Origin: a virus | Length of the DNA stretch: 64,000 nucleotides | Virus genome (UHGV): UHGV-0176771 | Direction: 5' to 3' (one strand) | Shown: piece by piece, positions 1 to 64,000 of the stretch | Numbering within the stretch: the stretch's first letter is position 1 | How the letters are laid out: each line of letters opens with the position of its first letter | Program-made: the position numbers and the translations under genes | The notes under the pieces: generated by a model | Database searches by the model: none | What the model was told of the DNA's origin: nothing | Seen by the model: only the letters and a program-made list of their open reading frames with translations

Positions 1-29
1 ATGGTTACAAGAGATTAAATGCTGAAGAC

Positions 30-728
30 ATGGGAAAATATTCATTAAAATACAAAGATCTCCCAGGTAAAGATATTTATAAACCATCAAATGTTGGGAA
101 ACTGTTTATTAGTATTGATATGAGAAAGGCAAATTTTTCAGCATTAAAATTTTATGCTAAAAGTATTTTTAGTAACTCTGATACATGGGAAGAATTTATT
201 GAAAGATATACGGAGAATAAACATATCGTAAACAGCAAATATATTAGACAAGTTATTCTTGGAAACTGTAATCCTAAAAGGCAGGTGACTTATGAAAAAT
301 ATTTGATGGGTCTTGTATTAGAAGTTCTTATTGATGAATTAGGATATTCCACTAGTGATATTGCGTTTTACTCTAATGATGAAATTGTTATTGATATGGG
401 AAAATATAAAGGCTGTATAAATAAACAAAAAATATTAGAAATGGCAGTTAACGTACGTTTTAATATTCCATTCAGGATTGAATTGTTTTACTTACACAAA
501 ATTACTGGTACAGATGGATATTGCAAGGAAATTGTAAAAAATATTATTGAAAGAGAATATGAATTTAAATGCTTAAACAATTATACATTACCATTTGTGC
601 TGAGAAAGTTTAATGGAGAAGAAATCACTGAAAACGATAAAGTATTTTATCATGAAGGATTACTATCGAAATTTATGGAAGTACCAAATATGGAGGTAAA
701 ATTGAATGAAAATAAATATTCCGTCTGA
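30..728 (+). CDS. Hypothetical protein; weak resemblance to Thg1/TLP-family 3'-5' nucleotidyltransferases (SIDMRKANFS and YSNDEIVI segments resemble the RLDGxNF and SDE motifs)
   Basis: ORF with ATG at 30 after an in-frame stop at 17-19. Thg1-like motifs seen by eye only; spacing between motifs is longer than in canonical Thg1. Genomic context (immediately upstream of cca) is supportive. Confidence 0.35.
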   Translation: MGKYSLKYKDLPGKDIYKPSNVGKLFISIDMRKANFSALKFYAKSIFSNSDTWEEFIERYTENKHIVNSKYIRQVILGNCNPKRQVTYEKYLMGLVLEVLIDELGYSTSDIAFYSNDEIVIDMGKYKGCINKQKILEMAVNVRFNIPFRIELFYLHKITGTDGYCKEIVKNIIEREYEFKCLNNYTLPFVLRKFNGEEITENDKVFYHEGLLSKFMEVPNMEVKLNENKYSV

Positions 729-2043
729 TGCAAATGAGTTGATTCATACACTTCAAAATCACGGACATTCCGCTTATGTGGTAGGTGGTTGTGTAAGAGA
801 TAGCATCATTGGAAGACAAATTCACGATTGGGATATTTGTACATCTGCAACACCAGACGAAATGCTGGAGATTTTTAAGGATAAAAAAGTAATTGAAACT
901 GGCTTAAAACACGGAACTATAACTGTTGTGGTAAAAGGAGAATCATATGAATTAACAACATTTCGTATTGATGGAAAATATTCTGATAGTCGTAGACCTG
1001 ATTCAGTAATTTTCACAAGTAGTTTAATTGAAGATTTAAAGAGACGTGATTTCACAATCAATGCAATGGCATATAATGATGACGAAGGATTAATTGATCC
1101 ATTTGGGGGATTAGAAGATATTGAATATAAAAAAATTCAATGTGTAGGTTCTGCAAAAGATAGATTTGGAGAAGATGCTTTAAGGATATTGAGAGCAATT
1201 CGTTTTGCTTCTCAACTTGAATTTGTGATGACCTCGGAAACAAGTTATGAAATCAATAAACAATACAAAAATTTGAAGAATATTTCGATTGAGAGAATAA
1301 ATAGTGAGTTTTGCAAAATCGCCGCATCAAGAGATTTCTGTGTAGAAATGGTTTTATATAAAGATGTGTTTGCATTGTTTATACCGGAATTAAAAGATAT
1401 GTTTGAATTCCAACAGAATAACCCATATCACGATTATGATGTTTACAGTCATACAGTACATTCAATTGAACATTGTAAATCCGATAATTTGGTTGTTAGA
1501 TTGGCGGTTTTCTTTCATGATATTGGAAAACCTCATTCATTTCAAGATGGCGAAGACGGTATTAGACACTTTAAAGGACATGGAAAAGTTAGTGCAGACA
1601 TTACAGACAATATTATGAAACGTCTCAAATTTGACAATGAAACAAGAAATAATGTGGTTGAATTGGTGTATTACCATGATGCAACCTTTGAGGTTGGTAA
1701 AAAATATGTGAGAAGATGGATCAATAAGATTGGAGTAGAACAGTTTAGAAGACTATTGGAAGTTAGGAAAGCAGATATTTTAGGACAGAAAGAATCTTAT
1801 GAACAGTATAGGATTGACAATGTCGATAATATTAAACAGATTCTTGAAGAAGTTCTACGAGAAGAAACATGTTTTACGCTTAAAGATTTAGCTGTTAATG
1901 GCAACGATTTAATGAGTATTGGTTATAAAGAAAACAAAGAATTAGGCAATACACTAAATGAATTATTACGATTAGTAATTGATGAAGAATGTCCTAATAA
2001 AAAAGAAAAATTATTAGAAGTAGCAATTGAAAGGAGAATGTAA
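706..2043 (+). CDS. cca: CCA-adding tRNA nucleotidyltransferase (class II Pol-beta head domain GGCVRD plus RRDFTINAMA motif, C-terminal HD domain)
   Basis: Motifs GGxVRD, DxD, RRDFTINA and an HD dyad (FFHDIGKP) are visible. GGAGGT RBS lies 9 nt upstream of ATG 706. Start overlaps the upstream ORF by 23 nt (coupled). Confidence 0.85.
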   Translation: MKINIPSDANELIHTLQNHGHSAYVVGGCVRDSIIGRQIHDWDICTSATPDEMLEIFKDKKVIETGLKHGTITVVVKGESYELTTFRIDGKYSDSRRPDSVIFTSSLIEDLKRRDFTINAMAYNDDEGLIDPFGGLEDIEYKKIQCVGSAKDRFGEDALRILRAIRFASQLEFVMTSETSYEINKQYKNLKNISIERINSEFCKIAASRDFCVEMVLYKDVFALFIPELKDMFEFQQNNPYHDYDVYSHTVHSIEHCKSDNLVVRLAVFFHDIGKPHSFQDGEDGIRHFKGHGKVSADITDNIMKRLKFDNETRNNVVELVYYHDATFEVGKKYVRRWINKIGVEQFRRLLEVRKADILGQKESYEQYRIDNVDNIKQILEEVLREETCFTLKDLAVNGNDLMSIGYKENKELGNTLNELLRLVIDEECPNKKEKLLEVAIERRM

Positions 2044-2952
2044 TTGATTAAATTATTCACACACCGGGATTTAGATGGAATAGGTTGTGCGATTTTGGCG
2101 CGATTGACATTCGGTGAAAATGTAGACATTACATATTGTAATTATGATGAAGTAGATGTACTTGTAAGAGAATATATTTCTAAAATAGACAAAGGACATG
2201 ATACATGTTTTATTACAGACATTTGTATTAAGGATGATTTGGCTTCTGTGATTGATGGTAATTATAAAAATAATTTTAAATTAATTGATCATCACAAAAC
2301 AGCATTAGAACTCAATAAATATGATTGGTGTACTGTTGAAACAGAGAATAATGATACAGGTCTTATGACAAGCGGTACAGAATTATTTAGTAAATATCTG
2401 ATTGACCATAAATATTTAGATGTGGATGTAAGTGATTTTGTAAGAATTGTAACAGATTACGACACATGGAGATGGTCAACACTTGGTAAGGACGGACTCG
2501 TTTCAAAAGATGTAAATGACTTGTTGTATTTATATGGAAGAGAAAAATTTGAAACGAGGTGTATTAGATGTATTGAATCTGGCAGATTTCCTCATTTTGA
2601 CCAAGAGTCAAGTTTAATGTTGTCATTTAACAGGAATGAAATTGAAAAATATATCAAAGAAAAAGATAAGACAATTATTGTTAAGTGCAATGGAGAATAT
2701 ATGTATGGTGTTGTTTTTGCAGATAAATATATCAGTGAATTAGGTAATGAATTATGTAAATTGAATAGAGAACTTGATTATATTGCAATTGTAAATATGA
2801 GTACACGTTCAGTTTCTTATAGAACTATCAAAGATGATATTGACATGGGTATGATTGCAAAGAAATATGGAGGCGGTGGTCATCCAAAAGCAGCAGGATC
2901 AAAATTTGATGTTTATAAACTTGCAAGATTTCTTGACGAATTATTAGATTAG
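2044..2952 (+). CDS. DHH/DHHA1 family phosphoesterase (NrnA-like nanoRNase / pAp phosphatase type)
   Basis: DHH motif (LIDHHKT) and DHHA1 GGGH motif (GGGGHPKAAG) are visible. TTG start with AGGAGA RBS 8 nt upstream. Confidence 0.75.
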   Translation: MIKLFTHRDLDGIGCAILARLTFGENVDITYCNYDEVDVLVREYISKIDKGHDTCFITDICIKDDLASVIDGNYKNNFKLIDHHKTALELNKYDWCTVETENNDTGLMTSGTELFSKYLIDHKYLDVDVSDFVRIVTDYDTWRWSTLGKDGLVSKDVNDLLYLYGREKFETRCIRCIESGRFPHFDQESSLMLSFNRNEIEKYIKEKDKTIIVKCNGEYMYGVVFADKYISELGNELCKLNRELDYIAIVNMSTRSVSYRTIKDDIDMGMIAKKYGGGGHPKAAGSKFDVYKLARFLDELLD

Positions 2953-2968
2953 AGGAGAAATAAGAAAT

Positions 2969-3250
2969 ATGACGATATTAAATATTATCATGTGTCATTT
3001 GATTGGTGATTACGTTTTACAATGTGACTTTATTGCAAAGACGAAAGGTCAGAACTGGTATCACTTGTTTGTACATTGCTTTCTGTATTGTTTCCCATTT
3101 TATATTGTGTTTGGATTTACATGGCAGCTACCAATCATTTTTATTGTTCATGTAGTAACAGATGCATTAAAAGCAAGATGGAATAAAATAACTTATACTC
3201 AGGATCAAATTATACATTATGTGATTGCACTTATTTACTTGGCTTTTTGA
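2969..3250 (+). CDS. Small integral membrane protein (about 3 predicted TM helices), unknown function
   Basis: Hydrophobic ORF with RBS AGGAGAAAT upstream. Confidence 0.4.
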   Translation: MTILNIIMCHLIGDYVLQCDFIAKTKGQNWYHLFVHCFLYCFPFYIVFGFTWQLPIIFIVHVVTDALKARWNKITYTQDQIIHYVIALIYLAF

Positions 3251-3296
3251 TAGTAAAAATTGAAAGAAGCATTATTTCATAAGGAGAATAAGAAAT

Positions 3297-3653
3297 ATGA
3301 AATTAACAAGAGAAGAAGCAGTCTCAGGACATAGAAAAATGTGGAATTGGATTGCAGATTGGGTTGAAGAAAAAGAAAATAGCGATGGGATTCAATGGTT
3401 GAAGAATAAGTATTGCACACAGAATAATCTTGAATTGAGAAGCGATTGCTTTTGTTGTGAATATACGCAAAGAAATTGTAGTGCCTGTCCGATTCAATGG
3501 GGTGGTTCTCTTGAAGATTTTATGTGTATGCAAAAATATGAAGAAGATGATGACGAAGGATTGTATGCATTATGTTGTAATGAACTAGATTGGGAAGAAC
3601 AGGCAAAATTAGCAAGACAAATTGCAAATTTACCAGAAAGACAGGATTTGTAA
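3297..3653 (+). CDS. Cys-rich hypothetical protein
   Basis: ORF with AAGGAGAA RBS and multiple CxxC pairs. Confidence 0.4.
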   Translation: MKLTREEAVSGHRKMWNWIADWVEEKENSDGIQWLKNKYCTQNNLELRSDCFCCEYTQRNCSACPIQWGGSLEDFMCMQKYEEDDDEGLYALCCNELDWEEQAKLARQIANLPERQDL

Positions 3654-3654
3654 T

Positions 3655-4020
3655 ATGGATAGGCTTACATATAGAACAGAATTAGGTGTTAGTTTAGATA
3701 TAGACGATAAATGCCCTACGTGTAGTATTTGCTGGAATTGTGATATCCCAGTAAGAGAATGTGGATACATATACGATGCACTAGAAAAACTTGCAGAATA
3801 TGAAGATACAAAATTGACACTTGAGCAGATACGGAACCTGAAGGAGCGTGATACAGCGAAGAAACCAAGTATCGAGGGAGACGGGTATGCTCCAGATGGA
3901 ACATTTATATGGGATACATGGATCTGTCCAAACTGTAATGAACATTATGAAATTGATTATGATGAATATGATTTTTGTCCGAAATGTGGACAAAGAATTG
4001 ACAGGAGGGAATTAGAATAA
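3655..4020 (+). CDS. Zinc-ribbon hypothetical protein (several CxxC pairs)
   Basis: Longest ORF begins at 3622 but overlaps the upstream gene. ATG at 3655 directly follows the upstream stop. Confidence 0.35.
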   Translation: MDRLTYRTELGVSLDIDDKCPTCSICWNCDIPVRECGYIYDALEKLAEYEDTKLTLEQIRNLKERDTAKKPSIEGDGYAPDGTFIWDTWICPNCNEHYEIDYDEYDFCPKCGQRIDRRELE

Positions 4021-4113
4021 AATGGCGAATAAGAGATACAACAATTTAAAAATTCAAAAATTTGTATTTCACGAACCCGCATGGTTGCTACGTTTGTTGG
4101 GGGTAAAAATCGA

Positions 4114-4350
4114 ATGAAACTGGAATTTCATACAAACAAAAACGAGATTAAGGTTATATCTCATCCGAGGAACAAGAAAGAGCTTTGGAGAGATATAGAT
4201 AAAGTATTAGAAGACAGAAGATTCAAGACATATTACCAGAGATTATATCTTGAGAATGATAAATTAAAAATAGATTTTGGATCACACACAGAATTCTTCT
4301 ATGTAACTGATTTGACAGTTGCAGATCTAAGAGAATTATCAATTGAGTAA
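4114..4350 (+). CDS. Hypothetical protein
   Basis: GGGGG RBS 8 nt upstream of ATG 4114. The longer ORF from 4081 has no RBS. Confidence 0.3.
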   Translation: MKLEFHTNKNEIKVISHPRNKKELWRDIDKVLEDRRFKTYYQRLYLENDKLKIDFGSHTEFFYVTDLTVADLRELSIE

Positions 4351-4565
4351 GATAATTCACATATAAAATTGCAAATCAATAGTTTCTATAAATCACAATT
4401 ATAGAATTGAATATTTTAAAAATTTGTCGTGAAAGAGCGACAGTTTCTTAAATGCACCCATTTTCGGGGTTTACATAGAAATTTACATATTAGTAATTCT
4501 ATGCTCCGGCTGCAGCGCGGTCGTTCACATATAAAAAATATACATACAAAAGGAGATTTTATTTT

Positions 4566-5774
4566 ATGAATTTTGAAATGACAGGAAGACTTAGCATCTC
4601 GAAGGAAACAGAGAAGTTTAAACCATGGGAAGAGAAAACTTATGATTCTGGATGGGTGAAACGACGGTTACTATTTAATGTTACCTGTGGAGATAATAGA
4701 CACATGTTGGCTGTAGATGATGGTTCATTTTCAGACGGACATGGTGATGTGTACACATTTAGTAAAGCAACAATTGATGAATCTGGAAATAAAAAGAAAG
4801 GTGAATCAATGATTATTCCATTTAAAGAGAGACTTACTTCTCCGAAGATTGCAGAGGTAGCAGAATTTAAAAAATATATTTTCGATCTTGAGAAACCAGG
4901 AAGAAGATATGGACTTGAGAAAGCTTCTGAAAGACTTAAAGAAGGAAGAAATTTAACAGATGAAGAACTGAAAGATTTGGGTCTTGAGAATGAATCAGAA
5001 GTTACAGAAGCACTCGAAAAGAGTAAAAAGAAACGCCATGAGTTTATCACAAAATGGGATTATGCAGAGTTTATTAAAAAAGTAATCGATAGTGGAAAGT
5101 ATTCAGATGCAAAATTCTTTATTCGTGGAAATGGAGAGTATTCTTACTCTGAAAACAACGAAAGAGTATATGAATCATATGTTCCTACCCGTATTTATCT
5201 TGCCGCAGACGATGCAGAGGAGAGTTCAACTGCTACCGTAAACATTCTGTTTAATAGTGAGAGTCTTGACACAATGAGTGCAGACGAGAAGAAGAAATAT
5301 TACGTAAATGGATGGATGATGGAATACGACAATAACAGAAGAGGTAATATCCCGGTTCCGGTTACTGTGACAATCCCACTTCCGGGAGACGACGCGGATC
5401 AGAAAGCAAAACGTAGAGTAGAGTCGCTGAAACATAAATTTGCAGTAGACGATGAATCTATCAAAGAGTACGGAGTCGTAGTGAATATGTTGAACGGCGC
5501 ACAGAAAACAGAAATCACAGAGGATATGCTTACAGATGAACAGAGAGATGATCTTGAATGTGGTCTTATTACAATGGATGATATTAGGGCTGAACTTGGA
5601 GGAAGTGTTTATGGTGAACGAATTCGTGAATATGAATTTGTTAAACCTGCAAGAGGATTTACAAAAGGAAGACAGGATACTGTTTACACAGTAGAAGACA
5701 TGGTTATCAGACCAATCGAAGAAACTCTTCCAGAAGGAACCGAAGACTTATTCGATGATGATGATGATCTTTAA
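4566..5774 (+). CDS. Putative ssDNA-binding or recombination-associated protein with acidic C-terminal tail (DLFDDDDDL)
   Basis: Strong RBS AAAGGAGA. Acidic C-terminus is typical of phage SSBs. Sits immediately upstream of the Sak4-like ATPase. Fold not verified. Confidence 0.3.
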   Translation: MNFEMTGRLSISKETEKFKPWEEKTYDSGWVKRRLLFNVTCGDNRHMLAVDDGSFSDGHGDVYTFSKATIDESGNKKKGESMIIPFKERLTSPKIAEVAEFKKYIFDLEKPGRRYGLEKASERLKEGRNLTDEELKDLGLENESEVTEALEKSKKKRHEFITKWDYAEFIKKVIDSGKYSDAKFFIRGNGEYSYSENNERVYESYVPTRIYLAADDAEESSTATVNILFNSESLDTMSADEKKKYYVNGWMMEYDNNRRGNIPVPVTVTIPLPGDDADQKAKRRVESLKHKFAVDDESIKEYGVVVNMLNGAQKTEITEDMLTDEQRDDLECGLITMDDIRAELGGSVYGERIREYEFVKPARGFTKGRQDTVYTVEDMVIRPIEETLPEGTEDLFDDDDDL

Positions 5775-5849
5775 AATGGAGGGTTAATTACCCTCTATAC
5801 AACTTAAAACAAAACACAAATACATTGAATACAATTGGAGGAATTAAAT

Positions 5850-7001
5850 ATGGCATTTGTAAAACCAGTAATTAATGAAATTAAACCGGATATTAAAAAC
5901 TTATCGATTTATCTTAGAAGTACAAAAAAGTTTGGAAAATCTACGCTTTTTAGAGATGTAGTCCTTGCAAAATATGGAGATCCATCAAGAGGTCTTCTGG
6001 TAGGATGTGGCAATGAGGTTGGATATAAGATGTTGGACAACCTGAATGTAACCCAGGTTAATACATATAAAGATATGATTGAATTGCAGAAGTGGCTTAT
6101 TGAAGAAAAAGGAAGAGAACATCACATTGAAATGATTGCTTTTGACACTGGGGACGAGCTTGCCCTCCTCGCAGACGCTGAAACGATCCGTCAGAGCAAT
6201 ATTGAAAACCCAAGTAAAAAATGTAAATCAATTAAGGCTGCATTTGGAGGTTATACTGCAGGAGAAAAATATTCAGCAAATGATTTGATTAAACCGTACA
6301 TGGCTAAATTGCAGGATGCAGGCTTTGGAGTATGGGTGATTGCTCATACTAAATTTAAAACAATCAAGGAAAAAGGTGGATTAGATGAGGACGGTTACAT
6401 GCAGTTATCTTCAAACATGGGTGCAGATTATGAAGCTGCATTTGGAGATATCTTTGATGTAACACTCACAGGTGTTATTGATCGTGATTTAGAAGAGAAA
6501 AAAGTTGGAGATAAAACGAAGAAATATGCAACTGATGAAGTTAGAAAGTTGTATTTTAGAGGAACAACTCTGATTGATGCTGGCGGTCGTTTTGCTGATG
6601 GGGCGGTTCCTGAATATCTTGTATTTGATAAACCAAATATGGCAGAAGATTTTATTAGAACAGTAGAAGAGGGTATGGAGAAATCAAAAACATCAATGAA
6701 GAAATCTCCTTCAAAATCTGTTGAACGAGTAAAAGAGAAACCTGTGGTTAAAGTGCAGGAGGAATCAGTAGTTGAAAATGATGACGATATTTTTGATGAA
6801 GATGTTGTAAAAGAAACAGCAGTTGAGACAGTATCGGTATCTGAATATCCGGAAAACTTGGATGCTGTAATTAGAAAGATGTTCAAAGAATGTACAGATT
6901 CAGATTTAAAAGCATCTGTGAGAGAAGTCATTTCTGAGTATGGAAAATTGAATGATGTCGATAGAGAGGGACTTGAGAAAATTTACGACATGATGAAATA
7001 G
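5850..7001 (+). CDS. RecA-fold ATPase of Sak4/AAA_24 type (phage recombination protein), C-terminal acidic extension
   Basis: Degenerate P-loop (KKFGKSTL), Walker-B-like IEMIAFDTGDE and VWVIAHTK segment. GGAGGA RBS before ATG 5850. Confidence 0.45.
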   Translation: MAFVKPVINEIKPDIKNLSIYLRSTKKFGKSTLFRDVVLAKYGDPSRGLLVGCGNEVGYKMLDNLNVTQVNTYKDMIELQKWLIEEKGREHHIEMIAFDTGDELALLADAETIRQSNIENPSKKCKSIKAAFGGYTAGEKYSANDLIKPYMAKLQDAGFGVWVIAHTKFKTIKEKGGLDEDGYMQLSSNMGADYEAAFGDIFDVTLTGVIDRDLEEKKVGDKTKKYATDEVRKLYFRGTTLIDAGGRFADGAVPEYLVFDKPNMAEDFIRTVEEGMEKSKTSMKKSPSKSVERVKEKPVVKVQEESVVENDDDIFDEDVVKETAVETVSVSEYPENLDAVIRKMFKECTDSDLKASVREVISEYGKLNDVDREGLEKIYDMMK

Positions 7002-7010
7002 GAGAAATAG

Positions 7011-7505
7011 ATGCTGGTAAAATGCAGGAAATGTAATAAAAAAGTAGAACGCAATGAAGCATTTAAAGTAGTAGTGGGTGGCAAGAACACCTACTACTGC
7101 AATGAAGATGAATATAATGAGATTTTGCGAAACAAAGAATTGAAAGATGAAGCATATTCTTATATCTATAATATTTTCGGTTATAAAGTTACAAATACAT
7201 GTATTTATAAGGAAGTTAACGAATTGGTAGATGTGTTTGGATATGAACTGTTACTTTCCTATTTAAAAGAAAATGAAGTGTATTTAACATCAGTAATTCA
7301 AGGAAAAGATTTTCCTAAAGAGTATGGAAAAATAAGATACTTTGCAGCCATTCTAAAAAATTCATTGGCTGATTATGTCAATATATCAGGGAATAGTAAT
7401 GTTGAGCATGAAAAATGCATTGAATATGATTTACCAGAAGTGAAATATAAGAGGAAGAAAAAGAGAAGAAATTTATCAGATATTGAAGCGGAAGTTGGTG
7501 ACTAA
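7011..7505 (+). CDS. Hypothetical zinc-ribbon protein (possible helicase-loader position)
   Basis: ORF with AGGAGAAAT RBS and CxxC-x17-C at the N-terminus. Confidence 0.3.
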   Translation: MLVKCRKCNKKVERNEAFKVVVGGKNTYYCNEDEYNEILRNKELKDEAYSYIYNIFGYKVTNTCIYKEVNELVDVFGYELLLSYLKENEVYLTSVIQGKDFPKEYGKIRYFAAILKNSLADYVNISGNSNVEHEKCIEYDLPEVKYKRKKKRRNLSDIEAEVGD

Positions 7506-7612
7506 TTATAGACAGGGAATTTATTACAGGTGTTAAAGAAAAATATCCAGCACAGCTTCTAAAGAAAAGAATAGAAGCAGAGGGGAATGTAGTTAGCTGT
7601 TTCTTTAAGGAT

Positions 7613-9061
7613 ATGTTGCTACTTGATGATACGAAATTCCAAAAAGAAGATTTTATAACAAAAGATGGACGATTTTACTTTTCAATGCTCGATTTATTGC
7701 GAAAAAAGGGATTTTATTCTCTAGATGAAATTACCATTTTGTCAAATTTGAAACAGGAAGTGATTGATCGTTTTGAGGATATGGGAGGATGGGAAACCAT
7801 TCAGCATCAGATTGACATTATCAATATACATAATTTTGATATTTATGCGGATATTTTGTACAGAGAGAATATTTTGCTACATATGCACGATGATGGATTT
7901 GGACTTCTGCAAGAAATTGACGTTGATGGAAAGAGAATTATTCCACTGAAATTATTCAGAAAAATGTCTGCTGAAGAAGTGACGGACTGGTACGAAGCGA
8001 GGATGAGTACATATGGAACTGGGTATTCAAGCAAAATTATTGAGGAAGAAGAGATTGATTTCGATGATGAATTTATTGAGTCCTGCAGCAGTGGAGAAGA
8101 AAATGGAGTTCCATTTGATATTGCAGGATATGACAAAAATGGTGAAGAAATAAATTGTTTTCCTTTTTTATCCAGACAGACAATGGGTTTGTTAGAAGGC
8201 ACGTTTACTATGATGGGAGGATTCTCAAGTGCTGGTAAATCTACATGGTGGGTTACTGTAATTATGGCGCTTTTATATTATGACAAAAAAGTATTGATTA
8301 TTTCGAATGAGGAGAATATTAAAAAATTTAAAATTAAATTCATGGTATGGCTTCTTGGTAAGAGAAATCGATATTTCAAATTGACAAAAAAGAAAATGGG
8401 ATCTGGAGATATCAGCAAAGAAAGTAGAGATCAGTTATCAGATGTTCAGAAGTTTTGGAGAGAGAATTATAAGGGGAAAGTAAAATTTATTGCAATCAGC
8501 GATGCAGATATGAGTGTCGTTAAAAAGAAGATTCGTGAGAATGTATTGAGGTATGGATACGATACGGTTCTTTACGATACATTTAAAATTCAAGACGGAG
8601 ATTTTCAGGGTCAGAGACAAGACTTATCTCTTGTAAGAGATAGTCGCGAGCTTGATAAGATGGCAAAAAAATACGGAATCATTATGTTGGCTTCTGTACA
8701 GCTGGCAGAATATATGAAAGGCAAATTGTTTTTGGACAGCTCAGTTTTATCTAACTCAAAACAAATAAAGGAAGTGCTTGAGAATCTTTTCCTTATGAGA
8801 ACAGTATATGATGAAGAACTTGATGAAAAAAGTAAATATTATTGTCGTCCATTTAGACTAAAAAAAGTAAATGATAAATGGATAGAGGAAGAATACAAAC
8901 CAGATAGAAATGCAGTGTGGAGAGCATTATTTGTAGAAAAGACACGAAGCGGTTCCAACTCTTCAGACACAGGGATTGGATATTTGCTTAAATTTGACGG
9001 AGATCACTGTATTTTCAGAGAGGTTTCACAAGCGCGATTTAAACATGGTGAAATAAGATAA
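7613..9061 (+). CDS. DnaB-like replicative DNA helicase
   Basis: Walker A (GGFSSAGKST), Walker B (LYDTF) and a RecA-like C-terminal domain; N-terminal DnaB-type domain. Confidence 0.8.
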   Translation: MLLLDDTKFQKEDFITKDGRFYFSMLDLLRKKGFYSLDEITILSNLKQEVIDRFEDMGGWETIQHQIDIINIHNFDIYADILYRENILLHMHDDGFGLLQEIDVDGKRIIPLKLFRKMSAEEVTDWYEARMSTYGTGYSSKIIEEEEIDFDDEFIESCSSGEENGVPFDIAGYDKNGEEINCFPFLSRQTMGLLEGTFTMMGGFSSAGKSTWWVTVIMALLYYDKKVLIISNEENIKKFKIKFMVWLLGKRNRYFKLTKKKMGSGDISKESRDQLSDVQKFWRENYKGKVKFIAISDADMSVVKKKIRENVLRYGYDTVLYDTFKIQDGDFQGQRQDLSLVRDSRELDKMAKKYGIIMLASVQLAEYMKGKLFLDSSVLSNSKQIKEVLENLFLMRTVYDEELDEKSKYYCRPFRLKKVNDKWIEEEYKPDRNAVWRALFVEKTRSGSNSSDTGIGYLLKFDGDHCIFREVSQARFKHGEIR

Positions 9062-9078
9062 GAAACTTGGAGTGATAT

Positions 9079-10113
9079 ATGCTTGAAGATATTAAAAAAG
9101 AATTGCTAAATAATCCAGAAAAGATAAAAGAAGTGTTGGAACATTTTGGATTCAGAAACATTGTGATTCGAAATACATATATGCAATTTGGAAGAGACAA
9201 CAACCCAAAATCTTCTAAAAAATCCATATCTATCAAATTAGTAAATAATAGGTTCCTATATGTTCATGATTATCCCAAAGCAGTAAAAAAAGATTTTTTC
9301 TCATACATCATGGAAGAGAAACGTGTGGACTTTACAGACGTTTTATCTGAGGTGAAACAAGCTTTAAATATTGTTGACTATTATGAACATTTTGAGAGAA
9401 GGGGAATTTTTGGTGGATTTTATGAAAAGATTTATAAAAGAAGTTCTGGAAAGAACTTTACATATGATGAATCTGTTCTACGTGAATATCAGCCAGTATG
9501 TAATTTGAAATTTCTAAAAGATAATATATCACTCGAAGCTCAAAGATATTTTGGAATCAGATATGATATAGAGTCTCAAGGAATTGTGATACCAATTTAT
9601 GATCAAATTGGTCAAATAATAGGTATAAAAGAACGTTTTAATTACGATGTTGAAGATGGCGAAATGAAGTATTTTTATAGTCTTCCTTGCAGCATGTCAC
9701 AAACATTGTATGGATATTCTCATAATTACAACTTTTTAGTAAACGGTACTGTATACATATTTGAAGCAGAGAAGTCAGTTATGCAATGCTACACGTATGG
9801 AATAAGGAACTGTGTTGCCTTGGGAAGTGGAACAATAAGCAAAAAGCAATGTCAAATGATCCTTGAACTTAATCCACAGAAAGTTGTTTTCATGCATGAC
9901 GTTGGTTATGAAATTGAATCTATAGAAAGAAATATTACAATGCTTAGAAATTATTCAAGGTTTTCAGAAATGGAAATTTGGTATTGGGACTATTTTAATA
10001 AGGGATATAAAGACAAAGTGTCTCCATCAGATATGGGGAAGAAAACATTAGAACACATTATAGAAAATGAAATTCATAAGATTGGGGATGATGACATCGA
10101 AGAAGAATTATAA
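9079..10113 (+). CDS. DNA primase, TOPRIM domain (no recognisable N-terminal zinc finger)
   Basis: TOPRIM signature: conserved E in IFEAEKS and a DxD-like FMHDVGYE segment. GGAGTGA RBS. Confidence 0.6.
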   Translation: MLEDIKKELLNNPEKIKEVLEHFGFRNIVIRNTYMQFGRDNNPKSSKKSISIKLVNNRFLYVHDYPKAVKKDFFSYIMEEKRVDFTDVLSEVKQALNIVDYYEHFERRGIFGGFYEKIYKRSSGKNFTYDESVLREYQPVCNLKFLKDNISLEAQRYFGIRYDIESQGIVIPIYDQIGQIIGIKERFNYDVEDGEMKYFYSLPCSMSQTLYGYSHNYNFLVNGTVYIFEAEKSVMQCYTYGIRNCVALGSGTISKKQCQMILELNPQKVVFMHDVGYEIESIERNITMLRNYSRFSEMEIWYWDYFNKGYKDKVSPSDMGKKTLEHIIENEIHKIGDDDIEEEL

Positions 10114-11698
10114 AGTGCTAAATGATTGTAGACAAATGTATGAAGATGAAGTGTTTGAGGTGATTCTAAAACAAAGAGGAATTGCAGATCCGGAGCATTT
10201 TTTTAACCCAACAGAAGATGATTTGTTTCCGTTAGATAACTTATACAGAATTGATGAAGCATTTGACAGACTAGATAAAGCCATAAAGGAAGATGAAAAG
10301 ATTGCTATATTATTCGATACAGATCTTGATGGAACAGCATCTGGAGCTATTATCACACGTTATTTAAGAAACTTTACAAATAATATTGAAACATATATCG
10401 ATGAAGGGAAGCAGCATGGTCTTATTGGACAAGATATTGAGAAATTTTTCGATGCAGATTTACTAATTGTCGTAGACAGTCTTGATAAAAACGAACATCA
10501 ATATAAGAAATTATATGAAAACAAAACGGATGTTATCATTTTGGATCACCATGCAATAAAAGAATCTGTACCATATGATGATTATTCTATTTTGGTTTCA
10601 TCTCAGAGAAAATATAGCAATCCACAATTATCTGGATCAGGAGTAACATGGAAATTCTGTAAATACATGGACGAGCAGTATTTAACTGATTATGCTGACG
10701 AATTAGCTGACCTTGCTGCATGTGGATTAGTAGGAGATATGATGGATATGACCGTTATGGAGAACAGGTACATTGTTTCCAAAGGTTTATCTAAGATCAA
10801 TAATCCTGCAATTAAGAAAATTGTTGGTGGATTTGAGTTTAACAGTACTGCCATTTCTTTCAGTGTTGCTCCCATTATAAATGCAAGTAATAGAATAGGT
10901 AAGAATGATATTGCCATGAAAGCATTTATTGAAGATGATAATAAGACCCTTCTAAAGTATATGAGAGAACTAAAGAAATGTAGAGTACTGCAAAATGAAG
11001 AAGTAGATAGGATTTTACCAGCGGCTATTAATTCGTGTGAAGAACAGAAAGACAAGAAGATGATTGTTGTTTTTATAGATACAGATTATGGAATCAGTGG
11101 ACTGCTTGGGAATAAACTTCTTGAAATATATCAAAGACCTATTTTGATTTTAAAAGATTGTGGTGATACATATAAAGGTTCTATGCGAGCAACCGGTGTA
11201 GATGATTTTAGAAAAATCTGTAATGAAAGTGGACTTGCAAAAGCAGATGGTCATGAGTTAGCCAGTGGTATCGAAATAAAAAAAGAGTTATTGAACGAAT
11301 TTACAATATATATAGAAGAAACTCTTCCGGAATTAAAAGACGATTCGACTACGAATATAGATATTCAACTCGACATTTCTGATATTACAAGAAAGATGGT
11401 AGATCTGATTAAAAGACTTGACAGAATTTCAGGGACAAATTTCCCGTCTGTAAAAGTATATATTGATAATATCTATGATTATGAAATTGGCAATATGAGT
11501 GACTATAAACATTTGACTATTAAACCGAATGACTATCTTCTTATTATAAAGTGGAATTACAATGGTTCTTTTGAAGAGATGGAAGATCATAGTTTAGTTA
11601 ATGATGAATTAAGAGTTGTCGGGACAATTGATTCTGGATTTTTAGGAAGAAAATTTGTTTTAAAAGTAATTTGCGATGAGATTGAAGAGGTGGAATAA
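10067..11698 (+). CDS. RecJ-like DHH-family ssDNA exonuclease
   Basis: DHH motifs (DTDLDG, VVDSLD, ILDHHA) and DHHA1-like GH motif. Start uncertain: 10067, 10088 and 10136 are candidates and none has a clear RBS. Confidence 0.65.
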   Translation: MKFIRLGMMTSKKNYKVLNDCRQMYEDEVFEVILKQRGIADPEHFFNPTEDDLFPLDNLYRIDEAFDRLDKAIKEDEKIAILFDTDLDGTASGAIITRYLRNFTNNIETYIDEGKQHGLIGQDIEKFFDADLLIVVDSLDKNEHQYKKLYENKTDVIILDHHAIKESVPYDDYSILVSSQRKYSNPQLSGSGVTWKFCKYMDEQYLTDYADELADLAACGLVGDMMDMTVMENRYIVSKGLSKINNPAIKKIVGGFEFNSTAISFSVAPIINASNRIGKNDIAMKAFIEDDNKTLLKYMRELKKCRVLQNEEVDRILPAAINSCEEQKDKKMIVVFIDTDYGISGLLGNKLLEIYQRPILILKDCGDTYKGSMRATGVDDFRKICNESGLAKADGHELASGIEIKKELLNEFTIYIEETLPELKDDSTTNIDIQLDISDITRKMVDLIKRLDRISGTNFPSVKVYIDNIYDYEIGNMSDYKHLTIKPNDYLLIIKWNYNGSFEEMEDHSLVNDELRVVGTIDSGFLGRKFVLKVICDEIEEVE

Positions 11699-14600
11699 AT
11701 GAACTATAAAAATTTGATTGAAAAAATTATTCCAACTCTAACATTTAAGTTTCCGTATTCAGTCGATGATTATGCCGAAAATTTATACTTAGAAAATTAT
11801 CATTGTCATAAAGATTTCAGTAACGTAAGTACGGCAGATTGTGCTGAATCAATTGAAAATTACGCAAATAGAATTCATCAATTTGGAACAAAGTGTTTAT
11901 TTTCTGGAGACCATGGTTCCCAAGGAAATCAGTTCTATGTATATAAAGTTGCAGAAAATGAAAAACTGAAATACATACATTCCTGTGAAGCATATTGGGT
12001 AAAAGACAGAAAAGAAAAAGATCGAGCAAATTGCCATATGGTTATTGCTGCGAAGAATGCGGAAGGAAGAGAAGACATAAACTATGCGTTGTCTATTGCA
12101 AATGAAGATGGGTATTATTATAAACCAAGAATTGATTTAGATTTGCTTTTTAATATCCCAAAAGACAATGTGATTGTAACTTCAGCATGTATATCTGGAT
12201 GGAATTATGAGGATGCTGAAGAAATCTGGCTAAAAATACATGATTATTTTGGCGATAATTTTTTTCTTGAAATACAATATCATAATACGGAAAAGCAAAA
12301 ACGTTTAAATGAAAGAATTTTATCTCTAGCAAAAAAACATAATATTCAAATTATTTGTGGGTTGGACAGTCATTATGTAAAAGATGAAAATTCTGTTAAA
12401 AGAGATCAGATTTTAAAATATAAAGATATATCTTATCCAGATGAGTATGGATGGTATATGGATTATCCAGACACAAAAACAGTAATTTGCAGATTAAAAG
12501 AACAAGGAGTTTTATCAGATGAAGAAATCATGAGATCCATTATGAATACAAACATATTTGTTTCTGAATGCGATGAAATTGTCCTTGATAGAACGTTCAA
12601 GATCCCAAGTGTTTACAAAGGCAAAACTTACGAAGAAAAATGCAGAGTATATAAGAATCTTCTAAATGTTGCTTATGCAAAAGAAAAAGAAAAATCAAAA
12701 GAAAAAGCAAATGGAATTCGATATGAAGCGAAAGAAGTAATAGAATCTAATGTTGTTGATTACTTTTTGACAAGCCAAAGAATAGTACATGATGCGGTTA
12801 ATAACGAAGGTGGAATTTTGACCAGAACGTCCAGAGGAAGTGCTGCTTCATTTATTACAAATAAGCTACTGGGATTAACAACAGTCGATAGATTTAATGC
12901 AGATATACCGATTTATCCTGAAAGATTCCTAACAAAAGAGCGTGTGCTTGCAGGTCAAATGCCCGATATTGATTTGAATGTTTCAGCCCAGGAACCATTT
13001 GTAAGAGCTACAAAAAAGCTATTAGGAGAACATGGTTGTTACCCGTTGATGGCTATAGAAAAATTAAAAGAAAAAGCAGCGTGGCAATTGTACGCGGGAG
13101 TAAATGATGTTAGTCCGGAAGACGCTAATAAAATTTCGAAATATCTTGATGAGTATAATAAAGCATTAAAATACGCTGAAGATGATGAGAAAGATGATAT
13201 CCATGTTGAAGACTTTATTCCAAATGAATATGTAGAATTATTTAAAAGAAGTAATGAGTATCAAGGGATTACAATAAATTTAAAGGTTCATGCTTGTGGT
13301 CACTTTATTTTTGATGGAGATATCAGAAGAGAAGTAGGATTGATCAGTGCAGTATCTGAAACAACTGGAAAGAGAACTTTATGTGCTGCCATAGAAGGTG
13401 GAATGCTGGATGAATTTGGATATGTAAAAGAAGATTTTCTCATTGTAGATAGTGTGTCTCTTACATATAAATTCTTTAATGCAATAGGAAGAGAAGTTCC
13501 TACATTTGATGAGCTAAGACATATGATTGACGGAGATAAATTGACATGGGATATCTATGAAAAAGGGATCACTTGTTGCATTAATCAGTGTGAAAAAGAA
13601 GCTACTACAAATAGAGTAAAGAAATATAAACCAAAAACTTTGGCGGAGTTAAGTAGCTTCATTGCAGCCATTAGACCAGGGTTTGCTTCGCTTTTAAGTA
13701 CGTTTTTGAATAGAGAATATTATACAACAGGTGAGTCTAAAATTGATGAGTTATTACAAGATACTGCTCATTTTATGATTTACCAAGAATCAATTATGAA
13801 AGTTTTATCATTCCTTAAATTGGAAATGGGGGAAACATATGGAGTAATTAAATCTATTTCAAAGAAGAAATTAAAAGGCGAAAAAAAGAAAAACTTACTT
13901 AATGATTTGACGGATTCCTGGATAGAAGAGTTTCATAATAAAAATAATTTCAACAATGTTTGGAATGTAATTGAAGACTCTGCCAGATACGCATTTAATG
14001 CTCCTCATGCTTACAGTATGGGAGGGGACAGTGCATATCAGGCGTGGTTCAAGGCACATTATACAGCAACGTTTTATGAGGTGGCGATTAACCACTATCA
14101 AGAAAAGGGAAATAAAGATAAAATCGATGCACTCATTAAAGAAGCAATTAAGTTTTTTGGCTATAAATTTGGTGACTATGAATTTGGGGTAGATAATAGA
14201 AGAGTTGTTATAGATGAAGAAAATAAAATTATTTATCCAAATTTATCTAAGATAAAAGGATTTGGAGAAGGTGTTGCGGAGGCTTTGTATAATATTGGAA
14301 AACAAGATTACGAAAATTTTATAGAAGTAATTTCAGCAGCTCTTAAAAATTCTATTAGTAAGACTATTTTGAAAAATCTTATTAAGATAAAATATTTCAA
14401 AAAATATGGAGATGTCAACACTCTTTTAGCCACTTTTAAATATTATAACCTATTAAAAGGAGGGGAGACTAAAGTAATTTCTAAAGAAAAGGCAATGGAT
14501 AATAATTTAACTTTTGATTTGCTTAATAAATATGGGAATGAAACGGAAAAACAATTCAATAAAATTGATTCAAAAGGGTTACTAAATGAATTGATAAATA

Positions 14601-14989
14601 CGATTGAGTACAAACCTTTGACAGTAAAAGAAGAATTAGACAATCAAAAAGATGTTCTTGATATCATTACATATGTAAATCCAAAAGTTAGTAAAAGATT
14701 ATATTATGTCGATATTTTGGATGAAAAGAAAACGGTTACTAATATTTCTTTATATGAGATATTCAGTGGGAAAACTCGTAAAGTCAAGATGTGGACAAGT
14801 CAATTTTCAAGAAATCCATTTTCAGAAAAAGACTTATTAAACATACATGTTATTGAAAAGAAACATAAGAAAGAGCCTACAGGAGAAATAAATCCAAAGA
14901 CAGGAAAGAAAATCTATGCAGATGTTCCGGACAAATTTGAATACTGGTTGAAAGCTTACACAATTAAAAGAGAGGATGATGATTTATAA
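11699..14989 (+). CDS. dnaE: DNA polymerase III alpha subunit (DnaE-type, N-terminal PHP domain)
   Basis: PHP motifs (HCHKDFSN) and polymerase active-site PDIDLN. 1096 aa. GAGGTGG RBS. Confidence 0.85.
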   Translation: MNYKNLIEKIIPTLTFKFPYSVDDYAENLYLENYHCHKDFSNVSTADCAESIENYANRIHQFGTKCLFSGDHGSQGNQFYVYKVAENEKLKYIHSCEAYWVKDRKEKDRANCHMVIAAKNAEGREDINYALSIANEDGYYYKPRIDLDLLFNIPKDNVIVTSACISGWNYEDAEEIWLKIHDYFGDNFFLEIQYHNTEKQKRLNERILSLAKKHNIQIICGLDSHYVKDENSVKRDQILKYKDISYPDEYGWYMDYPDTKTVICRLKEQGVLSDEEIMRSIMNTNIFVSECDEIVLDRTFKIPSVYKGKTYEEKCRVYKNLLNVAYAKEKEKSKEKANGIRYEAKEVIESNVVDYFLTSQRIVHDAVNNEGGILTRTSRGSAASFITNKLLGLTTVDRFNADIPIYPERFLTKERVLAGQMPDIDLNVSAQEPFVRATKKLLGEHGCYPLMAIEKLKEKAAWQLYAGVNDVSPEDANKISKYLDEYNKALKYAEDDEKDDIHVEDFIPNEYVELFKRSNEYQGITINLKVHACGHFIFDGDIRREVGLISAVSETTGKRTLCAAIEGGMLDEFGYVKEDFLIVDSVSLTYKFFNAIGREVPTFDELRHMIDGDKLTWDIYEKGITCCINQCEKEATTNRVKKYKPKTLAELSSFIAAIRPGFASLLSTFLNREYYTTGESKIDELLQDTAHFMIYQESIMKVLSFLKLEMGETYGVIKSISKKKLKGEKKKNLLNDLTDSWIEEFHNKNNFNNVWNVIEDSARYAFNAPHAYSMGGDSAYQAWFKAHYTATFYEVAINHYQEKGNKDKIDALIKEAIKFFGYKFGDYEFGVDNRRVVIDEENKIIYPNLSKIKGFGEGVAEALYNIGKQDYENFIEVISAALKNSISKTILKNLIKIKYFKKYGDVNTLLATFKYYNLLKGGETKVISKEKAMDNNLTFDLLNKYGNETEKQFNKIDSKGLLNELINTIEYKPLTVKEELDNQKDVLDIITYVNPKVSKRLYYVDILDEKKTVTNISLYEIFSGKTRKVKMWTSQFSRNPFSEKDLLNIHVIEKKHKKEPTGEINPKTGKKIYADVPDKFEYWLKAYTIKREDDDL

Positions 14990-15024
14990 AATTTTATTAT
15001 ACCGCGGCGCAATTAAAAGATCTT

Positions 15025-15516
15025 GTGTCACACTTAGTTGTGCTGCACACAGGAAATGAACAAAAGAATCAACACATTTTGGATTATTTTGATAAAAAAG
15101 GTATTAAGCATAAGGCAAAAGCTCTGAAGACAGGAGACTATAGTTTTATGATTGAAGCATGTCCAGAGTTGGGTTTTGTGAGAGATACATATTTTACAGA
15201 TGAGCTATGCATTGAGAGAAAAAATTCTATTGGTGAACTTGCAGGAAATATAAAAGAAAAGGATGAGAGGTTCTTCAAAGAATTAAATCGTATGATAAAT
15301 ATTAAAAATACGTATCTTTTAATAGAAAATAATTGTGTAGATGATATCATTGAGCACCGTTATGACTCACAATATAATGAGCTAGCTTTTATAAGAAGAA
15401 TTCTTGGAATACAAAAGACGGCGAATCTATATGTAAATTTCGTTAAGAAAGAGAACATGGGATTTATGATTTACGAAATTTGTTATAGTGCATTAATGAA
15501 TCATATTTTGAAATAA
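15025..15516 (+). CDS. ERCC4-type (XPF/Mus81/Hef-like) nuclease domain protein; putative structure-specific endonuclease or resolvase
   Basis: GDY and ERKxxxxL motifs in canonical order and spacing (KTGDYSF ... CIERKNSIGELAGNI). GTG start, no clear RBS. Confidence 0.4.
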   Translation: MSHLVVLHTGNEQKNQHILDYFDKKGIKHKAKALKTGDYSFMIEACPELGFVRDTYFTDELCIERKNSIGELAGNIKEKDERFFKELNRMINIKNTYLLIENNCVDDIIEHRYDSQYNELAFIRRILGIQKTANLYVNFVKKENMGFMIYEICYSALMNHILK

Positions 15517-15526
15517 AAAAGGAGAG

Positions 15527-15763
15527 TTGACAATGAACGCAGATAATGTTATTGTGTTAAGTTTTTCAATTTTATTTGTGATATATGCAATTGTTGAAAT
15601 CTTAAATGTTGTGGCAAATGTAAAAGTTAGAAACACTTATTCTGAATATCGAGATTTAATAAAAGAGCAGAATGATTTATTAATTCAAGATATTCATTAC
15701 TTAAAAACACTTCTTGGAATTGCAATCGACAAAGCAGAATCAAATAATAAAGTTGGTGAATAA
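15527..15763 (+). CDS. Small membrane protein
   Basis: AAAGGAGAG RBS; single hydrophobic helix. Confidence 0.3.
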   Translation: MTMNADNVIVLSFSILFVIYAIVEILNVVANVKVRNTYSEYRDLIKEQNDLLIQDIHYLKTLLGIAIDKAESNNKVGE

Positions 15764-15765
15764 GG

Positions 15766-15909
15766 ATGAACAAAATTGAAATTATATTTTGGTTTTTGAT
15801 CTTATTATTTTGTAGTTTGTACATCATTACTTATCTAGTTATGTTATCTAATTTTATACAAGCAGAAAGGTTCGAAAAGAAGATTAGGAAATGGAGAAAT
15901 AGAAAATGA
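15766..15909 (+). CDS. Small hydrophobic protein (47 aa), stop overlaps folD start
   Basis: Manually found ORF, below the ORF-track cutoff. Hydrophobic N-terminus and basic C-terminus. Weak RBS. Confidence 0.2.
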   Translation: MNKIEIIFWFLILLFCSLYIITYLVMLSNFIQAERFEKKIRKWRNRK

Positions 15910-16736
15910 GAACTGAAATTGTATCTTGCAAAGACTATGTAGACATTAAAAAGAAGGAACTAAAAGAAGAGATCAAACATCTTGATAAAAAACCAGTCCT
16001 TGCCGTAATTCAGATTGATGATGATAAGGCTTCAAATTCCTATATTAAAGGAAAGCAAAAAGATTGCGATGAAATCGGAATGGAAATGCGTCATGTAAAT
16101 ATTTATTCCAATGCGGCAGAACAGAAGGAAGTCGAATGTATTATAAAAGATATTGCAAATTCTGACGCAGATGGTATTATTATTCAACTTCCAATTCCAG
16201 ATAAATATGATTTGGAAAGATTACAGAATCTGATTCCGCCAGAAAAAGATGTGGATGGATTTAGAAGAGATAGTTGTTTCAAACCATGTACGCCAAAAGG
16301 AATTATCGATTGGATGGAATACAATGACTTTGAATTTAAAGGCAAAGACTGCTGTGTATTAGGCAGAAGTAAAATTGTTGGACTTCCGTTGACTAATATG
16401 TTGATCGAAAAAGGTGCAACTGTTACATGCTGCAATAGTACGACTCCGAGTACATGGTACTACACTAGACACGCAGATTATGTTTTTTCTGCAGTTGGAA
16501 TTCCAAACTATTTTGATTTTTCTGACTTCACAAATTTATGCGAACTTATTGTAGATATTGGAATTAATCGAGATGAGGATGGAAAATTATGTGGTGATGT
16601 AAACAATGTTGGTTTTGAGAATAGTTTAAATGATACATTTGTTACGCCGGTACCTGGCGGGGTAGGATTACTCACAAGATTGGCATTAATGCAAAATGTT
16701 GTAGATGCATATAAAGTTCAGAAAATGAAAGGATGA
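15906..16736 (+). CDS. folD: Bifunctional methylenetetrahydrofolate dehydrogenase / methenyl-THF cyclohydrolase FolD
   Basis: FolD family signature segments (GRSKIVGLPLTNML, GATVTCCNS, PVPGGVG) and length (276 aa). Confidence 0.85.
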   Translation: MRTEIVSCKDYVDIKKKELKEEIKHLDKKPVLAVIQIDDDKASNSYIKGKQKDCDEIGMEMRHVNIYSNAAEQKEVECIIKDIANSDADGIIIQLPIPDKYDLERLQNLIPPEKDVDGFRRDSCFKPCTPKGIIDWMEYNDFEFKGKDCCVLGRSKIVGLPLTNMLIEKGATVTCCNSTTPSTWYYTRHADYVFSAVGIPNYFDFSDFTNLCELIVDIGINRDEDGKLCGDVNNVGFENSLNDTFVTPVPGGVGLLTRLALMQNVVDAYKVQKMKG

Positions 16737-16740
16737 TTGA

Positions 16741-17019
16741 ATGTTTAAATTTTTTAAATGTAATCACGAATATAAAGAAGTCGGCAAATATTACACAATC
16801 GTAATGGATTATGACTGTAAACATATTATGGCTGTTTCCGTATCCGAGTGTGCAGTTTGTGGAGAACGAAAATCTGATGTTGTATATGAAGAAACTATTT
16901 CTTCAAATTCAGAATACGAAGTTGATGACGTGATTCAAACATTAGAAGATAGAGGGTTTTGTCCGAAATTAAACTTCATGTTGGATGATTATGAACGAAG
17001 AAAAAATGCAAAGGAGTGA
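16741..17019 (+). CDS. Hypothetical CxxC protein
   Basis: ORF only. Confidence 0.3.
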   Translation: MFKFFKCNHEYKEVGKYYTIVMDYDCKHIMAVSVSECAVCGERKSDVVYEETISSNSEYEVDDVIQTLEDRGFCPKLNFMLDDYERRKNAKE

Positions 17020-17023
17020 TTTG

Positions 17024-18976
17024 ATGGACAAGGTCAAAAGAATTAAAGAGCTTGTAGAGCAGCTAAACGAATATAGAGATGCTTACTATAATGAAGCAAG
17101 ATCTGATGTTTCTGATGCAGAATACGATAGATTATTCGATGAATTATCGGAGCTTGAAAATGAAACTGGTGTTGTGTATACGAATTCGCCAACACAGTCC
17201 GTTGGGTATGAGGTGAAATCTGAACTAGAAAAGGTTAAACATTCCCATCCAATGCTATCACTTGATAAAACAAAATCTGTAGATGATTTAGTAAAATTTG
17301 CTAGAGATAAAGACTGTATTTTAAGTCTGAAAATGGATGGATTGACATGTCTTCTTACATATGAAAATGGAGAGTTGGTTCAGGCAGAAACTCGTGGAGA
17401 TGGAGAGATTGGTGAATTAATTACTCACAATGCAAGAGTATTTGATAATATTCCGTTATCGATTGATTATAAAGGTCATTTTGAAATCGAAGGAGAAGCT
17501 ATTATTACATATGAAGACTTTGACAAAATCAATAAGTCATTGCCAGACGATAAAAAATATAAGAATCCGAGAAATTTAGCTTCTGGATCTGTACGACAAT
17601 TAGACAGTAAAATTGCAGCACAACGTCATATCAAATTTATTGCGTGGAAAGTGCCAACAGATATTGCGTCAAGTAGTTTTATCAATAGATTGCAGTATGC
17701 TGTAGAATTGGGATTTGACACTGTTCCGCTTTTGCCTATTCGTGGAAATTGCAATGCTGAATTTATTAATATTGTGGTAGAACAATTACGAAAACGTGCA
17801 AATGAAAAGAGCTTTCCGATTGATGGCTTAGTGGCAACGTACAATGATATTACATACGGAGAGTCACTTGGAATGACAGGTCATCATCCCAAACATTCTA
17901 TTGCATTTAAATTCGCAGAGGACTCAGAAGAAACTGTATTGAGAGAAATTGAATGGAGTATGGGCAAGACAGGAACTCTTACGCCAGTAGCAATTTTTGA
18001 TTCAGTTGATTTGGCAGGAACATCAGTGAGTAGAGCTTCATTGCACAACATTAGTATTATGAAAGAATTGAATATTTCTATCGGATCAACAGTAACAGTT
18101 GTAAAGAAGAATGAAATTATTCCACAGATTATTTCCTGCGATGCAAATGCTATGGATGCAGATATTCCTACAACATGTCCTGTATGTGGCGGAGAGACTC
18201 GGATTGTAAAAGAAAACGATTCAGAAGTTTTAATGTGTGTTAATCCTCATTGTAAAGGCAAGCTACTAGGAAGAGTTTCTCATTTTGTTTCCAAGAAAGG
18301 TATGGATATCTCAGGTTTGTCAGAAGAAACAATTAAGAAACTCATTGAACTTGGATGGATTGCAGAGATTACAGACATCTACAATCTTGACCAGTATTAT
18401 GATAGGCTTTCTACGATGTCTGGATTTGGAAAGAAATCAGTAGACAAGTTAAGAAAATCAATTGAAAACAGCAAAACCGTAAGATTGGATAAATTTATTG
18501 CATCATTAAGTATTCCTGGGATTGGAACATCACAGTCAAAAGAGCTGGTTAAAGCTTTTGGTGCATGGGACAAGTTTAGGGATGCCAGCGTTGGTTATTA
18601 TAACTTTACGCAGCTTGACGGTTTTGGAGACGTATTAAATAACAATATTCATTCTTGGTTTGAAGATATGAGTAATATTGCAGATTATCTTGCTTCTCTT
18701 ATGACGTTTGAATCAGAAGACAATTCTAAAACAAGCAATTCTTTGAATGGCAAATCATTTGTTGTTACCGGAAAAGTATATAAATTCAAAAATCGTGATG
18801 AAGTAAAAGAAGCTATTGAAAAATTCGGTGGGAAAGTAACAGGTTCTGTAACAAAATCCACATTTGCTTTAATCAATAACGATATAGAATCCAATAGCAG
18901 TAAAAATAAAAAAGCAAAGGAACTTGGTGTTCAGATTATTAACGAAGAACAGTTAATTGAGATGTTGGGCATGTAG
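17024..18976 (+). CDS. ligA: NAD-dependent DNA ligase LigA
   Basis: KxDG adenylation motif (LKMDGL), four-Cys zinc finger (CPVCG ... CVNPHC), HhH region and C-terminal BRCT. AAGGAG RBS 7 nt before ATG 17024. The longer ORF from 16985 overlaps the upstream gene. Confidence 0.9.
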   Translation: MDKVKRIKELVEQLNEYRDAYYNEARSDVSDAEYDRLFDELSELENETGVVYTNSPTQSVGYEVKSELEKVKHSHPMLSLDKTKSVDDLVKFARDKDCILSLKMDGLTCLLTYENGELVQAETRGDGEIGELITHNARVFDNIPLSIDYKGHFEIEGEAIITYEDFDKINKSLPDDKKYKNPRNLASGSVRQLDSKIAAQRHIKFIAWKVPTDIASSSFINRLQYAVELGFDTVPLLPIRGNCNAEFINIVVEQLRKRANEKSFPIDGLVATYNDITYGESLGMTGHHPKHSIAFKFAEDSEETVLREIEWSMGKTGTLTPVAIFDSVDLAGTSVSRASLHNISIMKELNISIGSTVTVVKKNEIIPQIISCDANAMDADIPTTCPVCGGETRIVKENDSEVLMCVNPHCKGKLLGRVSHFVSKKGMDISGLSEETIKKLIELGWIAEITDIYNLDQYYDRLSTMSGFGKKSVDKLRKSIENSKTVRLDKFIASLSIPGIGTSQSKELVKAFGAWDKFRDASVGYYNFTQLDGFGDVLNNNIHSWFEDMSNIADYLASLMTFESEDNSKTSNSLNGKSFVVTGKVYKFKNRDEVKEAIEKFGGKVTGSVTKSTFALINNDIESNSSKNKKAKELGVQIINEEQLIEMLGM

Positions 18977-19023
18977 TTATTCTGCATACCGAAACAACAT
19001 TATAATAGGAAGGAGTTTTGATT

Positions 19024-19263
19024 ATGGAAATTAGAATTAAATTAAATACTGTAAAAAATGCAATGCTATTTGCAACGGTTTGTGACAATTATGAAGAAGA
19101 CATTGATTATATTTGTGGGAGATATCAGATTGATGCTAAATCAATTCTTGGGATTATGGGAATTGGACTCGAAAGAGAATGCACAGTTGTGTTCCATTCA
19201 GAAGATGAGTATGTAAAAAATAAATTTAAAGAAGATATGAAACTATGGATTGTGGAGGAATAA
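19024..19263 (+). CDS. HPr-family protein lacking the His15 phosphorylation site but retaining the Ser46 region (Crh-like)
   Basis: Alignment by eye to HPr: NAMLFAT corresponds to HARPAT, and KSILGIMGIGL corresponds to KSIMGVMSLGI. AGGAG RBS 8 nt upstream. Confidence 0.5.
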   Translation: MEIRIKLNTVKNAMLFATVCDNYEEDIDYICGRYQIDAKSILGIMGIGLERECTVVFHSEDEYVKNKFKEDMKLWIVEE

Positions 19264-19266
19264 TTT

Positions 19267-19914
19267 ATGAATAAACCCGATTTATCAAAAATGCGCGTAG
19301 AAATCAAATGGGCTGAAGATATGTGGCAGCAGATTAAAGATGCAACAATGACTACGATTGGGAAAGACAAAGGTTCTTATCCTGATCATGATTGGAAGTT
19401 GAAACTTTTAATGGCTGAGCATTCTCCAATTAGACTTGGTTCTGTTATCGTAAAAATTTACGATGCACCTCAATTTGTGCATGGACATTTAGTACGTCAT
19501 TCCAATGGTGCCATCCCATTTGATCCTAGTGGAATCGTTCCGTTTGTATCATCGCTCAGAAGTGACAGAAATGATTATGATGAAGTGCCAAACAGAAATA
19601 CATTACAGAGTGCTACATATTACTTTAATTTTCAGGCATTGATTAATGTATCACGAAGGAGATTGTGCAATTGTGCAAGCTATGAGACAAGGAAGGCGTT
19701 TGGAATGATTAGAGACGAAATTGTTAAATTTGAGCCAGAAGCAGCAAGCAGAATGGTTAAAGAATGTGTGTATAGAAATGGTCTGTGTCCGGAAATGTTT
19801 ACGTGCAAATATAATAAAACGAAAGCATTTGAAGAGGAACTAAAGGAATATATTAAAGGATTTGAAAACCAAATCTGCGATAAAACTAATATTAGAAAAG
19901 GGATGGACGAATAA
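19267..19914 (+). CDS. ThyX-fold (flavin-dependent thymidylate synthase family) protein with divergent substrate-binding motif
   Basis: APQFVHGHLVRH matches ThyX APIFVARQWFRH, and the C-terminal FxxxxNxSRRRL region matches. The RHR/SGRY dUMP-contact residues are replaced by RHS/SGIV. Confidence 0.5.
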   Translation: MNKPDLSKMRVEIKWAEDMWQQIKDATMTTIGKDKGSYPDHDWKLKLLMAEHSPIRLGSVIVKIYDAPQFVHGHLVRHSNGAIPFDPSGIVPFVSSLRSDRNDYDEVPNRNTLQSATYYFNFQALINVSRRRLCNCASYETRKAFGMIRDEIVKFEPEAASRMVKECVYRNGLCPEMFTCKYNKTKAFEEELKEYIKGFENQICDKTNIRKGMDE

Positions 19915-20030
19915 TGTCAGATGCAATTTATTATTGTAAACATGAAGAAAATGATTGTCCTGTAAAAGATACATGTGAAAGATATGTGGATGCAGAACAG
20001 CACCAATTATTGCAGAAGAATCAGAGGTGA
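19914..20030 (+). CDS. Small Cys-rich peptide (38 aa)
   Basis: ATG overlaps the upstream stop (TAATG). Manually found. Confidence 0.2.
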   Translation: MSDAIYYCKHEENDCPVKDTCERYVDAEQHQLLQKNQR

Positions 20031-20040
20031 AATCTGAATA

Positions 20041-20595
20041 ATGGCGATTATTATTTTTGGGAAAACAGCAAGCGGGAAAAGCAGAATTGTGAATGAGCTT
20101 GTGAAAAGAGGATATAAAAAGATTGTAACGACTACAACAAGACCAGCAAGAAAAGGTGAAGTTGACGGAATTGATTACAACTTTATTACCGATGATGAAT
20201 TTAAAGAGCTTATTAATACAAGATATTTTGCAGAGTGGAAGAAATATGACACAGTAGACGGAACGTGGTATTATGGTTCTCCGCTCGATGAAATATCCAG
20301 ATCTGATAACAAATCAATCGTGATTCTAACTCCGGATGGTTATAGAGATATCAAAGATGAGTTAGATGAACACATTTCTATTTATATATACGCAAATAAT
20401 AAGACAATTCGAAACAGATTATCCAAACGTGGAGATAAAAAAGAAGAAGCTGATCGTAGGATTTTACATGACAATAAAGATTTTAAAGGTGCGGAAGAAT
20501 TAGCAGATAGAATCTTTTATAACAACGACGGTAAAAATATCGATGATTTAGTAGATGAAATATTTGAATATTTAAAAACGAGAGAGGGAGAATAA
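20041..20595 (+). CDS. gmk: Guanylate kinase-like nucleoside monophosphate kinase
   Basis: P-loop GKTASGKS and TTTRPARKGEVDGIDYNF (guanylate kinase signature). Confidence 0.75.
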   Translation: MAIIIFGKTASGKSRIVNELVKRGYKKIVTTTTRPARKGEVDGIDYNFITDDEFKELINTRYFAEWKKYDTVDGTWYYGSPLDEISRSDNKSIVILTPDGYRDIKDELDEHISIYIYANNKTIRNRLSKRGDKKEEADRRILHDNKDFKGAEELADRIFYNNDGKNIDDLVDEIFEYLKTREGE

Positions 20596-20596
20596 A

Positions 20597-20788
20597 TTGA
20601 TTAGAACAAGTGGGATGTTGATGAGAGAGTTAGGGATGTATCCTGACGATTTCATCACAGTTAGATTAGGAGAAGAAGAATATGTAATTGATAGTATTGG
20701 ACACACGAAAACACATGGAAATATTGATGACACCTCTCATTTATGTTTAAACGTGAGAGATGGTGGTAGTGGTTTTGTTAGGAGGTGA
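20597..20788 (+). CDS. Hypothetical protein
   Basis: ORF only. Confidence 0.25.
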   Translation: MIRTSGMLMRELGMYPDDFITVRLGEEEYVIDSIGHTKTHGNIDDTSHLCLNVRDGGSGFVRR

Positions 20789-20795
20789 AACGAAC

Positions 20796-21080
20796 ATGGA
20801 TTTTAATCAACTGGGTACAGTAATTTTCGCAATCGGTACAACAATGTGGATCCCAATCTGGGCGCTGTTTGAAGGTGTTGCAAAATGTATTCGTGCATTC
20901 AAAGGTACAGATGTGACTATGGAAGAGTTTAGAAGTAACAAAAGTCATGATGAATGGTCTGATTCTGATGATGAAGATTTGGAAGAAAACAAACCGAAAG
21001 AAGCGAATAATGTAACGGAACAGAAAACCAAAAGAACTAGAACTACAACGAAGACAGCAAAAGATAGTTCTCAGAAGTAA
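20796..21080 (+). CDS. Small membrane protein with acidic C-terminal tail
   Basis: GGAGGTGA RBS 7 nt before ATG 20796. Hydrophobic N-terminus. Confidence 0.3.
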   Translation: MDFNQLGTVIFAIGTTMWIPIWALFEGVAKCIRAFKGTDVTMEEFRSNKSHDEWSDSDDEDLEENKPKEANNVTEQKTKRTRTTTKTAKDSSQK

Positions 21081-21098
21081 GAAAGGATGATGTGATTA

Positions 21099-23270
21099 AT
21101 GAAAGTAATTAAGAGAGATTGTACAGAGGCAAGATTTGAAAAGAAGAAAATTTATGATGCTATTATGAAAGCTATGAAAAATGGTAGTGGTATCATTAAG
21201 CCTAAAATTGCAGAATCTATTGCGGATGAAATTTATGAAGAAAATAAGGACAAATCAGATATAAGCATTTCTGAAATTGAATCGTTGGTATATGACAAGT
21301 TGATCACTAAAAAGCAAAGGCTAACGGCAAAAGCATATGAGGGATATAGAAGTATCCGAGAATTTCAAAGAGAAAATATGAATACAACAGATGAACAGAT
21401 CTCAGAGCTTTTGAGTGGATCAAGCGATTATTGGAATAATGAGAATTCAAATAAAAATCCAAAATTGCTCACAACTCAGAGAGATTATATGGCTGGGATT
21501 TTAAGCACGGATATCACAAGAAGGTTTTTACTTCCTCCTGAAATTGTACAAGCACATGATGAAGGGATGATACATTTTCATGATGCAGATTATTACGCAC
21601 AGAATGCAATTTCAAACTGCTGCTTGATTAATCTTGAAGATATGTTGCAGAACGGAACATGTATTAATAAGGTAACGATTGACAAACCACATAGGCTAAT
21701 TACTGCAACCACAATTGCAACACAAATCATAACTGCAGTTACGTCAAGTCAGTATGGGGGCGCTACGATTACATTAACACATTTAGCTCCGTTTGTAAGA
21801 GATAGCTTTAATATCTATATGGAGAAATATAAAAACAGAGGATTGTCTTATCAGCAATGTCTTGAATTTTCGAGAGAAGATATTAAAAAAGAAATTGCAG
21901 ATTCAGTACAGACCTTCAATTATCAGGTAAATTCTATGACGACAACAAATGGACAAAGCCCCTTCCTCAGCGTATTTATGTATATTGGAGAAACTGAAGA
22001 GTATAAAGAAGAACTTGCAATGCTTATTGAAGAATTTTTAAAGCAAAGAATCCAAGGATTAAAAAATGAAGAAGGCGTATATGTTACACAGGCTTTCCCC
22101 AAATTATTATACGTGTTAGAGCCATGTAATATTGACAAAGACGGAAGTTACTTCTATTTGACAAAACTGGCAGCAGAATGTACAGCAAAGAGAATGGTTC
22201 CTGATTATATTTCCGAAAAAATTATGCTTGAAAACAAGATTGATAAAAATGGAAATGGAAATGTTTATGGATGCATGGGCTGCAGAAGCTTTCTTACCAC
22301 ATACATTAACAAGTCTGGTAAACCGCAGTATTATGGACGGTTTAATCAAGGCGTTGTTACATTAAATTTAGTAGATATTGCATTGTCATCTGGAGGAGAC
22401 ATGGATTCGTTTTGGACGATTTTTGATGAAAGAACGGAATTGTGCCACAAAGCATTGCGTCTTAGACATGAAAGACTGGAGGGTACTTTATCAGACGTGG
22501 CACCTGTTTTATATCAAGACGGAGCATTTGCAAGACTTAAAAAAGGAGAGAAGATTGACGAGCTTTTGCATAATGGATATTCAACAATTTCTCTTGGATA
22601 CGCCGGGTTATACGAATGTGTAAAATACATGACAGGCAATTCTCACACTGACAATGGAGTCGGAACATCATTTGGATTGGAAGTTATGAGCAAGCTTAAT
22701 GATAAATGTAGTGAATGGAAAGGAAAAGAAAACATTGATTACAGTTTATATGGCAGTCCTATTGAATCAACAACATATAAATTTGCCAAATGTTTAAAGA
22801 AAAGATTTGGAGTGATTGATGGAATTACAGATAGAGACTATATTACAAATTCATATCATGTTCCTGTATTTGAAGAGATTGATCCGTTTGAGAAATTAGA
22901 GTTAGAGAGTAAATTTCAGAAGTTAAGTCCGGGTGGTGCAATCAGCTATGTAGAATGTGCAGATCTAACTAGAAATACAGATGTAGTAATTGAAATTATG
23001 AAATTTATTTATGAGCATATCATGTATGCGGAGTTAAATACTAAATCTGATTATTGCCAGGAATGTGGTTATGACGGTGAGATTAAAATTATTGATGAAG
23101 ATGGAGAACTTATCTGGGAATGTCCGAATTGTGGTAACAGAAATAAAGATAAGATGAATGTCACTAGAAGAACATGTGGATATATTGGTACAAATTTCTG
23201 GAATCAAGGAAGAACAGAAGAGATCAAAGAAAGATATGTTCATGTAGACGACCATGAAGCGGAGGTATAA
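21099..23270 (+). CDS. nrdD: Anaerobic ribonucleoside-triphosphate reductase NrdD (N-terminal ATP-cone, C-terminal glycyl-radical motif RRTCGYIG)
   Basis: ATP-cone start (VIKRDCTEARFEKKKI), Zn-ribbon CxxC pairs and Gly-radical motif near the C-terminus. 723 aa. Confidence 0.9.
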   Translation: MKVIKRDCTEARFEKKKIYDAIMKAMKNGSGIIKPKIAESIADEIYEENKDKSDISISEIESLVYDKLITKKQRLTAKAYEGYRSIREFQRENMNTTDEQISELLSGSSDYWNNENSNKNPKLLTTQRDYMAGILSTDITRRFLLPPEIVQAHDEGMIHFHDADYYAQNAISNCCLINLEDMLQNGTCINKVTIDKPHRLITATTIATQIITAVTSSQYGGATITLTHLAPFVRDSFNIYMEKYKNRGLSYQQCLEFSREDIKKEIADSVQTFNYQVNSMTTTNGQSPFLSVFMYIGETEEYKEELAMLIEEFLKQRIQGLKNEEGVYVTQAFPKLLYVLEPCNIDKDGSYFYLTKLAAECTAKRMVPDYISEKIMLENKIDKNGNGNVYGCMGCRSFLTTYINKSGKPQYYGRFNQGVVTLNLVDIALSSGGDMDSFWTIFDERTELCHKALRLRHERLEGTLSDVAPVLYQDGAFARLKKGEKIDELLHNGYSTISLGYAGLYECVKYMTGNSHTDNGVGTSFGLEVMSKLNDKCSEWKGKENIDYSLYGSPIESTTYKFAKCLKKRFGVIDGITDRDYITNSYHVPVFEEIDPFEKLELESKFQKLSPGGAISYVECADLTRNTDVVIEIMKFIYEHIMYAELNTKSDYCQECGYDGEIKIIDEDGELIWECPNCGNRNKDKMNVTRRTCGYIGTNFWNQGRTEEIKERYVHVDDHEAEV

Positions 23271-23273
23271 ATA

Positions 23274-23918
23274 GTGAGATATGCATCAATAAGGAAGCTT
23301 GACATTTCCAACGGAGAGGGTATTGGTGCATCTCTCTTCGTTCAAGGATGTCATTTTCATTGCGAGAATTGTTTTAACAAGGATACGTGGGATTTTGATG
23401 GTGGAAAAGAGTGGACAAAAGATGTTAAGAAAAAATTTATGCAATTAACGGAATCGTCATACATAAAAAGGATTAGCATTCTCGGAGGAGAGCCACTCGC
23501 AAATGAAAATCTTAAAGATGTTTTTGACTTGATTACAGACTTACGGTCAAAGTATCCAATAAAAAGAAAAATAGGCACAATATATAGTTGTGGAAACAAT
23601 TATAAACACAATATATTGACAAGAAATTCGGATGAAGTTCGTCTTTTATATCCAGAAAAAACAATCTGGCTGTATTCTGGATTTACATGGGAACAGATTA
23701 TGTATCCGGTTGTTACAGATGACTTCAATCCAGAACGAGATGAACTTTTAAAAATGCGCCGAGAAATTGTAAAACAGTGTGATGTACTTGTAGATGGGCG
23801 CTATGAAGAAGACAAGAGAGATGTTACATATCACTGGGCAGGCAGTACAAACCAGAGAGTGATTGATGTCAAGAAAACATTAGAGCAAGGAAGTGTGGTT
23901 CTATGGGAGAATCAGTAA
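23274..23918 (+). CDS. nrdG: Anaerobic RNR activating protein NrdG (radical SAM, CxxxCxxC)
   Basis: GCHFHCENC motif. GTG start with GGAGGT RBS. Position directly after nrdD. Confidence 0.8.
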   Translation: MRYASIRKLDISNGEGIGASLFVQGCHFHCENCFNKDTWDFDGGKEWTKDVKKKFMQLTESSYIKRISILGGEPLANENLKDVFDLITDLRSKYPIKRKIGTIYSCGNNYKHNILTRNSDEVRLLYPEKTIWLYSGFTWEQIMYPVVTDDFNPERDELLKMRREIVKQCDVLVDGRYEEDKRDVTYHWAGSTNQRVIDVKKTLEQGSVVLWENQ

Positions 23919-24178
23919 AAGTAAAAGATATTCTGTATTATGCAAGAATCATTCCTACGGTTGGCATATTTGATGTATGCCAACTTATAATCAGAACAGT
24001 AAGAAAAGATTATTTTGTTGGATGCGACAAAGTAGACAAACATGCTTATCTATTTAATTATTCTGATTTAGGAGAAGTCGTGTTTCACGATCGTAAACAA
24101 GCATTAAATAAAGTTCTTGCTGCAGAGGCGAATAATAAAAAGAAAATAAGTAAAGAGACATTTTACGAGGAATATTGA
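23903..24178 (+). CDS. Hypothetical protein
   Basis: ORF only. Confidence 0.3.
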   Translation: MGESVKVKDILYYARIIPTVGIFDVCQLIIRTVRKDYFVGCDKVDKHAYLFNYSDLGEVVFHDRKQALNKVLAAEANNKKKISKETFYEEY

Positions 24179-24292
24179 TATGAGTGGATTTATAGGATTT
24201 ATGGTTGGATTTTTTATTGGAGTAGCTGCTAGCTTGTTTGCTATTTCTCTATGTGCTGCTTCAGATAAAAGAGAAGAATTTTATGACGAATA
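24179..24292 (+). CDS. Small membrane peptide (37 aa)
   Basis: Manually found. GAGGA RBS. One TM helix. Confidence 0.2.
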
Positions 24293-24308
24293 GGATGGTG
24301 ATAGATAG

Positions 24309-24938
24309 TTGTCATACTTGATGAGATATAAAGGAACGTATAGATTAAAAGCTCCGTATGATTTGCGAAACAATCAATATGGAAGAAAGCTGAATGGTAC
24401 ATTAGAAGATATCGACGTTTACATAGATTGTCAGCATGGTAATAAAGTTTTTCATTATGGAAGATCAATATTACAGGCATATATTCCATCATTGATTCGT
24501 GGGCATAACGTTCTGAAGAAACTTACAGAATTATACGGACAAGATATTGTATCAGATATTGAAGAAAGTGATTCGGAAGTTTTGTTTAGATTCAATGCAA
24601 AAGATATTGAGAAGATTATTCCATTATTAAAACCTAGAACAAATGGTTCTGGCATTAGTCCTTTTAGTAGTAAAAATCTACCCAAAACAAAGTATATTAT
24701 TCCAGACGAAGATTTTGCTATGTATAGAAATATCATCAAAAATATACCTCAAAAAGAGATTTTAGGCATAAGTCATATGACAAATGATTTCATACGCAGT
24801 CTCTCTACTAAAAAGAATACTTATGAAGATATCAAAAATGACATGATAGCAAAAGGGTTAAAAGGTAAAGAATATATTCACAGTATTGGGAAATGGAATG
24901 AATATATAGAATTTTTACGAGACAAATTAAAGGAGTAG
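24309..24938 (+). CDS. Hypothetical protein
   Basis: ORF only. Confidence 0.35.
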   Translation: MSYLMRYKGTYRLKAPYDLRNNQYGRKLNGTLEDIDVYIDCQHGNKVFHYGRSILQAYIPSLIRGHNVLKKLTELYGQDIVSDIEESDSEVLFRFNAKDIEKIIPLLKPRTNGSGISPFSSKNLPKTKYIIPDEDFAMYRNIIKNIPQKEILGISHMTNDFIRSLSTKKNTYEDIKNDMIAKGLKGKEYIHSIGKWNEYIEFLRDKLKE

Positions 24939-24944
24939 TAGATT

Positions 24945-25277
24945 ATGAAACAGCTTAAATTACATAGACAATGTACGCATAGTAAATTAACCAATTTTGG
25001 ATTCAGGAAGTACGGCTTAAATTATAAGCTGTTTCTTCCTCTATATGAGCACAAGTCAAAGACAGTAATTGCTGCAGAATTTCTTGTCTCATCTTTAGAT
25101 AACTATATTGGATACGATGTCATGGATGTGTGTAACGATACATTATATACAGCATTTTACGACAGAGAATATACAAACGAAGAAAAGAACGATGTCTATA
25201 GAACAGTATATACAAGACTGTCTGACATTATGGATGACATGGTAAAAGCAAAAATTATTAGAAAGAGAGTGATTTAA
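24945..25277 (+). CDS. Hypothetical protein
   Basis: ORF only. Confidence 0.35.
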   Translation: MKQLKLHRQCTHSKLTNFGFRKYGLNYKLFLPLYEHKSKTVIAAEFLVSSLDNYIGYDVMDVCNDTLYTAFYDREYTNEEKNDVYRTVYTRLSDIMDDMVKAKIIRKRVI

Positions 25278-25280
25278 TTT

Positions 25281-25799
25281 ATGAAAAAAGTAGCGAAGTT
25301 TAGCAAGGTGAGTTTTGAACAGTTTGTAGAAGATTGCAAAGGTATTTTAGGAGATGTCTACATTGAAAACAAAATGGAATGCTTATCAGAAAAATATAAG
25401 AATATTAATATTCCAAAGAGAAGCACAGCATGTAGTGCCGGGCATGATATTAGTACGCCTTTCAATATTAAAATGACTTCGCATCAAAGTATTACAATTC
25501 CAACTGGTCTTAGGTGTGAAATGGATAGAGATTACGTAATGCTGATTTTCCCGCGTAGTAGTCTTGGGATTAAGAAAGGAATGACGATCGCCAATACTGT
25601 TCCAGTTGTAGATGCCGATTATGCCTATGCGGATAACGAAGGACATATTTTTATCTGTATTAAGAACAATGGAGAGGACATGCTTGAATTGGAAGAAGGA
25701 GACAAAATTGTACAGGCTGTATTTGTTCCATTCGGTGTTGCAGACGAGGAAGAAATCACAACTGAACGCACTGGCGGTATTGGCTCAACAGGAAAGTAG
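25281..25799 (+). CDS. dut: dUTP diphosphatase (trimeric dUTPase)
   Basis: dUTPase motifs (PRSSLG), VVDADYAY and RTGGIGSTGK. Confidence 0.85.
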   Translation: MKKVAKFSKVSFEQFVEDCKGILGDVYIENKMECLSEKYKNINIPKRSTACSAGHDISTPFNIKMTSHQSITIPTGLRCEMDRDYVMLIFPRSSLGIKKGMTIANTVPVVDADYAYADNEGHIFICIKNNGEDMLELEEGDKIVQAVFVPFGVADEEEITTERTGGIGSTGK

Positions 25800-25807
25800 G
25801 TGATAAA

Positions 25808-25990
25808 ATGATTGAATTTGTTTTAGGGAATGTCATTCTATTTTTTCTATCTATTGTGGTTGTACATGCTCTGTTTAAATCAACAGGTGATACAATCGAT
25901 AAATATGACATTCCGTATTTTGTGATCAGTGTAGCGATTATTTATAGTTTGTCAGCACAATTTTATAATGTGTTTGCTGGAACGATTTAG
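25808..25990 (+). CDS. Small two-TM membrane protein (holin-like topology, unproven)
   Basis: 60 aa with two hydrophobic helices. Confidence 0.3.
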   Translation: MIEFVLGNVILFFLSIVVVHALFKSTGDTIDKYDIPYFVISVAIIYSLSAQFYNVFAGTI

Positions 25991-26317
25991 GGAACAACGG
26001 AGATATGGTAAAAAATATCCCTTGTAAAATTTTGTAGAATCATGATATACTGAATACAAAGGTATGATTCTATGTCAAAAGGCAAACACCATTTACTTCA
26101 AAAGGGCAAAACCGATTTTTGTCTCATAATTTTATAGCACAAATAGAATTAGACCTTGAAAAATGTATTTTTACATTTTCAGGGTCTTTTTTACTTTTAC
26201 AAAGTGGCTTAAAACCTAGGGAAATTGAGTGTTATTTCTGAATGAAAGTGCAATTTCATTCGGTTATAAAAGCCTTCATTTTTTATATTTGAAATCTGCG
26301 AAAGGAAAATCAACTTT

Positions 26318-26522
26318 GCCCTTTTTGGGAAAACGGATGTTGCCCCTTGACATATAGAAATTTAAAAATGCTGTTTTTGGGAAAACTATTTTTGGGAGAA
26401 AACAACGCAAATTCAACGTTTATTGGCATCTTCACTCTCCCAAAAATAAAGGATTTGGGGAAAAAATTTATCCCAAAAACGTTTTTGGGAGATTTTTGGG
26501 AGCATTTTTGGGAAAATCATGC
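26318..26522. repeat. Array of at least 9 copies of TTTTTGGGARAA-type motifs in both orientations, including a perfect 20-bp palindrome TCCCAAAAACGTTTTTGGGA (26471-26490) and a second interrupted palindrome (26439-26466); directly upstream of tnsA
   Basis: Read directly from the sequence. Candidate Tn7-like end (TnsB-binding repeats), operator cluster or origin iterons. Confidence 0.7.
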
Positions 26523-26552
26523 CTTAAAAATTCAGAAGGAGAATACAAGAAA

Positions 26553-26897
26553 ATGCGTAAAAAAAATTACAAGGGTCGATGTGAGAAGAGGACAATATCG
26601 AAAAGTAAAGATGTGTGCAGATTCTACGATCCAATTCAATCGAGTTTTGCAGAAATTCTTAACGCAGATCCAGACATTGAGGAAATTCGTTGCAATGTAG
26701 TTTTAGATGGAAAAGACACAGGCGAATATATGACAGATTTTCTTTGTATTAAAACAAACGGAGATATGCTTGTCCGTGAATGTGTCTATCGAAAATTTCT
26801 CACAAAACCTATGACAGTCAAATTCTTAGACATTAGCAAAGATTATTGGTTGAGACACGGTATTGAAGATTGGGGTGTTGTAATTGATGCAGAATAA
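26553..26897 (+). CDS. tnsA: TnsA-like endonuclease (short form; E, D and K catalytic residues recognisable)
   Basis: SSFAEILNADPDIEEIR and TDFLCIK ... ECVYRK align by eye to the Tn7 TnsA catalytic region (E63, D114, Q130/K132). AAGGAG RBS before ATG 26553. The longer ORF from 26496 begins inside the repeats. Confidence 0.5.
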   Translation: MRKKNYKGRCEKRTISKSKDVCRFYDPIQSSFAEILNADPDIEEIRCNVVLDGKDTGEYMTDFLCIKTNGDMLVRECVYRKFLTKPMTVKFLDISKDYWLRHGIEDWGVVIDAE

Positions 26898-28716
26898 TTA
26901 TTTATTAAAAAACAATGACGATATTATTCGAGTTTTGGATGTGCAGCATGGACAGTCTTTAATCATAGATTGCATTAAACTGTCTATGCCAAAGTGGATT
27001 CTTAACAATCAGATAGATTCATTTGTGCCCTTTTCTGAAAATGATTTGTCTGAAATAACAGGCATATACACACAAGATATGGAAGATTTTTCATCTAACA
27101 GTAGAAAATTTATTCATGAACATTTCTCATTAATTGCAAGTATTCTGCCATATATATCTGAACCACAGAAAAGAAATGAAGCCATAAATACTATTTCGGA
27201 AGAGAGAGGCGTCTCAAAAACAACTATAAGAAAATACTTATGTTTGTATTTAGCGTATCAAGATATGTCTGTATTCGCACCAAAAAAGAAAAATCGAAAA
27301 TTAGAACTGTCTACAGATGAAAAGAATATGAGATGGGCGTTAAATAAATTTTACTATACTAGGAAGAAAAATACTCTTAATACAGCTTATACAATGCTTT
27401 TAAAAGAAAAATACTGTGATACAAATGGAAAGTTATTGACACATCATCCATCATTTTATCAGTTCCGGTATTTTTATCGCAAGACAAAAAAACTGCAAAC
27501 CTATTATATCTCAAGAAATGGGATAAAAAATTACCAGAGGAATAACAGACCGTTGATAGGAGATGGTGTACAACAATTTGCTCCAAATGTAGGGATTGGG
27601 ATGTTGGACGCAACAGTATGTGATATATATTTGGTTGATAATTCAGGAAATCTAGTTGGAAGACCAATATTAACCACATGTATAGATGCGTATAGCAGCC
27701 TGTGTTGTGGATATGCATTAACATGGGAAGGTGGAATATATAGTCTAAAAAACTTGATGCTAAATATCATTACAGACAAAGTAGAATTGTGCAAGAAACA
27801 TGGAATTATTATAAGTAAGCAAGAATGGAATATTGATCAGGTTCCCGGAGTGATGATTACAGATAAGGGTAGCGAATATAAATCAGAAGTATTTGAACAA
27901 TTAACTGAACTTGGGATTACAATAACAAATTTGCCACCATATAGACCAGAATTAAAAGGTTCTGTAGAGAAGTTTTTTGATTTAGTACAAGGATACTACA
28001 AAGAATATTTAAAAGGTAAAGGAGTAGTTAATCCAGACTTTCAAGAGCGTGGATGTCATGACTATAGAAAAGACGCCTGCCTGACATTAGAAGACTTTGA
28101 AAAGATAATATTGCGTTGTATATTGTATTATAATTCACAACGCATTTTAAAGAATTTTCCATACACAGAAGATATGATAAAAAATAATATTCAACCATAT
28201 GCAAATACAATATTTGAATATGGCAAAAAACGTATCGGAGCAAACTTAATATCTGTAAGTTCTAAAAATATAATTTATTCAATGCTTCCGAGAATAACAG
28301 GGAAATTTTCGCGTCGTGGTTTGATTGTAAATAAAATGAGATATCACTGTGATGGATATACGGAAGAATATTTAAACGGCGATTATGTAAAAGTGGCATA
28401 TGATTCAAATGACGTTACCACAGTATGGGCTATTTTGAACGGTGAATATGTTCCGTTTAATATTATTGAAAATAGGTTCAATGGAATGGATATTACAGAA
28501 ACAGATGCATTGCTGCAAGAACAAAAAAGGTTGGTGGCAAAAGAAGAATATAATAACATGCAGTCGAAAATTGATTTGGCTAAATATATAGAGACGATTG
28601 CTAATAATGTATGTCGAAAGCAAGATACAAAAATTAAAAATGTTAAACAAACAAGGAAAAGAGAAACGTATCGCACACACATTGACCATATAAACGGAGG
28701 AGTCGATTATGAGTAA
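26884..28716 (+). CDS. tnsB: TnsB-like DDE transposase (Mu/Tn7 family)
   Basis: DDE triad context (LDATVCD, MITDKGSEY, KGSVEKFF). N-terminal HTH-like region. 610 aa. Confidence 0.85.
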   Translation: MMQNNYLLKNNDDIIRVLDVQHGQSLIIDCIKLSMPKWILNNQIDSFVPFSENDLSEITGIYTQDMEDFSSNSRKFIHEHFSLIASILPYISEPQKRNEAINTISEERGVSKTTIRKYLCLYLAYQDMSVFAPKKKNRKLELSTDEKNMRWALNKFYYTRKKNTLNTAYTMLLKEKYCDTNGKLLTHHPSFYQFRYFYRKTKKLQTYYISRNGIKNYQRNNRPLIGDGVQQFAPNVGIGMLDATVCDIYLVDNSGNLVGRPILTTCIDAYSSLCCGYALTWEGGIYSLKNLMLNIITDKVELCKKHGIIISKQEWNIDQVPGVMITDKGSEYKSEVFEQLTELGITITNLPPYRPELKGSVEKFFDLVQGYYKEYLKGKGVVNPDFQERGCHDYRKDACLTLEDFEKIILRCILYYNSQRILKNFPYTEDMIKNNIQPYANTIFEYGKKRIGANLISVSSKNIIYSMLPRITGKFSRRGLIVNKMRYHCDGYTEEYLNGDYVKVAYDSNDVTTVWAILNGEYVPFNIIENRFNGMDITETDALLQEQKRLVAKEEYNNMQSKIDLAKYIETIANNVCRKQDTKIKNVKQTRKRETYRTHIDHINGGVDYE

Positions 28717-29959
28717 AACTACGGAATCAATTTATAATTTACCACCTATTTTATCAGGAGAACGACTGATTTCGTCTTTGACTGTATTGCCAGAATATGA
28801 GCCATCAATTATTCATAAAAGCGAAACAGAACGTTTAATGGCGCTGTCAGATATATATAGAATATATATACCATCAAAAATGTCCCAAGAGATATATAGC
28901 AAATTGTATCTTTCATTAATGCGTTCATTGCAGAAGAAAAGGACAGATCCATTTGTTATGCAACAGCAACAAAACAATTTTAGAATGATTCAAAAGAAGT
29001 TTTATAATGGTGGAATTATAGGTGGGTCAGATTCTTTTTCTATTATTGGTAATTCTGGAATAGGGAAAAGTGCATCTATATTTAGAGCAATTGATTTAAT
29101 AACAGACAGTACAGTCATAGAGTTTGAAAATCCATATGCAAAGGTAATACCGTCTCTGGTGGTGCAATGCCCCTTTGACTCTTCTGTAAAAGGACTTCTA
29201 TTGGAAATATTAAGAAAAGCTGATGAACTTCTTGGCTCAAAATACTATGAAAATGCGATCAAAATAAAGGCTACAACAGATACATTAATAGGTTGTGTCA
29301 GTCAAATTGCCTTGAACAATATCGGATTGTTAATTGTCGATGAAATACAAAATATATGTAATTCAAAAAATGGCAAAACTTTAGTTGGTAGTATAACGCA
29401 ACTGGTCAATAATTCCGGTATAAGTATTTGCTTTGTAGGAACTCCGGAATGTAAAAATTTTTTTGACAAAGCAATGCATCTTGCAAGGAGAACAATGGGG
29501 TTAGAATATACGTCTCTTGACTTTGATGTTGAATTTACCATGTTTTGTAAAATTATTTTTCAGTATCAGTACATGGAAGAAAGAATTGAAATTACTGATA
29601 AGATTATTAAATGGCTATACGACCACTCGTCTGGGAATGTTTCTATTGTTATAGCGCTTCTACATGACGCACAGGAGATAGGCATTCTGTCCGGACATAA
29701 ATCATTAAGTATTGATCTTTTTGAAATAGCATATAAACAAAGAATGTCTGTTTTACACGATTATATAAATATTCCAGACAAACAAAAATTAAAGCTGTGC
29801 AGTAAAAAAGATAAGCAAATTATCGAACGAGATAGTACAAAAGAAATAAACGATAATTTAAAAATATCTGATATTGTACAGGAATCGAAACAAAACAATA
29901 TTAATATTGTTTTATTGCTGAAAAAATACAATTTAATCGCCGAGGAGATATCGCTATGA
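28709..29959 (+). CDS. tnsC: TnsC-like AAA+ ATPase
   Basis: Walker A GNSGIGKS and Walker B LLIVDEIQ. Position after tnsB. Confidence 0.8.
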   Translation: MSKTTESIYNLPPILSGERLISSLTVLPEYEPSIIHKSETERLMALSDIYRIYIPSKMSQEIYSKLYLSLMRSLQKKRTDPFVMQQQQNNFRMIQKKFYNGGIIGGSDSFSIIGNSGIGKSASIFRAIDLITDSTVIEFENPYAKVIPSLVVQCPFDSSVKGLLLEILRKADELLGSKYYENAIKIKATTDTLIGCVSQIALNNIGLLIVDEIQNICNSKNGKTLVGSITQLVNNSGISICFVGTPECKNFFDKAMHLARRTMGLEYTSLDFDVEFTMFCKIIFQYQYMEERIEITDKIIKWLYDHSSGNVSIVIALLHDAQEIGILSGHKSLSIDLFEIAYKQRMSVLHDYINIPDKQKLKLCSKKDKQIIERDSTKEINDNLKISDIVQESKQNNINIVLLLKKYNLIAEEISL

Positions 29960-31566
29960 TTGCTTATGTGCCAACAATGTATCCAGATGAAACTGTGTAT
30001 AGCTTACTTACAAGAATATATGAAAAAAGTGGATATCTATCATATGCTCATGCAAAAAATGATTTTTTTGTTAATCCAAAAGAGGGAATTGAATTTTTGT
30101 TCTTAAATAAGTTAAGCAAAGAACTCATAGATATTATCACTCGGAATCAAACGCTAGATGACGTAATAAAGAATCACACGCTATATAATTATTATGGAAG
30201 ATATCTTGGAGTTGAAAAAAGAAAAGATGCATACAATTCTCTGTGCAACATGACAGGAGATTATTTCCGTATTTTCGTATTAAATAAAAAATCTTCAGAG
30301 GAAACTTATCTCCGTTATTGTCCCATGTGCGTAAGTGAAGATAAACATATTTATGGGGAAACATATTGGAAACGTACACATCAAATACCAGAATTAGAAG
30401 TGTGTCCTGTCCATGGGTGCAAATTATTAAATAGTAATGTTTCAAATAATAAACATAGGGCTATGTCATTTATCTCTGCAAATACAGCCGTGAAAGACTT
30501 AACCATAATTCAAGGATCAGAACAAGATATAAAACTGGCAGAATATATAGGTGCTTCAGTGTGCGAAAATATAGAATACAATGACGATTTATTGATCGGT
30601 AAATATCTCACATCCAAGTTGGAAGGTACAAAATATTTATCATCATGTGGGAATGGAATCAATCGAAAATTATTATTTCAGGACTTAACAAATTTTTATA
30701 GTGGGTGTAAATATGTAATTCAAGAAATAAATCATTTATCTAAGATTTTTCATGGGAAAAGAACAAAGCCTTTTGAAATTATTCAGATTGCTATGTTTTT
30801 AAAAATCCCATGTAATGAATTAGCTAACGCACAGAATCCAGACAAGACTCCATCAGAAAAATTTGAGCAAAAGGTTATTAACATGCTCCGGGACAAAACA
30901 ATGGAAGAGGTGTCTTCTAAATTAAATATTTCAAAATCCGCCATTAAAATTATTATACGAAAACATAACGGAGTAGCAGATAATTACACAAAATACGAAA
31001 TACAAGAATGTAGGAAAATATGGACTGATACCATAAAAGAATATCCAAACTGTTCTTTTCAAGAGATTTGTATGTACTCTAAATATAGATTAAGTTTACA
31101 ATGGTTAAGAAGAAACGATAAAGAATGGACAGACAAACATTATCCACGTAAACAAATAAATTCTGTCAGGCAACAAAATATCGACTTATTAGACAAAAAA
31201 TATCTGTCACAAATTGAAAATGTAATTCAAGAGTATAGGGAGCGCCAAGGTGAAATGCCAAAACGAATAACGATAAACGCAATTAGCAACTATATTGGTA
31301 TCCCTGGTAGACAATTATATTATATGAAACAATGCAGAGCTGTTATAGAAAAATATGCAGAAACAGACGAGGAATTTCGAGTCAGAAAAATATTATGGGC
31401 TGTTGATATGTTACAAAGAGATAATAAGAAGTTGACTTTCAATCAGATAAGAAAACTGACACATATTCATTCAGGGCACTATTACAAATGTCGTCCTCTT
31501 CTTGTAGATACGATAGGGGAGGAAACAGTTCTTCGTATTGATCCAAATACTTCTATTGTGAGTTAA
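29956..31566 (+). CDS. tnsD: TnsD/TniQ-like target-site selector
   Basis: TniQ-type N-terminus (PDETVYSLLTRI) and zinc-finger CPMCV ... CPVHGC. Position after tnsC. Confidence 0.7.
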   Translation: MIAYVPTMYPDETVYSLLTRIYEKSGYLSYAHAKNDFFVNPKEGIEFLFLNKLSKELIDIITRNQTLDDVIKNHTLYNYYGRYLGVEKRKDAYNSLCNMTGDYFRIFVLNKKSSEETYLRYCPMCVSEDKHIYGETYWKRTHQIPELEVCPVHGCKLLNSNVSNNKHRAMSFISANTAVKDLTIIQGSEQDIKLAEYIGASVCENIEYNDDLLIGKYLTSKLEGTKYLSSCGNGINRKLLFQDLTNFYSGCKYVIQEINHLSKIFHGKRTKPFEIIQIAMFLKIPCNELANAQNPDKTPSEKFEQKVINMLRDKTMEEVSSKLNISKSAIKIIIRKHNGVADNYTKYEIQECRKIWTDTIKEYPNCSFQEICMYSKYRLSLQWLRRNDKEWTDKHYPRKQINSVRQQNIDLLDKKYLSQIENVIQEYRERQGEMPKRITINAISNYIGIPGRQLYYMKQCRAVIEKYAETDEEFRVRKILWAVDMLQRDNKKLTFNQIRKLTHIHSGHYYKCRPLLVDTIGEETVLRIDPNTSIVS

Positions 31567-31570
31567 AAGG

Positions 31571-31630
31571 TAAAAAAATGGGTAGAAGAGGAATTAACCT
31601 CAACTACCCATATCATTATTATTTAATTCT
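31571..31630. terminator. Bidirectional intrinsic terminator between convergent tnsD and endolysin (stem TGGGTAG/CTACCCA with inner GAGG/CCTC, A-tract upstream and T-tract downstream)
   Basis: Hairpin and flanking A/T runs read from the sequence. Confidence 0.45.
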
Positions 31631-32365
31631 TTTTGCTGCAGCTTCAAGTCTAATATGCCACGGAGCATCTTTTGTAAATTGATAACTCGGCATTTCTTTA
31701 CCGTTGTTGTCTCTGTAAATTTTTGTCAGAATATTTAATTCGTCCGGATGACCAAGAGGATGTACGGACTGTCCATCAAAATAGTAAACACAATTTTCTC
31801 CCTTTACACTATATAAACATTGCATAGTCGTTTCTCCTTTCTTTTCTGAAACATTATTTGGATTTCCATTACTTACAGAACCACCCATAAGTTCTCTGAT
31901 TCGTTTAACAAAATATGCCTTTGTTGCCGCAACACCACCATGTATTTCTACTGACCTATGCGGACAAGCAGTAGGGAATACTTCTTGATGTAGGCGGATC
32001 GTGTTTTCGTTTGGTGTAATTCCATATTGCTTACACTTCTCAGCACACCACTGCAAAGCGCGTTCCTCGTTCTGTTTAAAGGTATTTAAATCTCCCATAC
32101 TCTGACAAACTTCGATACTCAGGTAATTTATATTGCCGTCTGTATTTCCGCAATGCCATGCACAGTTTGCATCATCCTCTACCTGCCTAACACCATCACT
32201 GCCGCAATATGCGTGAGCGAACCCTTCTTCTTTGTTCTTACTACCATTTGCTAAAGAATTAGCCCAATAAGCAGCATTTAAAGAACTGCCACCTGCATCA
32301 TTGTGAATAAAAATACCGACAGGATTTCTACCTCTCCTGCCGGCAACGCCTCCACATATACTCAT
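31619..32365 (-). CDS. Endolysin: N-acetylmuramoyl-L-alanine amidase (PGRP/Amidase_2 type) with C-terminal cell-wall-binding region
   Basis: Amidase_2 motifs (GIFIHNDAGG, zinc-ligand H/C pattern). AAGGAAGGTGA RBS. Confidence 0.8.
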   Translation of the reverse strand: MSICGGVAGRRGRNPVGIFIHNDAGGSSLNAAYWANSLANGSKNKEEGFAHAYCGSDGVRQVEDDANCAWHCGNTDGNINYLSIEVCQSMGDLNTFKQNEERALQWCAEKCKQYGITPNENTIRLHQEVFPTACPHRSVEIHGGVAATKAYFVKRIRELMGGSVSNGNPNNVSEKKGETTMQCLYSVKGENCVYYFDGQSVHPLGHPDELNILTKIYRDNNGKEMPSYQFTKDAPWHIRLEAAAKRIK

Positions 32366-32393
32366 TCGGTTTCACCTTCCTTTATGTGAATAA

Positions 32394-32486
32394 TTATTTT
32401 TCTTCGGTATCGTTTTCCTGATTTTGTCTTAAAATTTCTTCAAGCTCTTCAATACTAATTGTTTCTAAATTTTTAATTTCTGACAT
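32394..32486 (-). CDS. Small acidic peptide (30 aa) between the XkdX-like gene and the endolysin
   Basis: Manually found. AGGAGGA RBS. Not hydrophobic, so not a holin. Confidence 0.15.
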   Translation of the reverse strand: MSEIKNLETISIEELEEILRQNQENDTEEK

Positions 32487-32502
32487 AATTTTGTCCTCCT
32501 TT

Positions 32503-32537
32503 ATATATAAAAAAGGTAGTGCGGTTAAGCACTATCC
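32503..32537 (-). terminator. Intrinsic terminator after the XkdX-like gene (stem GGTAGTGC/GCACTATCC followed by T-tract on the - strand)
   Basis: Hairpin plus TTTTTTAT on the minus strand. Confidence 0.45.
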
Positions 32538-32558
32538 TCTGAGTTTGTTTGTTCATTG

Positions 32559-33005
32559 TTATTCTGAAGCCACTTTTCTCCAGATAGGTTCTCCGATTCC
32601 AAACTCAGCCGGGTCATAAGTATTGTGGTCAATTCCACTTTCATAAATTTGACTATTTCGTTTCACCCGTTCCCCCTTCATGTAAATCCCAACGCCCCCT
32701 ACTCCATGAGGGAGTCCGTTCCATTTCTGCCATTCTGGTACTTCTCCGCTTGGCTTCTTGTTTTCCAGCACGTCAAGCCGTGTTTTTATTCCTTCCATTT
32801 CCGCACCTAATGCTAAGACTTGCTCTTTTAACTCAGGATATTCGTTCTCAATATCTCGGTTTACGATTGCTAAATCCATAAGTTCTTTGTATTCTTCCGT
32901 TGTGAGTTGCTTTTTCAGTAAATACGCATTCAGCATATCCACACACTCGCTCATGGAATACTCTTTGTTTGCAATTCTAATTTTTAATTCTTCGTATAAG
33001 TTCAT
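32559..33005 (-). CDS. XkdX-like phage protein (N-terminal 45 aa resemble the XkdX family) with C-terminal extension
   Basis: Pattern KEYS ... LTTEEYKELM resembles XkdX. Sits downstream of the tail-fibre genes. Confidence 0.3.
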   Translation of the reverse strand: MNLYEELKIRIANKEYSMSECVDMLNAYLLKKQLTTEEYKELMDLAIVNRDIENEYPELKEQVLALGAEMEGIKTRLDVLENKKPSGEVPEWQKWNGLPHGVGGVGIYMKGERVKRNSQIYESGIDHNTYDPAEFGIGEPIWRKVASE

Positions 33006-33007
33006 CT

Positions 33008-35113
33008 TTACACCCTGCTTTCTAGCTCAAGCAATTTTGTTTGCATGGCATTGATTGTTTTTCCGAATTTGTTATCAATATAGTTTTTGGTATCTGCTGT
33101 ATAGGTTACTTTAATATCTGGGTCAAGCTCCCCTCCGTCCGCTGTGATGACTGTGGTAGGGTAGTAGGTTTTTAAGGCTCGGATAGCGTTTTGCTCGGAT
33201 TGTGGGAGGGGGACGAATTCTGGTTCTAATGACTGATATACTATTTCATATGGAGTTCCTTTTTCATATTCTTTTTTCAAATATGCTATATATGCCGCTT
33301 TTTTCTCTTGCATGGTAGCATCATCATTAACACCAAGCAAACTATTAAAAAACCGCATATGGATTTGATTTCCACCGTTAATTGTGAATCCATCCTTATT
33401 GTTACAGGCTTCAGACCAAATACCTTTCACTCGGGTTAGTCTGTCGCATACTGCTTCTAGTCCCATTTTACTCACATTGGTGATATACATATTTGTGCTA
33501 ATCCCTGAATAATATTGTGCTCCACCAAAGATATAATTTTCACTTCCTGTTACGGTATATTTTTTCGTTCCATACAACCATCCAATCTCTCCACCCTGTT
33601 CTACCAGTCTGTCCCACTTTGTGATTGGGCGGTCGGACGTGAGGGTGAGGGTTTGTTCTTTGTATGGCTCGTAAGGGGTTGCGGTGTTGCCTTTTTCTAG
33701 TTGGATATACTTATATTCATGTTTTCGATATGCTAAAACTTTTATATATACAACGTCTTTTTGTATCAAAAATGTTTTTACACCAACTTGGCCAAATCCA
33801 ATATACATATTCTTACCATCTTCGTAAAACAACTCTAAAGCAGCCGCGCCTGTTGAGTCTTCTACTTTTAATACTTCGATACTAAGTATTGTATTTGCAG
33901 GAATAAAGCAATCATATCTTTCTACATATTTGTCAATTATAAAAGTACCATCTTCATTTTTTTTAAAATTACAAGTATCAATAAACTTATTCATATCAAA
34001 TAAATTCTTCCCCGTAATTTTAACATCCACTTCATACTTCTGCGTTTCCTCATTCCACTTTCCAGAGTTTTTGATTTCCTGCGGATATTCTGGGCTTGGG
34101 GATGGTTTACCACCGGTGTATGGCTCGTAAGGTTTAGCGACGGAACCCTCGTTTATGATGATTCCACCAGCGTTTTGTATCATACTCTTAACTCTTTCGA
34201 GATTGTTATTGACTCCTAAGTAAATGTTTCCATCTTCTGGCGTCAATGTCTTATACTTGGAAATAGCCGCAGATCCGTGCGATAACCATGTTTTGTCACT
34301 ACCGTCCGGTTTTATCCCTACTGTCAGATATTCGCCATTTTTATTTGTATTTTTAGTAGATACTGTAACCGTACCGTTTACCGGAAATTTATAATAATAA
34401 AATCCGCTTCCTGATTGTGTTTTATCATAATTTTCGCTGTCAAAATCTAAAAGTAACTTTTCGTCAAATAGATTAACGCCGCTTGTCGTCACCTGTTCCG
34501 TCTTCCCACCAAGCTCCAGCCTCTCGAGCGTTCTCTCTGCACTATCAGGTATCACAAGAGGGCTTTCTCCACTCATGGTATTTATGATTGCAATTCCGTC
34601 TCCACCGCCACTCTGCACCTCTCCGGGTGCAACATTACCATCTTCTCCGATCACAAGAACTTTACCCTTGTTCTCGATTCCCTGCTGTTTATTCAGCTTA
34701 GTTTCCATTTGTGTCTGGAAATCTTCTGGTATGGACTGCAAGACTTTCTGTCCTTCATCACGCACAGCTTTGACCTGTTTTGTCCCCTCTGTGGCAATTC
34801 TATCAATTTGTTCTTGAGGGGAAGTTGTTATTTGATTCCAATGTCCATTTGTATATCTCCACAATATAGATGTTTCAATTACGAAATAAAAAGAATCAAT
34901 AGGTGCAAGTAAATCATTGCGCTGTTCTTCTGTTTCTATGGTTTGTATTTGCTCGTAAACCGTACGAACTCCACGATTATCTAATATAATCTTCTTTTTA
35001 TCGTAAACGAAAATAAGTTGTCCATCCTCAAGTGGAAGAGTGGGCAACTTGGATTCGACTGTAGAGTATGCCTTTAATATAGTTTTTGATTCAGCTTTTG
35101 CCATAATCAGCAC
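33008..35113 (-). CDS. Tail fibre / receptor-binding protein
   Basis: Size, position and composition; no specific motif recognised. Confidence 0.4.
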   Translation of the reverse strand: MLIMAKAESKTILKAYSTVESKLPTLPLEDGQLIFVYDKKKIILDNRGVRTVYEQIQTIETEEQRNDLLAPIDSFYFVIETSILWRYTNGHWNQITTSPQEQIDRIATEGTKQVKAVRDEGQKVLQSIPEDFQTQMETKLNKQQGIENKGKVLVIGEDGNVAPGEVQSGGGDGIAIINTMSGESPLVIPDSAERTLERLELGGKTEQVTTSGVNLFDEKLLLDFDSENYDKTQSGSGFYYYKFPVNGTVTVSTKNTNKNGEYLTVGIKPDGSDKTWLSHGSAAISKYKTLTPEDGNIYLGVNNNLERVKSMIQNAGGIIINEGSVAKPYEPYTGGKPSPSPEYPQEIKNSGKWNEETQKYEVDVKITGKNLFDMNKFIDTCNFKKNEDGTFIIDKYVERYDCFIPANTILSIEVLKVEDSTGAAALELFYEDGKNMYIGFGQVGVKTFLIQKDVVYIKVLAYRKHEYKYIQLEKGNTATPYEPYKEQTLTLTSDRPITKWDRLVEQGGEIGWLYGTKKYTVTGSENYIFGGAQYYSGISTNMYITNVSKMGLEAVCDRLTRVKGIWSEACNNKDGFTINGGNQIHMRFFNSLLGVNDDATMQEKKAAYIAYLKKEYEKGTPYEIVYQSLEPEFVPLPQSEQNAIRALKTYYPTTVITADGGELDPDIKVTYTADTKNYIDNKFGKTINAMQTKLLELESRV

Positions 35114-35138
35114 CTCCGATTCTTATATATTTTTATAG

Positions 35139-36473
35139 TTAAAATTCTGTAATAGTAAGCTTTTCATCTGTATAGGCTTTGCTTTGCTTAATAGCGTTGT
35201 TGATTTGGTCGGTTATATCTACTCCCCCTGATCCTACCGCACGTTTTACATAATCAACAACAGTACTAGACTCACCTAAATCGCCAACTTTTGTATTCAA
35301 GGCTTCATTAGCAGCCTGTGCAGCTTCAGACAGAATTCCAGGTTTTGCAGCAGAAATCTTAGAATCAACAGTTGCAGCATCTACTTTTGTATTGACATTA
35401 TCTTTGATAACTTTCAGTTTTCCGTCAATGTCAGTCTTTGTGTATGCATCCTCAATACCATATCCAGCTAATGTTGTGGCTTTGTCTGCTTTACCATCAA
35501 CAGTATTTTTAAGAGCATCTACTTTACTTTGTGCATCTGTAGATGCCTCATTCAGTAATTCAGTTTGAGTCTTAGTGTATGTATCAAGTTTATCCTTATT
35601 TGCATGTTCATGTGCTTTTGCGATTGCTTCATTCAGAGCAGAGATATTTACTTTGGAAGATTTGATAACCTTTCCGGTAGCACCGCTCATTACAACGATC
35701 TCGCCTTCAATAGCAGAAGTATCAGCACTCGTAACAGCACCGTCAATGTTAGACTGCAACACGATTCCATCAGCATTAGATGCAGATTCAACATTGTAAT
35801 CTTTTACGATAAGAATCAAATCACCGATTTCGCATTTCTGTCCAAGGTATGTTCCGGCAAGAGCAACAACATATTTCTGACCAGCTTTATATGCTTCCGA
35901 TGGGAATTGATGATCTTCGTCAATTACAATCGGAACTTCAGATTTTGCAGCATTAACGAGAGAATCTGCGTACTCTTTCGTTGCTAAATCTTTTCCTTCC
36001 AGTTTTACTGTTCCTGTAAAGTTAGCATTTGCAATGTTTGCTTTCAGGTTAATATCGCTTTCTAATTTCGTAATACGTTTCTGGAAATCAGTGATAGATG
36101 TAGATACATCTTCAAATACCTTAACCCATTTAGCACCATCCCAAATGTAACCAACATTTGTATCAATATAGATAACGCCCTGTTGCTGTCCGGATTCTGG
36201 TCTTGTTCCAACGATTACATACTGTTTCAGAGCAGACGGGTCTGCGCCAACAGCTTCAAGAGTACAGTTTCCGTTTTCTCCTTGTAGTACAAATGCTTTA
36301 TATTTACCATTTACCTTTGCTGTGATAATTTGTCCGGCGTAAGCATTTGGTTGCTTTGCATACGTTTCAGCTTCTCCTTGAGAACCCCATAATGAACGTG
36401 AATCAAGTGGAAGTGGATTCGCAGGAGCAAAAGCCTTCACAGCAACGAGCAAATTTTTAGAATCAATAGCCAT
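35139..36473 (-). CDS. Tail fibre-like structural protein with coiled-coil and repetitive KxD segments
   Basis: Composition and position. Confidence 0.35.
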   Translation of the reverse strand: MAIDSKNLLVAVKAFAPANPLPLDSRSLWGSQGEAETYAKQPNAYAGQIITAKVNGKYKAFVLQGENGNCTLEAVGADPSALKQYVIVGTRPESGQQQGVIYIDTNVGYIWDGAKWVKVFEDVSTSITDFQKRITKLESDINLKANIANANFTGTVKLEGKDLATKEYADSLVNAAKSEVPIVIDEDHQFPSEAYKAGQKYVVALAGTYLGQKCEIGDLILIVKDYNVESASNADGIVLQSNIDGAVTSADTSAIEGEIVVMSGATGKVIKSSKVNISALNEAIAKAHEHANKDKLDTYTKTQTELLNEASTDAQSKVDALKNTVDGKADKATTLAGYGIEDAYTKTDIDGKLKVIKDNVNTKVDAATVDSKISAAKPGILSEAAQAANEALNTKVGDLGESSTVVDYVKRAVGSGGVDITDQINNAIKQSKAYTDEKLTITEF

Positions 36474-36492
36474 AATTACAATCCTCCTTTAT

Positions 36493-37482
36493 TTAAATGG
36501 TTACTTTAAAAGTCATTCCAGCAGCAGCTGGCGTAGACATCCGGTAACTATATACTTTATATGATGTTTTTCCGTTTTCTCCACCTCTTGCATCAGCAAC
36601 GTCAACGAGTGTTTTTGTAAAGCTAGAAGCCATTCCGGTATCATTTGTTTCAACGTACATTACCTGATTAACGTCTCTTAAAGTTGCAGGGTATGCAAAA
36701 ATAATAAACTGCTGTCCTTGTGCAATATTAATGTTGAATGAAAGTCCATTGGAAGGATTTAACTGTTTGTTTGCCAAACCACGAACAGTTGCAGAATTTA
36801 ATTCTGGCAAATTTCCAACTCCAGTTCCATAAAACAGATTTCTTTTCCCGGTAATTGAATATCCACTAGATGCAACAGTTCCTGCCAGAATATGTCCATT
36901 TGGAGATGGATTGCCAAGGTTGTCGTTCTTGATAGCACCTTCTTTATAAGTAGCAGAAGCAGTAAATGTAACTGTCTCATCTCCAACAATGATTGCTTCT
37001 CCTGTATAATCAAGAGGAGATACTGTTCCCTCTTTCACACTTTGAGCACCCTTTTTAATAGAAATAGCTGTCAAATCACCTGCATCATTCTTATTAAATG
37101 TGGCTCTCAATTTTGGAGTAATGCTTGTTCCTGCTTCAACGTTGCCTGCCGCAGAACCAGCATTATTTGTAAGAGTTACTGTAGGCTTTGTATAAGTTGC
37201 AGGAATAGATTTCTGTGTAATCAGATTGAGCAATCCATCCATATCGATTTCTTTTGGAATGGTCTGCCCTGCTTTAAGAGCACCAAGGTCTGTTCCTTTC
37301 AGCGTGTACTCTTTAGATGATTTTGACTTCAGAAACTTTGTTTCTCCGTTTTTGTTAATAAAAGCAAGTTCATCAGTGTCGCTTGTGACAACGAAATCAT
37401 TTGCATCCAACTTTCCGGATGTTTTTGCTTCCTCAATCTTCCCTTTTTCACCTGTTGCAAATTTCACTTTTAAATCTGCCAT
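36493..37482 (-). CDS. Virion structural protein
   Basis: Position in the structural operon. Confidence 0.3.
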   Translation of the reverse strand: MADLKVKFATGEKGKIEEAKTSGKLDANDFVVTSDTDELAFINKNGETKFLKSKSSKEYTLKGTDLGALKAGQTIPKEIDMDGLLNLITQKSIPATYTKPTVTLTNNAGSAAGNVEAGTSITPKLRATFNKNDAGDLTAISIKKGAQSVKEGTVSPLDYTGEAIIVGDETVTFTASATYKEGAIKNDNLGNPSPNGHILAGTVASSGYSITGKRNLFYGTGVGNLPELNSATVRGLANKQLNPSNGLSFNINIAQGQQFIIFAYPATLRDVNQVMYVETNDTGMASSFTKTLVDVADARGGENGKTSYKVYSYRMSTPAAAGMTFKVTI

Positions 37483-37545
37483 GAGTTGTACCTCCTTAAT
37501 TTTTCATATATAAAAAGACGATAGGAATTTCCCATCGTCTTATTT

Positions 37546-38187
37546 CTAAAATTCTACAATTTCAAATGAACAACCTCCACCAGTTCCGCCACCAGAATCA
37601 TCTTTTGTAACAACAATTTTGTCTCCGATTGGAATTTTGTTTGATAAAAGTTGTATTTCATTACCATTTTCAATTTTGATATTATCTGCTTTTGTTTTGT
37701 CATAAGCATCGGCTACTTTATCCAATGCTTCAATTTTATTTTGTAAATTAGAAACAATCTGATCTACAAATTCTAGTGACTCATCTGGCACAAAAGCGTA
37801 ATAGTCTTTTAAAGGACTGATATTAATAATCAGTTCTCCAGTATGCACTACATACGTTTTTCTCACTTCCATATCATTCTTTTGCAATGTAATTCTAATT
37901 GCAATATCTCCTGCGTATTGAGTAAGATTGGTGTCTACAGGAAGTACATAACGAATATGTTCTTTATATAAGTCTTTATCCTTTGGTAGAATTTCTGCAT
38001 GTGGAACATTTGCTTGATCCACGTATTTTAATGTGGCAGTAAATTCACTCAAGTCCAATTCTCCATAATTCGGAGGAATTAAAATTTGAATTTTATCTGC
38101 TAATTTTTCTCTCTGATATAGTGTTGTGACGACAGTAGCAGTGAGAGATTTGTCGTCATTCATAATTATTGTGTAAATTGTTATCAC
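37546..38187 (-). CDS. Virion structural protein with Gly-rich C-terminus
   Basis: Position. Confidence 0.3.
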   Translation of the reverse strand: MITIYTIIMNDDKSLTATVVTTLYQREKLADKIQILIPPNYGELDLSEFTATLKYVDQANVPHAEILPKDKDLYKEHIRYVLPVDTNLTQYAGDIAIRITLQKNDMEVRKTYVVHTGELIINISPLKDYYAFVPDESLEFVDQIVSNLQNKIEALDKVADAYDKTKADNIKIENGNEIQLLSNKIPIGDKIVVTKDDSGGGTGGGCSFEIVEF

Positions 38188-38238
38188 CTCGATTCAAAAA
38201 AAGACAGCGAGAGCCGTCTGTCAAATGAGCTATATGTT

Positions 38239-40554
38239 TTAAGAAGTCCTATATGAAAATGTTACATATCGTTCTAAGAATCCTGTGTTATCCGTAACAA
38301 AACTAAATTTACCATTAGGGCTTAATTGAATTCTAGTACATCCTGCAGGATTACCATTTGACGCATTAAGAGTTGTGGCAAAAACACTGTCATAAGGTCT
38401 GAAATTAGACGGTACAGTTATTTCCGAAATAGTTCCAGACTGATTTCCTACACTTCCAATCCATTTTATGTCACAAACAACATGAGTTGCTATTTTAGAT
38501 AACTTAACATACATATCGTGTCCCCAAGGAGCACCATGTAAATCTTGTGTTTCTGCACGTATTACATTGTTAATCTGTTCTTTCAAAACTCGTCCTTGAT
38601 TTGCACTTAAAGGAACCGTCGATGAGCTGGAAGTTAAATTATCAACAATATCAGACCGGTCTATCTTTCCATTAAGTTTTGACAATATTTGTGAATTGTT
38701 TTTTTCAATCGTGTTAAGTTTTGTGCTCATAGACTCCAAAGATTCTGCAACAAATACCTCTTCGTCATCGCTATTTCTGTTTATCATGATGTCGCCGTCA
38801 ATCTGCAATTTTGCCCGATCTGTCTGATTGAAATCAGGAACACGATTTATAGCAACCGTACCATCTTCATATACAGACAATGGTGCAACACCTTGAGACA
38901 AAGACGGGTTGATTATTACTTCAGAAAACCTGTCTTTAAACTTAAATTGGAAATCATAAGATTCTCCCTTTTCTAATGTTAAAAAATTAGAATCTGCTAT
39001 TCTTTTCTTATAATCACTTCCATCAATTCCGCCATCTTGAATATTAGTTATGGCAGTCCATGATGAAGGCATACTTGTTCCAGTTCTACAATATCTATAA
39101 TAAGCAGTAAAAGATGTGTTATATCCACTTACCCTAGAGATATTACAAATAACATTTAAGCTGACTTCCTTTTCAAAATTCCCTTGCCTTTTCAACTCAA
39201 ATGTAGTAGCAAGCGGAACATGATAATCAATTACTTCAAAAGCATTTTGTTTCGTTACAGGTGAAGAAGATATTCCACGAGCATCTACCGCATAAATAGA
39301 TATAGAATATCTTCCATATTCAGTAATCGCACCAAGATCAATCAATACCTCGGATTGGGATTCTTGTGCTTCATATGTTCTGCTAAAACTATTATTATTG
39401 CCACCGGAAATAGTGCATACGTATTTACTAATTGTAGAAACAGAAGAGTATGCTTTATTTGATATAGATATTTGAACTTGCATACCTTCTACATTAGCTA
39501 GTGTTTTATTCCGTCCAAGAATACCTGAAATTGTACTGTTTTTATTACTGTATGAATAATTGGAAAATGTAGGGGCTGTTCCGGACAAATTTAATTTCAT
39601 TGTGGCTGAGTAGTCCTGATAAGGAGTTTCTGCACCATTAATATATAGACTTTGGGAAATAATAATTGTTACCCAATCCCTTGATCCGGCAAGTTGATAA
39701 ATTTTATTTTTCTGAGTAGACGTGAGAGTTATGCTCGTTGAACTGCTTTGTATGTTTGATTTTTGAGTAATGAGATTATTACTGTTTTTAGAATTGGCAT
39801 AAATATAAACACTAGATGCTGGAGTAGCTCCAGTAAAATATAAATTTATCGGAGAGTCTATATTAAGATTAAAATTACCTGTAATAGAAGGATATCCGAC
39901 AGTATGGTCTATATAACCACTGTTTGTCCATAAGTTTGTTCCAGTTTTTTTGACACGAATTTGAAATCTATAATTCCTGTTTGGTGTGACTGTATATGTG
40001 ATTGATCCAGATTTTCCAGAAACAGAGAATTCTTTAAGCTTTGTGTCTCCGTCGTATAAGTGTAGTGCGTCAATATTATCAGATGTAGACCAATTAAACC
40101 CAACAGTCGTTCCAGATGTACTTCCGTTCTTTTCAAATTGAGTGATTTGTACATTTCTATCAATATGCTTTCCAAAATATGCATTACGAATTTTACCAGT
40201 TCCACCTAATTCAGCAGCTGTTGGAGACACCGATGTTCCAAAGTACATATCGCCAAACATTGTAAAACTAAGATCGCCATTTACATCATGAGGAATATCT
40301 GTGAATGTTTTTCGCCCAATTTCAACCCATACATTTTGACCAACGTTAAGGTCAAAAGTCCAAGTAACATTTCCTGTATTATATCCGGTTCCCTCTATCG
40401 CAATTCTATACCATGCGCTCCCTTCGCGGTTATATCCCCAATAAGGATAATCGGTTCTTCTAAAATACAGAGCGATTGTTATGTTGGATGTATTTTTAGC
40501 CGCATTTACAGTTTCGTTAATAACATCAATTCTTTTTTCATATCTTCCTGCCAA
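38239..40554 (-). CDS. Large structural / host-recognition protein
   Basis: Position and size. Confidence 0.35.
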   Translation of the reverse strand: MAGRYEKRIDVINETVNAAKNTSNITIALYFRRTDYPYWGYNREGSAWYRIAIEGTGYNTGNVTWTFDLNVGQNVWVEIGRKTFTDIPHDVNGDLSFTMFGDMYFGTSVSPTAAELGGTGKIRNAYFGKHIDRNVQITQFEKNGSTSGTTVGFNWSTSDNIDALHLYDGDTKLKEFSVSGKSGSITYTVTPNRNYRFQIRVKKTGTNLWTNSGYIDHTVGYPSITGNFNLNIDSPINLYFTGATPASSVYIYANSKNSNNLITQKSNIQSSSTSITLTSTQKNKIYQLAGSRDWVTIIISQSLYINGAETPYQDYSATMKLNLSGTAPTFSNYSYSNKNSTISGILGRNKTLANVEGMQVQISISNKAYSSVSTISKYVCTISGGNNNSFSRTYEAQESQSEVLIDLGAITEYGRYSISIYAVDARGISSSPVTKQNAFEVIDYHVPLATTFELKRQGNFEKEVSLNVICNISRVSGYNTSFTAYYRYCRTGTSMPSSWTAITNIQDGGIDGSDYKKRIADSNFLTLEKGESYDFQFKFKDRFSEVIINPSLSQGVAPLSVYEDGTVAINRVPDFNQTDRAKLQIDGDIMINRNSDDEEVFVAESLESMSTKLNTIEKNNSQILSKLNGKIDRSDIVDNLTSSSSTVPLSANQGRVLKEQINNVIRAETQDLHGAPWGHDMYVKLSKIATHVVCDIKWIGSVGNQSGTISEITVPSNFRPYDSVFATTLNASNGNPAGCTRIQLSPNGKFSFVTDNTGFLERYVTFSYRTS

Positions 40555-40620
40555 ACTTTATCGCCCTCCAATCTATATAAAAAGGTGTCATTCTGTACAT
40601 GACACCTTAAACCTTTTTTA

Positions 40621-42345
40621 TTAACTAGAACCACCTGTTTTTACAAATGCGATTCCATTTCGTGTAATACTATTACTATCTTGTACTGTCAAAGGAATCA
40701 TTTTTAGTGTAGGTAACTCAACACCTCTGTCTGCATAAACACGTGATGTTTTTGTTGCATCTTCCTGCATCCAGAAAACTTTATTCCCGTTAAACCATCC
40801 TTCAAAACCTTGCGTGTTCATTTTAGTACTTCGCGAAGTTCCTGGATTCAGTACTTCAATTCCATCTCCGTTGATATTAACGTTTAACTGTTTTACAGAT
40901 GTCCCATCTTTAAACATTCCATACTTTTTAAAAACACCTTGCCACCCAGAAGCAGATTGCTGAATTGCAGATGATATTTTCTGATTTGTTTCTTCGTCAA
41001 TTCCTTCAATAATACCTGTAATCTTGCCGAGTTCAACATTGAACGATGTGTTCAGCGAATCAATTGCATTATTTAATGCTGATTTTGCATTTTCTAAATC
41101 CTGTGATATCCTCTGTATATTGACGTTAAAACCATTTGCACTTTCATTGATTTCTGTTTTTAGATTTTCCTCAACATTTTGAATCGTGGTGGTGATCCCG
41201 TCTATCTTTTGTTGAACGGAAGAGAAAGTGTCGTTAATAGAAGTATCATTAATATAATGTGTCTTCCCATTTGGTGTTTCCTTATATCCACCACTTTGTT
41301 GATACCTAGAGTCATATAATGTGAACCACACTTTACCATCGGATGATACCTGCAATCTGTGATTAAATATCTTTGATACACTGGATGGATCACTGGTCAA
41401 TGGATACTCATGCCATACCGTAATATAGTCAACATCATTTCTAACTTGTCCAAGATCTAATTGTAAGCATTTCCATCCAGATGTTGATTCAATATATTTT
41501 GATGTATCTCCATCTGTGTATCTTTCAAGATAAGACACAGATACATTATTCTCTTCTTCGTTCTTACAAACAGGAATAATACCAGAAGCAATATTTTCAT
41601 TGTTTGACATAACATTGATTTCAGCCCATCTATTTTGCGTGTCTAAATTACTTCCATTCAACCAGTCTCTAATATATCGGATAGCAGTTGCATGATTCTT
41701 TCCTACTGTATGAACAATCTCATCAGATTGCAATTTAATTTGAGCTGAAAGTTCTTTTTTTGCATCATTGACTTGTTGTGTAATTTGTTCTGGAATTTGT
41801 GTGATTTGAGATGAATGAAGAGTTGTTGTTCCTTCTACACTTTCTACTCTACTTGTGATATTATCTGCACGAATTGATAATTCAGCTAATTGACCTTGCA
41901 AATTTCCAACAGTGAGATCAATTCTTTCTGCTGTTTGTTTTATTTCTGATTTAAGACCTATGATATCTTCGATATTATCTTCTGGGGCAGGAGTCCACGA
42001 TGTATCCACGCTTCCTCGCGCCAGATATGCCTCGTAATAATATGTTGTACTATTTACTGGAGGTGTAATGTCTATATTTTTATTGGATAAATCTGTTACT
42101 TTTTTTACCTTTACGACCTTTGTCCATTGAGAACTAGATTCAGATGTTACAGTTTCCCCAAGTATGTCAAACGATATTGTACATGGCGTATCGGTTCTAT
42201 GCCATATAACAAACACGTAAGTATCTGGTTCCGTAATCAGATTTGGAAGACGATAACTGTCTTCCGCAGAATCTATTGTTAGTTTTAAAACGTCGTCTTC
42301 GATTCCATAAGGATTAGCTCTTTTTATTGTTTCAAAAGATGACAA
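40621..42345 (-). CDS. Tail fibre / host-specificity protein with coiled-coil region
   Basis: Position, coiled-coil heptads. Confidence 0.35.
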   Translation of the reverse strand: MSSFETIKRANPYGIEDDVLKLTIDSAEDSYRLPNLITEPDTYVFVIWHRTDTPCTISFDILGETVTSESSSQWTKVVKVKKVTDLSNKNIDITPPVNSTTYYYEAYLARGSVDTSWTPAPEDNIEDIIGLKSEIKQTAERIDLTVGNLQGQLAELSIRADNITSRVESVEGTTTLHSSQITQIPEQITQQVNDAKKELSAQIKLQSDEIVHTVGKNHATAIRYIRDWLNGSNLDTQNRWAEINVMSNNENIASGIIPVCKNEEENNVSVSYLERYTDGDTSKYIESTSGWKCLQLDLGQVRNDVDYITVWHEYPLTSDPSSVSKIFNHRLQVSSDGKVWFTLYDSRYQQSGGYKETPNGKTHYINDTSINDTFSSVQQKIDGITTTIQNVEENLKTEINESANGFNVNIQRISQDLENAKSALNNAIDSLNTSFNVELGKITGIIEGIDEETNQKISSAIQQSASGWQGVFKKYGMFKDGTSVKQLNVNINGDGIEVLNPGTSRSTKMNTQGFEGWFNGNKVFWMQEDATKTSRVYADRGVELPTLKMIPLTVQDSNSITRNGIAFVKTGGSS

Positions 42346-42358
42346 TACATCACATCCT

Positions 42359-42856
42359 TTATAATATTCTATTTGTTCCTATGTATATTGCTGCAACTTT
42401 ATCTCTTCCTATATAAATAGAGGAAACAGTAGACGATCCAATATACATATTGCTATCGTTCGAAATTTTTGGTTTTATAATAACCGTATTTTTTTTAGCT
42501 GTACTAACAGACAATCTTGCAACAAGACTATCATTCAAATAACCATCTGAAAGAACAGTTGTGCCAACTAGGATGTCCGGAATTCTTTTAGTAAATTTAT
42601 CATCACTTTTTCTATATAAAAATACTCCAAGGTTAATTCCTGTTGTTACGGTTGCGCCATTTAATTCTTCGGCAGTAAATTTTCTGCTGTGAGAATAAGC
42701 AGAATTAGTTCCAAACGTCCCATCATTCAAAATTCCATATAGTTCCCAATTTAAATCAATGTTTTGTTCAGCTTTAATTTCAGTATCGGAATCTTCATCA
42801 TTCGCTAAAAATGATTTTTTGCTTTTTACGTAATCATCCATTAGATCACCCCACAA
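42359..42856 (-). CDS. Small structural protein
   Basis: Position. Confidence 0.3.
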   Translation of the reverse strand: MWGDLMDDYVKSKKSFLANDEDSDTEIKAEQNIDLNWELYGILNDGTFGTNSAYSHSRKFTAEELNGATVTTGINLGVFLYRKSDDKFTKRIPDILVGTTVLSDGYLNDSLVARLSVSTAKKNTVIIKPKISNDSNMYIGSSTVSSIYIGRDKVAAIYIGTNRIL

Positions 42857-43475
42857 TTAGATAAACAGTATTAGGATCTTTACTACCAAGAGAATCATAA
42901 TTTCCCTGCGTTATTTTCTGGAATTTAAATGGAACATCTGTTTTTGTCGCTACAGAAGATTTTGTTGCATATTTTCCGTCTGAAGCACTAGCATGGGACT
43001 GTATTGCTTGATTAATAGCGGAATTCATTTGAGATGTTGTTACATCTCCAGAACCAGTTCCACTAGCCCCTCTTGGAATTTTAAAATTTAATACAACATT
43101 TGGAAAAGTCCCAGTGTTTGTTACTGATGCTGGCGTTCCTGGCTCCACAGTTGTAACACTTCCAATTGTTACATTTGGAGTTATTCCATTTTTCCCTGGA
43201 GAACCTGGTTCGCCTTTTATGTCTATTAACGGGAACAAACTTTTCCATGCACTCCAACTTGAGTTACTTAACTTTGTACGATATTCAAGATTCGAAGCAT
43301 TTTTTCTAAGTTCTACACCTATTACAACCCCAGATGTTCCCCCACCTTGTATATTTAAATCCGAGATTAATACTTGGCGCACAGATTTAGTTACTCCATT
43401 TTTTATCAAAATTAAACTATCAGAACCTGATGCGGAAGATATAATCTCGACATCTGTCAGTTTTTTATCAGCCAT
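42846..43475 (-). CDS. Collagen-like-motif tail fibre protein (GEPGSPGKNG)
   Basis: Short GXY run. Position. Confidence 0.35.
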   Translation of the reverse strand: MADKKLTDVEIISSASGSDSLILIKNGVTKSVRQVLISDLNIQGGGTSGVVIGVELRKNASNLEYRTKLSNSSWSAWKSLFPLIDIKGEPGSPGKNGITPNVTIGSVTTVEPGTPASVTNTGTFPNVVLNFKIPRGASGTGSGDVTTSQMNSAINQAIQSHASASDGKYATKSSVATKTDVPFKFQKITQGNYDSLGSKDPNTVYLIVG

Positions 43476-43489
43476 TTATTCTTCCTCCA

Positions 43490-45922
43490 TTAATATATAA
43501 ATCTATTTCCATTTTCGTCAGTTAAAATATTTCCATTTTCATCCGTCGAATAAACAATGTTAGAAGTATGTACAAACCCATAAGATTCAAACATCATTGT
43601 CTTTGAATTCCTTATCAAATTTCGACATCCAATGTCTACAGTAGCATCTGGAATGACAGAAATTGTACATCTGTCTAACTCCTCCTCCTTATTTAAGTCT
43701 TTATAAAGAATACACTGTATTTTAGTTAGATCTCTTTCTCTTGGCGTATATACAACTTCAGATTGTTTGACTTCAGAAAAATATTTTTGAGTAAAAGTAT
43801 TCCCATTTACAGATTCTGATATTTGAAATGCCCCGTTAAATTTTTTCTGCGCAGCAGTGCCTTCTCTTGAAAATGCTGAAAATGTAATTTGCTTTGGGTC
43901 GAAAGTATTTTCGGTTAATTTTTTTATTATAATATCTGAAGATTGCAGTGTATAAACAACCGTATTTTGAATATCGACTTCTTTTCTTTTAGATAAAACA
44001 AAACGTTTGGTGTCTGTTTTTACCTGTTCTTGTCCACTAATAGAAATAGTATATTTACCAGTAATATCAACATACCCGGTGTCAGATGTCATGTTTGTAA
44101 CAGTATAAGTATGAGTCGCGTTATTCCATGATCCTGTAACTCCATCAGAAACAGATTGAGTAAACACACAATTAGATGTTACATTCTCAGAACCAAAGAC
44201 TGCTGACACAGTTGTTTCACAACCAGAGTAATTTCCGTTATTCCCTTGTGAATCTGCAGGAATTGTATGGTCGTCATTTGTAAGAGAAATGGCAAAAGTA
44301 GCATTTTTCTTTAATTCTTCACTAAGTTCTGACTTCTTTAAATATGTTTTCTCTACTGTTGATTGAAATTTATTCGCTGACTGTTCTAAGCTACTTACAT
44401 TTTCCTCCAGAGCTTGTACTTTCGATCCGTCTGCTTTCGTAGCAAGTGTACTTTGCACGTTGCTTACTTCTGTTTGTATTCCGCCTAATGATGCTTCAAA
44501 TTTTGTCTGTTGCGTTTGTAAACCTTGAATCGTCTTCCCAGTCTCATCTACATATTTAGAAAAGGTATCTTCTGACAATTTAGCACTGATCTGTTTTTCA
44601 AGCCTGTCTACTTCAACACCTATTTGCGTTACAATTGTACTTTCCAATAAGGGAAGTCCATTGCTTACATCTTCTGGTGCAGTTTTCCAATCAGTTACAA
44701 CAGTTCCTCGCTCAATCTGTAAATTCTTAAACATGTAATATGTTTCAGGATTTGAATCCATATCAGAAAGATATAACACCTGTTTATCTAATACAGGAAG
44801 TTCTGCTTTGGTATGAACATGGAATACGCACTGAGTCCACGTATCTTTTACAACTTCGTTTTTAACATTTTCGTATGTTTCCGCCAAATCATTTGACCCA
44901 TCTTTATTTTTTAGGAATGCAGAAATAGTAGTAGAAACATTCGATTTAACATCAAACGAAATCATATAATCTTCATCAGATTTATATTTCTTCGGCATAA
45001 CCTTCTCATATGTTATGTAAGAAAATCCTGTATTTTGTTTCGTCCCTCGAATCAGCTTTGCACAGTTTACATTATCAGATGTGACAGATTCTGTGGTGTA
45101 ATCTCCAGTTTCAAGTTGCCATTTCCAGTTTCTGTCTCCACGGTTTGTCTCTTCCGCAAGATTGACTCCACCAGTAGAAATACTTCCGTCACTTAAAACA
45201 GTAACTGTCTGAAAATCTAACTTTTCTGTGATACCACCACTTGCACATAAGGTTGCTCTAATTGAGGTGTCGTCTTTTTGTAAGTTATATACAGTCTCTT
45301 TCTCGTCTTTTCCAGAGGTATAAACCGTATCAAATGAAGTTCCATTTACGCTTCTTTCTATAATAAAGCGTCCAGAATAAGGATTAGTAGATGCTGAATT
45401 TCCATCTTTATAAATAGCAGAAAATGTAACAGAAGCTGGAGAAAATTTATTACCAGTAAATTTCTTAACAACTAAGGTAGAAGATTGGATAGAATAAATT
45501 CGTGCTGCAGAACCAGCCGCTCCATCTTTTGTCTTTGTCCACGAAAATTGTTTTGTTATCTGATTCCCTTTTATTGTAAATGTTAAAGGGATTGCACCAG
45601 TTAGCACATCAGATCCGCCAAGATCTGCGCCTTTTGAGATATTTAATGTTACTAATCCGTCTTTATCAGGAGTAGCATTTTCTGCTGTATGACTCATTCC
45701 AGGTGGCAATAATCCAACGGACACATCACATGCTACTTTTTGAAAACCTTCATATCCGGCAAATGGAATTTCTAACAAAAGTTGTTTACTGACAAGACCA
45801 CTATTTGTACAAGGAATAGATTGAGCTTCATTTGCAATAACAACATTTAACGCAGGAGTTCCCGGTAAACCTTGTTCACCATCATTCACTACAGATAATG
45901 TGATTTGTCCATATGCTTTCAT
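43490..45922 (-). CDS. Ig-like-repeat structural protein (paralogous to 45982..48468)
   Basis: Shared repeat segments, for example FSWTKTKDGAAGSAARIYSIQSSTLVVKK here against RFSLIKQRAGVDGSDAVIYSLETSTLSM in the 45982..48468 protein. Confidence 0.4.
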   Translation of the reverse strand: MKAYGQITLSVVNDGEQGLPGTPALNVVIANEAQSIPCTNSGLVSKQLLLEIPFAGYEGFQKVACDVSVGLLPPGMSHTAENATPDKDGLVTLNISKGADLGGSDVLTGAIPLTFTIKGNQITKQFSWTKTKDGAAGSAARIYSIQSSTLVVKKFTGNKFSPASVTFSAIYKDGNSASTNPYSGRFIIERSVNGTSFDTVYTSGKDEKETVYNLQKDDTSIRATLCASGGITEKLDFQTVTVLSDGSISTGGVNLAEETNRGDRNWKWQLETGDYTTESVTSDNVNCAKLIRGTKQNTGFSYITYEKVMPKKYKSDEDYMISFDVKSNVSTTISAFLKNKDGSNDLAETYENVKNEVVKDTWTQCVFHVHTKAELPVLDKQVLYLSDMDSNPETYYMFKNLQIERGTVVTDWKTAPEDVSNGLPLLESTIVTQIGVEVDRLEKQISAKLSEDTFSKYVDETGKTIQGLQTQQTKFEASLGGIQTEVSNVQSTLATKADGSKVQALEENVSSLEQSANKFQSTVEKTYLKKSELSEELKKNATFAISLTNDDHTIPADSQGNNGNYSGCETTVSAVFGSENVTSNCVFTQSVSDGVTGSWNNATHTYTVTNMTSDTGYVDITGKYTISISGQEQVKTDTKRFVLSKRKEVDIQNTVVYTLQSSDIIIKKLTENTFDPKQITFSAFSREGTAAQKKFNGAFQISESVNGNTFTQKYFSEVKQSEVVYTPRERDLTKIQCILYKDLNKEEELDRCTISVIPDATVDIGCRNLIRNSKTMMFESYGFVHTSNIVYSTDENGNILTDENGNRFIY

Positions 45923-45981
45923 ATTTCACCATCCTTATATAGAAATAGAAGAGCAGCATAACACCGCTCTTCTTATACTAT

Positions 45982-48468
45982 TTATGAAATTTCAATTTCT
46001 GCTGAACAGTTAATTACAAGATTTTTATCAACCATTTCTCGATCAACAAAAATAACTTTTCCAGTAGTCCATTCTTTTCCAACATCAAGTTCTACACCAT
46101 TTTGTCTTCTATAATATTTATACGTTCCTTTTGGAAGATCCTCGTCAGAGGCATCCTCCCATGTAGCTCCATTATATTTTTTTAATTTCACAGTTTTTGC
46201 TACCTTGTCAATATGATAATAGAAGTCATTTTCTACTGCCGTTTTTGGGGCTGTAACAGAGAATGTTGTTGATTTGATAGGATCAATTTCCTTACCATTT
46301 AAGTACGCAATCGTATAAACAGCACCATATGTTGTTTCATTAGTGAGCTGATTACCGATGGAGCATAATACCTGTAAATCAATTGGGTCATTTTTATCGG
46401 TTACTGTCCAATATGCAATATATTGTTTTCCGCCATAGGTAGCCTCACATTTAAAAGATGCGAGAGATTCCACCATAGAAGGAGTAACAGTAAGTTTATT
46501 TTTAGTTTCGCTATCTAAAACATCGTATCTTCCATCAGTAAATTTATACCATTTGTATGTAATACCAGATTCAATAATTGCGCTTCCGTCTGTAAGTTGT
46601 GTTGTAAGCTCAACACTATTTGCACCATTTACAATGACATCTCCTTGTGGGGCGTAAATCTGAAGCAACACAGCATTTGTTGCCTGTATGCTTTTTGTCC
46701 ATCCAAATTTCTTCACTACAGATACACCTTCCACTGTAAATGTAAGCGAAAATGTTCCTGACAAATCAGATGCTGAACCAAGTGCATTTCCGGCAGGAAT
46801 ACTAATAACTAACAACCCATCATTAGACGCAGTTCCAGCAGTATTCGTTCTTACAGTAACACCAGATGGTAAACTTCCTGGTGTACATTTTGCAGCCACA
46901 CGACTTAATCCCTTATAAGCATAAAAAGGTATATTAAGCTCTTTTGCAATCTTTACTGTTCCATCTGAATTACATGGAATAACTTCTGCTTCATTTCCAA
47001 GAATAACAGAAATAGAATCTTTGCCAGGTGCTCCGTCACCACCGTCTTGACCGTCAACTGTTACCATTACAGTTTGAGTATCTAATTTTGTAGTTGTACC
47101 ACCAGATGCATATAATTCACATCGTATTGCTCTTACCGTAATATTGGATGGAGTATACACCTTACTTGATTCATCACTTGCAGACGTATATTTTGCAGTG
47201 CCAAAACTTAATCCATCTGTGGACTCAAAGATTTTAAATCTTCCATTATATACCGTTTGACTTACTGCAGCACCTACTTGCTTTGCAGCAGAAAACGTAA
47301 CATTTGCTGGGAGAAAGGCATTATTTTTTCCAAGATTCATAGATAAAGTGGATGTCTCAAGAGAATAAATTACCGCATCAGAACCGTCAACTCCGGCACG
47401 TTGTTTAATAAGAGAAAATCTCTTTTTTAAGGCTGTAGATTTCAAAGTGCATGAAAATTCAACATGACCAACGTCTACATTGTCATCCATTTTTGTAACA
47501 GTATATTTGTTGCCAATAAATGTTCCTTGAATACCTTCACTAGGAACGGCACTTATAGCCCATTTTGATGTCACATCAATTCCGCCTTCAAAAACACTTA
47601 CGCTCGTTTCAGCTCCTTTATATCCTGTATCTGGGTTTATATAACCACTTGAATTACACGGAAGAGTATGACTTTCATTACTTAATACTACTGCGACTGT
47701 ACTATTACCCGCAGCACCATCTCTAATTTTTGTAATCGTATGGATATCATAGACGGAAGAGTCATTTGTAACCAACTTGATAACTGCTGTATCATTTGTA
47801 AATAATGCATTTTCAGAGGCTTTAATTACAATAGATGCTCCATTAATGGATGGGTTATGTGTTGTAGTCATTGCAACAAATTCACCTGTAGCACTTTTAT
47901 ACTGCCACTGAGAAATGCTTACATTTGTACAATTTGCTGTTAATGTGATTGTGTCTACACCGACAAGGGCTTGTGAAGAATTGTACAAAAAGACAGACTC
48001 ACCAGAAATTGAACAATACTTTGCTTCCGTAGCCTGTTTTGATAGAGAAAATGTCATTTGAGCCTGTGTCTCTATAGTAATATTCGTGTTTGTATCTGTA
48101 TATTGCACATTTGCAATATATGTCAAAATTCCACTTTGAATTGTACTTAAAAAATTCTGAGATACGGTCAAGGTTCCATTTTTAACAGTTTCTCCTGCTT
48201 TTAATTCTTCAGCAGGATTTGACCCTTCTTGCCTTTTCCATGTCACAGATAATCCTGTTTTTGGAAAAGTTAATTGTTCATCATTTAAATATACAACTGG
48301 GGTCAAAACCAAATTATTTTTGCTCCAATCTGGGGTATATACTGTTTCAACCCCATTTGGATTTTCAATAACAGTCTGTGGAAGACTGCTTGTTATATAT
48401 AAATTTAAGCGACCTACATCTGTAGCGTCTGTAATAGTAATCGAACTATATGCTTTTGCTAAAGCCAT
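45982..48468 (-). CDS. Ig-like-repeat structural protein
   Basis: Internal repeats similar to those in 43490..45922. Confidence 0.4.
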   Translation of the reverse strand: MALAKAYSSITITDATDVGRLNLYITSSLPQTVIENPNGVETVYTPDWSKNNLVLTPVVYLNDEQLTFPKTGLSVTWKRQEGSNPAEELKAGETVKNGTLTVSQNFLSTIQSGILTYIANVQYTDTNTNITIETQAQMTFSLSKQATEAKYCSISGESVFLYNSSQALVGVDTITLTANCTNVSISQWQYKSATGEFVAMTTTHNPSINGASIVIKASENALFTNDTAVIKLVTNDSSVYDIHTITKIRDGAAGNSTVAVVLSNESHTLPCNSSGYINPDTGYKGAETSVSVFEGGIDVTSKWAISAVPSEGIQGTFIGNKYTVTKMDDNVDVGHVEFSCTLKSTALKKRFSLIKQRAGVDGSDAVIYSLETSTLSMNLGKNNAFLPANVTFSAAKQVGAAVSQTVYNGRFKIFESTDGLSFGTAKYTSASDESSKVYTPSNITVRAIRCELYASGGTTTKLDTQTVMVTVDGQDGGDGAPGKDSISVILGNEAEVIPCNSDGTVKIAKELNIPFYAYKGLSRVAAKCTPGSLPSGVTVRTNTAGTASNDGLLVISIPAGNALGSASDLSGTFSLTFTVEGVSVVKKFGWTKSIQATNAVLLQIYAPQGDVIVNGANSVELTTQLTDGSAIIESGITYKWYKFTDGRYDVLDSETKNKLTVTPSMVESLASFKCEATYGGKQYIAYWTVTDKNDPIDLQVLCSIGNQLTNETTYGAVYTIAYLNGKEIDPIKSTTFSVTAPKTAVENDFYYHIDKVAKTVKLKKYNGATWEDASDEDLPKGTYKYYRRQNGVELDVGKEWTTGKVIFVDREMVDKNLVINCSAEIEIS

Positions 48469-48479
48469 AAAAATCCTCC

Positions 48480-51400
48480 TTAGAAAACTGCTCTTGCGAG
48501 TTCTTTATCTTCATTAAAAAAGGAACAAGTGAAACTTGCCCCGCCAAATACATCTTCGTTTGTAATATGCAAACCTTTTGTTCCGTTTGCATGTGCCATA
48601 TTCCAATAATGATCACCATCAGAGTCTGGAGATTGCCTCGTCCATATAAAATGCGTTTCATCGTACATATCTGTTACATTGCTCTGACCAAGATATAACG
48701 TTGGTGAGAGAGTGGTGTTTATCATACCTGGTCTAAAAACAACTCCGTTTGATGAATATATACTCATAGTATATGGTGTAGAAACTTTAATTCCGTCAAT
48801 CTGCGTCTGCATATTTGAAAACTGTTTTTCAATAGTTGTGAACGATGCATTGATTCCTTCACCGTTTACAACAACATCAGATACATGAATTTTCCCATCT
48901 GCATCTTGTTCTACAGCTTGAAAAGCCAGTTTATCCTTTGCAATTGTATTATTTGCGATCATATCGTTTTTAATTAAACCATCTTCGATTGCAGAATCTT
49001 TAATACCTGTAGAATCTATCAGAACACCTTTTCCAGTTTCGTCATATAAACAAAATGTGAAATTATCATTATTATCTCTTCCTATTTGAATACGTACAAC
49101 GTTATTTTTATCTTTAAATTGCATTGTGTTTTCTACAATAGAAATGCCACCATCATCTGATCCAATCTGAAATTGGTCTGTTGATATTTTACTCGCTTTC
49201 AACATATCAACCGTAATACGAGCTGCAATCAACTCACTAATGACCGCTTCATCAATCACAACATTCTGTGCTGTAAGTTTGATAATATGTCCAAGTTCAG
49301 CAGACACGTTTCCTGAAATCAAATTGTCAATATTTGCAACATAAGCAGCTAACTTTTTGAAATCACCAGATTGAGCAACAATCTGTCCAGCAGAAATAAG
49401 TTCCGCCTGTAAGTACTGGAAGAAACCATTTTCTGCATGAATGTTGATACACTTGATCATTTCTGCTTCAAGCGTTCCCGGAGTAATATAATCACCGCCA
49501 CCACCACCGATGATACTTCCGCCAGAACCATTTACGATATTCTGTACTTTATTTGTAAAAGCAGAAGACTGTAACAGTTTCTGTAAAATCTCATAAATGT
49601 TATCATCTGTGATTTGCAGATTTCCTACATAATTGTTTCTGGCTCCGCCACCTCCAAGATTTGATCCTGTCCCAAGAATTGAGATAAAATCATTTCTTTT
49701 AGACCTTGATTTGATCATATTTGAAAATGTAATAGTAAAATTGTTGTCAAATAGAAATGGGTTATAAGAAATATTCATCACACGTAATTTTACAAAATAA
49801 TCATCTCTGATTCCGAGCCAAATAAAATTCCCGAAATCTAAAGTTCTTGCATGTAATTCTGTTCCAGATGCAGAAATTAAATTGTCTGTATCAGTTGAAT
49901 ATATGACTTGTGGAACAGAAGAGGCTTCTAATTCCTCTAACGCAATACGGCATAGTTCCTGTTGTACAGTTACAATATCCCTAAGTGAATCCTGTGTACT
50001 TATAAAAATGTTTTCATTTGTGTATGTCGTAGGATTAGTGATGTGATAAAGTTCTGCCAGTTCCTCTTTGGTAAAACCACCTAATTCATTGTCAGCCCAT
50101 GTTTCTAATGCCATGTCTTGACCAAGAGCAGTACGTTTCTTGCCAAGTTCTTTCTGTTTTTCTTCCTCTACCTTTGCCTCTTCTCTACGTTTCTTTAATG
50201 CTGCAGCACAAGAATCTGCATTTTTCTCGTCAAGTTGATATGCGTTCTTTTCATAAATTTCATGTTTTCCTTTAAACCCATCTTCTGTTAAAGGTGGATA
50301 TTTTTCTGGATCTTCTTTTGAAAGTTCTTGATATCTTTCCCACGTTAAGTCATAGTGACTTTTCTGCAACAACTTAACTTGATCCTGATATGCAGTTAAT
50401 TTTACTTCCAGTTCATTGATTCCATAATATTCCCATGTTGTTTCATAATCTTCGATAAAATCCATTTCACCTTCAGACGTTGGTAATTTTCGATTATCGA
50501 ATTCAATTTGAATATTAGGGAGAATTGTATCCACGATTTGATGATAGATATTTGCGTCTGGAGATGCATTAAGAGCATCGATATCAAATTTCCCGTCCTC
50601 ATCTACATATATTTTTTCGTAACCAAGTTTCTGTGCTTCGTATTCTTTTTTCAGAGCAGTTAGTGCTTCATCTGATAATTTATGCCAGTTACTTGGATCA
50701 CAGTCTCCGGTAGGAATTCGAATATAAATCTCAGTGATTTTATCTTGTAATTCATTCCATTCTTTTGACATCTTTGTATAATCAATTCTTGCCTGTACAC
50801 AAAAATCAAACCATGCTTTATATTTTTTAATCGTAGAATCGGAAAGATATTTATTATTTAGCCAGAACCGATCAAGATAAAATAAATTATTATTTCCGCC
50901 ATTTACCTGTTCAATTCCTAAATCGTTTGCGCCGGATACACGATATTTAGTATAAATGTGTTCATCATCTACTGATACATCAGCAGAATTCTGGACATTA
51001 CGATATCCGATTGTAATGTTTGTTTCTTTCCCAAAATTTTCTACACGATAAAAGTTCACAACAAGATTCTTAAAGTCAAATTCTACAATACAGTTAAAAA
51101 ACTTTTCAAAATCTTGCGTTAAAAATGTATACGTATCTTTATAGTCAACATCAAAAGTTCCGATTTCATCTTTTAGATAAACCAGCTTCTTTTTAATTTC
51201 TCCATTTTCAATTGTTTCGTATTCTTTTGGGATATTGTCGATATGACCGATTTTCCATCCAGGAACTTTTTCAATTAAGATGTTTACAAGACTAAGTTGA
51301 GGTGTTAGCTCATTGTAAAATTTGATCTGTTCTTTTGCAAATTCTACACCATCAACTTCTTCCACATTACCTTCAACCAGCATTTCAAGAGAATCTGTAG

Positions 51401-51782
51401 TTCCGCAATTCACTTTCCAACCATCAAGAGGAATCTGCCCGTATTCTCCTTGTGCAGAATTTGCAGTTACAGTTTTATATTCTCTTGTACCTATACCATG
51501 TGTTTCTGGGCTGTCCATAATGAACCATCCAAGAGTAGAAATATAAATCTTCATATATTTAGATAACCAGTTATAAGCAGAAGATTCTATCATTCGTCCA
51601 TCATCTGTTTCTATGTACTGATTCACATCAAAAGTGATAGAAGAAACATCGTTGCACACCCCTTCAAAATTCACTGTTGAAATATCTATTCCGTTAATTG
51701 CACAAAGAAAAATTCTACTTGGAGTTGCAAGGTACGCGACTGGCTGTTCATGTCTTCCATATAAATCATAATTCAGTTGCAA
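48480..51782 (-). CDS. Tail-associated lysin / baseplate hub protein (Tal-like, siphovirus gp21-type N-terminus)
   Basis: Position directly after Dit. Size 1100 aa. N-terminal region typical of phage minor structural / tail endopeptidase proteins. Confidence 0.45.
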   Translation of the reverse strand: MQLNYDLYGRHEQPVAYLATPSRIFLCAINGIDISTVNFEGVCNDVSSITFDVNQYIETDDGRMIESSAYNWLSKYMKIYISTLGWFIMDSPETHGIGTREYKTVTANSAQGEYGQIPLDGWKVNCGTTDSLEMLVEGNVEEVDGVEFAKEQIKFYNELTPQLSLVNILIEKVPGWKIGHIDNIPKEYETIENGEIKKKLVYLKDEIGTFDVDYKDTYTFLTQDFEKFFNCIVEFDFKNLVVNFYRVENFGKETNITIGYRNVQNSADVSVDDEHIYTKYRVSGANDLGIEQVNGGNNNLFYLDRFWLNNKYLSDSTIKKYKAWFDFCVQARIDYTKMSKEWNELQDKITEIYIRIPTGDCDPSNWHKLSDEALTALKKEYEAQKLGYEKIYVDEDGKFDIDALNASPDANIYHQIVDTILPNIQIEFDNRKLPTSEGEMDFIEDYETTWEYYGINELEVKLTAYQDQVKLLQKSHYDLTWERYQELSKEDPEKYPPLTEDGFKGKHEIYEKNAYQLDEKNADSCAAALKKRREEAKVEEEKQKELGKKRTALGQDMALETWADNELGGFTKEELAELYHITNPTTYTNENIFISTQDSLRDIVTVQQELCRIALEELEASSVPQVIYSTDTDNLISASGTELHARTLDFGNFIWLGIRDDYFVKLRVMNISYNPFLFDNNFTITFSNMIKSRSKRNDFISILGTGSNLGGGGARNNYVGNLQITDDNIYEILQKLLQSSAFTNKVQNIVNGSGGSIIGGGGGDYITPGTLEAEMIKCINIHAENGFFQYLQAELISAGQIVAQSGDFKKLAAYVANIDNLISGNVSAELGHIIKLTAQNVVIDEAVISELIAARITVDMLKASKISTDQFQIGSDDGGISIVENTMQFKDKNNVVRIQIGRDNNDNFTFCLYDETGKGVLIDSTGIKDSAIEDGLIKNDMIANNTIAKDKLAFQAVEQDADGKIHVSDVVVNGEGINASFTTIEKQFSNMQTQIDGIKVSTPYTMSIYSSNGVVFRPGMINTTLSPTLYLGQSNVTDMYDETHFIWTRQSPDSDGDHYWNMAHANGTKGLHITNEDVFGGASFTCSFFNEDKELARAVF

Positions 51783-52856
51783 TTAGATCAGTGCTCCTTT
51801 CCTTGGCTCCAAGTAAGAAATATTTAAAGTTACATTTCCAAACACTCTAAAAGTGTTATGTCCATGAATCAACCGCACCCAGTAAATATTGTCTTCCGCT
51901 TGAATACCAACACGTTCAAATACTACTGGTCTATCAAGTTCATCATAGAATGCTAAATTTTTACAATCCAATTTCAATTCCAAGTCACGCTGAGTCTGGC
52001 AGTAGAAAAATCCGCCCTGAAAAATATAATACTGCCCGTTTTCAATATAGTACGCGCCATACTTATTCTTCACTCCGTAAGAATCAGTAAGATAGAATAG
52101 GATAGCAGTATTATTGCATACAGATACCACATGACTATCTTTGTCATATACATATTCAAGAGTACACCCATTCATTTTTGCGTAATTTTCAATTTTATTC
52201 ATCAATAATTGTAACGTCAATTTGTTTGTGGATTGTAATGAGATTGTGCCAGATTCAAGTGTTTTACTGTCTGACAGATTATGGATATAGATTTGTTCTG
52301 TTGCTTTGGGATAAATATTAATAACTGGATATACATATCCGTATTTGTCGCTGCTTGTATTTTGCAACATAAAGTTTTTACTACGTGTAATGATTTGTTG
52401 ATCTTGTTTTTCTACATAAGAAAATGGCGAATTGCATGTGAATGTACATCGTAAACCGTAACAAATTCCCCAATTCTCATATGGAGTGACAGAAGAGAAG
52501 TAGCCTTTTACTTTTACAATCTCGTCCTGTTGTGTTGTAATTTTTAACCATCTATGTTCTTGAGGTGATGTGAGCCATGAAACTGTCTCCTCGTATTCTT
52601 CTGTAGATAATTCTAATTCTTCCTGAGATGTATTTACCTCGTAATCTTTTGTGATGTGTATTTCAAATACAAGTGTTTCTGTATATGTTGTTCCGAATCC
52701 AGTCACCTCTGGTCGATATTTATTCATTGTAGTAGATTCCATTTCTCTCACAATAGACGATGGAAGAGAAGTATCGTCATCAAAATTAACAGAAGAAAGA
52801 TTCTGTTGCTTCAATGTTTGCTCATCAAATTCAAAATCTTTACATACTAGAATCAT
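51783..52856 (-). CDS. Distal tail protein (Dit-like)
   Basis: Size and position between tape measure and Tal. Confidence 0.4.
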   Translation of the reverse strand: MILVCKDFEFDEQTLKQQNLSSVNFDDDTSLPSSIVREMESTTMNKYRPEVTGFGTTYTETLVFEIHITKDYEVNTSQEELELSTEEYEETVSWLTSPQEHRWLKITTQQDEIVKVKGYFSSVTPYENWGICYGLRCTFTCNSPFSYVEKQDQQIITRSKNFMLQNTSSDKYGYVYPVINIYPKATEQIYIHNLSDSKTLESGTISLQSTNKLTLQLLMNKIENYAKMNGCTLEYVYDKDSHVVSVCNNTAILFYLTDSYGVKNKYGAYYIENGQYYIFQGGFFYCQTQRDLELKLDCKNLAFYDELDRPVVFERVGIQAEDNIYWVRLIHGHNTFRVFGNVTLNISYLEPRKGALI

Positions 52857-52887
52857 ATAAATTCACCTCAACTTTCTTAAATTTTTA

Positions 52888-52921
52888 TATCAAAAAAGGA
52901 GCTGAGAAAATTCTCAACTCC
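52888..52921 (-). terminator. Intrinsic terminator (stem GGAGTTGAGAA/TTCTCAGCTCC then TTTTTTGATAT on the - strand) immediately upstream of the Dit start
   Basis: Hairpin with one mismatch plus a 6-T run. Confidence 0.5.
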
Positions 52922-52959
52922 TTGTGTATTCGTTATTTATAAAGGGCAGGAATATTCGT

Positions 52960-52988
52960 TTGACAGAATATTCCAAATTATTTATAAT
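52960..52988 (+). promoter_or_regulatory. Perfect-consensus sigma70-type promoter TTGACA-17-TATAAT on the + strand; 9-bp inverted repeat GGAATATTC/GAATATTCC flanks the -35 (52949-52974)
   Basis: Hexamers and spacing read directly from the sequence. Confidence 0.5.
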
Positions 52989-53121
52989 GTAGGTTAGAGA
53001 ACAGAATCAAACATTTTTATTCCAGGCTAGATAGAGATGGTAGGCGGTTTGAGTCACGTCTGGATGGTGACATCTAGTTTATCGTATAGATACCCTTGCT
53101 AAGAAAGGAGGGTGATACAAC

Positions 53122-53223
53122 GTGATAATTTGCGAACTTATTGCAGACATTGTGATTGGAGTCATTTCCTCTTACATAGTCAAGTTTATCGATAAGAAAC
53201 GCAAAAATAACCGCCATGAGTAA
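53122..53223 (+). CDS. 33-aa hydrophobic peptide with basic C-terminus (MIICELIADIVIGVISSYIVKFIDKKRKNNRHE); type-I-toxin-like
   Basis: AAGGAGGGTGA RBS 7 nt upstream of a GTG start. Lies 126 nt downstream of the consensus promoter. A 9-bp perfect inverted repeat spans the stop codon. Confidence 0.3.
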   Translation: MIICELIADIVIGVISSYIVKFIDKKRKNNRHE

Positions 53224-53255
53224 AGCGGTTATTCTTGCTAATTGTTTAGTTTATT
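53206..53255 (+). terminator. Hairpin AATAACCGC/GCGGTTATT overlapping the peptide stop codon, followed by T-rich tract
   Basis: Read from the sequence. Confidence 0.3.
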
Positions 53256-53436
53256 AGCCTTAATTCCACTAAAGGCTCAACCGTCTATAGGATTCTGGTC
53301 TCTTTTATTTTGCACACATCAATGTGCATTCATTCAACCTATAGATAAAACCGCATTAACGGCTTCTTACTTTCTTTTATACTCACCTATTATAGCTTAT
53401 TTTACTCGAAAAGTAAATATAAAACAAATATAATTG

Positions 53437-53515
53437 CAATGTTTCTTTGTTGCACATCGCAAAGCATATTTTAAATAACAAACAATGTTTAATGGCACAT
53501 TGCGAAACCAAATAT
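53437..53515. repeat. Two 33-bp imperfect direct repeats (CAATGTTTCTTTGTTGCACATCGCAAAGCATAT and CAATGTTTAATGGCACATTGCGAAACCAAATAT) near a perfect palindrome TGCACACATCAATGTGCA at 53311-53328
   Basis: Read from the sequence. Confidence 0.5.
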
Positions 53516-53978
53516 AATTTGAACCCCAGCCTTTTATTAGCCACATACTGGGTAGCGGAAATAATTTAACCCCGTACCTTCTTTTTGACTGCTGATATAT
53601 ACGGTCACAGCAAATAATAGAATAGAAGAGTCACTGGTGATGACCTTTCTATTCATTTAAGGACTTTCTTTCAGAACATAGTTCCTAGTTAGGCTATGGG
53701 AAATCCTCGCACCTTTGTAAATCTCCATGTAAACCGGTTCCTAACCCGGCGTACACTTCAAAGATTATTTATAGCAGTCATATTACGCTGCATCACACCA
53801 GATTTTACTTAATTAGACAGCGTCCTGATAAAGCAGGCTATTCTATGGTAGTTTATCGTCCCCCAATAGAGAAAGTGAGCCGTCTCTTTCACTTTTACTT
53901 TTGGATATCCAAGGCATCTCTCCTATATTCATATTCTCTTAATCACAAGCGGCAGGATAATAAATCCCACCGCTTATT

Positions 53979-56900
53979 TTAAAATGATCTGTGTACACCA
54001 GCTCTTTTGGCTTCTTTGGTAAATTCCTTTGTGACTCCTTCAATTACTTTCTTCATGCCAGGATAGGTTTCCTTGTCAATACTTCCTTGAACTTCTATCA
54101 TCTTGTCATAGTAATTATTTGTTACATTAGGTCTTTCACCAAGGCTGTTTGCAATGTTCAGTGAACTATAAATATCATCTTTGTGTTCACCAAGATCCAT
54201 AATGTTCTTTGACAGTCTTGCATTTACAACAGCATCACCATAAGTAATTGTCGTAGCTGTTCCTGTCAATGCACCACGCCTAACCATCATTTCAGGATTG
54301 TTTCCTTCATTGATACGAACAATTTCTGAACCATTTACAAATTTCTTTGTTCCAGACGCATAACCTCTTAACTGGTCAAGACTTACCCAACCAAGGTCAC
54401 GCTCTCCGAAACGAGGTGTTCTACTAATATGATATTTCTTCTGTGCCCAATTAGCATTATTAACACTGGTAATATATACTTCCTGACCACGCATTTCATT
54501 TCCAGCAGGGGACTGACCGTCAGAAGAGTAGTAGTAATCTCCACTTGCGAATATTACTTTGTCTCCAACATTTGGTACTCCGTCTCCGCCACCATTATTA
54601 CTCGGTGGTGGTGTAGTTGGTTTTGGTGGTTCTGGTTTTGGTGTGACAGTTACTGCACAACTATTTGTTGAAGTAGCTCCTCCACCATCTGTTGCAATTG
54701 CACTAATGGTAGTGCTACCTGCTTTGACAGCATGAACAGTTCCATTTGCAACTGTAGCAACATTTGGATTTGATGACACCCACTGCAAGCTTTTATTTTT
54801 TGCATCATTTGGTCTGATTGTTGCCGAAACTGTGCCTGTAGAACCTTCCTGTATAGAAAGTGTCCCCGGACTTAATGTAATTTCTGCAACTGGTCTGTTT
54901 GATAAGTCTGGATTCTTACTGATATCACCTTGAATCTGGTCATTCTTATCCTGTGTTGTTCCGTTCTGAATCTGACCGGTATTCACATCCGTCCAATCAT
55001 CCGGTCTATAATTAGGAGCATTAGTCATACTATTGTCAACTTGATCTTGTGCTCCATTACTTGTACCAAGATTTCCAAGATTATTGGATAAATCTTTATT
55101 CGGTACAAATCCTGTACTGTTAATGATTTGCTGAATTTTGTCATAAGCCTGTTGGTAGTTTCCAACAATATTTCCAAGCATTTGAGATATTACTTGTTCC
55201 TGCTTTTCAGCATTTCGAGTAACATCATATAATGTTTCCTCCAGCTGCTTATCGAGATCCTCACTCAAACCGTCCAGACCATTCTGGTGAACATCATATT
55301 CATGGTCATCACGGGTGTCTTGCATTTCTTCTTCGGCATCTCTAAGTTGTGCTTTTAACCTCTTTAATTCAGCCTGTGCACTCGCATTATTCGTGCCTTC
55401 GAGTGCAGCAATCTGAGCTTTCAATGTATTCACATCTCTAGCCTGTTTACGCAGAGTCTTATTGTAATCAGCATTTTTCTTTTTGATATCCAATAATTCC
55501 TTCTGCTTATCAATCGATTTTTGAGCAACTTCATTCTCTTGCTCAAGCATCTTTGTATACAGATCAACAATAGAATCTTTGTAGTCTTCTACAATATTAA
55601 CAGAGCTTGAAATCTGATTGAGAAATTCTTTTTGCTGCTCCTTATATTCACTTGTTGAGATATTCCCGTTCTTTAAATCCTCATCAAGCTTCTTCAATGC
55701 CTCTTGATAATTCTTAATCTGTTGTTTCGCAGCATTCATACCCTGACTAATCAAAGCCAAATTTGCAATACCATCAAGTGTTAATCCACCATTTTTCCCA
55801 ACAAAAGCATCACTATTTAAAAGTCCTCTTAAATCATCTGTCTGGTCAATCAGATCACCTAATGCCTCCTGTCCATCAAAGAACGGTTGCCATCTTACTT
55901 CCCAGATTTTATTTTTGAGGTCTTCAATATTATTCATTGCATCAAAGATAGCGTCATCGAGCTTTTCCATCTCTTCCGCATATTCATTATATTTGTCAGA
56001 ACCGACATCATATTTTGCCTGATCTCGTAATAGCTCTTGTCTCTTATTATAATTCGCTTGAATCTGTGCATTGGCATTATCAAGTTGCGCCTGTAAATCT
56101 TTTTCAGATATTTGTTCGCCTTTTGACTCTGTAAGGTCTGTGTTGTTCTCAAGACGTTTTGCAGTTCTGTCTAATTCATCGATTGCCTGTTGCAATTTCA
56201 ATAAATCAAGTTCTCTTAGTTGGTCTTGCAATTCGATCAATGTTGTTTCAGCTTCAGCAGCTTCTTGTCTGAATCCGTTTAATGCAGCTTGAGCTTCAAA
56301 CCATTCCGTTGAGTATTCAGCCATATACCCATTTGCCATGAGTTTATTGATTTCATCTTGATATGATTTAATCTGTGACTGTAATTTACCTGCAACATCC
56401 TGTTGATTTTTAATAGATTCTTGCAGAGAGCCATACATATTGTCGGAATATGCAGATTCTCCTTTTGCAGCCGCTAGTTCACGTAATGCTTCCTGATAAT
56501 CTACAGCAGAGGACTCAATTCCAGTCATCATATCGATGTAATCTTCAATATTATCCAATGCTGTCTGCGCCAGTTCACTCTGTTTGTTTAAGAGGTCATC
56601 GTACTGTTTATTACAGTCTACGAGCTTATCATAATAAGACTGTAGCTCACTGATTATTTTTTGAGTATCATCATCGTATTTTGAAATATCCATAGACCCG
56701 TTCTGAATCTGATGGACGATAAGTGGGTTTATTCCACTCTGTCGCACAATAGAATCAAAATGACTTTGATAAGTCCCAATTGCTTGCTGAGTCCTATTCA
56801 GTAGTTCACTGTTCTTAGACATTGCCTCATACAGTTTCTGTTGCTTATCTGGGAGGTGTGCGATACGCTCCATTTGACTCATCAATAAATCATACTGTGA

Positions 56901-59900
56901 TTCTAGCCGTTGAAATAACACCTCAACCCAGTCTGTATATCCAGATACTGCTTCTGATAATTTCTCTGCCGCTTCGGATGTATCAGATGCTGCTCTTGAA
57001 AGGTTATTTGATGCGGAGTTAAGATTGTTGGAAGTAGAAGAGTTCCCAATTCCAGAAATTCCTGATTGACTTCCAGATCCTCCAATGCCAAAACTTCCGC
57101 CACCACTTCCATTTGCAAAAGCAGTTCCAGAAGCGTAAGCTCCACCCATGAAAACTTTGGCACGAGAATTTACATATCCTTTAGAAAGTAGATCTCGTGT
57201 CTGAAGGTGGTTGAAGATTATGTCTCCACGTTTTAGATTTACGAATTCTGCACCATTGTCTCCAATGGTTGTGAATTTTCCTCCGCGTACAAGAAGTTCT
57301 GTTCCTAGTTCACCAACCAAAGCACGCTCATCTTTTTTTACACCCCAATCACCTTGGTCAAATGCGTGACCAGATTTAGGATTTACAGTTCCATCTGCAT
57401 GAGCAGTTCCGTTAAAACGCGGCATCATCAGTCTGCCATTTCCTACGTTTGTACCAGTACTTACTGTTTCAACTCTATGTGTATAAATATAAGTATGTGC
57501 AGCACTTCCGTCTAAACCTGACAGCATTCCACTTACTCCAGAAATTACCGGTGTAGCATGATCGCTAGCCTCGATATTTGTATTTGATTCATCAGGGATA
57601 CTTTCGACACTTCCAGTTACATTTTCTGCCGTTAATGAAGCAGAAGCATCTGTTGCAGTAATAACAGCTGTCTTTTGTTCCGGTGTTAAAGAATTCCAAA
57701 GACCAATCACATATGTAGCTTGATCTTGTGCAGTCATTGATGTAAATTTCGGATTTGCGCTCAAACCGTTCCATAAAGTAATAATGCCTGTTGCATGGTC
57801 TTCTCCGATTAATGGAACAGATTTTTGTATGAGTTCTTTCTTATTAATATCATCAATTACAGGAGTAGCGTTATCTACGGCATCTAAATGTACAGGTACG
57901 CCAGGAAGGTTAAGACCGTGTATTGCCTTTTCCATTACGAACTGAAGATCATTATCTACTTCATAAGCAATTGTTCCATCCGCAGTTATAACAGGCTTCA
58001 ATGCTTTTTCTACACCATCTATCTCAGCAGTATAAGTAACTGTTCCGTCTTCATCCTTAACGGCTTTAACTACAGACTCAACATTAGAAACATCTGCATT
58101 GTATTTAATAGTCTGATTTGCTTGAAGATTATTTAATGCTGTGTTCATTTCTTCTGTAGAATTGAATGTTTTAACTTCAATTTCCGGTGAAAGATTCTTT
58201 ATATCTTCGAGCACTTCTTCTTTGTTTTTTACTTTTAGTTCTGCATCAAGTTCAATGCCGTTTTCTTGTGCTAATTGACGAATTTGATCTTCCATCAAGC
58301 TAACCACTTCGTCTGTGTTTTCCCCATAGGCATTTTCTCTGAGAATCCTATCACGTTCTTCTTTTAAACTACTAATTGCTGTTTTTGCCTGTTCAACTTG
58401 TTTTGCATAATCATCTGCAGATTTTGTTATGAGTTGACCAAGATTAGCTTGGGTTTGCTGTAAGTCAGATTCAAGTCCTTTAATCTTTTCGCGCTGCTGA
58501 TCGATTGCTGTACTGTCTGCCCCAGTTGCTTCGAGCCTCGCCAATTCCGCTTTCGCATTCACGAGTTCTGTGCTTAAGTCAGATACACGTTTTGCACCCT
58601 GTTCAACAGAACCGACAAAGTTATTACTGAAGCCATAATCTTCAAGACGACCAAACATGTCCATAAAAAATTCAAAACCTACGCCCATATTTGTCGCAGC
58701 TTGCTCTAAATCTTCTATATTATATGTCCATTGCTCTGTTCCGTCAGCAACTGTCTTAAATGCCATTCCTTTGCTTTCAAGATCAGTTAAGAAATTATGT
58801 ACGCCAGATGCATCTTCTGTCAGATAGCGAGCAGCCTTAGCGTAATTTTCAGCAAAGTTTACAGCATCTTCTGCACCAGTAGGAGAGAAGTAGGCGGCTC
58901 TCTTTTTAAAGTCGTCGGTTCCGATCAACCCTTTATCAAACATTTCTTTTGCTTGCTCAAGATATGATTTTGCCTGAACATAGTCATCACCGGCATTTTT
59001 AGTTTCGTCAGCAGCACTAATTGCTTCGAAATTTTTATTTGCTTCTAAGTTAATACCAGTCGAAGCAAGTGCTTTTGCATTTTGGATCTCAGATTTTAGT
59101 TGGTTAAATGTGCCCGTAAATTTATCATTTACAACTAAGTCATAACCTTTTTCCAAATCTTCTAATGACAAATCTTTTGCTGCATCGCCATACAGTTCTG
59201 TTAGCTTTGCTAGTTGATCTTCAGACTCTTCAATTACTTTGTCAAAACCAAGAGATTTTTTGAACGCCTTTTGTGCTTTGCTATCATTAGGAAATGCTTT
59301 TTCAAGAGCTGTGTCAATTGTCGATATGTATTCTCCAACATTCAACATAGATGTATCCAGAGTCAACATATCTTTAATTGCCTTTTGTCCTTCTGGTTTC
59401 ATATCTGCCATAGGCTGAATAATTTCGCCATACATGAAAGACATAAAGTCACCACCATAGTCTTTAGCCACGGTTTCGTAATCAATATTATCAACATTAC
59501 CTAAGAATGCATCTTGAATTGATTTATCTAATTTTGTAAAAGTATCTGAAGTTTGCAGATACTGTCCGAGTGACTCTCCCATTTTAGACCATTGTTCTTC
59601 GATAAGAAGTTTTGTTGCAGCTATACTTTTTTCTGCTTCTGCATTTTCAACAGTCATTGAATTTATGGCTTCACTTTTATATTTTGACAGTGTATTTTTT
59701 ATCTCATTTGCAACATTTTTATCGAATCCTGATGTTGATATTGTCACATTGCCTGCATCATCAATAGCCTCTTGCATTGCAACGCCATTATCACTTAAAA
59801 TTTTTGCGATTTCTCTCTGAGCTTTCGCCCTATTTTCTCCATATGATTTTAAGCCTAATGTTATATCACCAGAAGAAGATAATTCGTCAGCATCAATTTC

Positions 59901-60899
59901 CATATCTGCCATCGCTTTATCATTTTTGTCAATGGTATTTTGTAGAGTTTTAATTTTGTCTTCATATTCCTCGATTTGAGCAACTGTGCCTTCGTAATTA
60001 TCCTGCAGACCTTCTCCAATCTTAACATTAGCAGATAGCATCTGCGCGTCATATAAACTCTTCAGACTTGCTGCAGCAGAATCTGCATTGCTACCAAGAT
60101 TAAGAATAGCATTTCCTTGTGCGTCATAACCTTCTACGAGAGATGGGAACTGTGACGCTAACTGATTACTAATATCCAGATACTGTTGATATTCCTCAGA
60201 AGACAGTCCTTTGTTTTTATTCGTTACAGTATCTACATTCTTGCTTAATTCACTGTATTTCTTTGCGACATTCTCTATCGCATCACCTGTCGTTTCAATA
60301 TCATCTGCATTATCTGCAAATGACTGACCAAGTGTGTCCAGAGTATTCTTGCCTTTAGAGAACTCAGCAAATGTCTCATCGATAGAGCTTTTCGCTTCTT
60401 TTCCTTTGGCAATCATTTTTTCTTGACGATGAATGTAGTCATCAATCATAGTAATAACGCCTTGAATCGCTACACCGGCAAGCATACCGATACCTGCGTT
60501 TAAAAGACTTGAACCGATCATTCCTCCTACGTTTTTAAGAGTAGAAGTTACTTTACCAAATTTTGATGTGGATTTAGAAGCTGACTCGATATGCGTATCC
60601 ATATCTTTAATGTTCTTCTTCCCAGAATCAACGTCACCTAAAAATGTAATAAGTTCTTTGTCTGCGTATCCCATAGATTTTGCCCAATCAACCCATTTCT
60701 CAGGTTGATTATCGCCTAATCCTGAAATAACTTTATTTGCTTTTAAAAACTCTTCACTTATTTGTGGAGTTTTATTTTTGTATGCATCAAATAAGCTGAA
60801 CCCAGTATCCTTATCATAGTTGAAAACCGTATAGTTTTGATGTACACTTATATTAAATACTTGCAATATTTTATATAAGGAAGAAAAATATGAGTTCAA
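53979..60899 (-). CDS. Tail tape-measure protein (2306 aa; coiled-coil rich, internal TM segment, Big_2 Ig-like domain, Gly-rich tracts)
   Basis: Size, heptad-rich composition, position upstream of Dit and Tal. True start may be internal. Confidence 0.55.
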
Positions 60900-61363
60900 A
60901 AATTAAATTCTGCGAAAAATGTTCGCAAACAAAAAAGAATATGGAGTCAGTAAATACAAATTATTCAGATGTTGAATCGCTTATTGAATTTGGCAAAGGA
61001 ATGATAATCGGATTTTCAGATGATGTAAAACGTTGTCCATACTGCGATAACGATCTGGAAACCATCAACATGTCCACTGACGATTTCCTAACCATCCGTG
61101 ATGCGTCCAATTGTAATCGAGATTTACTATTTGCAATGATAAAACTGCATGATGAAGATCCAATTGGGTATGAATTAAAAATGGCTCAATTCCGCGAGAT
61201 AGCAGAACGTAAAAAAGCAGAAGATTCCAAACCACGTTGTCCAAAATGCGGATCGACTTCAATCGCAACTGTCAACAAAGGTTATTCACTTCTCACTGGT
61301 TTCCTTGGCTCCGGTAAGCCTATGAATGTATGCCAGAGCTGTGGACATAAGTGGAAGATATAA
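60890..61363 (+). CDS. Zinc-ribbon protein (three CxxC pairs)
   Basis: AAGGAAG RBS. Start diverges from the tape-measure start with a 10-nt overlap. Confidence 0.45.
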
Positions 61364-61388
61364 GAATGTGGCAGGGGAGAACAGAAGT

Positions 61389-61619
61389 TTATTTGTCGAT
61401 TACTCTCTTCAATAATTTCTCATGCTCTCTACAAATAGTATCAAGATCAAATTCTGGCGAAACATCATCTGGAAGTTTTTCTACTGTTTTGTCAGAATTA
61501 ACTTGATATACATCACCGTTCCAGACAAACTGATTTTCGGAAATGTACAGCCAATCAGATTCAACGGAGTGTTTTGGATACGACAGAATAGTCATCGACT
61601 CGTCTAATTTTTGTTGCAT
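61389..61619 (-). CDS. Hypothetical protein
   Basis: ORF only. Confidence 0.3.
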   Translation of the reverse strand: MQQKLDESMTILSYPKHSVESDWLYISENQFVWNGDVYQVNSDKTVEKLPDDVSPEFDLDTICREHEKLLKRVIDK

Positions 61620-61726
61620 TTTTATGTCATCAATTTTTAATTTGATTTTATATAAATCTATAACTAATTGTTTTTCGTCATCTGTTAACTTAATAATTTT
61701 AACTCACCACCTTTGGAGGAAATTTT

Positions 61727-62488
61727 ATGAAAGTATTAGATATTGTTCCATTATACTTAAAATATCAAAAAGAATACCCAAGAAATGATTATCCTGAACT
61801 ATCAGTAGATAACCTTGTGTATGTTCATGATGTTGATTTTTTCTTTCAATTTAATTCATCTAAATTATATGATAATCAATATGAATTAAAAATTAACATG
61901 GAAGCGTTTGCATTAAATGATACATATTTGAAAAGCATATTGTATCACGAATTCACGCATATATATGATTCTCTTATGTTCAAAAACAAAACAATAGATG
62001 AGTATAAAAGTATTTTGTCATATTACTCGGAAATACATTCATCGTACATCGAAATGAAAAGTAGGATAAAAGAAATATCGAATTCTATATATGTACAGGA
62101 TGAAAAGATCGCAATACCAATGGATATGCACATACAGCAAAAATATTTAAATATTAAAAAAGAATGGTCAAATTATATTGAGTATAATCCAGAAACCATC
62201 ACAGATAAAATAAAACGGCTCTGTTATTTTGTTGGACATTATAAATATCTGAAAGATAATTACGATATACCTGAATTTGAAATTGTATCACCATATTCCG
62301 AAGAAATATACAACATTATAAATGATTATTCTAATGAAGTGTATGATTTACAAGAACATTTTGATAAAATCATTCAAAAGTCAAAACGTCATAAAGACAG
62401 CCAAAATTTTGAGAAACTGCAATCAATTTTGGACGAAGATGCAATAAATCAAAATGCATTATTAAAATTATTCATAAATAAGGAATAA
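61727..62488 (+). CDS. HExxH-motif protein; putative zinc metallopeptidase (ImmA/IrrE-like possibility)
   Basis: LYHEFTHIYD contains HEFTH. GGAGGAAATTTT RBS-like sequence upstream. Confidence 0.4.
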   Translation: MKVLDIVPLYLKYQKEYPRNDYPELSVDNLVYVHDVDFFFQFNSSKLYDNQYELKINMEAFALNDTYLKSILYHEFTHIYDSLMFKNKTIDEYKSILSYYSEIHSSYIEMKSRIKEISNSIYVQDEKIAIPMDMHIQQKYLNIKKEWSNYIEYNPETITDKIKRLCYFVGHYKYLKDNYDIPEFEIVSPYSEEIYNIINDYSNEVYDLQEHFDKIIQKSKRHKDSQNFEKLQSILDEDAINQNALLKLFINKE

Positions 62489-62613
62489 TTGTTAAATGCG
62501 GATCTACGTCAATCACAGCAGGACAGAAAGGATATTCGTTCTGGACTGGATTCTTAGGAAGTAATAAAACAGTCAATAGATGCAGTAACTGTGGTCATAC
62601 ATGGAAACCGTGA
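62482..62613 (+). pseudogene. Start-less diverged duplicate of the last ~40 codons of the zinc-ribbon gene 60890..61363 (KCGSTSITAGQKGYSFWTGFLGSNKTVNRCSNCGHTWKP against [39 protein letters not shown])
   Basis: In-frame translation read by eye. No ATG in frame. Confidence 0.5.
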
Positions 62614-62645
62614 TGGGAGAGTAGTAGTTAGAAATAGAGGTGTTT

Positions 62646-62945
62646 CTACAACATTTCTGTTTCTAACTCACGTATCCTACACATTAGGTCATCACATGAT
62701 TTTTGCTGCTTTTTCAATGTGTATTCACATGGATAATCTGTTTTGTGAAGACCAAAATTATTTTCGATTTTTTCATTAAAATCTTTATGCATTTGGTTCA
62801 ATATCTTTCGATTGTTTTTGTTTAATGAATATAAGAATATAATCATTCTACATTTTGTAAAGTGTAAGAATGTATATATTTTGTAATGCAGTAAGTGTAA
62901 ATTTTTCAATTTTAGGTTCACCACCTTTACCAGTAATTTAAACAT
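62646..62945 (-). CDS. Hypothetical protein (N-terminal part low-complexity; true start may be internal)
   Basis: ORF only. Confidence 0.2.
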   Translation of the reverse strand: MFKLLVKVVNLKLKNLHLLHYKIYTFLHFTKCRMIIFLYSLNKNNRKILNQMHKDFNEKIENNFGLHKTDYPCEYTLKKQQKSCDDLMCRIRELETEML

Positions 62946-63139
62946 ACATCATCTTGTATATTAAAATACTTCCAGTATGGAATATAATCAATAGTGGAAC
63001 CAATATGGATGGTATCTTGTATTTTTGATGACTCTTCTTCACTTAATTTATAGATTTCAAATATATCATCAAGTTCTAGATTTTTTGTAACACTGTTTTG
63101 CATGTGGAACTCACCTTCTTTTACAATATTTATATGCAC
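62927..63139 (-). CDS. Hypothetical protein
   Basis: ORF only. Confidence 0.25.
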   Translation of the reverse strand: MHINIVKEGEFHMQNSVTKNLELDDIFEIYKLSEEESSKIQDTIHIGSTIDYIPYWKYFNIQDDVCLNYW

Positions 63140-63533
63140 AAAAAAGAGACATCAATTAAGATGCCTCTTGATTTAAAATTATTTCACTTATGAGGGCGCA
63201 ATGCCTCATCTCTCTGATAAGAATAAAACTTATCTCTCTATCGTTTTACGACAAATCAGAGCAGTAAATATTACTATTTTTATCAAAATAAATCTCATAG
63301 TTTGGGATTATGCCATCCCAATTTTAAACAGTCATAAACCCACGAACAAATACACATCATATAAGGCAGGTAAAATAATATCATTTGTTACACTGTTGTT
63401 TGTCCATTTTTATTTAATAAAACACAGTCAAATGTTGTTTTATCTCTAGCAATTTCACAATTACATATCAATTCATCAAGAATTAAATTATTTTCAATAT
63501 TATCATTTTTCATCTCGTTTTTTTCAATTAAAA

Positions 63534-63998
63534 TCATTTCCAATTTATATTCCACCTTTTTAAAGTATCAATTGTTACATTCGGATTTAGATATTTCATA
63601 ATTTCTAACCCTTTATATTTTACTTCTGTTTCGTCATGAATGTTCCAAAAATGATGTACAATTTCTTCTATATATGCATAAGTTATAATTAAAAAATTAT
63701 TTGCCTTCCTTAATCTATTCATATGATAAATGATTAATGAAAATGTAGATGCACAACATTTTTCATCTTCTTCGTCAATTATTAATTCGTCACCGCCTAA
63801 AAAAACAACACTTGCCTTTTTGATACTTTCTTTGGTTATTCCATCTTTTTTCATGACAACTGCTGCGTATTTTAACACAAGTGCAAAAGCTTTCAATTCA
63901 TCTATTGACATTTCACAAGTTGATATTAATTCTATTTTGTCTTCAAATATATCTGGTTTTACAATATCGTGTATTGGAACAACATTTCTTACTCCCAT
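63534..63998 (-). CDS. Hypothetical protein (154 aa), start at the window edge
   Basis: ORF with ATG at 63998-63996. Confidence 0.35.
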   Translation of the reverse strand: MGVRNVVPIHDIVKPDIFEDKIELISTCEMSIDELKAFALVLKYAAVVMKKDGITKESIKKASVVFLGGDELIIDEEDEKCCASTFSLIIYHMNRLRKANNFLIITYAYIEEIVHHFWNIHDETEVKYKGLEIMKYLNPNVTIDTLKRWNINWK

Positions 63999-64000
63999 AT

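Follow-up and report, generated by a model that had tools for sequence, protein, structure and literature searches.

What use could a phage of gut bacteria have for a protein built like the phosphocarrier HPr, when the histidine that takes up the phosphate is missing? HPr and Crh form a central switch of carbon-source control in Firmicutes; to our knowledge, the equivalent regulation in the dominant gut Clostridia has been little studied. The gene that raises the question lies in a stretch of 64,000 nucleotides from a viral genome (UHGV-0176771), which was analysed as a whole and is called the window below. A sequence-only reading of the gene had described it as a phage-encoded, Crh-like paralogue of HPr.

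The gene encodes a 79-aa protein, MEIRIKLNTVKNAMLFATVCDNYEEDIDYICGRYQIDAKSILGIMGIGLERECTVVFHSEDEYVKNKFKEDMKLWIVEE, and begins with the ATG at 19024. The same protein, identical throughout, is found in the public databases as EDN79505.1 from Mediterraneibacter (Ruminococcus) gnavus ATCC 29149, where it is named ‘HPr family phosphocarrier protein’. An alternative TTG start at 19018 was rejected; the TTG would crowd the ribosome-binding site, leaving insufficient spacing, and EDN79505.1 likewise begins at the ATG. The gene sits within a long array of genes on the same strand, 47 nt from the end of its upstream neighbour, the DNA ligase gene, and 3 nt from its downstream neighbour. Scans for promoters and terminators around it gave nothing above chance; thus, it is probably co-transcribed with its neighbours, and a separate transcription unit cannot be claimed. 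There is no second HPr-like open reading frame (ORF) in the window. A PHROGs search with the 79-aa protein assigned no family, and PADLOC gave no link to defence for the gene. Coordinates of the gene, its motifs and the other features discussed below are collected in Table 1.

Table 1. Locations of the HPr-like gene, its motifs, its neighbours and related features, in the window unless another locus is named
Feature	Location	Strand	Remarks
CCA-adding tRNA nucleotidyltransferase	706-2043	+	phrog_2244, E 1e-70
FolD (methylene-tetrahydrofolate dehydrogenase/cyclohydrolase)	15906..16736	+	Pfam THF_DHG_CYH, THF_DHG_CYH_C
NAD-dependent DNA ligase (LigA)	16985..18976	+	Pfam DNA_ligase_aden, OB, BRCT
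Ribosome-binding site AGGAAGGAG	19007..19015	+	8 nt 5' of the ATG; read from the sequence
Coding sequence, 79-aa histidine-less HPr-like protein	19024..19263	+	TAA stop (19261-19263) included
N8-T9-V10 codons	19045..19053	+	shortened strand-1/helix-1 loop replacing the G-I-H15 active centre; from alignment and model
G32-R33-Y34 codons	19117..19125	+	family-specific turn motif; G 113, R 109, Y 113 of 144 representatives
D37-A-K-S40-I-L-G43 codons	19132..19152	+	Ser46-equivalent motif at the start of helix 2; S40 codon 19141-19143
215-aa weakly ThyX-like protein	19267..19914	+	Pfam Thy1 E 9.7e-4, 19.4 bits vs cut-off 24.8
Cys-rich ORF	19914-20030	+	
Guanylate-kinase-like nucleotide kinase	20041..20595	+	Pfam Guanylate_kin E 4e-19
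Anaerobic ribonucleotide reductase NrdD and activase NrdG	21099..23918	+	Pfam NRDD E 1e-179; Fer4_12, Radical_SAM
nrdD alone	21099-23270		723 aa, intact
Mu-type pair	26884-29959	+	transposase, phrog_310, E 7e-31; DNA transposition protein, phrog_296, E 1e-9
Tape-measure-like protein, 2306 aa	53979-60899	-	C-terminal part matches Ig-domain and major-tail-protein families
Tandem second HPr-like copy, L131 (IMG/VR)	5222-5476		
Tandem second HPr-like copy, L135 (IMG/VR)	5232-5480		
Tandem second HPr-like copy, L097 (IMG/VR)	5216-5476		
Tandem second HPr-like copy, L136 (IMG/VR)	5216-5479		
Cys-rich ORF, L137	4799-5023		
Cys-rich ORF, L138	4778-5017		
Cys-rich ORF, L003	6891-7091		
nrdD, L003	8144-11157		
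nrdD, L005	8144-11197		
Chromosomal HPr-like gene, L167-L171	8001-8237		

That the gene is carried by a phage, as had been proposed, is borne out by the rest of the window, which contains the long tape-measure gene, genes for several tail proteins and a set of replication genes (primase, DnaB-type helicase, RecJ-like nuclease, PolC/DnaE-type polymerase). The same element is catalogued in IMG/VR as an 87.5-kb entry. It is also embedded in a 3.54-Mb R. gnavus contig and is thus a prophage. The exact 79-aa protein was found in 442 blocks of public assemblies, mostly metagenomes. An inducible prophage of ATCC 29149 described in the GuFi preprint was considered as the same element; the one genome size stated for its clade is 46 kb, so that it is probably a different one.

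The similarity to HPr is real and goes beyond chance. The sequence-only reading had aligned the protein with HPr along its length, and this stands up: the protein passes the Pfam model PF00381 (PTS-HPr) with 26.5 bits against a gathering cut-off of 23 (E 6.7e-6), and the top single-sequence matches in the PDB found with HMMER are an HPr (7ff5) and a Crh (1zvv). A family profile matches Firmicute HPr with an E value of 1e-10, Crh with 6e-10 and enterobacterial HPr, from Escherichia coli, with only 1e-4. The AlphaFold2 model of the protein (pLDDT 90.4, pTM 0.79) has the beta-alpha-beta-beta-alpha-beta-alpha topology in the order found in HPr, and when it was compared with the PDB using Foldseek, the first 40 matches were all HPr, Crh or NPr, with TM scores of about 0.65-0.72 for those ranked at the top. 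Every NCBIfam model of HPr or Crh is failed by the protein, including TIGR01003 (23.9 bits against a cut-off of 47.9), the HPr equivalogs (18.3 against 110) and NF010354/PRK13782, which we take to be the Crh model (17.6 against 123).

Which parts of HPr have been kept and which lost can be read from the alignments and the model together. His15 is absent, as the sequence-only reading had noted. The HMMER alignment places a gap of one residue at position 15, the MAFFT alignment a gap of three (G13-I14-H15), and in the model just four residues separate strand 1 (residues 2-5) from helix 1 (residues 10-21), so that the loop is shortened and holds no histidine. The earlier pairing of HARPAT in HPr with NAMLFAT in the phage protein was right about the missing histidine but slightly off in register, the stretch actually aligned being -VKNAM. 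In the MAFFT alignment of the family, the G13-I14-H15 columns are deleted in all 144 representatives, and the same deletion is present in 77 of 77 further sequences (58 chromosomal and 19 viral). His15 is the sole phosphate acceptor from Enzyme I, and a protein that lacks it cannot serve as a phosphocarrier; judged from the sequence, PTS phosphotransfer by the phage protein is therefore excluded. The Arg17 column holds Lys in the phage protein and is not conserved in the family (Glu in 41, Asp in 39, Asn in 27 and Lys in 11 of the 144).

The region around Ser46 has fared differently, and here too the sequence-only reading holds: the segment reads D37-A-K-S40-I-L-G43-I-M, with S40 as the equivalent of Ser46. 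This serine is invariant in the 144 representatives and in the 77 further sequences (58 chromosomal, 9 from the phage clade, 4 tandem paralogues and 6 other viral), and the motif residues around it are nearly so (D in 133, K in 137 and G in 137 of the 144). The G-R-Y turn occurs in 58 of 58 chromosomal copies and is absent in HPr and Crh, and the column equivalent to His64 is retained, as His58 in the phage protein. CcpA contacts HPr through I47, M48 and M51 of helix 2 and phospho-Ser46 (PMC10287919); the equivalents of the three hydrophobic residues are retained in the family as I/L, M/L and L/M/F.

A protein of HPr fold with no phosphorylatable His15 and an intact K-S-I-M/L-G segment around Ser46 invites comparison with Crh of Bacillus subtilis and other Bacillales, which shares all of these features and, with them, the limitation to a regulatory, non-transport role. 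The resemblance does not go further. Crh has 85 aa and the full G-L-Q-A-R-P loop, with Gln15 in place of the histidine and Arg17 retained, whereas the phage protein has 79 aa, a shortened loop, Lys at the Arg17 column and the additional G-R-Y and His58 motifs. By the family profile, ordinary Firmicute HPr is at least as close as Crh. In a neighbour-joining tree, which is based on a short alignment and carries no support values, the phage protein is placed among short histidine-less proteins, and the HPr and Crh of B. subtilis and the HPr of E. coli fall outside this group. Host class and gene context differ as well: the host is M. gnavus, a member of the Lachnospiraceae, a lineage with its own chromosomal family of short histidine-less proteins, and the relatives are found in Clostridia and their phages. 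Thus, the ‘Crh pattern of Bacillus-type hosts’ seen in the sequence-only reading is not supported, and by its sequence the phage protein is excluded from being a Crh. Canonical HPr (PtsH) of Firmicutes shares the fold, the Pfam family, the sequence type of helix 2 and the best profile matches, and differs in having His15 and in the TIGR01003 cut-off, below which the phage protein falls. Neither ptsI nor any other PTS gene lies near the phage gene, whose neighbours are those for LigA, the ThyX-like protein, the kinase, NrdDG and FolD. A paper on a ‘Crh’ of T. saccharolyticum relies on BLAST matches to Crh of B. subtilis, and the short family is not mentioned in it.

The features that separate the protein from Crh are those by which, on its sequence, it belongs to a large unnamed family of histidine-less HPr-like proteins of 75-85 aa. 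The hallmarks of this family are the loop deletion, the G-R-Y turn, two aspartates in strand 2, the motif D-A-K-S-[IL]-[ML]-G and a histidine in strand 4; the phage protein has the length, the loop deletion, G32-R-Y34, D37-A-K-S-I-L-G43 and H58, and scores 114.8 bits on the family HMM, whose training set included it. An exhaustive search with a profile built from the phage protein and its close relatives returned 1,931 representative clusters at E<=1e-3, most of them 75-85 aa in length, and 110 at E<=1e-10. Members were confirmed in at least 594 species (one genome per species, with the pattern G-R-Y-x-[IV]-[DN]-A-K-S-[IL]) in a scan that used a 17-sequence alignment. The best 80 of these loci are almost all from Clostridia, among them Lachnospiraceae, Oscillospiraceae, Ruminococcus, Roseburia, Dorea, Hungatella, Anaerotruncus and Caldanaerobacter. 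A word-based search with a Dorea member gave at least 8,000 clusters at 90% identity. A copy on the R. gnavus chromosome was not among the cluster listings, which returned Faecalicatena, Blautia, Bariatricus and similar genera, nor among the contigs looked up, which were metagenome contigs; the ‘HPr family’ gene to which a survey of R. gnavus refers has other, non-prophage surroundings.

On the chromosomes of Clostridia, the gene occupies a core-genome, housekeeping position. It is a single gene between thiI and mtaB, flanked by the block grpE-dnaK-dnaJ-prmA-rsmE-nifS-thiI and, past its other end, by mtaB-ireB-ruvX-DUF1292-RNase J (L167-L171 and L007-L086), and it stands alone on the strand opposite to all of these flanking genes; in 46 of 58 loci it is divergent from the gene for the MtaB-type radical-SAM methylthiotransferase. 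No PTS, hprK or ccpA genes were found near it at the loci examined. The chromosomal copies (for example AAM23419.1 of Caldanaerobacter and P0168/P0309 of Dorea/Blautia) share with the phage protein the length, the loop deletion, G-R-Y, D-A-K-S-I-M/L-G and His64, and carry no annotation beyond ‘HPr family phosphocarrier protein’ or ‘HPr domain-containing protein’. Their conservation is very high: I16, V19, K20, F22, S37-G-R-Y and D43-A-K-S-I-M-G-I-F-S-L-D-L occur in 55-58 of 58 copies from different families, and the near-invariance of the last of these stretches implies a constrained interaction surface. The helix-2 stretch DAKSIMGIFSLDL is itself nearly invariant across families.

The copy in the window lies elsewhere, in a nucleotide-metabolism module of the prophage, and belongs, in the tree, to a separate clade of large phages. 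Relatives were found on 223 IMG/VR contigs, mostly of 90-225 kb, which form about a dozen sequence lineages with 35-56% identity, and also in isolates of Enterocloster bolteae phages, PMBT24 and CB457P1/CB473P1-3. In the tree, most of the copies from large phages form a clade of their own, while those of L146/L158, L148/L149 and L164 fall among the chromosomal sequences and, from their placement, look like separate captures. Judging by the sequences, the large-phage clade is old and diversified rather than the result of a recent capture. It retains D43-G49, G-R-Y and His64, and it departs from the host consensus at positions 19-20 of helix 1 and at 51, 53-54, 58 and 80: where the chromosomal copies have the near-invariant V19-K20 and F51-S-L-D54, the phage copies have Ala19, a variable position 20, L/M51 and G/S/T54, together with Trp80. 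Values of dN/dS are 0.02-0.18 within two phage lineages, indicating strong purifying selection on the phage gene, and 0.06-0.18 for the gene in the window compared with its close phage relatives.

In four large-phage lineages, the first gene is followed directly at its 3' end by another histidine-less HPr-like gene that is more divergent, and none of the four has lost the equivalent of Ser46; in these tandem copies the motif region reads, for example, ‘...GRQVINAKSLLGMYSLDW...’ and ‘...KRYRINGRSFIGMCSIDL...’. In some metagenome assemblies, the gene is found in versions that switch to the +1 frame (P0005, P0006, P0007, P0009 and P0011; the corresponding ORF in the window is 19058-19216), which are either assembly errors or occasional pseudogenes. 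Similar phage proteins are also present in databases: at least two BFVD entries, A0A8S5S213 and A0A8S5PSI8, HPr-domain proteins of uncultivated gut phages, match at TM 0.80-0.83, A0A8S5S9E0 more weakly at TM 0.77 (E 8e-2), and the ‘phosphocarrier protein’ WDQ45469.1 of PMBT24, a small phage protein of HPr fold, is 37% identical to the protein in the window. All of these are automatic annotations, and the paper on PMBT24 does not mention the gene for WDQ45469.1. Literature searches found no publication on the short histidine-less family or on HPr-like proteins of phages.

The gene order in the window is FolD, a 92-aa ORF, LigA, the HPr-like gene, the 215-aa protein, a small ORF, the guanylate-kinase-like gene, NrdD and NrdG, with a dUTPase farther along. 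LigA is again the neighbour in L003-L006 and L111, as identified by homology and Pfam, and in L131 as read from its sequence. The 215-aa protein downstream is a doubtful ThyX, matching the genuine ThyX of L111 in BLASTP over 63 aa only (E 1e-4, 30% identity). At the same position, L131 and L135 have an unrelated protein of 229-235 aa with zero Pfam matches. In other lineages, the genes directly adjoining the HPr-like gene encode the following: LigA and the genuine ThyX in L111; dUTPase, ThyA and DHFR in L137/L138; FolD, a nucleoside-deoxyribosyltransferase-like protein and kinases in L097/L136; and nucleotide kinases and an NT5C-type deoxynucleotidase in L146/L158. Linkage to thymidylate and dNTP supply is thus recurrent and takes in nearly all of the phage copies, although shared module ancestry could explain part of it, and there are exceptions in PMBT24 (where the neighbours are a SleB-like hydrolase, XerD and RecA), L149 and L164.

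For what the protein does in the infected cell, we lean tentatively, at somewhat less than an even chance, towards a functional phage-borne regulator of HPr fold that is recognised by the HPr kinase/phosphorylase (HprK/P) of the host and acts as a mimic or competitor of HPr; its partner, its phosphorylation and its physiological effect are what we infer. The most conserved motif is the Ser46 segment of helix 2, in HPr and Crh the docking surface for HprK/P and CcpA, which suggests a small regulatory adaptor acting through that face at the start of the helix. The Ser46 surface of HPr also enters the active site of HprK/P, and the host enzyme would probably recognise the phage protein and perhaps phosphorylate Ser40. 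The protein could then mimic or compete with host HPr and with the chromosomal short HPr-like protein, the latter as seen in related Clostridia, and, being expressed within an array for replication and dNTP synthesis, might couple or uncouple the signalling of the host's carbon and energy state during phage DNA synthesis. That helix 1 has diverged between the clades of phages and hosts would, speculatively, suit a mimic that is only partial, with one partner retained and another given up. HPr proteins of Firmicutes are substrates of HprK/P and those of enterobacteria are not, and the preference of the family profile for Firmicute HPr may be counted in favour of this regulator. Other observations count against it. 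Linked genes for a kinase, CcpA or PTS components are missing in phages and chromosomes alike. Ser46 is conserved even in the HPr of bacteria without HprK/P, where it caps helix 2, so that its invariance alone is no proof of phosphorylation. The Arg17 position and the N-terminal part of helix 1, both within the partner-binding surface of HPr, are not HPr-like and differ between the phage and chromosomal clades, and that the linkage to thymidylate and dNTP genes persists may be a hint of some other partner.

That linkage is the starting point for another explanation, the main rival though unlikely in our estimate, in which the HPr fold would serve, without HprK/P, as a binding module of a regulator or accessory subunit for a thymidylate/dNTP enzyme or an enzyme that modifies nucleic acids. 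Direct binding of metabolic enzymes is known for both HPr and Crh (GapA, MgsA and glycogen phosphorylase), and 9s8k is among the Foldseek matches of the phage protein. Diverged phages place the gene beside LigA, FolD, ThyX or ThyA with DHFR, dUTPase, the deoxynucleotidase or nucleotide kinases, the linkage holding even where the type of neighbouring enzyme differs, and the chromosomal copies lie between genes for tRNA and rRNA modification (thiI, nifS and rsmE; mtaB). However, related large phages may have inherited the module from a common ancestor, which alone could account for the synteny; none of the neighbours is constant and there are exceptions to the linkage, and the chromosomal gene is transcribed against its neighbours and thus stands outside their operons. 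The role proposed in the sequence-only reading, that of a Crh-type protein which, once HprK/P has phosphorylated its Ser46, joins CcpA as co-repressor at cre sites and locks the host in or out of catabolite repression, we consider improbable. It would account for the missing histidine and for the retention of the Ser46 motif with the hydrophobic patch equivalent to I47, M48 and M51, the same residues that CcpA uses (PMC10287919), and Crh chains are among the best sequence and fold matches in the PDB. Yet the NCBIfam models of Crh and HPr are failed by a wide margin, the active-centre loop is shortened rather than substituted, the family stands no nearer to Crh than to HPr, and the host is of the Clostridium class, with chromosomal homologues beside housekeeping and not carbon-metabolism genes. 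Arg17 of HPr and Crh makes contacts that switch CcpA; its replacement, by Lys here and by acidic residues or Asn in most of the family, argues against a straightforward role as CcpA co-repressor. Titration of HprK/P, the other idea of the sequence-only reading, might still play a part. Finally, a captured host ptsH that has lost its active site and is decaying without function would explain the absence of the histidine and the frameshifted versions in some metagenome assemblies. The low dN/dS values in two lineages, the confident model, an architecture found in thousands of clusters, the age and diversity of the phage clade and the recurrence of the exact protein in public assemblies leave this explanation hardly any probability, and we regard it as ruled out by the selection and conservation data.

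The phage protein is a member of a distinct, histidine-less branch of the HPr superfamily, for which the database label ‘HPr family’ already exists and no study was found. What comes to light with it is a histidine-less relative of HPr that is nearly universal and very strongly conserved in the dominant gut Clostridia, and of which many large gut phages, including a prophage widespread in public assemblies, retain their own version under strong selection. If the regulator that we favour does feed into HprK/P signalling, it would clearly exemplify the manipulation of host nutrient sensing by a phage, and a 79-aa protein with one critical serine would offer a handle on the role of the host family. 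A bolder proposal, which we put forward as rather doubtful, is that the short family is a new signalling node of Clostridia, possibly a second output from HprK/P or from a different kinase, directed at nucleic-acid or nucleotide metabolism and not at CcpA, and that large gut phages have long carried, diversified and duplicated their own version to control this node during DNA synthesis. The importance of the phage gene would rise if the host family proves to be such a node.

Several minor features of the neighbourhood and of the prophage were also recorded. Diverged lineages have, close to the HPr-like gene, a small Cys-rich ORF with the pattern YYC-x6-7-C-x4-5-C-[EK]-RY, which in the window is two genes 3' of the HPr-like gene and in L137/L138 immediately 5' of it; the copy in the window has 38 aa, compared with 66 aa in close relatives. 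In close relatives of the element (L003 and L005), nrdD, which is intact here, is in one case split by an HNH/NUMOD1 endonuclease ORF and in another extended to 1017 aa, which suggests a mobile intron or intein in some copies. The window includes a gene for a CCA-adding enzyme, although ARAGORN found no tRNA genes in its 64 kb. A Mu-type pair of transposition genes is present together with the element's own PolC/DnaE-type polymerase, helicase and primase, and may represent a nested mobile element or a feature of a transposable phage.

What the first reader, a model, noticed from the sequence alone, without database searches (positions are those of the whole stretch)
26318..26522. Dense repeat and palindrome array (core TTTTTGGGARAA) immediately upstream of tnsA
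Within 200 bp there are at least nine copies of the motif in both orientations. They include a perfect 20-bp palindrome TCCCAAAAACGTTTTTGGGA, a second spaced palindrome TCTCCCAAAAATAAAGGATTTGGGGA and three tandem direct copies ending at the tnsA RBS. The region sits between the replication/nucleotide arm and the Tn7-like operon. Candidate roles are the tnsA-proximal transposon end with TnsB-binding sites, an operator cluster controlling tns expression, or the phage replication origin (iterons). A spurious ORF (26347..26700) is simply the translation of these repeats.
Basis: seen in the sequence. Interest (0 to 1): 0.6.

Follow-up and report, generated by a model that had tools for sequence, protein, structure and literature searches.

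The report
Repeat array inside Tn7-like phage end
The repeat cluster is real and is a hallmark control region next to the right end of a Tn7-like transposon whose cargo is the whole gut phage: the phage inserts itself behind a host gene by transposition rather than with an ordinary integrase.

Summary
Eight of the window's nine exact TTTTTGGGA copies lie in 26322-26513, in both orientations.

The array is not the transposon terminus and not a phage origin. The true terminus is 300 bp upstream: a 280-bp non-coding cassette (26073-26352). It is bounded by TGTC...GACA, and each arm carries two GGCAA-type sites.

Public contigs of 99%-identical relatives show both states of the phage:
- **Replicative junction**, as in the window: dUTPase, promoter P, cassette, array, tnsA'.
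- **Prophage**: host gdhA, ACAAA, cassette, array, tnsA'BCD, phage genes, promoter P, cassette, ACAAA, host.

The empty site occurs in 28 gut metagenome contigs. So the whole phage (over 100 kb) is the cargo of a Tn7-like element, with a 5-bp target duplication.

The same array, in the same position and layout, precedes tnsA' in 64 of 74 chromosomal relatives from Clostridia and Negativicutes. There the motif is 167-fold enriched.

Best reading, which is inferred: an element-internal operator or accessory binding platform, probably for TnsB. It would control tnsA'BCD expression and use of the adjacent cassette end.

I rate it a new variant of a known kind, with interest mainly in the transposing phage.

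The parts
26022..26072 (+). Promoter P. It has -35 TTGTAA (26022-26027), an 18-nt spacer and an extended -10 TG-a-TATACT (26043-26051). The -10 sits inside a palindrome, GAATCAT 26037-26043 / ATGATTC 26064-26070. P reads into the cassette. In the prophage it sits at the far (left) end of the element, next to cassette copy 2.
   Evidence: 9 of 12 matches, with TG. The same promoter-then-TA-then-TGT arrangement is seen in phage lineages B and C and at the left end of chromosomal elements L044 and L020. The 98% identity block shared with L001 starts at 26036.
26073..26352 (.). The 280-bp non-coding end cassette, which is the actual transposon end or ends. It starts 5'-TGTCAAAAGGCAAAC and ends GTTGCCCCTTGACA-3'. 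The arms 26073-26119 and 26306-26352 are an inverted repeat, each with two GGCAA-type sites about 23-25 bp apart. It contains an intrinsic terminator (26153-26193) and a conserved hairpin (26240-26261).
   Evidence: Inverted repeat I1. End motifs at 26073 and 26341. Host gdhA flank joined exactly at TGTC in L113, L108 and L147. Host Y flank joined exactly after GACA in L091. Contig breaks fall 54-55 nt inside both termini. Fold z-score is -3.76 for 26058-26196.
26353..26373 (.). 21-bp linker TATAGAAATTTAAAAATGCTG between the inner cassette terminus and the first array site. It is nearly invariant within lineage A.
   Evidence: A spacing of about 24 nt between the cassette end and the first site is kept across the family.
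26374..26516 (.). The array proper. Sites on the plus strand: 26374-26385, 26389-26400, 26453-26464 (degenerate), 26482-26493, 26493-26504, 26505-26516. Sites on the minus strand: 26435-26446 and 26468-26479. It includes the 20-bp palindrome 26471-26490 and a conserved non-motif spacer at 26399-26424.
   Evidence: Footprint. Family-wide architecture. Enrichment of 17.4 versus 0.10 per kb.
26322..26333 (+). A motif copy that lies inside the cassette's right arm and overlaps a GGCAA-type end site. It is not part of the conserved array.
   Evidence: It is not conserved in L146, L151 or L152, which read TTTTGAGGA.
26534..26897 (+). RBS AGAAGGAG (26534-26541) and tnsA' (ATG 26553 to stop 26897, 114 aa). 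This is a stand-alone TnsA-type nuclease-fold domain without the C-terminal TnsC-binding domain.
   Evidence: Pfam PF08722, weak. AF2 pLDDT 89. Foldseek best hits are Tn7 TnsA 1T0F and 1F1Z, TM 0.82. Residue mapping.
26887..28716 (+). tnsB, a DDE transposase of 609 aa.
   Evidence: PHROG transposase 6.6e-31, Pfam Mu-transpos_C and rve. Precomputed PF27135 HTH_TnsB on the 99% relative. 181 relatives in cellular genomes.
28709..29959 (+). tnsC / tniB-like AAA+ regulator.
   Evidence: PF05621 TniB 1.7e-10 and AAA_22.
29956..31566 (+). tniQ/tnsD target selector (536 aa).
   Evidence: PF06527 TniQ 8.4e-19 and PF15978 TnsD 9.6e-16.
31580..31609 (.). Terminator hairpin (GGGTAG...CTACCC) closing the tns module. 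The 98% identity block shared with L001 ends at 31612.

Best explanation
**Shown.**
- The window is the replicative (joined-ends) form of a temperate gut phage of more than 100 kb that is itself the cargo of a Tn7-like transposon.
- The transposon ends are the two termini of a 280-bp non-coding cassette (26073-26352, TGTC...GACA).
- In the prophage the cassette is present twice, as direct repeats. The order is: gdhA, ACAAA, cassette, array, tnsA'BCD, phage genes, promoter P, cassette, ACAAA, host.
- The TTTTTGGGR array (26374-26516) is a fixed, family-wide cis element of the backbone. It starts 21 bp from the inner (ACA) terminus of the tnsA-proximal cassette and ends 36 nt before tnsA'.

**Inferred.**
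- The array is a cluster of short binding sites for a protein encoded by the tns module, most likely TnsB.
- It would work as an operator or roadblock that sets the level of tnsA'BCD expression. The only strong promoter upstream is P. P is collinear with the operon only in the joined-ends form and is moved about 100 kb away on integration.
- It would also work as an accessory platform that tells the machinery how to treat the adjacent cassette terminus: inner versus outer end, or an enhancer-like role.

**Integration route.** Integration itself is either a programmed cointegrate, or cut-and-paste of a linear or concatemeric form that carries a cassette at each end. In the cointegrate route, replicative transposition of the cassette from the circular genome duplicates the cassette.
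For: **Array is real and non-coding.**. Tandem copy number is 3 in the window and 4 in 99% relatives, a 10-nt net indel.

**Array belongs to the tns module.**
- In 74 chromosomal loci of Clostridia and Negativicutes the core motif occurs at 17.4 per kb in the 280 bp before tnsA', against 0.10 per kb elsewhere. 64 of 74 loci have at least 4 copies.
- One layout recurs: cassette end, about 24 nt, one forward site, about 60 nt, two reverse sites, two tandem forward sites.
- Phage lineage C keeps the layout, but every copy reads TTTTTAGGAA. That is concerted change, as expected for a protein-binding site.
- In the lineage A footprint the first two sites, the central spacer and the last two tandem sites are invariant, while surrounding sequence drifts.

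**True ends and prophage state.**
- L113, L108, L111, L115 and L147: gdhA stop, 13 nt, then TGTC.
- L091: P, cassette, GACA, then ACAAATCATAC....
- Exact empty site in 28 metagenome contigs, with L118 read through. This gives a 5-bp duplication, ACAAA.
- A complete small chromosomal relative, L044, has the same two-cassette structure with P at the far end.

**Replicative junction.** Window, L109, L110, L112, L146, L151.

**Proteins.** tns protein identities are.

**Promoters.** No sigma-70-like promoter is detected between the cassette terminator and tnsA'. P is the only strong one.

**Motif resemblance.** The array core GGG(A/G)AA resembles the G-rich core of the end sites GGGCAA. This is compatible with one DNA-binding protein reading both.
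Against: - No binding data exist. The binder could be TnsA', TniQ/TnsD or a host factor.
- The array motif is 9-13 bp at 11-12 bp spacing and in both orientations. That is unlike the ~20-22-bp, same-orientation TnsB sites known from Tn7.
- The G-to-A change in lineage C is not clearly mirrored in that lineage's end sites.
- A strong intrinsic terminator lies between P and the array, so read-through from P is an assumption.
- A weak extended -10-like TGGGAAAAT in the last site could be the real tns promoter.
- The two integration routes are not distinguished. TnsA' keeps D62 and E76, but it has Gln at the Tn7 E63 position and Val at the K132 position. That neither proves nor excludes nuclease activity.
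Confidence: 0.55

Rival explanations
1. The array is a functional part of the right transposon end in the strict sense. On this reading it consists of extra TnsB end-binding sites required for transpososome assembly, which give the tnsA-proximal end its 'right-end' identity. It is not mainly a regulator.
For: - It sits within about 300-450 bp of the right terminus in the prophage and is found only at that end.
- The two cassettes are identical, so any left/right asymmetry must come from flanking internal DNA such as this array.
- The orientation of insertion relative to the target gene is constant across relatives.
- The motif core resembles the end-site core.
Against: - It lies outside the TGT...ACA cassette.
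- Sites are in both orientations, are short, and are spaced 11-12 bp.
- In a cointegrate model it lies outside the mobile unit altogether.
Confidence: 0.2
2. The array acts at the RNA level. As part of the tnsA' 5' leader, its forward and reverse copies would form hairpins that act as attenuators or occlude the RBS, or its GGA-containing repeats would titrate an RNA-binding protein.
For: - The palindrome followed by a T-run scores as terminator-like on both strands.
- Short stems that could sequester the Shine-Dalgarno sequence are conserved just after the last site.
- The forward copies lie on the sense strand.
Against: - The fold of 26353-26560 is not clearly better than shuffles: z = -1.92, with 6 of 200 shuffles as good.
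- In relatives the reverse and forward copies are 16-24 nt apart, with no compensatory pattern.
- Tandem direct copies at a helical-repeat spacing fit DNA binding better.
- No Rfam family matches.
Confidence: 0.1
3. The array is bound by a host or phage regulator, for example the lysogeny repressor or a global regulator, and links transposase expression to cell or phage state. It would not be bound by a tns protein.
For: - Promoter P has its own palindromic operator-like element, so external regulation of the region is likely.
- No paralogue of the TnsB N-terminus exists in the window, so a Mu-like repressor/transposase pair is not evident.
Against: The array is conserved in small chromosomal elements of many genera that carry no phage genes. 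The binder must therefore be encoded by the tns module or be universal in Clostridia and Negativicutes. The concerted motif switch in lineage C argues for a co-evolving, element-encoded binder.
Confidence: 0.1
4. The array is the phage replication origin (iterons).
For: It consists of repeated short motifs in an AT-rich intergenic region at the junction of the two genome arms.
Against: The same array precedes tnsA' in chromosomal Tn7-like relatives, one of them a complete ~10-kb element. None of the 80 cellular loci encodes a homologue of this phage's replication or other genes in the flanks fetched. It always travels with tnsA'.
Confidence: 0.02

Closest known systems
Tn7 right end (Tn7R) with its TnsB sites next to tnsA (own knowledge of the Tn7 literature: Craig laboratory work, 1990s)
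   Same: - The repeat-rich region lies immediately upstream of tnsA.
- The element inserts with this end next to the 3' end of a conserved gene, chosen by a TnsD-type protein.
- It makes a 5-bp target duplication and has TGT/ACA termini.
- TnsB binding near the tns promoter is thought to autoregulate.
   Different: - Here the end-type sites sit in a separate 280-bp cassette that carries both a TGT and an ACA terminus and is repeated directly at both ends.
- The array has a different, shorter motif in both orientations and lies outside that cassette.
- TnsA is a 114-aa single domain.
Bacteriophage Mu and Mu-like transposable phages (MuA/MuB, attL/attR, operator-enhancer)
   Same: - The whole phage genome is the transposon.
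- It has a DDE transposase with a Mu-type C-terminal domain, plus an AAA+ partner.
- An internal cluster of sites near one end, overlapping the regulatory region, could play the operator/enhancer part.
   Different: - Integration is site-specific, downstream of gdhA through TniQ/TnsD, and not random.
- The phage has its own replisome (DnaB, primase, PolIII-alpha-like polymerase, ligase). Nothing indicates replication by transposition.
- A joined-ends form exists.
- The ends are direct repeats of one cassette.
- No repressor paralogue of the transposase N-terminus was found.
[quoted passage not shown]
   Same: Replicative transposition from a circular donor gives target, Tn, donor backbone, Tn, target, with the duplication outside. 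This is exactly the prophage structure seen here. TnsA' departs from Tn7 TnsA at two of the catalytic positions.
   Different: There, cointegrates are by-products and the tns genes lie inside the element. Here the mobile unit would be a 280-bp non-coding cassette and the cointegrate would be the intended product. This is not demonstrated.
Junction promoters of circular IS intermediates (IS911, IS30, IS2) and lambda int/sib retroregulation (own knowledge)
   Same: A strong promoter is collinear with the recombination genes only when the ends are joined, and is separated from them on integration.
   Different: Here a terminator and the array lie between promoter and operon. The effect on expression is untested.

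Membership tests
Tn7-like transposon (TnsA-TnsB-TnsC-TniQ/TnsD) | DDE transposase TnsB | tested here: met
   PHROG transposase 6.6e-31. Pfam Mu-transpos_C 1.8e-4 (just above cut-off) and rve, weak. PF27135 HTH_TnsB on the 99% relative.
Tn7-like transposon (TnsA-TnsB-TnsC-TniQ/TnsD) | AAA+ regulator TnsC/TniB and target selector TniQ/TnsD in one operon | tested here: met
   PF05621 1.7e-10, PF06527 8.4e-19, PF15978 9.6e-16. The genes overlap.
Tn7-like transposon (TnsA-TnsB-TnsC-TniQ/TnsD) | TnsA endonuclease with an intact catalytic site and a C-terminal TnsC-binding domain | tested here: inconclusive
   The fold matches Tn7 TnsA (TM 0.82, E 2e-6). The protein is only 114 aa and has no C-terminal domain. 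D114 maps to D62 and Q130 to E76, both invariant, but E63 maps to Q29 and K132 to V78 (the hhalign pairwise score is weak).
Tn7-like transposon (TnsA-TnsB-TnsC-TniQ/TnsD) | TGT...ACA termini with several subterminal repeated sites | tested here: met
   TGTC at 26073 and GACA ending at 26352, with two GGCAA-type sites per arm. The same is seen in relatives.
Tn7-like transposon (TnsA-TnsB-TnsC-TniQ/TnsD) | 5-bp target-site duplication and orientation-specific insertion just downstream of a conserved gene | tested here: met
   ACAAA lies on both sides, 13 nt after the gdhA stop. The empty site is found in 28 contigs. Relatives sit after guaA, a ppdK-like gene and a gpmI-like gene.
TnsB end-binding sites of a Tn7-type end (as a description of the array itself) | Sites lie inside the terminal ~150 bp, all in one orientation relative to the terminus, about 20-22 bp long, and are present at both ends | tested here: not met
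   The array starts 21 bp beyond the cassette's inner terminus, has both orientations, has a 9-13 bp core at 11-12 bp spacing, and is present only on the tnsA side.
TnsB end-binding sites of a Tn7-type end (as a description of the array itself) | Bound by TnsB | not testable with these tools
   This needs a footprint or EMSA.
Iteron-type replication origin | Linked to, and co-inherited with, a replication initiator or replicon | tested here: not met
   The array is co-inherited with tnsA' in chromosomal relatives, one of them a complete ~10-kb element. No homologue of this phage's genes, replication genes included, lies within the fetched flanks of the 80 cellular loci.
Mu-like transposable phage | Genome replication by repeated replicative transposition; random integration; host DNA on virion ends | tested here: not met
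   Integration is site-specific at gdhA in independent samples. The phage has its own replisome genes. Joined-ends contigs lack host DNA (window). Virion ends were not examined.

The most novel reading that the evidence does not exclude
A gut phage of more than 100 kb uses a Tn7-like TnsA'BCD machine as its integrase in an unprecedented way. The only DNA that 'transposes' is a 280-bp non-coding cassette carrying both ends. Replicative transposition of that cassette from the circular phage genome into the site behind gdhA fuses the whole phage into the chromosome as a programmed cointegrate bounded by two cassette copies.

Promoter P drives the tns operon only in the circular form. The TTTTTGGGR array next to the cassette would be the operator/enhancer that couples transposase level and end use to that topology. 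Excision would be recombination between the cassettes, or outer-end cleavage.
Probability: 0.3. Interest if true: 0.85.

Novelty: new variant of a known kind. Interest (0 to 1): 0.7.

Why it matters
- **A third integration route for tailed phages.** It adds to tyrosine/serine integrases and Mu-type random transposition: site-specific integration by a Tn7-like TnsB/TnsC/TnsD machine. Both att junctions, the empty site and the joined form are available in public data.
- **A very large cargo.** The system naturally moves more than 100 kb to one defined chromosomal site. This is of direct interest for large-cargo insertion tools.
- **Unusual cis parts.** It is a compact system with a 114-aa TnsA and well-delimited cis parts: the cassette with both termini, the array, and the junction promoter.
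- **Annotation.** The array is a diagnostic marker for this widespread Clostridia/Negativicutes family. It explains mis-annotated 5'-extended 'tnsA' ORFs in public records.

Tried and rejected
- **Search of GenBank phages.** A near-identity DNA search found nothing useful. A tblastn with TnsB gave only 23-25% hits.
- **Rfam.** No family matches in 25800-26700. Only a drum RNA is found elsewhere in the window.
- **Cassette as a MITE or an RNA stem.** I first read the 280-bp inverted-repeat-bounded segment as a possible MITE, or as a long-range RNA stem. I dropped this once host junctions showed that its termini are the element's ends.
- **The 245-bp 'insertion' in L001.** I first took the segment after GACA as a real insertion. 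It is the host flank of the occupied gdhA site, joined across an N. This is most likely a scaffolding artefact.
- **Resemblance to Cas9 tracrRNA or repeats.** TTAAAATAAGGCT occurs in L006 and the array has CCCAAAAC-like ends. I dismissed this: the spacing is wrong, no cas gene is present, and the match is not conserved.
- **TnsA' against PDB by sequence.** A profile search found no TnsA hit. The fold search did.
- **Mu-like repressor paralogue of the TnsB N-terminus.** None is present in the window.
- **Second cassette within 10 kb in cellular relatives.** Found only in L044, plus a tandem pair in L020. Most elements are longer than the flanks fetched.
- **Promoter in the array.** None reaches the scan threshold.
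- **Literature.** Four full-text searches found no report of a TnsABCD-integrating phage. This shows absence from that library only.

Full report
**1. The observation**

The stretch 26318-26522 does hold a dense cluster of one motif.
- TTTTTGGGA occurs nine times in the 64-kb window, and eight of these lie between 26322 and 26513. Shuffles give a mean of 1.3 and a maximum of 4.
- With the 12-mer and up to two mismatches, the sites on the plus strand are at 26322, 26374, 26389, 26453 (degenerate), 26482, 26493 and 26505. Those on the minus strand are at 26435-26446 and 26468-26479.
- The 20-bp perfect palindrome is at 26471-26490.
- The three tandem copies, at 11-12-bp spacing, end 36 nt before the ATG at 26553.
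- The ORF through the repeats exists but is not a gene. In 99%-identical relatives the tandem block has four copies instead of three, a net 10-nt indel. Public gene calls nevertheless extend 'tnsA' through the array to 179 aa.

**2. Surroundings**

The window is AT-rich (34% GC) and phage-like.
- The plus-strand arm carries replication and nucleotide-metabolism genes. These include a DnaB-like helicase, primase, RecJ-like exonuclease, a large DNA polymerase, NAD-dependent ligase, NrdD and dUTPase.
- The minus-strand arm runs from the endolysin (31619-32365) through tail genes and a 2306-aa tape-measure-like protein.
- Between the arms lie four overlapping genes:
  - a 114-aa TnsA-like protein (26553-26897);
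  - TnsB (26887-28716);
  - TnsC/TniB (28709-29959);
  - TniQ/TnsD (29956-31566).
- The 114-aa protein models confidently (pLDDT 89). Its best structural matches are Tn7 TnsA, 1T0F and 1F1Z, with TM 0.82. It is the nuclease-fold domain only.

**3. The array is a family trait of the tns module**

- *Phage relatives.* IMG/VR holds phage relatives in three lineages with TnsB about 52% identical. All have a promoter, an inverted-repeat-bounded segment, a motif array and tnsA' in the same order. In lineage C every copy of the motif reads TTTTTAGGAA instead.
- *Cellular relatives.* A scan of one genome per species found 181 TnsB relatives (53-67% identity) in chromosomes of Lachnospiraceae, Oscillospiraceae, Ruminococcus, Sporomusa, Pelosinus, Propionispira and others. 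None of these loci carries phage genes of this type, yet they have the array.
- *Enrichment.* In 74 loci the core motif is found at 17.4 per kb in the 280 bp before tnsA', against 0.10 per kb elsewhere. 64 of 74 loci have four or more copies.
- *Layout.* The layout is the same throughout. About 24 nt after the end of the cassette comes one forward site. About 60 nt with a conserved non-motif block follows. Then come two reverse sites and two (sometimes three) tandem forward sites, and then the tnsA' RBS.
- *Footprint.* Within lineage A, at 77-79% TnsA' identity, several parts are invariant while the rest drifts. They are the linker, the first two sites, the central block 26399-26424 and the last two tandem sites. 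The copy at 26322 is not conserved.

It excludes a phage origin.

**4. Where the transposon end really is**

- *In cellular relatives.* The sequence next to the target gene starts with TGTCG. Examples are guaA in Sporomusa, Pelosinus and Propionispira, and a ppdK-like gene in Lachnospiraceae and Anaerotruncus. The terminus is followed by GGGCAA-type sites, a terminator, and an inverted copy of the same sites ending in CGACA. Only then comes the array.
- *A complete small element.* L044 (Anaerotruncus sp. G3) shows the full structure:
  - the ppdK-like gene;
  - cassette 1;
  - the array, tnsA'BCD and cargo;
  - a promoter, followed by TA;
  - cassette 2;
  - host DNA.
  The two 249-bp cassettes are direct repeats, 94% identical, with compensatory changes in the terminator stem. 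They are flanked by ATTTT and ATTTC.
- *In the window.* The homologous cassette is 26073-26352: TGTCAAAAGGCAAAC ... GTTGCCCCTTGACA. Its arms are 73% complementary over about 47 nt (inverted repeat I1), and each arm has two GGCAA sites. It is preceded by promoter P (26022-26051) and followed, after a 21-bp linker, by the array.

**5. The phage is the cargo**

The nearest TnsA' homologue (99%) is a hypothetical protein of the isolate Lachnospiraceae bacterium 2_1_58FAA. Contigs that encode it fall into two classes.

- *Integrated class (L108 from the isolate assembly, L111, L113, L115).* The gene order is host metH, alaS, rpsU and gdhA; then the cassette, array and tnsA'BCD; then the endolysin and phage structural genes. 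The junction reads gdhA-TAA-ACGATATTACAAA|TGTCAAAAGG.
- *Joined class (L109, L110, L112).* The order is as in the window: dUTPase, P, cassette, array.

Three further results complete the picture.
- The other prophage junction is in IMG/VR contig L091: dUTPase, P, cassette...CCTTGACA|ACAAATCATAC....
- The predicted empty site ACGATATT-ACAAA-TCATACAAAAATAATC occurs exactly in 28 human-gut metagenome contigs. L118 shows gdhA, the empty site and the same downstream flank.
- A 79% relative shows both states again, L146 joined and L147 integrated at gdhA.

The results follow directly. The whole phage lies between two direct copies of the cassette. The target duplication is the 5 bp ACAAA. The insertion point is 13 nt after the gdhA stop.

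Several viral contigs stop 54-55 nt inside the cassette from either terminus. This is the signature of an assembly-graph repeat whose boundaries are exactly TGT and ACA. One contig of 122,814 bp has both of its ends in the one cassette.

The 245-bp 'insertion' after GACA in L001 is the host flank joined across an N. I read it as a scaffolding artefact.

**6. How integration may work (inferred)**

Two routes give the observed prophage.

- *(a) Programmed cointegrate.* The circular genome carries one cassette. TnsB nicks both cassette termini and joins them to the gdhA site, and replication duplicates the cassette. The product is X-ACAAA-[C]-array-tns...P-[C]-ACAAA-Y. This is the known outcome when Tn7 lacks TnsA cleavage and in V-K CASTs (own knowledge; PMC8188705 abstract).
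- *(b) Cut-and-paste, or direct integration, of a linear or concatemeric form with a cassette at each end.* This resembles LTR-type integration. The joined form would arise by recombination between the terminal repeats.

TnsA' does not decide between them. Aligned to Tn7 TnsA (sequence checked against 1F1Z; hhalign, which is weak but agrees with the fold match), the mapping is:

| Tn7 TnsA | TnsA' | Status in the TnsA' family |
|---|---|---|
| D114 | D62 | invariant |
| Q130 | E76 | invariant |
| E63 | Q29 | invariant Gln |
| K132 | V78 | not Lys |

The C-terminal domain is also absent.

**7. What the array most likely does (inferred)**

The array is backbone DNA that always stays attached to the inner ACA terminus of the tnsA-proximal cassette, at a fixed distance, and directly precedes the tns operon.

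- No sigma-70-like promoter is detected between the cassette terminator and tnsA'. The only strong promoter is P.
- P is collinear with the operon only in the joined form. In the prophage it points out of the far end.
- A cluster of short sites between P/terminator and the RBS fits a protein-binding operator. The sites are partly palindromic and partly tandem at about one helical turn, and they changed in concert in one lineage.
- The array is conserved in small elements whose only shared genes are tnsA'BCD. The binder is therefore probably one of those proteins, with TnsB the obvious candidate. The array core GGG(A/G)AA also resembles the end-site core GGGCAA.
- The same occupancy could mark this terminus as 'inner', or act like Mu's operator/enhancer.
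- An RNA-level role is less likely: fold z = -1.92.

None of this is shown. It needs footprinting and reporter or transposition assays.

**8. Comparison and novelty**

- The module passes the defining tests of a Tn7-like element: TnsB, TnsC, TniQ/TnsD, TGT/ACA termini with subterminal repeats, a 5-bp duplication, and orientation-specific insertion after a conserved gene. The state of the TnsA active site is left open.
- The array itself does not meet the definition of Tn7-type TnsB end sites, on position, orientation, length and one-sidedness. It is best called a family-specific subterminal array.
- The system works like Mu in that the phage is the transposon. It is not Mu-like in target choice, replication or end structure.
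- Four full-text searches found no description of a phage integrating through TnsABCD, or of this two-cassette end structure. That shows absence from the held library only.

I rate it a new variant of a known kind. The array alone is of moderate interest. The transposing phage it marks is the notable result.

Noticed in passing
window 26022-26196 (+): Promoter P plus the first 120 nt of the cassette up to the terminator would give a small RNA of about 135 nt containing the TGT-end sites. Its fold z-score is -3.76 and it matches no Rfam family. Its 5' part is complementary to the cassette's right arm (26306-26352), so it could pair with any transcript that reads through into the tns leader. In L044 the two cassette copies differ by compensatory changes in the terminator stem.
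   Followed up: partly
window 53656-53766 (-): A drum RNA (RF02958) matches at 64.7 bits, above the gathering score of 43. It lies just downstream, in the direction of transcription, of the 2306-aa tape-measure-like gene (53979-60899, minus strand).
   Followed up: no
L001 2805-3049 (IMG/VR 7000000098_000017); compare window 26352/26353: An apparent 245-bp insertion exactly after the cassette's GACA is in fact the host DNA downstream of gdhA, starting with the duplicated ACAAA. It is joined to the array side across an N. This is probably a scaffolding artefact of a sample that held the prophage.
   Followed up: yes
L113 5730-5790 and L108 10110-10160, versus window 26482-26516: The tandem block has four copies in 99%-identical relatives and three in the window, which suggests slippage. 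Public gene calls (P0002, 179 aa) start tnsA' at an ATG inside the array region.
   Followed up: yes
L020 8950-9490 (same contig as L012): Two cassettes lie in tandem, separated only by TGGT, and sit between a promoter-P-like flank and the array of a second tns element 26.7 kb downstream of the first. This looks like repeated insertion at one ppdK-like site (a tandem array).
   Followed up: partly
window 21099-23270, versus L109 5054-7479, L110 and L112: NrdD is one 723-aa ORF in the window. In close relatives it is called as two ORFs (407 + 320 aa) separated by about 240 nt, which suggests an intervening element such as an intron.
   Followed up: no
window 20054-20065 (+): This is the only TTTTTGGGAAAA copy outside the array region. 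It lies just inside the start of ORF 20041-20595, a guanylate-kinase-like gene in relatives. It is isolated and probably chance.
   Followed up: no
window 26296-26310 and cassettes of L043/L044 (for example L044 9391-9410 and 9273-9288): Each half of the cassette contains an extra, inverted pseudo-terminus. Examples are CACCATGGAGTAGGGGCA facing TGCCCTACGACATGGTG, and CCGACATAG about 56 nt from the TGT end. Each end is therefore itself a small inverted-repeat unit. In cellular relatives the right-hand repeat extends 5-7 nt beyond the ACA terminus into the backbone (TGGTGAT).
   Followed up: no
L154 5904-6437: A relative carries an HNH homing-endonuclease-like gene (NUMOD4, HNH_3) next to a shortened endolysin, directly after the tns module.
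   Followed up: no
window 26520-26545 and relatives (consensus GTTCCC..GGGAGG): A short stem that could sequester the tnsA' Shine-Dalgarno sequence is conserved in position, though not in sequence, after the last array site.
   Followed up: no

Follow-up and report, generated by a model that had tools for sequence, protein, structure and literature searches.

Between the tape-measure gene and the Dit gene of the phage studied here lies a stretch of 1.1 kb that is poor in open reading frames and crowded with terminator-like sites. What such an island does in the middle of a tail operon is the question addressed here: it might be one large RNA, a regulator of the tail genes around it, a set of independent genetic modules or the remains of such modules. 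We examined the island within a window of 64 kb, by which we mean the whole stretch of DNA analysed, and compared it with related phages that carry parts of it in other settings.

Results

An ORF-poor island between two tail genes

The island (52857-53978) is bordered by the tape-measure ORF (2306 aa, 53979-60899, minus strand, phrog_4211) and by the gene of a DUF6558 tail protein, Dit (51783-52856, minus strand). As an earlier note on this DNA had observed, it contains no long ORF, the longest having at most 63 aa. The description of the island as non-coding holds for ORFs above this length, but not for a 33-aa ORF on the plus strand (53122-53223), which is preceded by a strong Shine-Dalgarno sequence and kept among relatives. 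Nor does its GC content stand out above both flanks, as had been thought: it is 0.355, compared with 0.378 in the tape-measure gene, 0.339 in Dit and 0.341 in the whole window. Terminator-like sites are enriched in the island region (4 observed vs 0.6 expected), and no tRNA or tmRNA was found. When all Rfam covariance models were searched, at the gathering threshold over the 64-kb window and at E<=10 within the island, drum was the only family to reach its gathering score in the window. The structured RNA that the island had been suspected of hosting is thus present on the minus strand, but as small elements, namely the drum RNA (111 nt) and two type III antitoxin arrays.

Two hairpins mark the edges of the island:

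53947-53975, no strand assigned: hairpin after the tape-measure stop codon; stem, no U-tract on the minus strand
52896-52923, minus strand: strong intrinsic terminator before Dit; 12-bp stem followed by TTTTTGATATA

Both had been recognized before. The first directly follows the tape-measure stop codon and is kept behind the tape-measure gene in relatives (87-90%); with no U-tract on the minus strand, it does not qualify as a canonical terminator of tape-measure transcription, and ATTTTAAAAT comes next on the plus strand. The second precedes the Dit start codon by about 40 nt, and at the matching position the related phages L013-L015 carry a terminator whose sequence is different.

The gap belongs to a family of roughly 160-kb uncultured human-gut phages, whose hosts are probably Clostridia. 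Neither the island nor its 14-kb flank nor Dit had a DNA or protein match among INPHARED phages, and neither Dit nor the 5' UTR of the predicted toxin mRNA described below had a match among the GTDB representative genomes.

A type I-like module on the plus strand

The part of the island nearest to Dit contains the following elements:

52949-52988, plus strand: sigma-70-type promoter (52960-52988); 9-bp palindrome (52949-52974) bracketing its -35
52995-53312, plus strand: predicted toxin mRNA, ~310 nt; folded, Shine-Dalgarno sequence sequestered
53122-53223, plus strand: 33-aa ORF, GTG start, AAGGAGG Shine-Dalgarno, product VIICELIADIVIGVISSYIVKFIDKKRKNNRHE
53201-53238, no strand assigned: 15-bp hairpin common to the converging transcripts; terminator by score on the minus strand, overlapping the 33-aa ORF at its stop codon
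53389-53417, minus strand: antisense promoter TTTACT-17-TATAAT (10/12 matches); predicted convergent RNA ~53382-53195

The promoter, a perfect TTGACA-17-TATAAT directed against the tail operon, is the sole perfect match in 64 kb, where 0.09 would be expected by chance; the inverted repeat reported to flank its -35 is also real, a 9-bp palindrome (GGAATATTC/GAATATTCC) that brackets the -35 hexamer. The predicted mRNA has a 5' UTR of 127 nt with 91-96% identity to L013-L015. Its fold (z-score -5.8) includes long-range 5'-3' helices (52996-53008/53291-53303 and ~53041-53055/53274-53288), and in the model the Shine-Dalgarno sequence is held in a helix with an anti-SD element, ACCCUU. The hairpin previously placed at 53206-53233 is part of the 15-bp stem listed above.

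The encoded peptide would form a hydrophobic helix followed by a basic tail. In L013-L015 its frame, start codon and Shine-Dalgarno sequence are all kept and the replacements are conservative; the codon changes are divided about evenly between synonymous and non-synonymous ones. Against type I toxin HMMs the ORF reached no family cutoff, its matches being weak (C. difficile model CD_typeI_toxin, 16.1 bits against a cutoff of 60 bits, E=0.011; Ldr_toxin, E=0.21). We regard the peptide as a candidate type I toxin of the membrane type, and the convergent antisense RNA as its candidate antitoxin; L014 has an antisense promoter in the equivalent position with 11/12 matches. No convincing par-like direct repeats, through which the antisense RNA could pair with the toxin 5' UTR, were found, and an 11-mer shared with 53849-53859 is no more than chance expects.

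Type I modules of Firmicutes, such as par/Fst of pAD1, txpA/RatA and the C. difficile prophage systems, combine a short peptide of hydrophobic helix and basic tail with a strong promoter, a 5' UTR that is long and structured and masks the Shine-Dalgarno sequence, a convergent antisense promoter and a common bidirectional terminator. The plus-strand module resembles them in peptide, promoter, 5' UTR, convergent antisense promoter and common terminator, and differs from the described type I families in reaching no family model cutoff. Judged from sequence, promoter, folded mRNA, small ORF and candidate antisense RNA with bidirectional terminator together have the layout of a type I toxin-antitoxin module, an interpretation already raised for the island and now supported for its plus-strand part, 52949-53420.

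A drum RNA without a partner gene

The other part of the island, on the strand of the tail genes, begins with a drum RNA and its accompanying elements:

53802-53831, minus strand: candidate promoter for the RNA array, TTATCA-18-TAAAAT; weak, 9/12 matches
53767-53803, minus strand: conserved 5' extension of drum, hairpin GCAGCG..CUGC, outside the Rfam model
53656-53766, minus strand: drum RNA, Rfam RF02958, 111 nt; 64.7 bits against a gathering score of 43
53620-53654, minus strand: drum terminator hairpin; stem intact (-15.1 kcal/mol), U-tract degraded to CUAUUAUUUG

The drum RNA covers positions 1-112 of the 112 in the model and is 98% identical to the copy that precedes a PBECR4 gene in L003 (2833-3432), from which it differs solely at unpaired positions and at one base of the terminator stem. 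Across six copies, compensatory changes affect 13 of the 48 pairs, and the 5' extension is 100% identical to that of toxin-linked copies. Toxin-linked drum terminators end in UUUUU, whereas the tail in the window reads CUAUUAUUUG, and neither a ribosome-binding site nor a PBECR4 ORF follows it. The window also lacks the promoter and leader hairpin common to toxin-linked drum cassettes; as its own candidate promoter is weak, read-through from the tape-measure gene is an alternative source of transcription.

Two CptI-type arrays

Downstream of the drum terminator follow two repeat arrays:

53521-53620, minus strand: CptI-type array A, two units, R1 (53620-53568) and R2 (53567-53521); homology, pseudoknot fit
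53436-53507, minus strand: CptI-type array B, Fusobacteriales-1 type, two hairpin repeats; homology to L015

Array A is homologous to the arrays in front of the CptN toxins of L008 (toxin at 1394-1885), L013, L032 and L034. Each of its units can be modelled as an H-type pseudoknot with an A-rich loop, and all 18 pairs of the double pseudoknot form in each of five sequences, with two compensatory changes; the window copy shows the change ACTG/CAGT to GCTG/CAGC. The model rests on these five sequences, and 29 of 500 shuffles scored as high. The toxins behind arrays of this type in L008 and L013 belong to the NCBIfam CptIN family (165 and 153 bits, cutoff 90), and their close homologues sit behind the same array type in L032 and L034.

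Array B matches the Fusobacteriales-1 RNA of L015 with 77.5 bits; it has two repeats where L015 has three, and its repeats show compensatory stem changes. The Rfam family itself (RF02920) stays below its gathering score in the window (37.6 vs 52.1 bits), and the first 'hairpin' of this match is actually unit R2 of array A. The L015 ORF after the Fusobacteriales-1 repeats (3269-3772) is CptN-like (E=5e-8 to PDB 4RMO, E=5e-17 to the NCBIfam model); against NF047359 the toxin ORFs of the relatives score 165, 153 and 62 bits. In the window no terminator follows array A or array B, although terminators are present in L008, L013, L015, L032 and L034, and no toxin gene directly follows array A.

Toxin-linked cassettes in related phages

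In related phages, drum, array A and array B each head a cassette of promoter, RNA, terminator and toxin gene. At 27 of 27 distinct loci, each contig counted once, drum lies upstream of PBECR4 (PF18813) on the same strand; the PBECR4 proteins of these loci form six clusters of 47-99% identity. In five cassettes that we read base by base, drum is located 44-55 nt upstream of PBECR4, with an intrinsic terminator and a ribosome-binding site in between. When viral contigs were scanned by pattern for the drum subfamily concerned, only three of those with drum were without PBECR4, all of the lineage of the window. PBECR4 accompanies drum in the other 24 drum-bearing contigs that we examined, and some of these settings are outside tail operons. 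A cis-acting attenuator would have the same arrangement, with drum and terminator placed in front of an ORF, which counts against reading drum as an antitoxin.

Relatives carry their toxin cassettes either in a group I-like intron within the tape-measure gene or in the space that separates this gene from Dit. The intron slot is occupied in sister phages by CptIN cassettes, a MazF-like gene or a GNAT operon, in which a small upstream ORF overlaps the GNAT gene in the layout of a type II toxin-antitoxin pair. Rfam did not call the insertions at codon 1836 of the tape-measure gene group I introns; we read them as introns because their boundaries are exon-precise and because they have core segments in common with the Rfam-positive intron of L008. 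PADLOC returned one weak match for the cargo proteins of the relatives (PD-T4-4_A, E=0.0024, 14.9 bits, an L013 ORF). Judging by what the slot contains, toxin-antitoxin cassettes may be among the cargo of group I introns.

Gap and intron slot are mosaic: cargo differs by relative and module positions vary. In L007 and L008, only ~125 nt separate the tape-measure gene from Dit, and these hold a terminator alone. A comparison of this gap among relatives had been proposed as a check for a simple junk insertion, with Dit directly abutting the tape-measure gene; the outcome is a third one: the gap is variable and filled with other cargo in relatives, and the same RNAs recur elsewhere, attached to toxins.

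In the window, tblastn revealed no PBECR4, CptN or CptN-like ORF and no remnant of the three toxin ORFs, and two further contigs of this lineage, 107 kb and 120 kb in length, had none of these ORFs either. The toxin-less arrangement was seen in this single lineage. The 99.9% identity of the island among contigs was considered as a sign of selection and dropped, because the island belongs to a recently exchanged block of 3.4 kb (52000-55400), which makes this identity uninformative on selection.

Discussion

We found a composite island in which three RNAs, each linked to a toxin gene in related phages, stand in a row without their toxins, opposite a small-ORF module. In the explanation that we consider best, and to which we give an even chance, the island is a hotspot that contains an orphan RNA antitoxin array together with a type I-like module, and the gap between tape-measure gene and Dit is a site for accessory genes with variable cargo. 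The orphan RNAs probably serve as immunity or decoy RNAs. Drum, array A and array B, arranged head to tail, would be transcribed with or just after the tape-measure gene, and would bind and neutralize the cognate RNases, drum acting on PBECR4 and the repeats on toxins of the CptN family. Such toxins could arrive from co-infecting sister phages, by way of their intron cassettes, or from type III systems of the host. The array may thus represent a multivalent orphan-antitoxin or immunity array, by analogy with the pseudo-ToxI of phage TE. What is shown for the parts is their identity and homology; their transcription, the binding of toxins and a toxic effect of the 33-aa peptide are inferred.

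For the drum motif, Weinberg et al. 2017 (PMC5737381) reported terminators at the 3' end and, with a protein gene in the neighbourhood, a 'compelling association'. The copy in the window corresponds to RF02958 in its full-length model match, its expected helices and the terminator-type hairpin behind it, but departs from the description in having no partner gene and a terminator without U-tract; elsewhere in our sample the partner is always PBECR4, immediately downstream, and a conserved 5' hairpin extends beyond the Rfam model. The type III CptIN family includes the CptIN of E. rectale (PDB 4RMO), and CptI forms H-type pseudoknots with an A-rich second loop (PMC5086642). Array A is similar in its repeated units of ~47-53 nt, which fit H-type pseudoknots when modelled, whereas the window differs from CptIN in carrying antitoxin RNAs only, with neither terminator nor toxin, and in fusing two unrelated arrays and drum head to tail.

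Phage TE escapes ToxIN via a pseudo-ToxI RNA (Blower et al. 2012, summarised in PMC5086642). The likeness lies in a toxin-less, phage-borne antitoxin-like RNA, which in TE neutralizes a foreign type III toxin; the pseudo-ToxI case comprises laboratory escape mutants and a single system, while the window comes from a natural phage with three RNAs whose cognate toxins are found in sister phages and whose function as an array we infer. A precedent for reading drum and PBECR4 in a similar way may be the abiF motif (AbiF/RCd22, C. difficile prophage), a structured, non-ToxI-like RNA upstream of a toxic protein that was found by experiment to neutralize this protein by direct binding (PMC12373285). 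The abiF RNA is a different motif and its protein is of another family (Abi_2, HEPN-like).

Taken further, these analogies lead to a tentative proposal, which we would call possible and rather doubtful. Drum would be the antitoxin of an unrecognised type III-like family whose toxin is PBECR4, a predicted BECR-fold RNase; sister phages would carry drum-PBECR4 and CptIN as cargo of tape-measure group I introns, in the usual place of a homing endonuclease; and the intron-less phage of the window would stack three toxin-less RNAs as a multivalent immunity array against toxins of co-infecting phages or of the host.

The RNAs could instead be functionless debris of cassette turnover, in which case only the small-ORF module would work. 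The island would then be a recombination scar, where the RNA halves of former cassettes are left over only because decay could not viably have started with the RNA. This reading is a serious one, if clearly short of an even chance. It agrees with the mosaic state of gap and intron slot, where cargo and module positions differ among relatives, with the restriction of the orphan state to one lineage, and with what the window is missing, namely the cassette promoter and leader, the U-tract of the drum terminator and, for array B, a third repeat and a terminator; the high conservation of the island is accounted for by the exchanged block. Decay explains less readily why three distinct RNA modules are near-whole and in the same orientation, with zero remnants of a toxin ORF, and why their junctions fall exactly at module ends. 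The pairs of drum and array A are moreover intact, and changes relative to toxin-linked copies are compensatory or affect unpaired bases, except for one base of the terminator stem.

A function of the minus-strand structures in cis, by processing, stability or attenuation of the tail operon, so that the tape-measure gene is uncoupled from Dit and the genes downstream, appears improbable to us. The elements do lie on the tail-gene strand between two late genes, the terminator-type hairpins 53238-53201 and 52923-52896 require read-through for Dit expression, and the terminator just before Dit is positionally conserved in relatives despite its differing sequence. However, PBECR4 rather than a tail gene is the partner of drum in the other 24 drum-bearing contigs, CptI arrays travel with CptN toxins, and tail expression does not need the RNAs, given that the gap of L007 and L008 holds nothing besides its terminator. 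The idea of an RNA that controls tail-gene expression, raised in the earlier note, found no supporting evidence. Two further suggestions of that note, a large RNA of the ROOL or GOLLD type and a secondary replication origin, would suit an ORF-poor region of 1.1 kb with many hairpins and are nevertheless extremely improbable. Neither ROOL (RF03087) nor GOLLD (RF01998) was matched, be it at the gathering threshold over the 64 kb or within the island at E<=10, there is no iteron-like repeat family and no GC-skew switch, and a single large RNA is at odds with an island of separate modules that have independent ancestry and are differently placed in relatives.

The drum motif is widespread, and its function has remained unexplained since 2017. 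Its presence at every distinct PBECR4 locus examined, in the order promoter, drum, terminator, PBECR4, offers a first testable role for this RNA: is PBECR4 toxic, and does drum neutralize it? The intron slot that holds drum-PBECR4 is the same slot in which sister phages carry established type III cassettes. Even if the orphan RNAs were debris, our analysis maps a recombination hotspot and re-annotates the Fusobacteriales-1 motif, listed by Rfam as 'cis-regulatory', as a CptI antitoxin. To our knowledge, toxin-less antitoxin RNA has so far been described only in the form of single pseudo-ToxI laboratory escape mutants. If the orphan-array explanation is true, the three toxin-less antitoxin RNAs in a row would represent the first multivalent RNA-based counter-defence, or inter-phage immunity, in the wild.

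Setting and relatives of the island

The island at 52857-53978 contains no ORF longer than 63 aa and lies between two tail genes:

53979-60899, minus strand: tape-measure ORF (2306 aa), matching phrog_4211, with a Big_2 domain near its C-terminus
51783-52856, minus strand: tail protein with the N- and C-terminal domains of Pfam DUF6558

These domains make the label 'Dit', given to the tail protein in an earlier note, plausible. What that note had observed on the island proved largely right. The TTGACA-17-TATAAT promoter at 52960-52988 on the plus strand is the only perfect match in 64 kb, with 0.09 expected by chance, and a 9-bp palindrome brackets its -35 hexamer, as described. Both reported hairpins are present: the one at 53201-53238 (15 pairs) scores as a minus-strand terminator, and the one at 53947-53975 lacks a U-tract on the minus strand. 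A strong minus-strand terminator was likewise confirmed at 52923..52896, about 40 nt before the start codon of Dit, whose expression must therefore require read-through, antitermination or RNA processing. All relatives have an intrinsic terminator at about this distance (40 nt) upstream of Dit, and it varies in sequence by clade (L013-L015 5930-5956 versus window 52896-52923), so that among the relatives compared its position is conserved and its sequence is not. The GC content claimed to exceed that of the flanks is intermediate (0.355, versus 0.378 in the tape-measure gene and 0.339 in Dit), and the leading idea of a large ROOL- or GOLLD-like RNA was wrong, as the Rfam scan matched neither family in the window at the gathering threshold, nor in the island at E<=10. 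A further suggestion, a type I toxin-antitoxin locus, agrees with the plus-strand half, and the minus-strand half combines other, known kinds of element in a new arrangement.

No isolated phage matched the window. The same Dit is encoded at 75-97% identity in 18 IMG/VR loci on phage contigs of up to ~166 kb (relatives such as L003, L008 and L015 below), and a DnaE comparison together with the anaerobic NrdD points to human-gut Clostridia phages.

Drum RNA is linked to PBECR4

The only Rfam match above threshold in the whole window is a drum RNA (RF02958) at 53766..53656, which covers the full-length model with 64.7 bits (gathering score 43). Its link to PBECR4, a predicted BECR-fold RNase, was tested from both directions, outward from the protein and outward from the RNA. 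Drum lies upstream on the same strand in 27/27 distinct PBECR4 loci, which form six sequence clusters with 47-99% identity and differing genomic settings. We read five cassettes base by base; in these, drum stands 44-55 nt upstream of PBECR4, and an intrinsic terminator and a ribosome-binding site come after it. When viral contigs were scanned with a pattern for this drum subfamily, 15 contigs were returned, 12 of them with PBECR4 immediately downstream; the other three are the window's own lineage. We found no constant protein partner accompanying PBECR4.

An alignment of six drum copies revealed compensatory changes in 13 of 48 pairs, a covarying terminator and, beyond the Rfam model, a conserved 5' hairpin, AUGCAGCG...GACUGCUA (window 53767-53803, minus strand; L003 2631-2667; also in the further loci L019, L023, L025 and L060). 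This hairpin adjoins the 5' side of every drum copy examined, and the functional drum RNA may for this reason be longer than the model.

Sister phages carry RNA-toxin cassettes in the tape-measure gene

In L003-type phages, the alignment to the tape-measure protein of the window is interrupted precisely at the junction of codons 1836 and 1837 (window 55391/55392) and resumes after 1463 nt in another reading frame, with similarity running past the called ORF boundaries. Insertions at this site also occur in L007, L008, L011, L012 and L015. Rfam calls none of them a group I intron, only a second insertion of L008 at codon 1422/1423 (55.1 bits). Because the codon-1836 insertions have conserved 5' and 3' ends and core segments in common with that intron, we read them as a putative group I-like intron with variable cargo:

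L003, 2124-3586: promoter, leader hairpin, drum, strong terminator, ribosome-binding site, 199-aa PBECR4 (PF18813, E=1e-20); cargo of the L003 type
L015, 2671-~3900: promoter, three Fusobacteriales-1 repeats (77.5 bits; 3098-3216), terminator, 167-aa ORF
L008, 870-2019 (first intron; same cargo in an intergenic gap of L013): two ~50-nt RNA units, terminator, ORF
L008, 3262-~4460, and L007: MazF-like gene
L011, 2419-3747: small ORF overlapping a GNAT gene, in the arrangement of a type II toxin-antitoxin operon
L012, ~2044-3759: 413-aa zinc-ribbon/CapR protein

The ORFs of L008 and L013 pass the NCBIfam cutoff for CptIN toxins (165 and 153 bits versus 90), and the same RNA-toxin pair is found in two unrelated viral contigs, L032 and L034. 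The 167-aa ORF of L015 matches the CptN toxin 4RMO (E=5e-8) and, below cutoff, the NCBIfam CptIN model (E=5e-17). The MazF/PemK-like ORF in the intron slot of L007/L008 (3583-4113) has an N-terminal extension of ~35-57 aa, and no antitoxin ORF or repeat RNA was recognisable upstream of it. With cargo as varied as drum-PBECR4, CptIN, small-ORF/GNAT and MazF-like genes, the slot thus appears to be occupied by toxin-antitoxin cassettes, not by homing endonucleases.

By definition, a type III locus has a promoter, an RNA, a terminator and a toxin in this order (review PMC5086642). Fusobacteriales-1 (RF02920) is classed as cis-regulatory in Rfam; its three repeats in L015, with a terminator and a CptN-like toxin downstream, make it recognisable as a type III antitoxin array of the CptI type.

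The minus-strand array lacks the toxins

The window carries related RNAs in one minus-strand array, in 5' to 3' order:

53979: tape-measure stop codon, then a hairpin and ~135 nt unique to the lineage
53831..53802: weak promoter
downstream of it: drum 5' hairpin, drum, and drum terminator stem with degraded U-tract
53620..53568 and 53567..53521: units R1 and R2 of CptI array A
53507..53436: two Fusobacteriales-1-type repeats (array B)
then: AT-rich spacer, and shared terminator at 53238..53201

Array A retains all invariant positions of four toxin-linked arrays. In this comparison of only five sequences, a model of two H-type pseudoknots, each with an A-rich loop, is fully paired (18 of 18 pairs), and one stem of the window's copy has a compensatory change; this evidence is limited. 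The Fusobacteriales-1 match (53562..53436) is below threshold (37.6 versus 52.1 bits); array B differs from L015 by A-U to G-C and A-U to G-U changes. Since no coding sequence for PBECR4, CptN or a CptN-like protein was detected in the 64-kb window, where fragments were also absent, or in the 107-kb and 120-kb contigs of the lineage, the three RNAs are toxin-less within the limits of these sequences.

Compared with the relatives, the island is a mosaic:

53621-53803 (drum and flanks): 98% identical to a segment of L003-L006, L009, L017 and L018, there 3.2 kb further from Dit
53514-53618: matches L008 and L013
segment within the Fusobacteriales-1 match: similar to L015
52951-53301: matches L013-L015

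A 3.4-kb block (~52000-55400), which spans the N-terminal part of Dit, the island and the C-terminal part of the tape measure, is 99.5-100% identical to L002 and L010, with flanks of only 75-95% identity. Its boundary inside the tape-measure gene is the intron insertion site, as if exon 2 and the hotspot had been exchanged as one unit. The 99.9% identity of the island among contigs is part of this exchanged block and is therefore uninformative on selection. Elsewhere in the window (26884-31566, plus strand), a 610-aa ORF with no Pfam match precedes ORFs with TniB/AAA_22 and TniQ/TnsD domains, which points to a Tn7-like transposition module within the genome of the phage.

A type I toxin-antitoxin layout on the plus strand

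Downstream of the consensus promoter on the plus strand come a 127-nt leader (91-96% identical to L013-L015), AAGGAGG, a GTG start and a 33-aa ORF (87-89%), whose product combines a hydrophobic helix with a KKRKNNRHE tail. L013-L015 retain its reading frame, start codon and Shine-Dalgarno sequence; the amino acids are replaced conservatively, with about as many synonymous as non-synonymous codon changes. The RNA at 52995-53312 has a predicted fold (z-score -5.8) in which the Shine-Dalgarno sequence is paired with an anti-SD sequence and the 5' and 3' ends are joined by two long-range helices, one pair of which shows a compensatory change. A convergent minus-strand promoter at 53417..53389 (10/12 matches; 11/12 at the corresponding position of L014) would produce an antisense RNA of ~180 nt that ends at the shared terminator. 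The module thus has the layout of a type I toxin-antitoxin system, as predicted from sequence. It occurs in six viral contigs only and in none of the GTDB representative genomes, and with weak matches to type I toxin models, all below cutoff, it is not a member of any described type I family. L011, L012 and L016 hold a different small hydrophobic/basic ORF (MDLALQDLYYIVGIFSLSINISYTVYKFVKDKRHEK...) at the same position (about 5400-5800, on the strand opposite to that of Dit), which suggests a single site at which small toxin-like genes are swapped as cassettes. The promoter and palindrome are also ~90% conserved in relatives without the small ORF (L003 5841-5997 and L009, versus window 52860-53017), where the promoter points antisense into a gene for a 198-aa DUF6338 membrane protein.

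Possible function of the array

The analysis establishes what the parts of the array are and what they are homologous to, that drum is linked to PBECR4, and that the toxins are absent. We propose that the array is transcribed into RNAs that could neutralise PBECR4 and CptN toxins from sister phages or hosts, because three unrelated RNA modules are complete and in the same orientation, with all three toxins cleanly lost. Pseudo-ToxI provides a precedent (review PMC5086642), and abiF, another protein-associated RNA motif, proved by experiment to be a type III-like antitoxin (PMC12373285), which also argues for neutralisation. The main rival explanation is that the array represents non-functional cassette debris: its promoter is weak, the cassette promoter and leader are missing, the drum terminator is degraded, array B is truncated, and the arrangement is seen in one lineage only, all of which speaks against neutralisation.

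According to Weinberg et al. (PMC5737381), drum RNAs have 3' terminators and show a 'compelling association' with a protein encoded nearby. Our literature search found no published link of drum to PBECR4 or to toxin-antitoxin function. The arrangement in the window provides a concrete and cheap test of drum function.

Follow-up and report, generated by a model that had tools for sequence, protein, structure and literature searches.

A duplicated zinc-ribbon gene end flanks an HExxH gene cassette at a probable mosaic joint in a large gut phage

Why does the 3′ end of a zinc-ribbon gene reappear, stripped of its start codon, directly behind a gene for an HExxH-motif protein? We addressed this question in a 64,000-nt stretch of virus genome UHGV-0176771 (hereafter the window). 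An intact zinc-ribbon (ZR) open reading frame (ORF) of 157 aa (60890–61363, plus strand) is followed by a 76-aa ORF on the minus strand, sm76 (61389–61619), and by the HExxH gene on the plus strand (61727–62488), which encodes 253 aa with the motif HEFTH. Behind it lie the second, start-less copy of the ZR 3′ end (62494–62613, plus strand) and a convergent 99-aa ORF, m99 (62646–62945, minus strand), with a hairpin of 19-nt arms and a 5-nt loop (62626–62668, inverted repeat I8) between the two. These coordinates agree with the span of 60890–62613 given in an earlier note on this DNA. We consider the locus to be a probable mosaic joint within a variable accessory-gene island that adjoins the tape-measure gene; the genome is that of a gut Lachnospiraceae phage of roughly 160 kb. 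In kind, it is ordinary phage mosaicism with an unusual coding-repeat flavour. The relatives compared here, numbered with the prefix L, are all metagenomic contigs. Against a cultured-phage database, positions 60000–64000 gave no megablast match and the HExxH protein no tblastn match; the ZR protein found weak matches only, in Clostridium phages.

The second copy repeats the last 39 codons and the stop of the ZR gene (61244–61363) and reads KCGSTSITAGQKGYSFWTGFLGSNKTVNRCSNCGHTWKP followed by a stop. Ungapped and in codon register, the two copies share 76 of 120 nt (63%) and 25 of 39 aa (64%), in line with the roughly 40 codons and 60% protein identity first reported; identities at codon positions 1, 2, and 3 number 27/40, 30/40, and 19/40. 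The same 120-mer placed across the window scores 31.9 ± 5.1 matches, with 54/120 at the next-best place, so that the observed match stands ~8.7 SD above background. A nucleotide alignment of the two segments, proposed as a check, is collinear over all 120 nt and thus reaches beyond a generic ribbon motif. The remnant begins 5 nt past the end of the HExxH gene, is read in that gene's −1 frame, and is indeed start-less, with no ATG, GTG, or TTG in frame after the upstream in-frame TAA (62479–62481). It opens within the first zinc knuckle, reading ..VKC where the ZR protein has CPKC, so one of the four Cys is missing; the claim that both copies have the same CxxC spacing holds for the distal knuckle and fails for the first. 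Judged by its sequence, with no start codon, a −1 frame, and the first Cys absent, the remnant appears unable to make a ribbon. A programmed −1 frameshift was rejected as a route into it: the overlap at 62482–62488 (GGAATAA), with 10 nt between the −1-frame stop and the HExxH stop, contains no slippery X XXY YYZ heptamer, and the frame relation varies among lineages.

Alleles in other phages resemble each copy far more closely (86–100% identical) than the two copies resemble one another (63%). The first copy, which we call allele Ca (61225–61381, plus strand), comprises the ZR C-terminal module, its stop (61361–61363), and ~18 nt beyond it. L001–L003 carry a Ca end with the same protein sequence (100% identity), and at nucleotide level the copy is 94% identical to a start-less fragment in L009. 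The protein sequence of the remnant, allele Cb, matches functional ZR 3′ ends in two relatives, with identities of 97% in L009 and 95% in L004. Ca and Cb combine freely with different N-terminal parts, and the ZR gene of the window is itself a chimera, the 5′ two-thirds coming from one lineage and joined to the Ca end of a conserved C-terminal module of ~45 codons. In L004/L005 and L089, the same ZR N-terminal part (97–100% nucleotide identity) is joined directly to a Cb-type 3′ end, leaving an empty site; L009 is also an empty site, where the ZR N-terminal part runs into the remnant-type end. The window differs from L004 by a single nucleotide over 60400–61224 and diverges from 61225 onwards. 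On the other side, 62494–62928 is collinear with L009 331–765 (90.8%) and L089 3355–3789 (81.7%), two contigs in which the Cb end is followed without interruption by the hairpin and m99; m99 directly follows the Cb-type ZR gene in the empty-site relatives. The hairpin sequence also follows the intact Cb-type ZR gene of L009, which points to a native, terminator-like 3′ flank of such genes. These comparisons identify the remnant as a probable alternative allele of the 3′ end of the same gene, one that serves relatives as the functional end of the same N-terminal part. It is best described as a putative non-translated pseudogene fragment at a mosaic joint rather than a fresh duplication.

The empty sites also bear on an alternative raised in the earlier note, that a second ZR paralogue was truncated. 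An ancestor would have had two complete ZR genes, one on either side of the cassette, and the downstream one would later have lost its 5′ part by deletion. Suitable arrangements occur: complete ZR paralogues lie in tandem in L010 (three), L011 (two), and L018 (three), and in L027 an HExxH gene is followed by a complete ZR gene. Yet the remnant-type end, with the same 3′ flank, terminates the window's own N-terminal part in L004/L005, L089, and L009, and a second N-terminal part has left no trace. The deletion would moreover have had to stop no more than 5 nt from the HExxH stop, with equal precision in about ten independent lineages. A truncated ZR end is thus present as proposed, but it is the Cb allele of the same gene's 3′ end, and a lost tandem paralogue is unlikely.

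The edges of the two copies coincide with abrupt changes in relatedness. Between 61382 and 62504, the window differs from L001 at 4 of 1,123 nt, in sharp contrast to 16 differences in about 160 nt across the Ca copy on the left (Fisher p = 6e-12) and 5 in 117 nt, all synonymous, across the remnant (Fisher p = 6e-4). Both flanking ZR 3′ ends are therefore 4–10% diverged from L001, and homology to L001 is lost after 62618. Four tract boundaries emerge, at 61225, about 61381, about 62505, and about 62618, and all four coincide with edges of the two ZR-module copies. The footprint of insertion or recombination suspected earlier is thereby borne out, both by the empty-site relatives and by the breakpoints. 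The explanation we favour, and hold to be probable, is a mosaic joint made by recombination whose cassette was later exchanged by way of the ZR copies. Recombination between phages with different ZR alleles would have produced the present arrangement, and homologous recombination would since have carried the cassette from genome to genome, using the ZR-module copies on either side as homology arms. The founding event may have been an insertion, or a loop-out deletion that gave rise to the empty sites; its direction and the role of homologous recombination are what we infer from these patterns. Empty sites could likewise be secondary loop-out deletions between the two copies. Recombination has also occurred inside the HExxH gene, where the relationship of the window to L002 switches near 62060, so the ZR copies are not the sole crossover sites.

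The exchanged unit is delimited by its relatives. Homology to L090 begins at 61369 and homology to L011–L013 at 61389, and both extend into the HExxH gene despite different left neighbours. The edges of homology place the cassette, made up of sm76, a divergent intergenic region, and the HExxH gene, at about 61369–62493, and sequence comparison suggests that sm76 and the HExxH gene form a self-contained mobile unit. The pair is conserved in L001–L003, L011–L013, and L090, with no ZR gene adjoining it in L090 or L011–L013. The earlier note had overlooked sm76 and suggested that the ZR and HExxH genes may be a two-gene unit. That pairing is not supported, since ZR genes occur without the HExxH gene in L004/L005, L089, and L091; the constant partner of the HExxH gene appears to be sm76, and ZR and HExxH are not an obligate pair. 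sm76 has no significant Pfam, PHROG, or PADLOC match. Ca was considered as a component of the cassette and rejected, because Ca-type ZR genes occur without the cassette in L084–L088 and the cassette occurs without Ca in L011 and L090. A strictly repeated three-part unit was dropped as well, sm76 and m99 not being homologous.

Upstream of the HExxH gene, a ribosome-binding-site (RBS) box on the plus strand, TCACCACCTTTGGAGGAAATTT (61704–61725), is conserved in L002 and L009, where it precedes HExxH paralogues of 263 and 239 aa. The first half of this box, TTCACCACCTTT, recurs in the window at 62914–62925 (plus strand) as a second scar with no HExxH gene behind it. At that position, L002 and L009 go on with GGAGGA..ATG and an HExxH paralogue, and the window diverges after CACCACCTTT. 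A tblastn candidate for a further paralogue at 5040–5303 of the window is spurious, having neither an HExxH motif nor a profile match. The only regulatory-looking features of the locus are the hairpin at 62626–62668 and the common RBS box; a promoter scan found 13 candidates against 16.6 expected and so did not exceed shuffled sequence.

Could the cassette instead be an active element that uses a site-specific enzyme to home into ZR genes, bringing a replacement 3′ end for its target, akin to the homing-type insertion suggested earlier? Its genes do recur beside ZR fragments in many lineages, its ends are sharp (the left just past the ZR stop or at the RBS box, the right at the HExxH stop), and the target gene remains intact. 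However, domains of a nuclease, integrase, or transposase were sought with Pfam, PHROGs, and PADLOC and found neither in sm76 and the HExxH protein nor in the ZR protein, m99, or the next three ORFs, and the fold of the HExxH protein is that of a zincin. The break point within ZR is not fixed and ranges from the linker to mid-ribbon; neither terminal inverted repeats nor a target-site duplication were found at the cassette; and the Ca end that such an element would deliver lies outside the cassette, as the L011, L090, and L084–L088 arrangements indicate. Nor is there a structured site: single-stranded DNA folding of the copies gave z −0.4 to −1.2 against shuffles, and Rfam (E ≤ 1) detected no intron or other RNA family in 60000–64000. 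An active homing element is accordingly very unlikely. Folds of both copies on both strands were no better than shuffles (z +0.15 to −1.2), and an attC-like or integron-type site was discarded on this ground and because no integrase lies near the locus.

The joint seen in the window is one of many. Among about 20 HExxH lineages, we distinguished about ten types of junction between an HExxH stop and a start-less ZR fragment, with frames of 0, +1, and −1 in 3, 3, and 4 cases. The ZR break points vary across these lineages, and the right joint falls 0–10 nt from the HExxH stop in nearly every one. Illegitimate joins made at random, with neither selection nor a mechanism behind them, would scatter more widely, and this tightness counts against the explanation by recombination that we favour. 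Several fragments are visibly decaying, with Cys changed to Tyr in L035, Gly to Trp in L003, and a truncation of one in L024. The L009 start-less fragment is only half a ribbon, and the HExxH alleles at 75% identity retain just five remnant codons (KCGST). ZR tail fragments also sit behind a DUF2513 gene in L004 and L090, and a nucleoside deoxyribosyltransferase fragment is joined to one HExxH relative as a fusion, so such scars are not specific to one gene pair.

These scars also allow us to weigh whether the fragment is functional. Recoding or reinitiation could lead to its expression, giving the HExxH protein a C-terminal ribbon or yielding a mini-protein; alternatively, it could persist as a homology arm or silent donor cassette. 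The frame of the remnant is still open, and where it differs from other alleles, the changes are mostly synonymous (pN/pS 0.0–0.2). We attribute this bias to repeated recombination with functional alleles, and selection on the fragment would also fit. Usable ATG codons are present in the fragments of L019, L025, and L026; in-frame HExxH–ZR fusions exist in the family (P0050, P0067, P0071, P0073, and P0116); and the fragment brings its native hairpin, which could terminate HExxH transcripts. Set against these points, the remnant of the window lacks a start codon and one zinc ligand, the frame relation changes from lineage to lineage, the fragments in L009 and beside the 75%-identity alleles are down to half a ribbon and five codons, and the fusions look derived, since the fused proteins have unfused sister sequences. 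We regard a function for the fragment as quite unlikely.

A broader possibility, which we put forward tentatively, is that the ZR C-terminal module of ~130 nt is a linker dedicated to recombination, playing in coding sequence the part that the PeSL plays in T4, and organises an array of accessory cassettes in these large phages, its start-less copies being retained rather than left as debris. Such copies would let cassettes move between co-infecting genomes while supplying a terminator, and they might be a silent source from which the expressed ZR gene acquires a reshuffled 3′ end. Arrays in which cassette genes alternate with ZR fragments occur in L019, L024, L025, L026, and L030. In the hyperplastic regions of T4-type phages, PeSL-mediated modular shuffling has been described, and recombination between the repeats has been proposed to move cassettes (Arbiol et al. 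2010, PMC2839356; Comeau et al. 2014, PMC4122927). As there, non-essential ORFs in a variable island are here bounded by a repeated conserved sequence, and it is at the repeats that close relatives differ by insertion, deletion, or replacement, a pattern with which the four tract boundaries agree. The PeSL, however, is an early promoter combined with a terminator stem-loop motif, whereas the repeat here is the coding 3′ end, ~130 nt long, of a multi-copy ZR family, and its downstream copies are start-less gene fragments. The hosts here are Gram-positive Lachnospiraceae.

The probable mosaic joint also resembles the mosaic joints and 'morons' that Hendrix, Juhala, and colleagues reportedly placed at gene boundaries in tailed phages. 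It shares with them sharp transitions of relatedness at gene ends, an oppositely oriented accessory unit in a structural-gene region, and relatives with and without the insert; unlike the usual joint, it leaves a recognisable duplicated gene end, and does so in about ten lineages. In Campbell-type insertion-duplication, and with integrating elements that carry a replacement 3′ end for their target gene, an intact copy likewise accompanies a displaced copy without promoter or start, and direct repeats flank the inserted DNA. The present locus differs in having no integrase or att site and in that Ca, the replacement end, does not always accompany the cassette.

The ZR family that supplies the repeated end is large, with at least 424 homologues in Lachnospiraceae phages and metagenome-assembled genomes (MAGs). 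Its AF2 model (pLDDT 86) returned only generic zinc-ribbon matches. When bacterial genomes were scanned with the ZR alignment, contigs of Lachnospiraceae MAGs matched; the flanks fetched around these matches contained no HExxH gene.

The HExxH protein belongs to a small, uncharacterised, phage-restricted, zincin-like family of 117 clusters among 1.84 billion representatives. Residues H74, E75, H78, D81, and E102 are invariant across 70 family sequences. In the AF2 model (pLDDT 93.3), strands at 30–57 precede two helices (res. 65–84 and 90–113), and a Foldseek search yielded a local match to the minigluzincin abylysin (4jiu; probability 0.97, 78 columns, rmsd 3.1). BFVD entries named 'Lethal factor' and 'Peptidase' matched with TM scores of 0.62–0.70, and SprT-like matches were partial. 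The model, a confident one, thus combines an HExxH helix, a Glu as the expected third zinc ligand on the next helix, and a small β-sheet, in agreement with a gluzincin-type zincin fold, and the protein is a predicted metallopeptidase. Sequence profiles stayed below threshold: Pfam M76 gave E = 0.11 and 12.7 bits against a cut-off of 25.2, and the SprT-like, M76, and PhageMetallopep profiles matched 5, 4, and 3 of 70 members, with best E-values of 1e-4 to 4e-3. A PDB sequence-profile search with the family alignment returned nothing meaningful.

Like the minigluzincins, SprT-like proteins, M76/Atp23, and PhageMetallopep, the HExxH protein pairs an HExxH helix with a following helix that bears an invariant Glu. 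It departs from these minimal zincins in an extra invariant Asp (HExxHxxD), in a helical C-terminal domain of ~140 residues without a match, and in not reaching the Pfam gathering threshold of the SprT-like, M76, or PhageMetallopep profiles. The ImmA/IrrE assignment once suggested for it (Peptidase_M78, COG2856) finds a likeness only in the HExxH motif with a downstream Glu and in small size. The M78 profile (PF06114) matched neither the protein at E ≤ 1 nor any of the 70 members at E ≤ 0.01, Pfam and PHROGs detected no HTH domain in the neighbours sm76, ZR, and m99 and hence no adjacent HTH repressor, and, unlike ImmA/IrrE, the gene sits in an accessory island of the structural region rather than at a lysogeny switch. 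For the gene product, the likeliest assignment is a soluble zinc metallopeptidase, of the minimal SprT/M76/minigluzincin type, that would act on a host or phage protein. Nothing was found in support of the defence or anti-defence role suggested for the locus, and the cassette proteins have no PADLOC match. A weak, partial PADLOC match of m99 to Csn2 (E = 5e-4) was disregarded.

Large uncultured gut phages gain and swap accessory genes, and the locus provides a clean instance of this with its breakpoints resolved: exchange tracts end where the 3′ end conserved across a multi-copy gene family lies, and recognisable start-less scars stay behind. It also carries a warning for annotation: such fragments, and the occasional in-frame 'HExxH–zinc-ribbon' fusions in databases, are to be read as probable recombination products and not as native domain architectures. 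Finally, it defines a small phage-restricted zincin-like family with a constant 76-aa partner, a pair worth testing in host takeover or counter-defence.

The 157-aa zinc-ribbon (ZR) gene (60890–61363, plus strand) begins beside a 2306-aa tape-measure-like ORF at the right end of the window (53979–60899, minus strand) and is followed by sm76, a 76-aa minus-strand ORF (61389–61619), and by the 253-aa HExxH gene (61727–62488, plus strand; motif HEFTH). A second ZR copy (62494–62613, plus strand), the counterpart of the last 39 ZR codons, starts 5 nt after the HExxH stop and reads KCGSTSITAGQKGYSFWTGFLGSNKTVNRCSNCGHTWKP*. In codon register, the two copies are identical at 76/120 nt and 25/39 amino acids, against 31.9 ± 5.1 matching positions for the same 120-mer over the rest of the window, where the next best score is 54. 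The second copy lies in frame −1 relative to the HExxH gene and contains no ATG, GTG or TTG after the in-frame TAA at 62479–62481. Because it is collinear with the ZR end, start-less, and placed after the HExxH stop, the duplicated 3' end reported in an earlier note is confirmed, as is the gene order given there, except that sm76 had been overlooked between the two genes. The claim of equal CxxC spacing holds only in part: the copy is real, but its start falls within the first zinc knuckle, truncating the first CxxC and leaving one Cys ligand missing.

The two copies represent two alleles of the ZR C-terminal module, Ca (first copy) and Cb (second copy, or remnant), whose mutual identity of only 63% shows that this is no fresh duplication. 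Each is much nearer to alleles of other phages than to the other copy. The Ca protein is 100% identical to ZR gene ends in the related IMG/VR contigs L001–L003, and Ca is 94% identical at the nucleotide level to a start-less fragment in contig L009; the Cb protein is 97% and 95% identical to functional ZR gene ends in L009 and L004, respectively. Database homologues carry the same N-terminal part joined to either allele, Ca in P0126 and P0128 and Cb in P0127 and P0144. Among these phages the module occurs behind several distinct N-terminal parts; the 272-aa protein encoded at L087:1199–2017, for example, starts with a double zinc ribbon, continues with a middle part that is unrelated, and has the same C-terminal module.

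Comparison with related phages revealed empty sites, in which the ZR N-terminal part runs into a Cb-type 3' end with no intervening genes. L004/L005, which can be aligned to the window from the tape-measure gene to the ZR gene inclusive, have just one ZR gene, and it terminates in Cb. In L089, the ZR N-terminal part (97% identity to that of the window) is joined without interruption to Cb plus the sequence that follows it in the window (window 62494–62928). L009 has a Cb-ended ZR gene followed by the same hairpin and 99-aa minus-strand ORF as the window.

The window differs from L004 at one position across 60400–61224 (825 nt) and diverges from 61225 on, the first codon of the ZR C-terminal module. 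Against L001, there are four differences in 61382–62504 (sm76 and the HExxH gene, 99.6%), 16 in the ~160 nt of the Ca copy and its 3' flank (Fisher p versus this core = 6e-12), and 5 in 117 nt of the remnant (p = 6e-4). Homology to L001 is lost at 62618, and 62618–62928 resembles L002, L003, and L009. These per-segment differences define four tract boundaries, each falling at an edge of one of the module copies. Recombination is not confined to the copies, since the comparison with L002 switches within the HExxH gene near 62060. The tape-measure gene next to 60400–61224 is only ~90% identical to L004 (~75% in a patch at 59050–59500), a contrast with the single difference in 825 nt which suggests that the 5' end of the tape-measure gene and the ZR 5' part were recently exchanged together in a separate event.

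The simplest reading of the locus is a mosaic joint. Recombination of two phages with different ZR alleles would have left an intact chimeric ZR gene, a cassette of sm76 and the HExxH gene (~61369–62493), and a displaced Cb end; the cassette may now be exchanged by homologous recombination, using the two module copies as arms. The empty sites and the tract boundaries at the edges of both copies bear out the earlier proposal of an insertion or recombination footprint. Its homing-type variant finds no counterpart in the gene content, as neither the cassette nor its neighbours contain nuclease, integrase, or transposase domains. Terminal inverted repeats, an attC-like ssDNA structure (z about 0), an Rfam family, and a slippery site in the 7-nt overlap of the HExxH and fragment frames were likewise sought and not found. 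The founding event may have been the insertion of the cassette into a ZR gene of Cb type; alternatively, the empty sites may have arisen by loop-out deletion from one copy to the other. The right joint sits tightly at the HExxH stop, and a tandem duplication from inside the ZR gene to the HExxH gene end would also yield such a junction. The remnant's differences, mostly synonymous (pN/pS 0–0.2), are compatible with repeated recombination with functional alleles, though no proof of it.

The unit that travels is sm76 plus the HExxH gene. L011–L013 match it at 82% of nucleotides in an alignment that begins at the stop of sm76 (61389) and reaches almost to that of the HExxH gene, with a different ZR paralogue upstream and just five remnant codons (KCGST) after the HExxH gene. 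In L090, the alignment begins at 61369 and the ZR gene lies 1.6 kb away, with another ORF between; Ca-type ZR genes occur without the cassette in L084–L088. These arrangements show that ZR and HExxH do not form an obligate pair, which leaves the two-gene unit proposed earlier unsupported, and that the cassette has no fixed Ca component.

Custom profiles for the ZR module and the HExxH family, run against stop-to-stop six-frame segments from 35 viral loci, identified arrays in which complete ZR gene(s) are followed by two successive rounds of HExxH plus ZR fragment, in L019, L024, L025, L026, L028, L030, L035, L010/L029, and L009/L020 (each pair being one contig). About 10 distinct junction types, from ~20 non-redundant HExxH lineages, carry a ZR-derived segment 0–16 nt from the HExxH stop, in frames 0, +1, and −1 in 3, 3, and 4 cases, with break points spanning the end of the N-terminal helix (MSQF..), the linker, and mid-ribbon. 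Most ZR fragments lack a start codon, a few have a chance ATG, and some are in decay, as in L035 (Cys to Tyr), L003 (Gly to Trp), and L024 (one copy truncated). An exhaustive protein search found in-frame HExxH-ZR fusions (P0050, P0067, P0071, P0073, P0116) alongside unfused sister sequences; P0066, of the HExxH family, is fused in frame to a nucleoside 2-deoxyribosyltransferase fragment (Pfam E = 7.5e-7), whereas in its sister P0071 the fusion partner is a zinc ribbon. Breakpoints recur at the 3' end of the HExxH gene.

A ZR tail fragment is also found directly 3' of a DUF2513 gene in L004 and L090. This 17-residue tail (..NIGKQWKCNNCKSYF*; L090:4128–4217, L004:7167–7223) immediately follows the DUF2513 stop and precedes a protein of 226 aa that also carries an HExxH motif (HEYIH) but falls outside the family studied here. 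At L024:5645–5866, a ZR gene has an in-frame TAG exactly at a Gln of its relatives (..DIIEYELKMP*FRAQ.. versus ..IIEYELKMSQFRSQ..), which may mark either a pseudogene with a nonsense mutation or a phage that reads TAG as Gln. HExxH paralogues share an upstream/RBS box, TTCACCACCTTTGGAGGA, half of which (TTCACCACCTTT, 62914–62925) is present in the window with no HExxH gene behind it; L002 and L009 continue at this position with GGAGGA..ATG and a HExxH paralogue. The half box is a second scar, of cassette loss or replacement.

With 117 clusters (50% identity) among 1.84 billion representatives, the HExxH proteins form a small family; its members are 230–260 aa long and share invariant H74, E75, H78, D81, and E102. 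The protein has no Pfam match above threshold, and 70 family members gave only sub-threshold M76, SprT-like, and PhageMetallopep matches; none of the 70 matched M78, contrary to the suggested ImmA/IrrE-like identity. Its AF2 model is confident (pLDDT 93.3, pTM 0.88), and Foldseek returned just a local match in the PDB, the minigluzincin abylysin (4jiu), and among viral models two proteins of gut phages that bear the names 'Lethal factor' and 'Peptidase' (TM 0.62–0.70) and, in part, SprT-like proteins. The most fitting description is an uncharacterised, minimal zincin-like putative metallopeptidase whose C-terminal domain is helical. The ZR protein, modelled as zinc ribbons joined by helices, has at least 424 homologues (PHROG 2546 and 3845, both of unknown function) and no informative match; sm76 has no significant match in Pfam, PHROG, or PADLOC.

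Related contigs measure 150–215 kb, and ZR homologues were found in Lachnospiraceae MAGs and Mediterraneibacter gnavus records. The replication/nucleotide module at 706–23270 resembles a large phage's, and includes an HD-domain protein like CCA-adding enzymes/poly(A) polymerases (706–2043), a DnaB-like helicase, a DnaE-type Pol III alpha (11699–14989), an NAD-dependent ligase with BRCT (16985–18976), and the anaerobic ribonucleotide reductase NrdD (21099–23270). The plus-strand accessory island breaks a minus-strand tail-gene block; the tape-measure-like ORF on one side has homologues with a Big_2 match in L011 and L084, and L011:10293–11777 encodes a second PhageMin_Tail protein (494 aa) a few kb beyond the island.

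The nearest described phenomenon is PeSL-mediated modular shuffling in T4-type phages, whose hyperplastic regions hold mobile ORFs bounded by repeated promoter-terminator motifs (PMC2839356; PMC4122927). Here, by contrast, what is repeated is the 3' end of a coding sequence, and its downstream copies are fragments of genes. The locus is a well-resolved recombination scar of an ordinary kind, and its sole unusual aspect is that the same type of scar recurs across many lineages.
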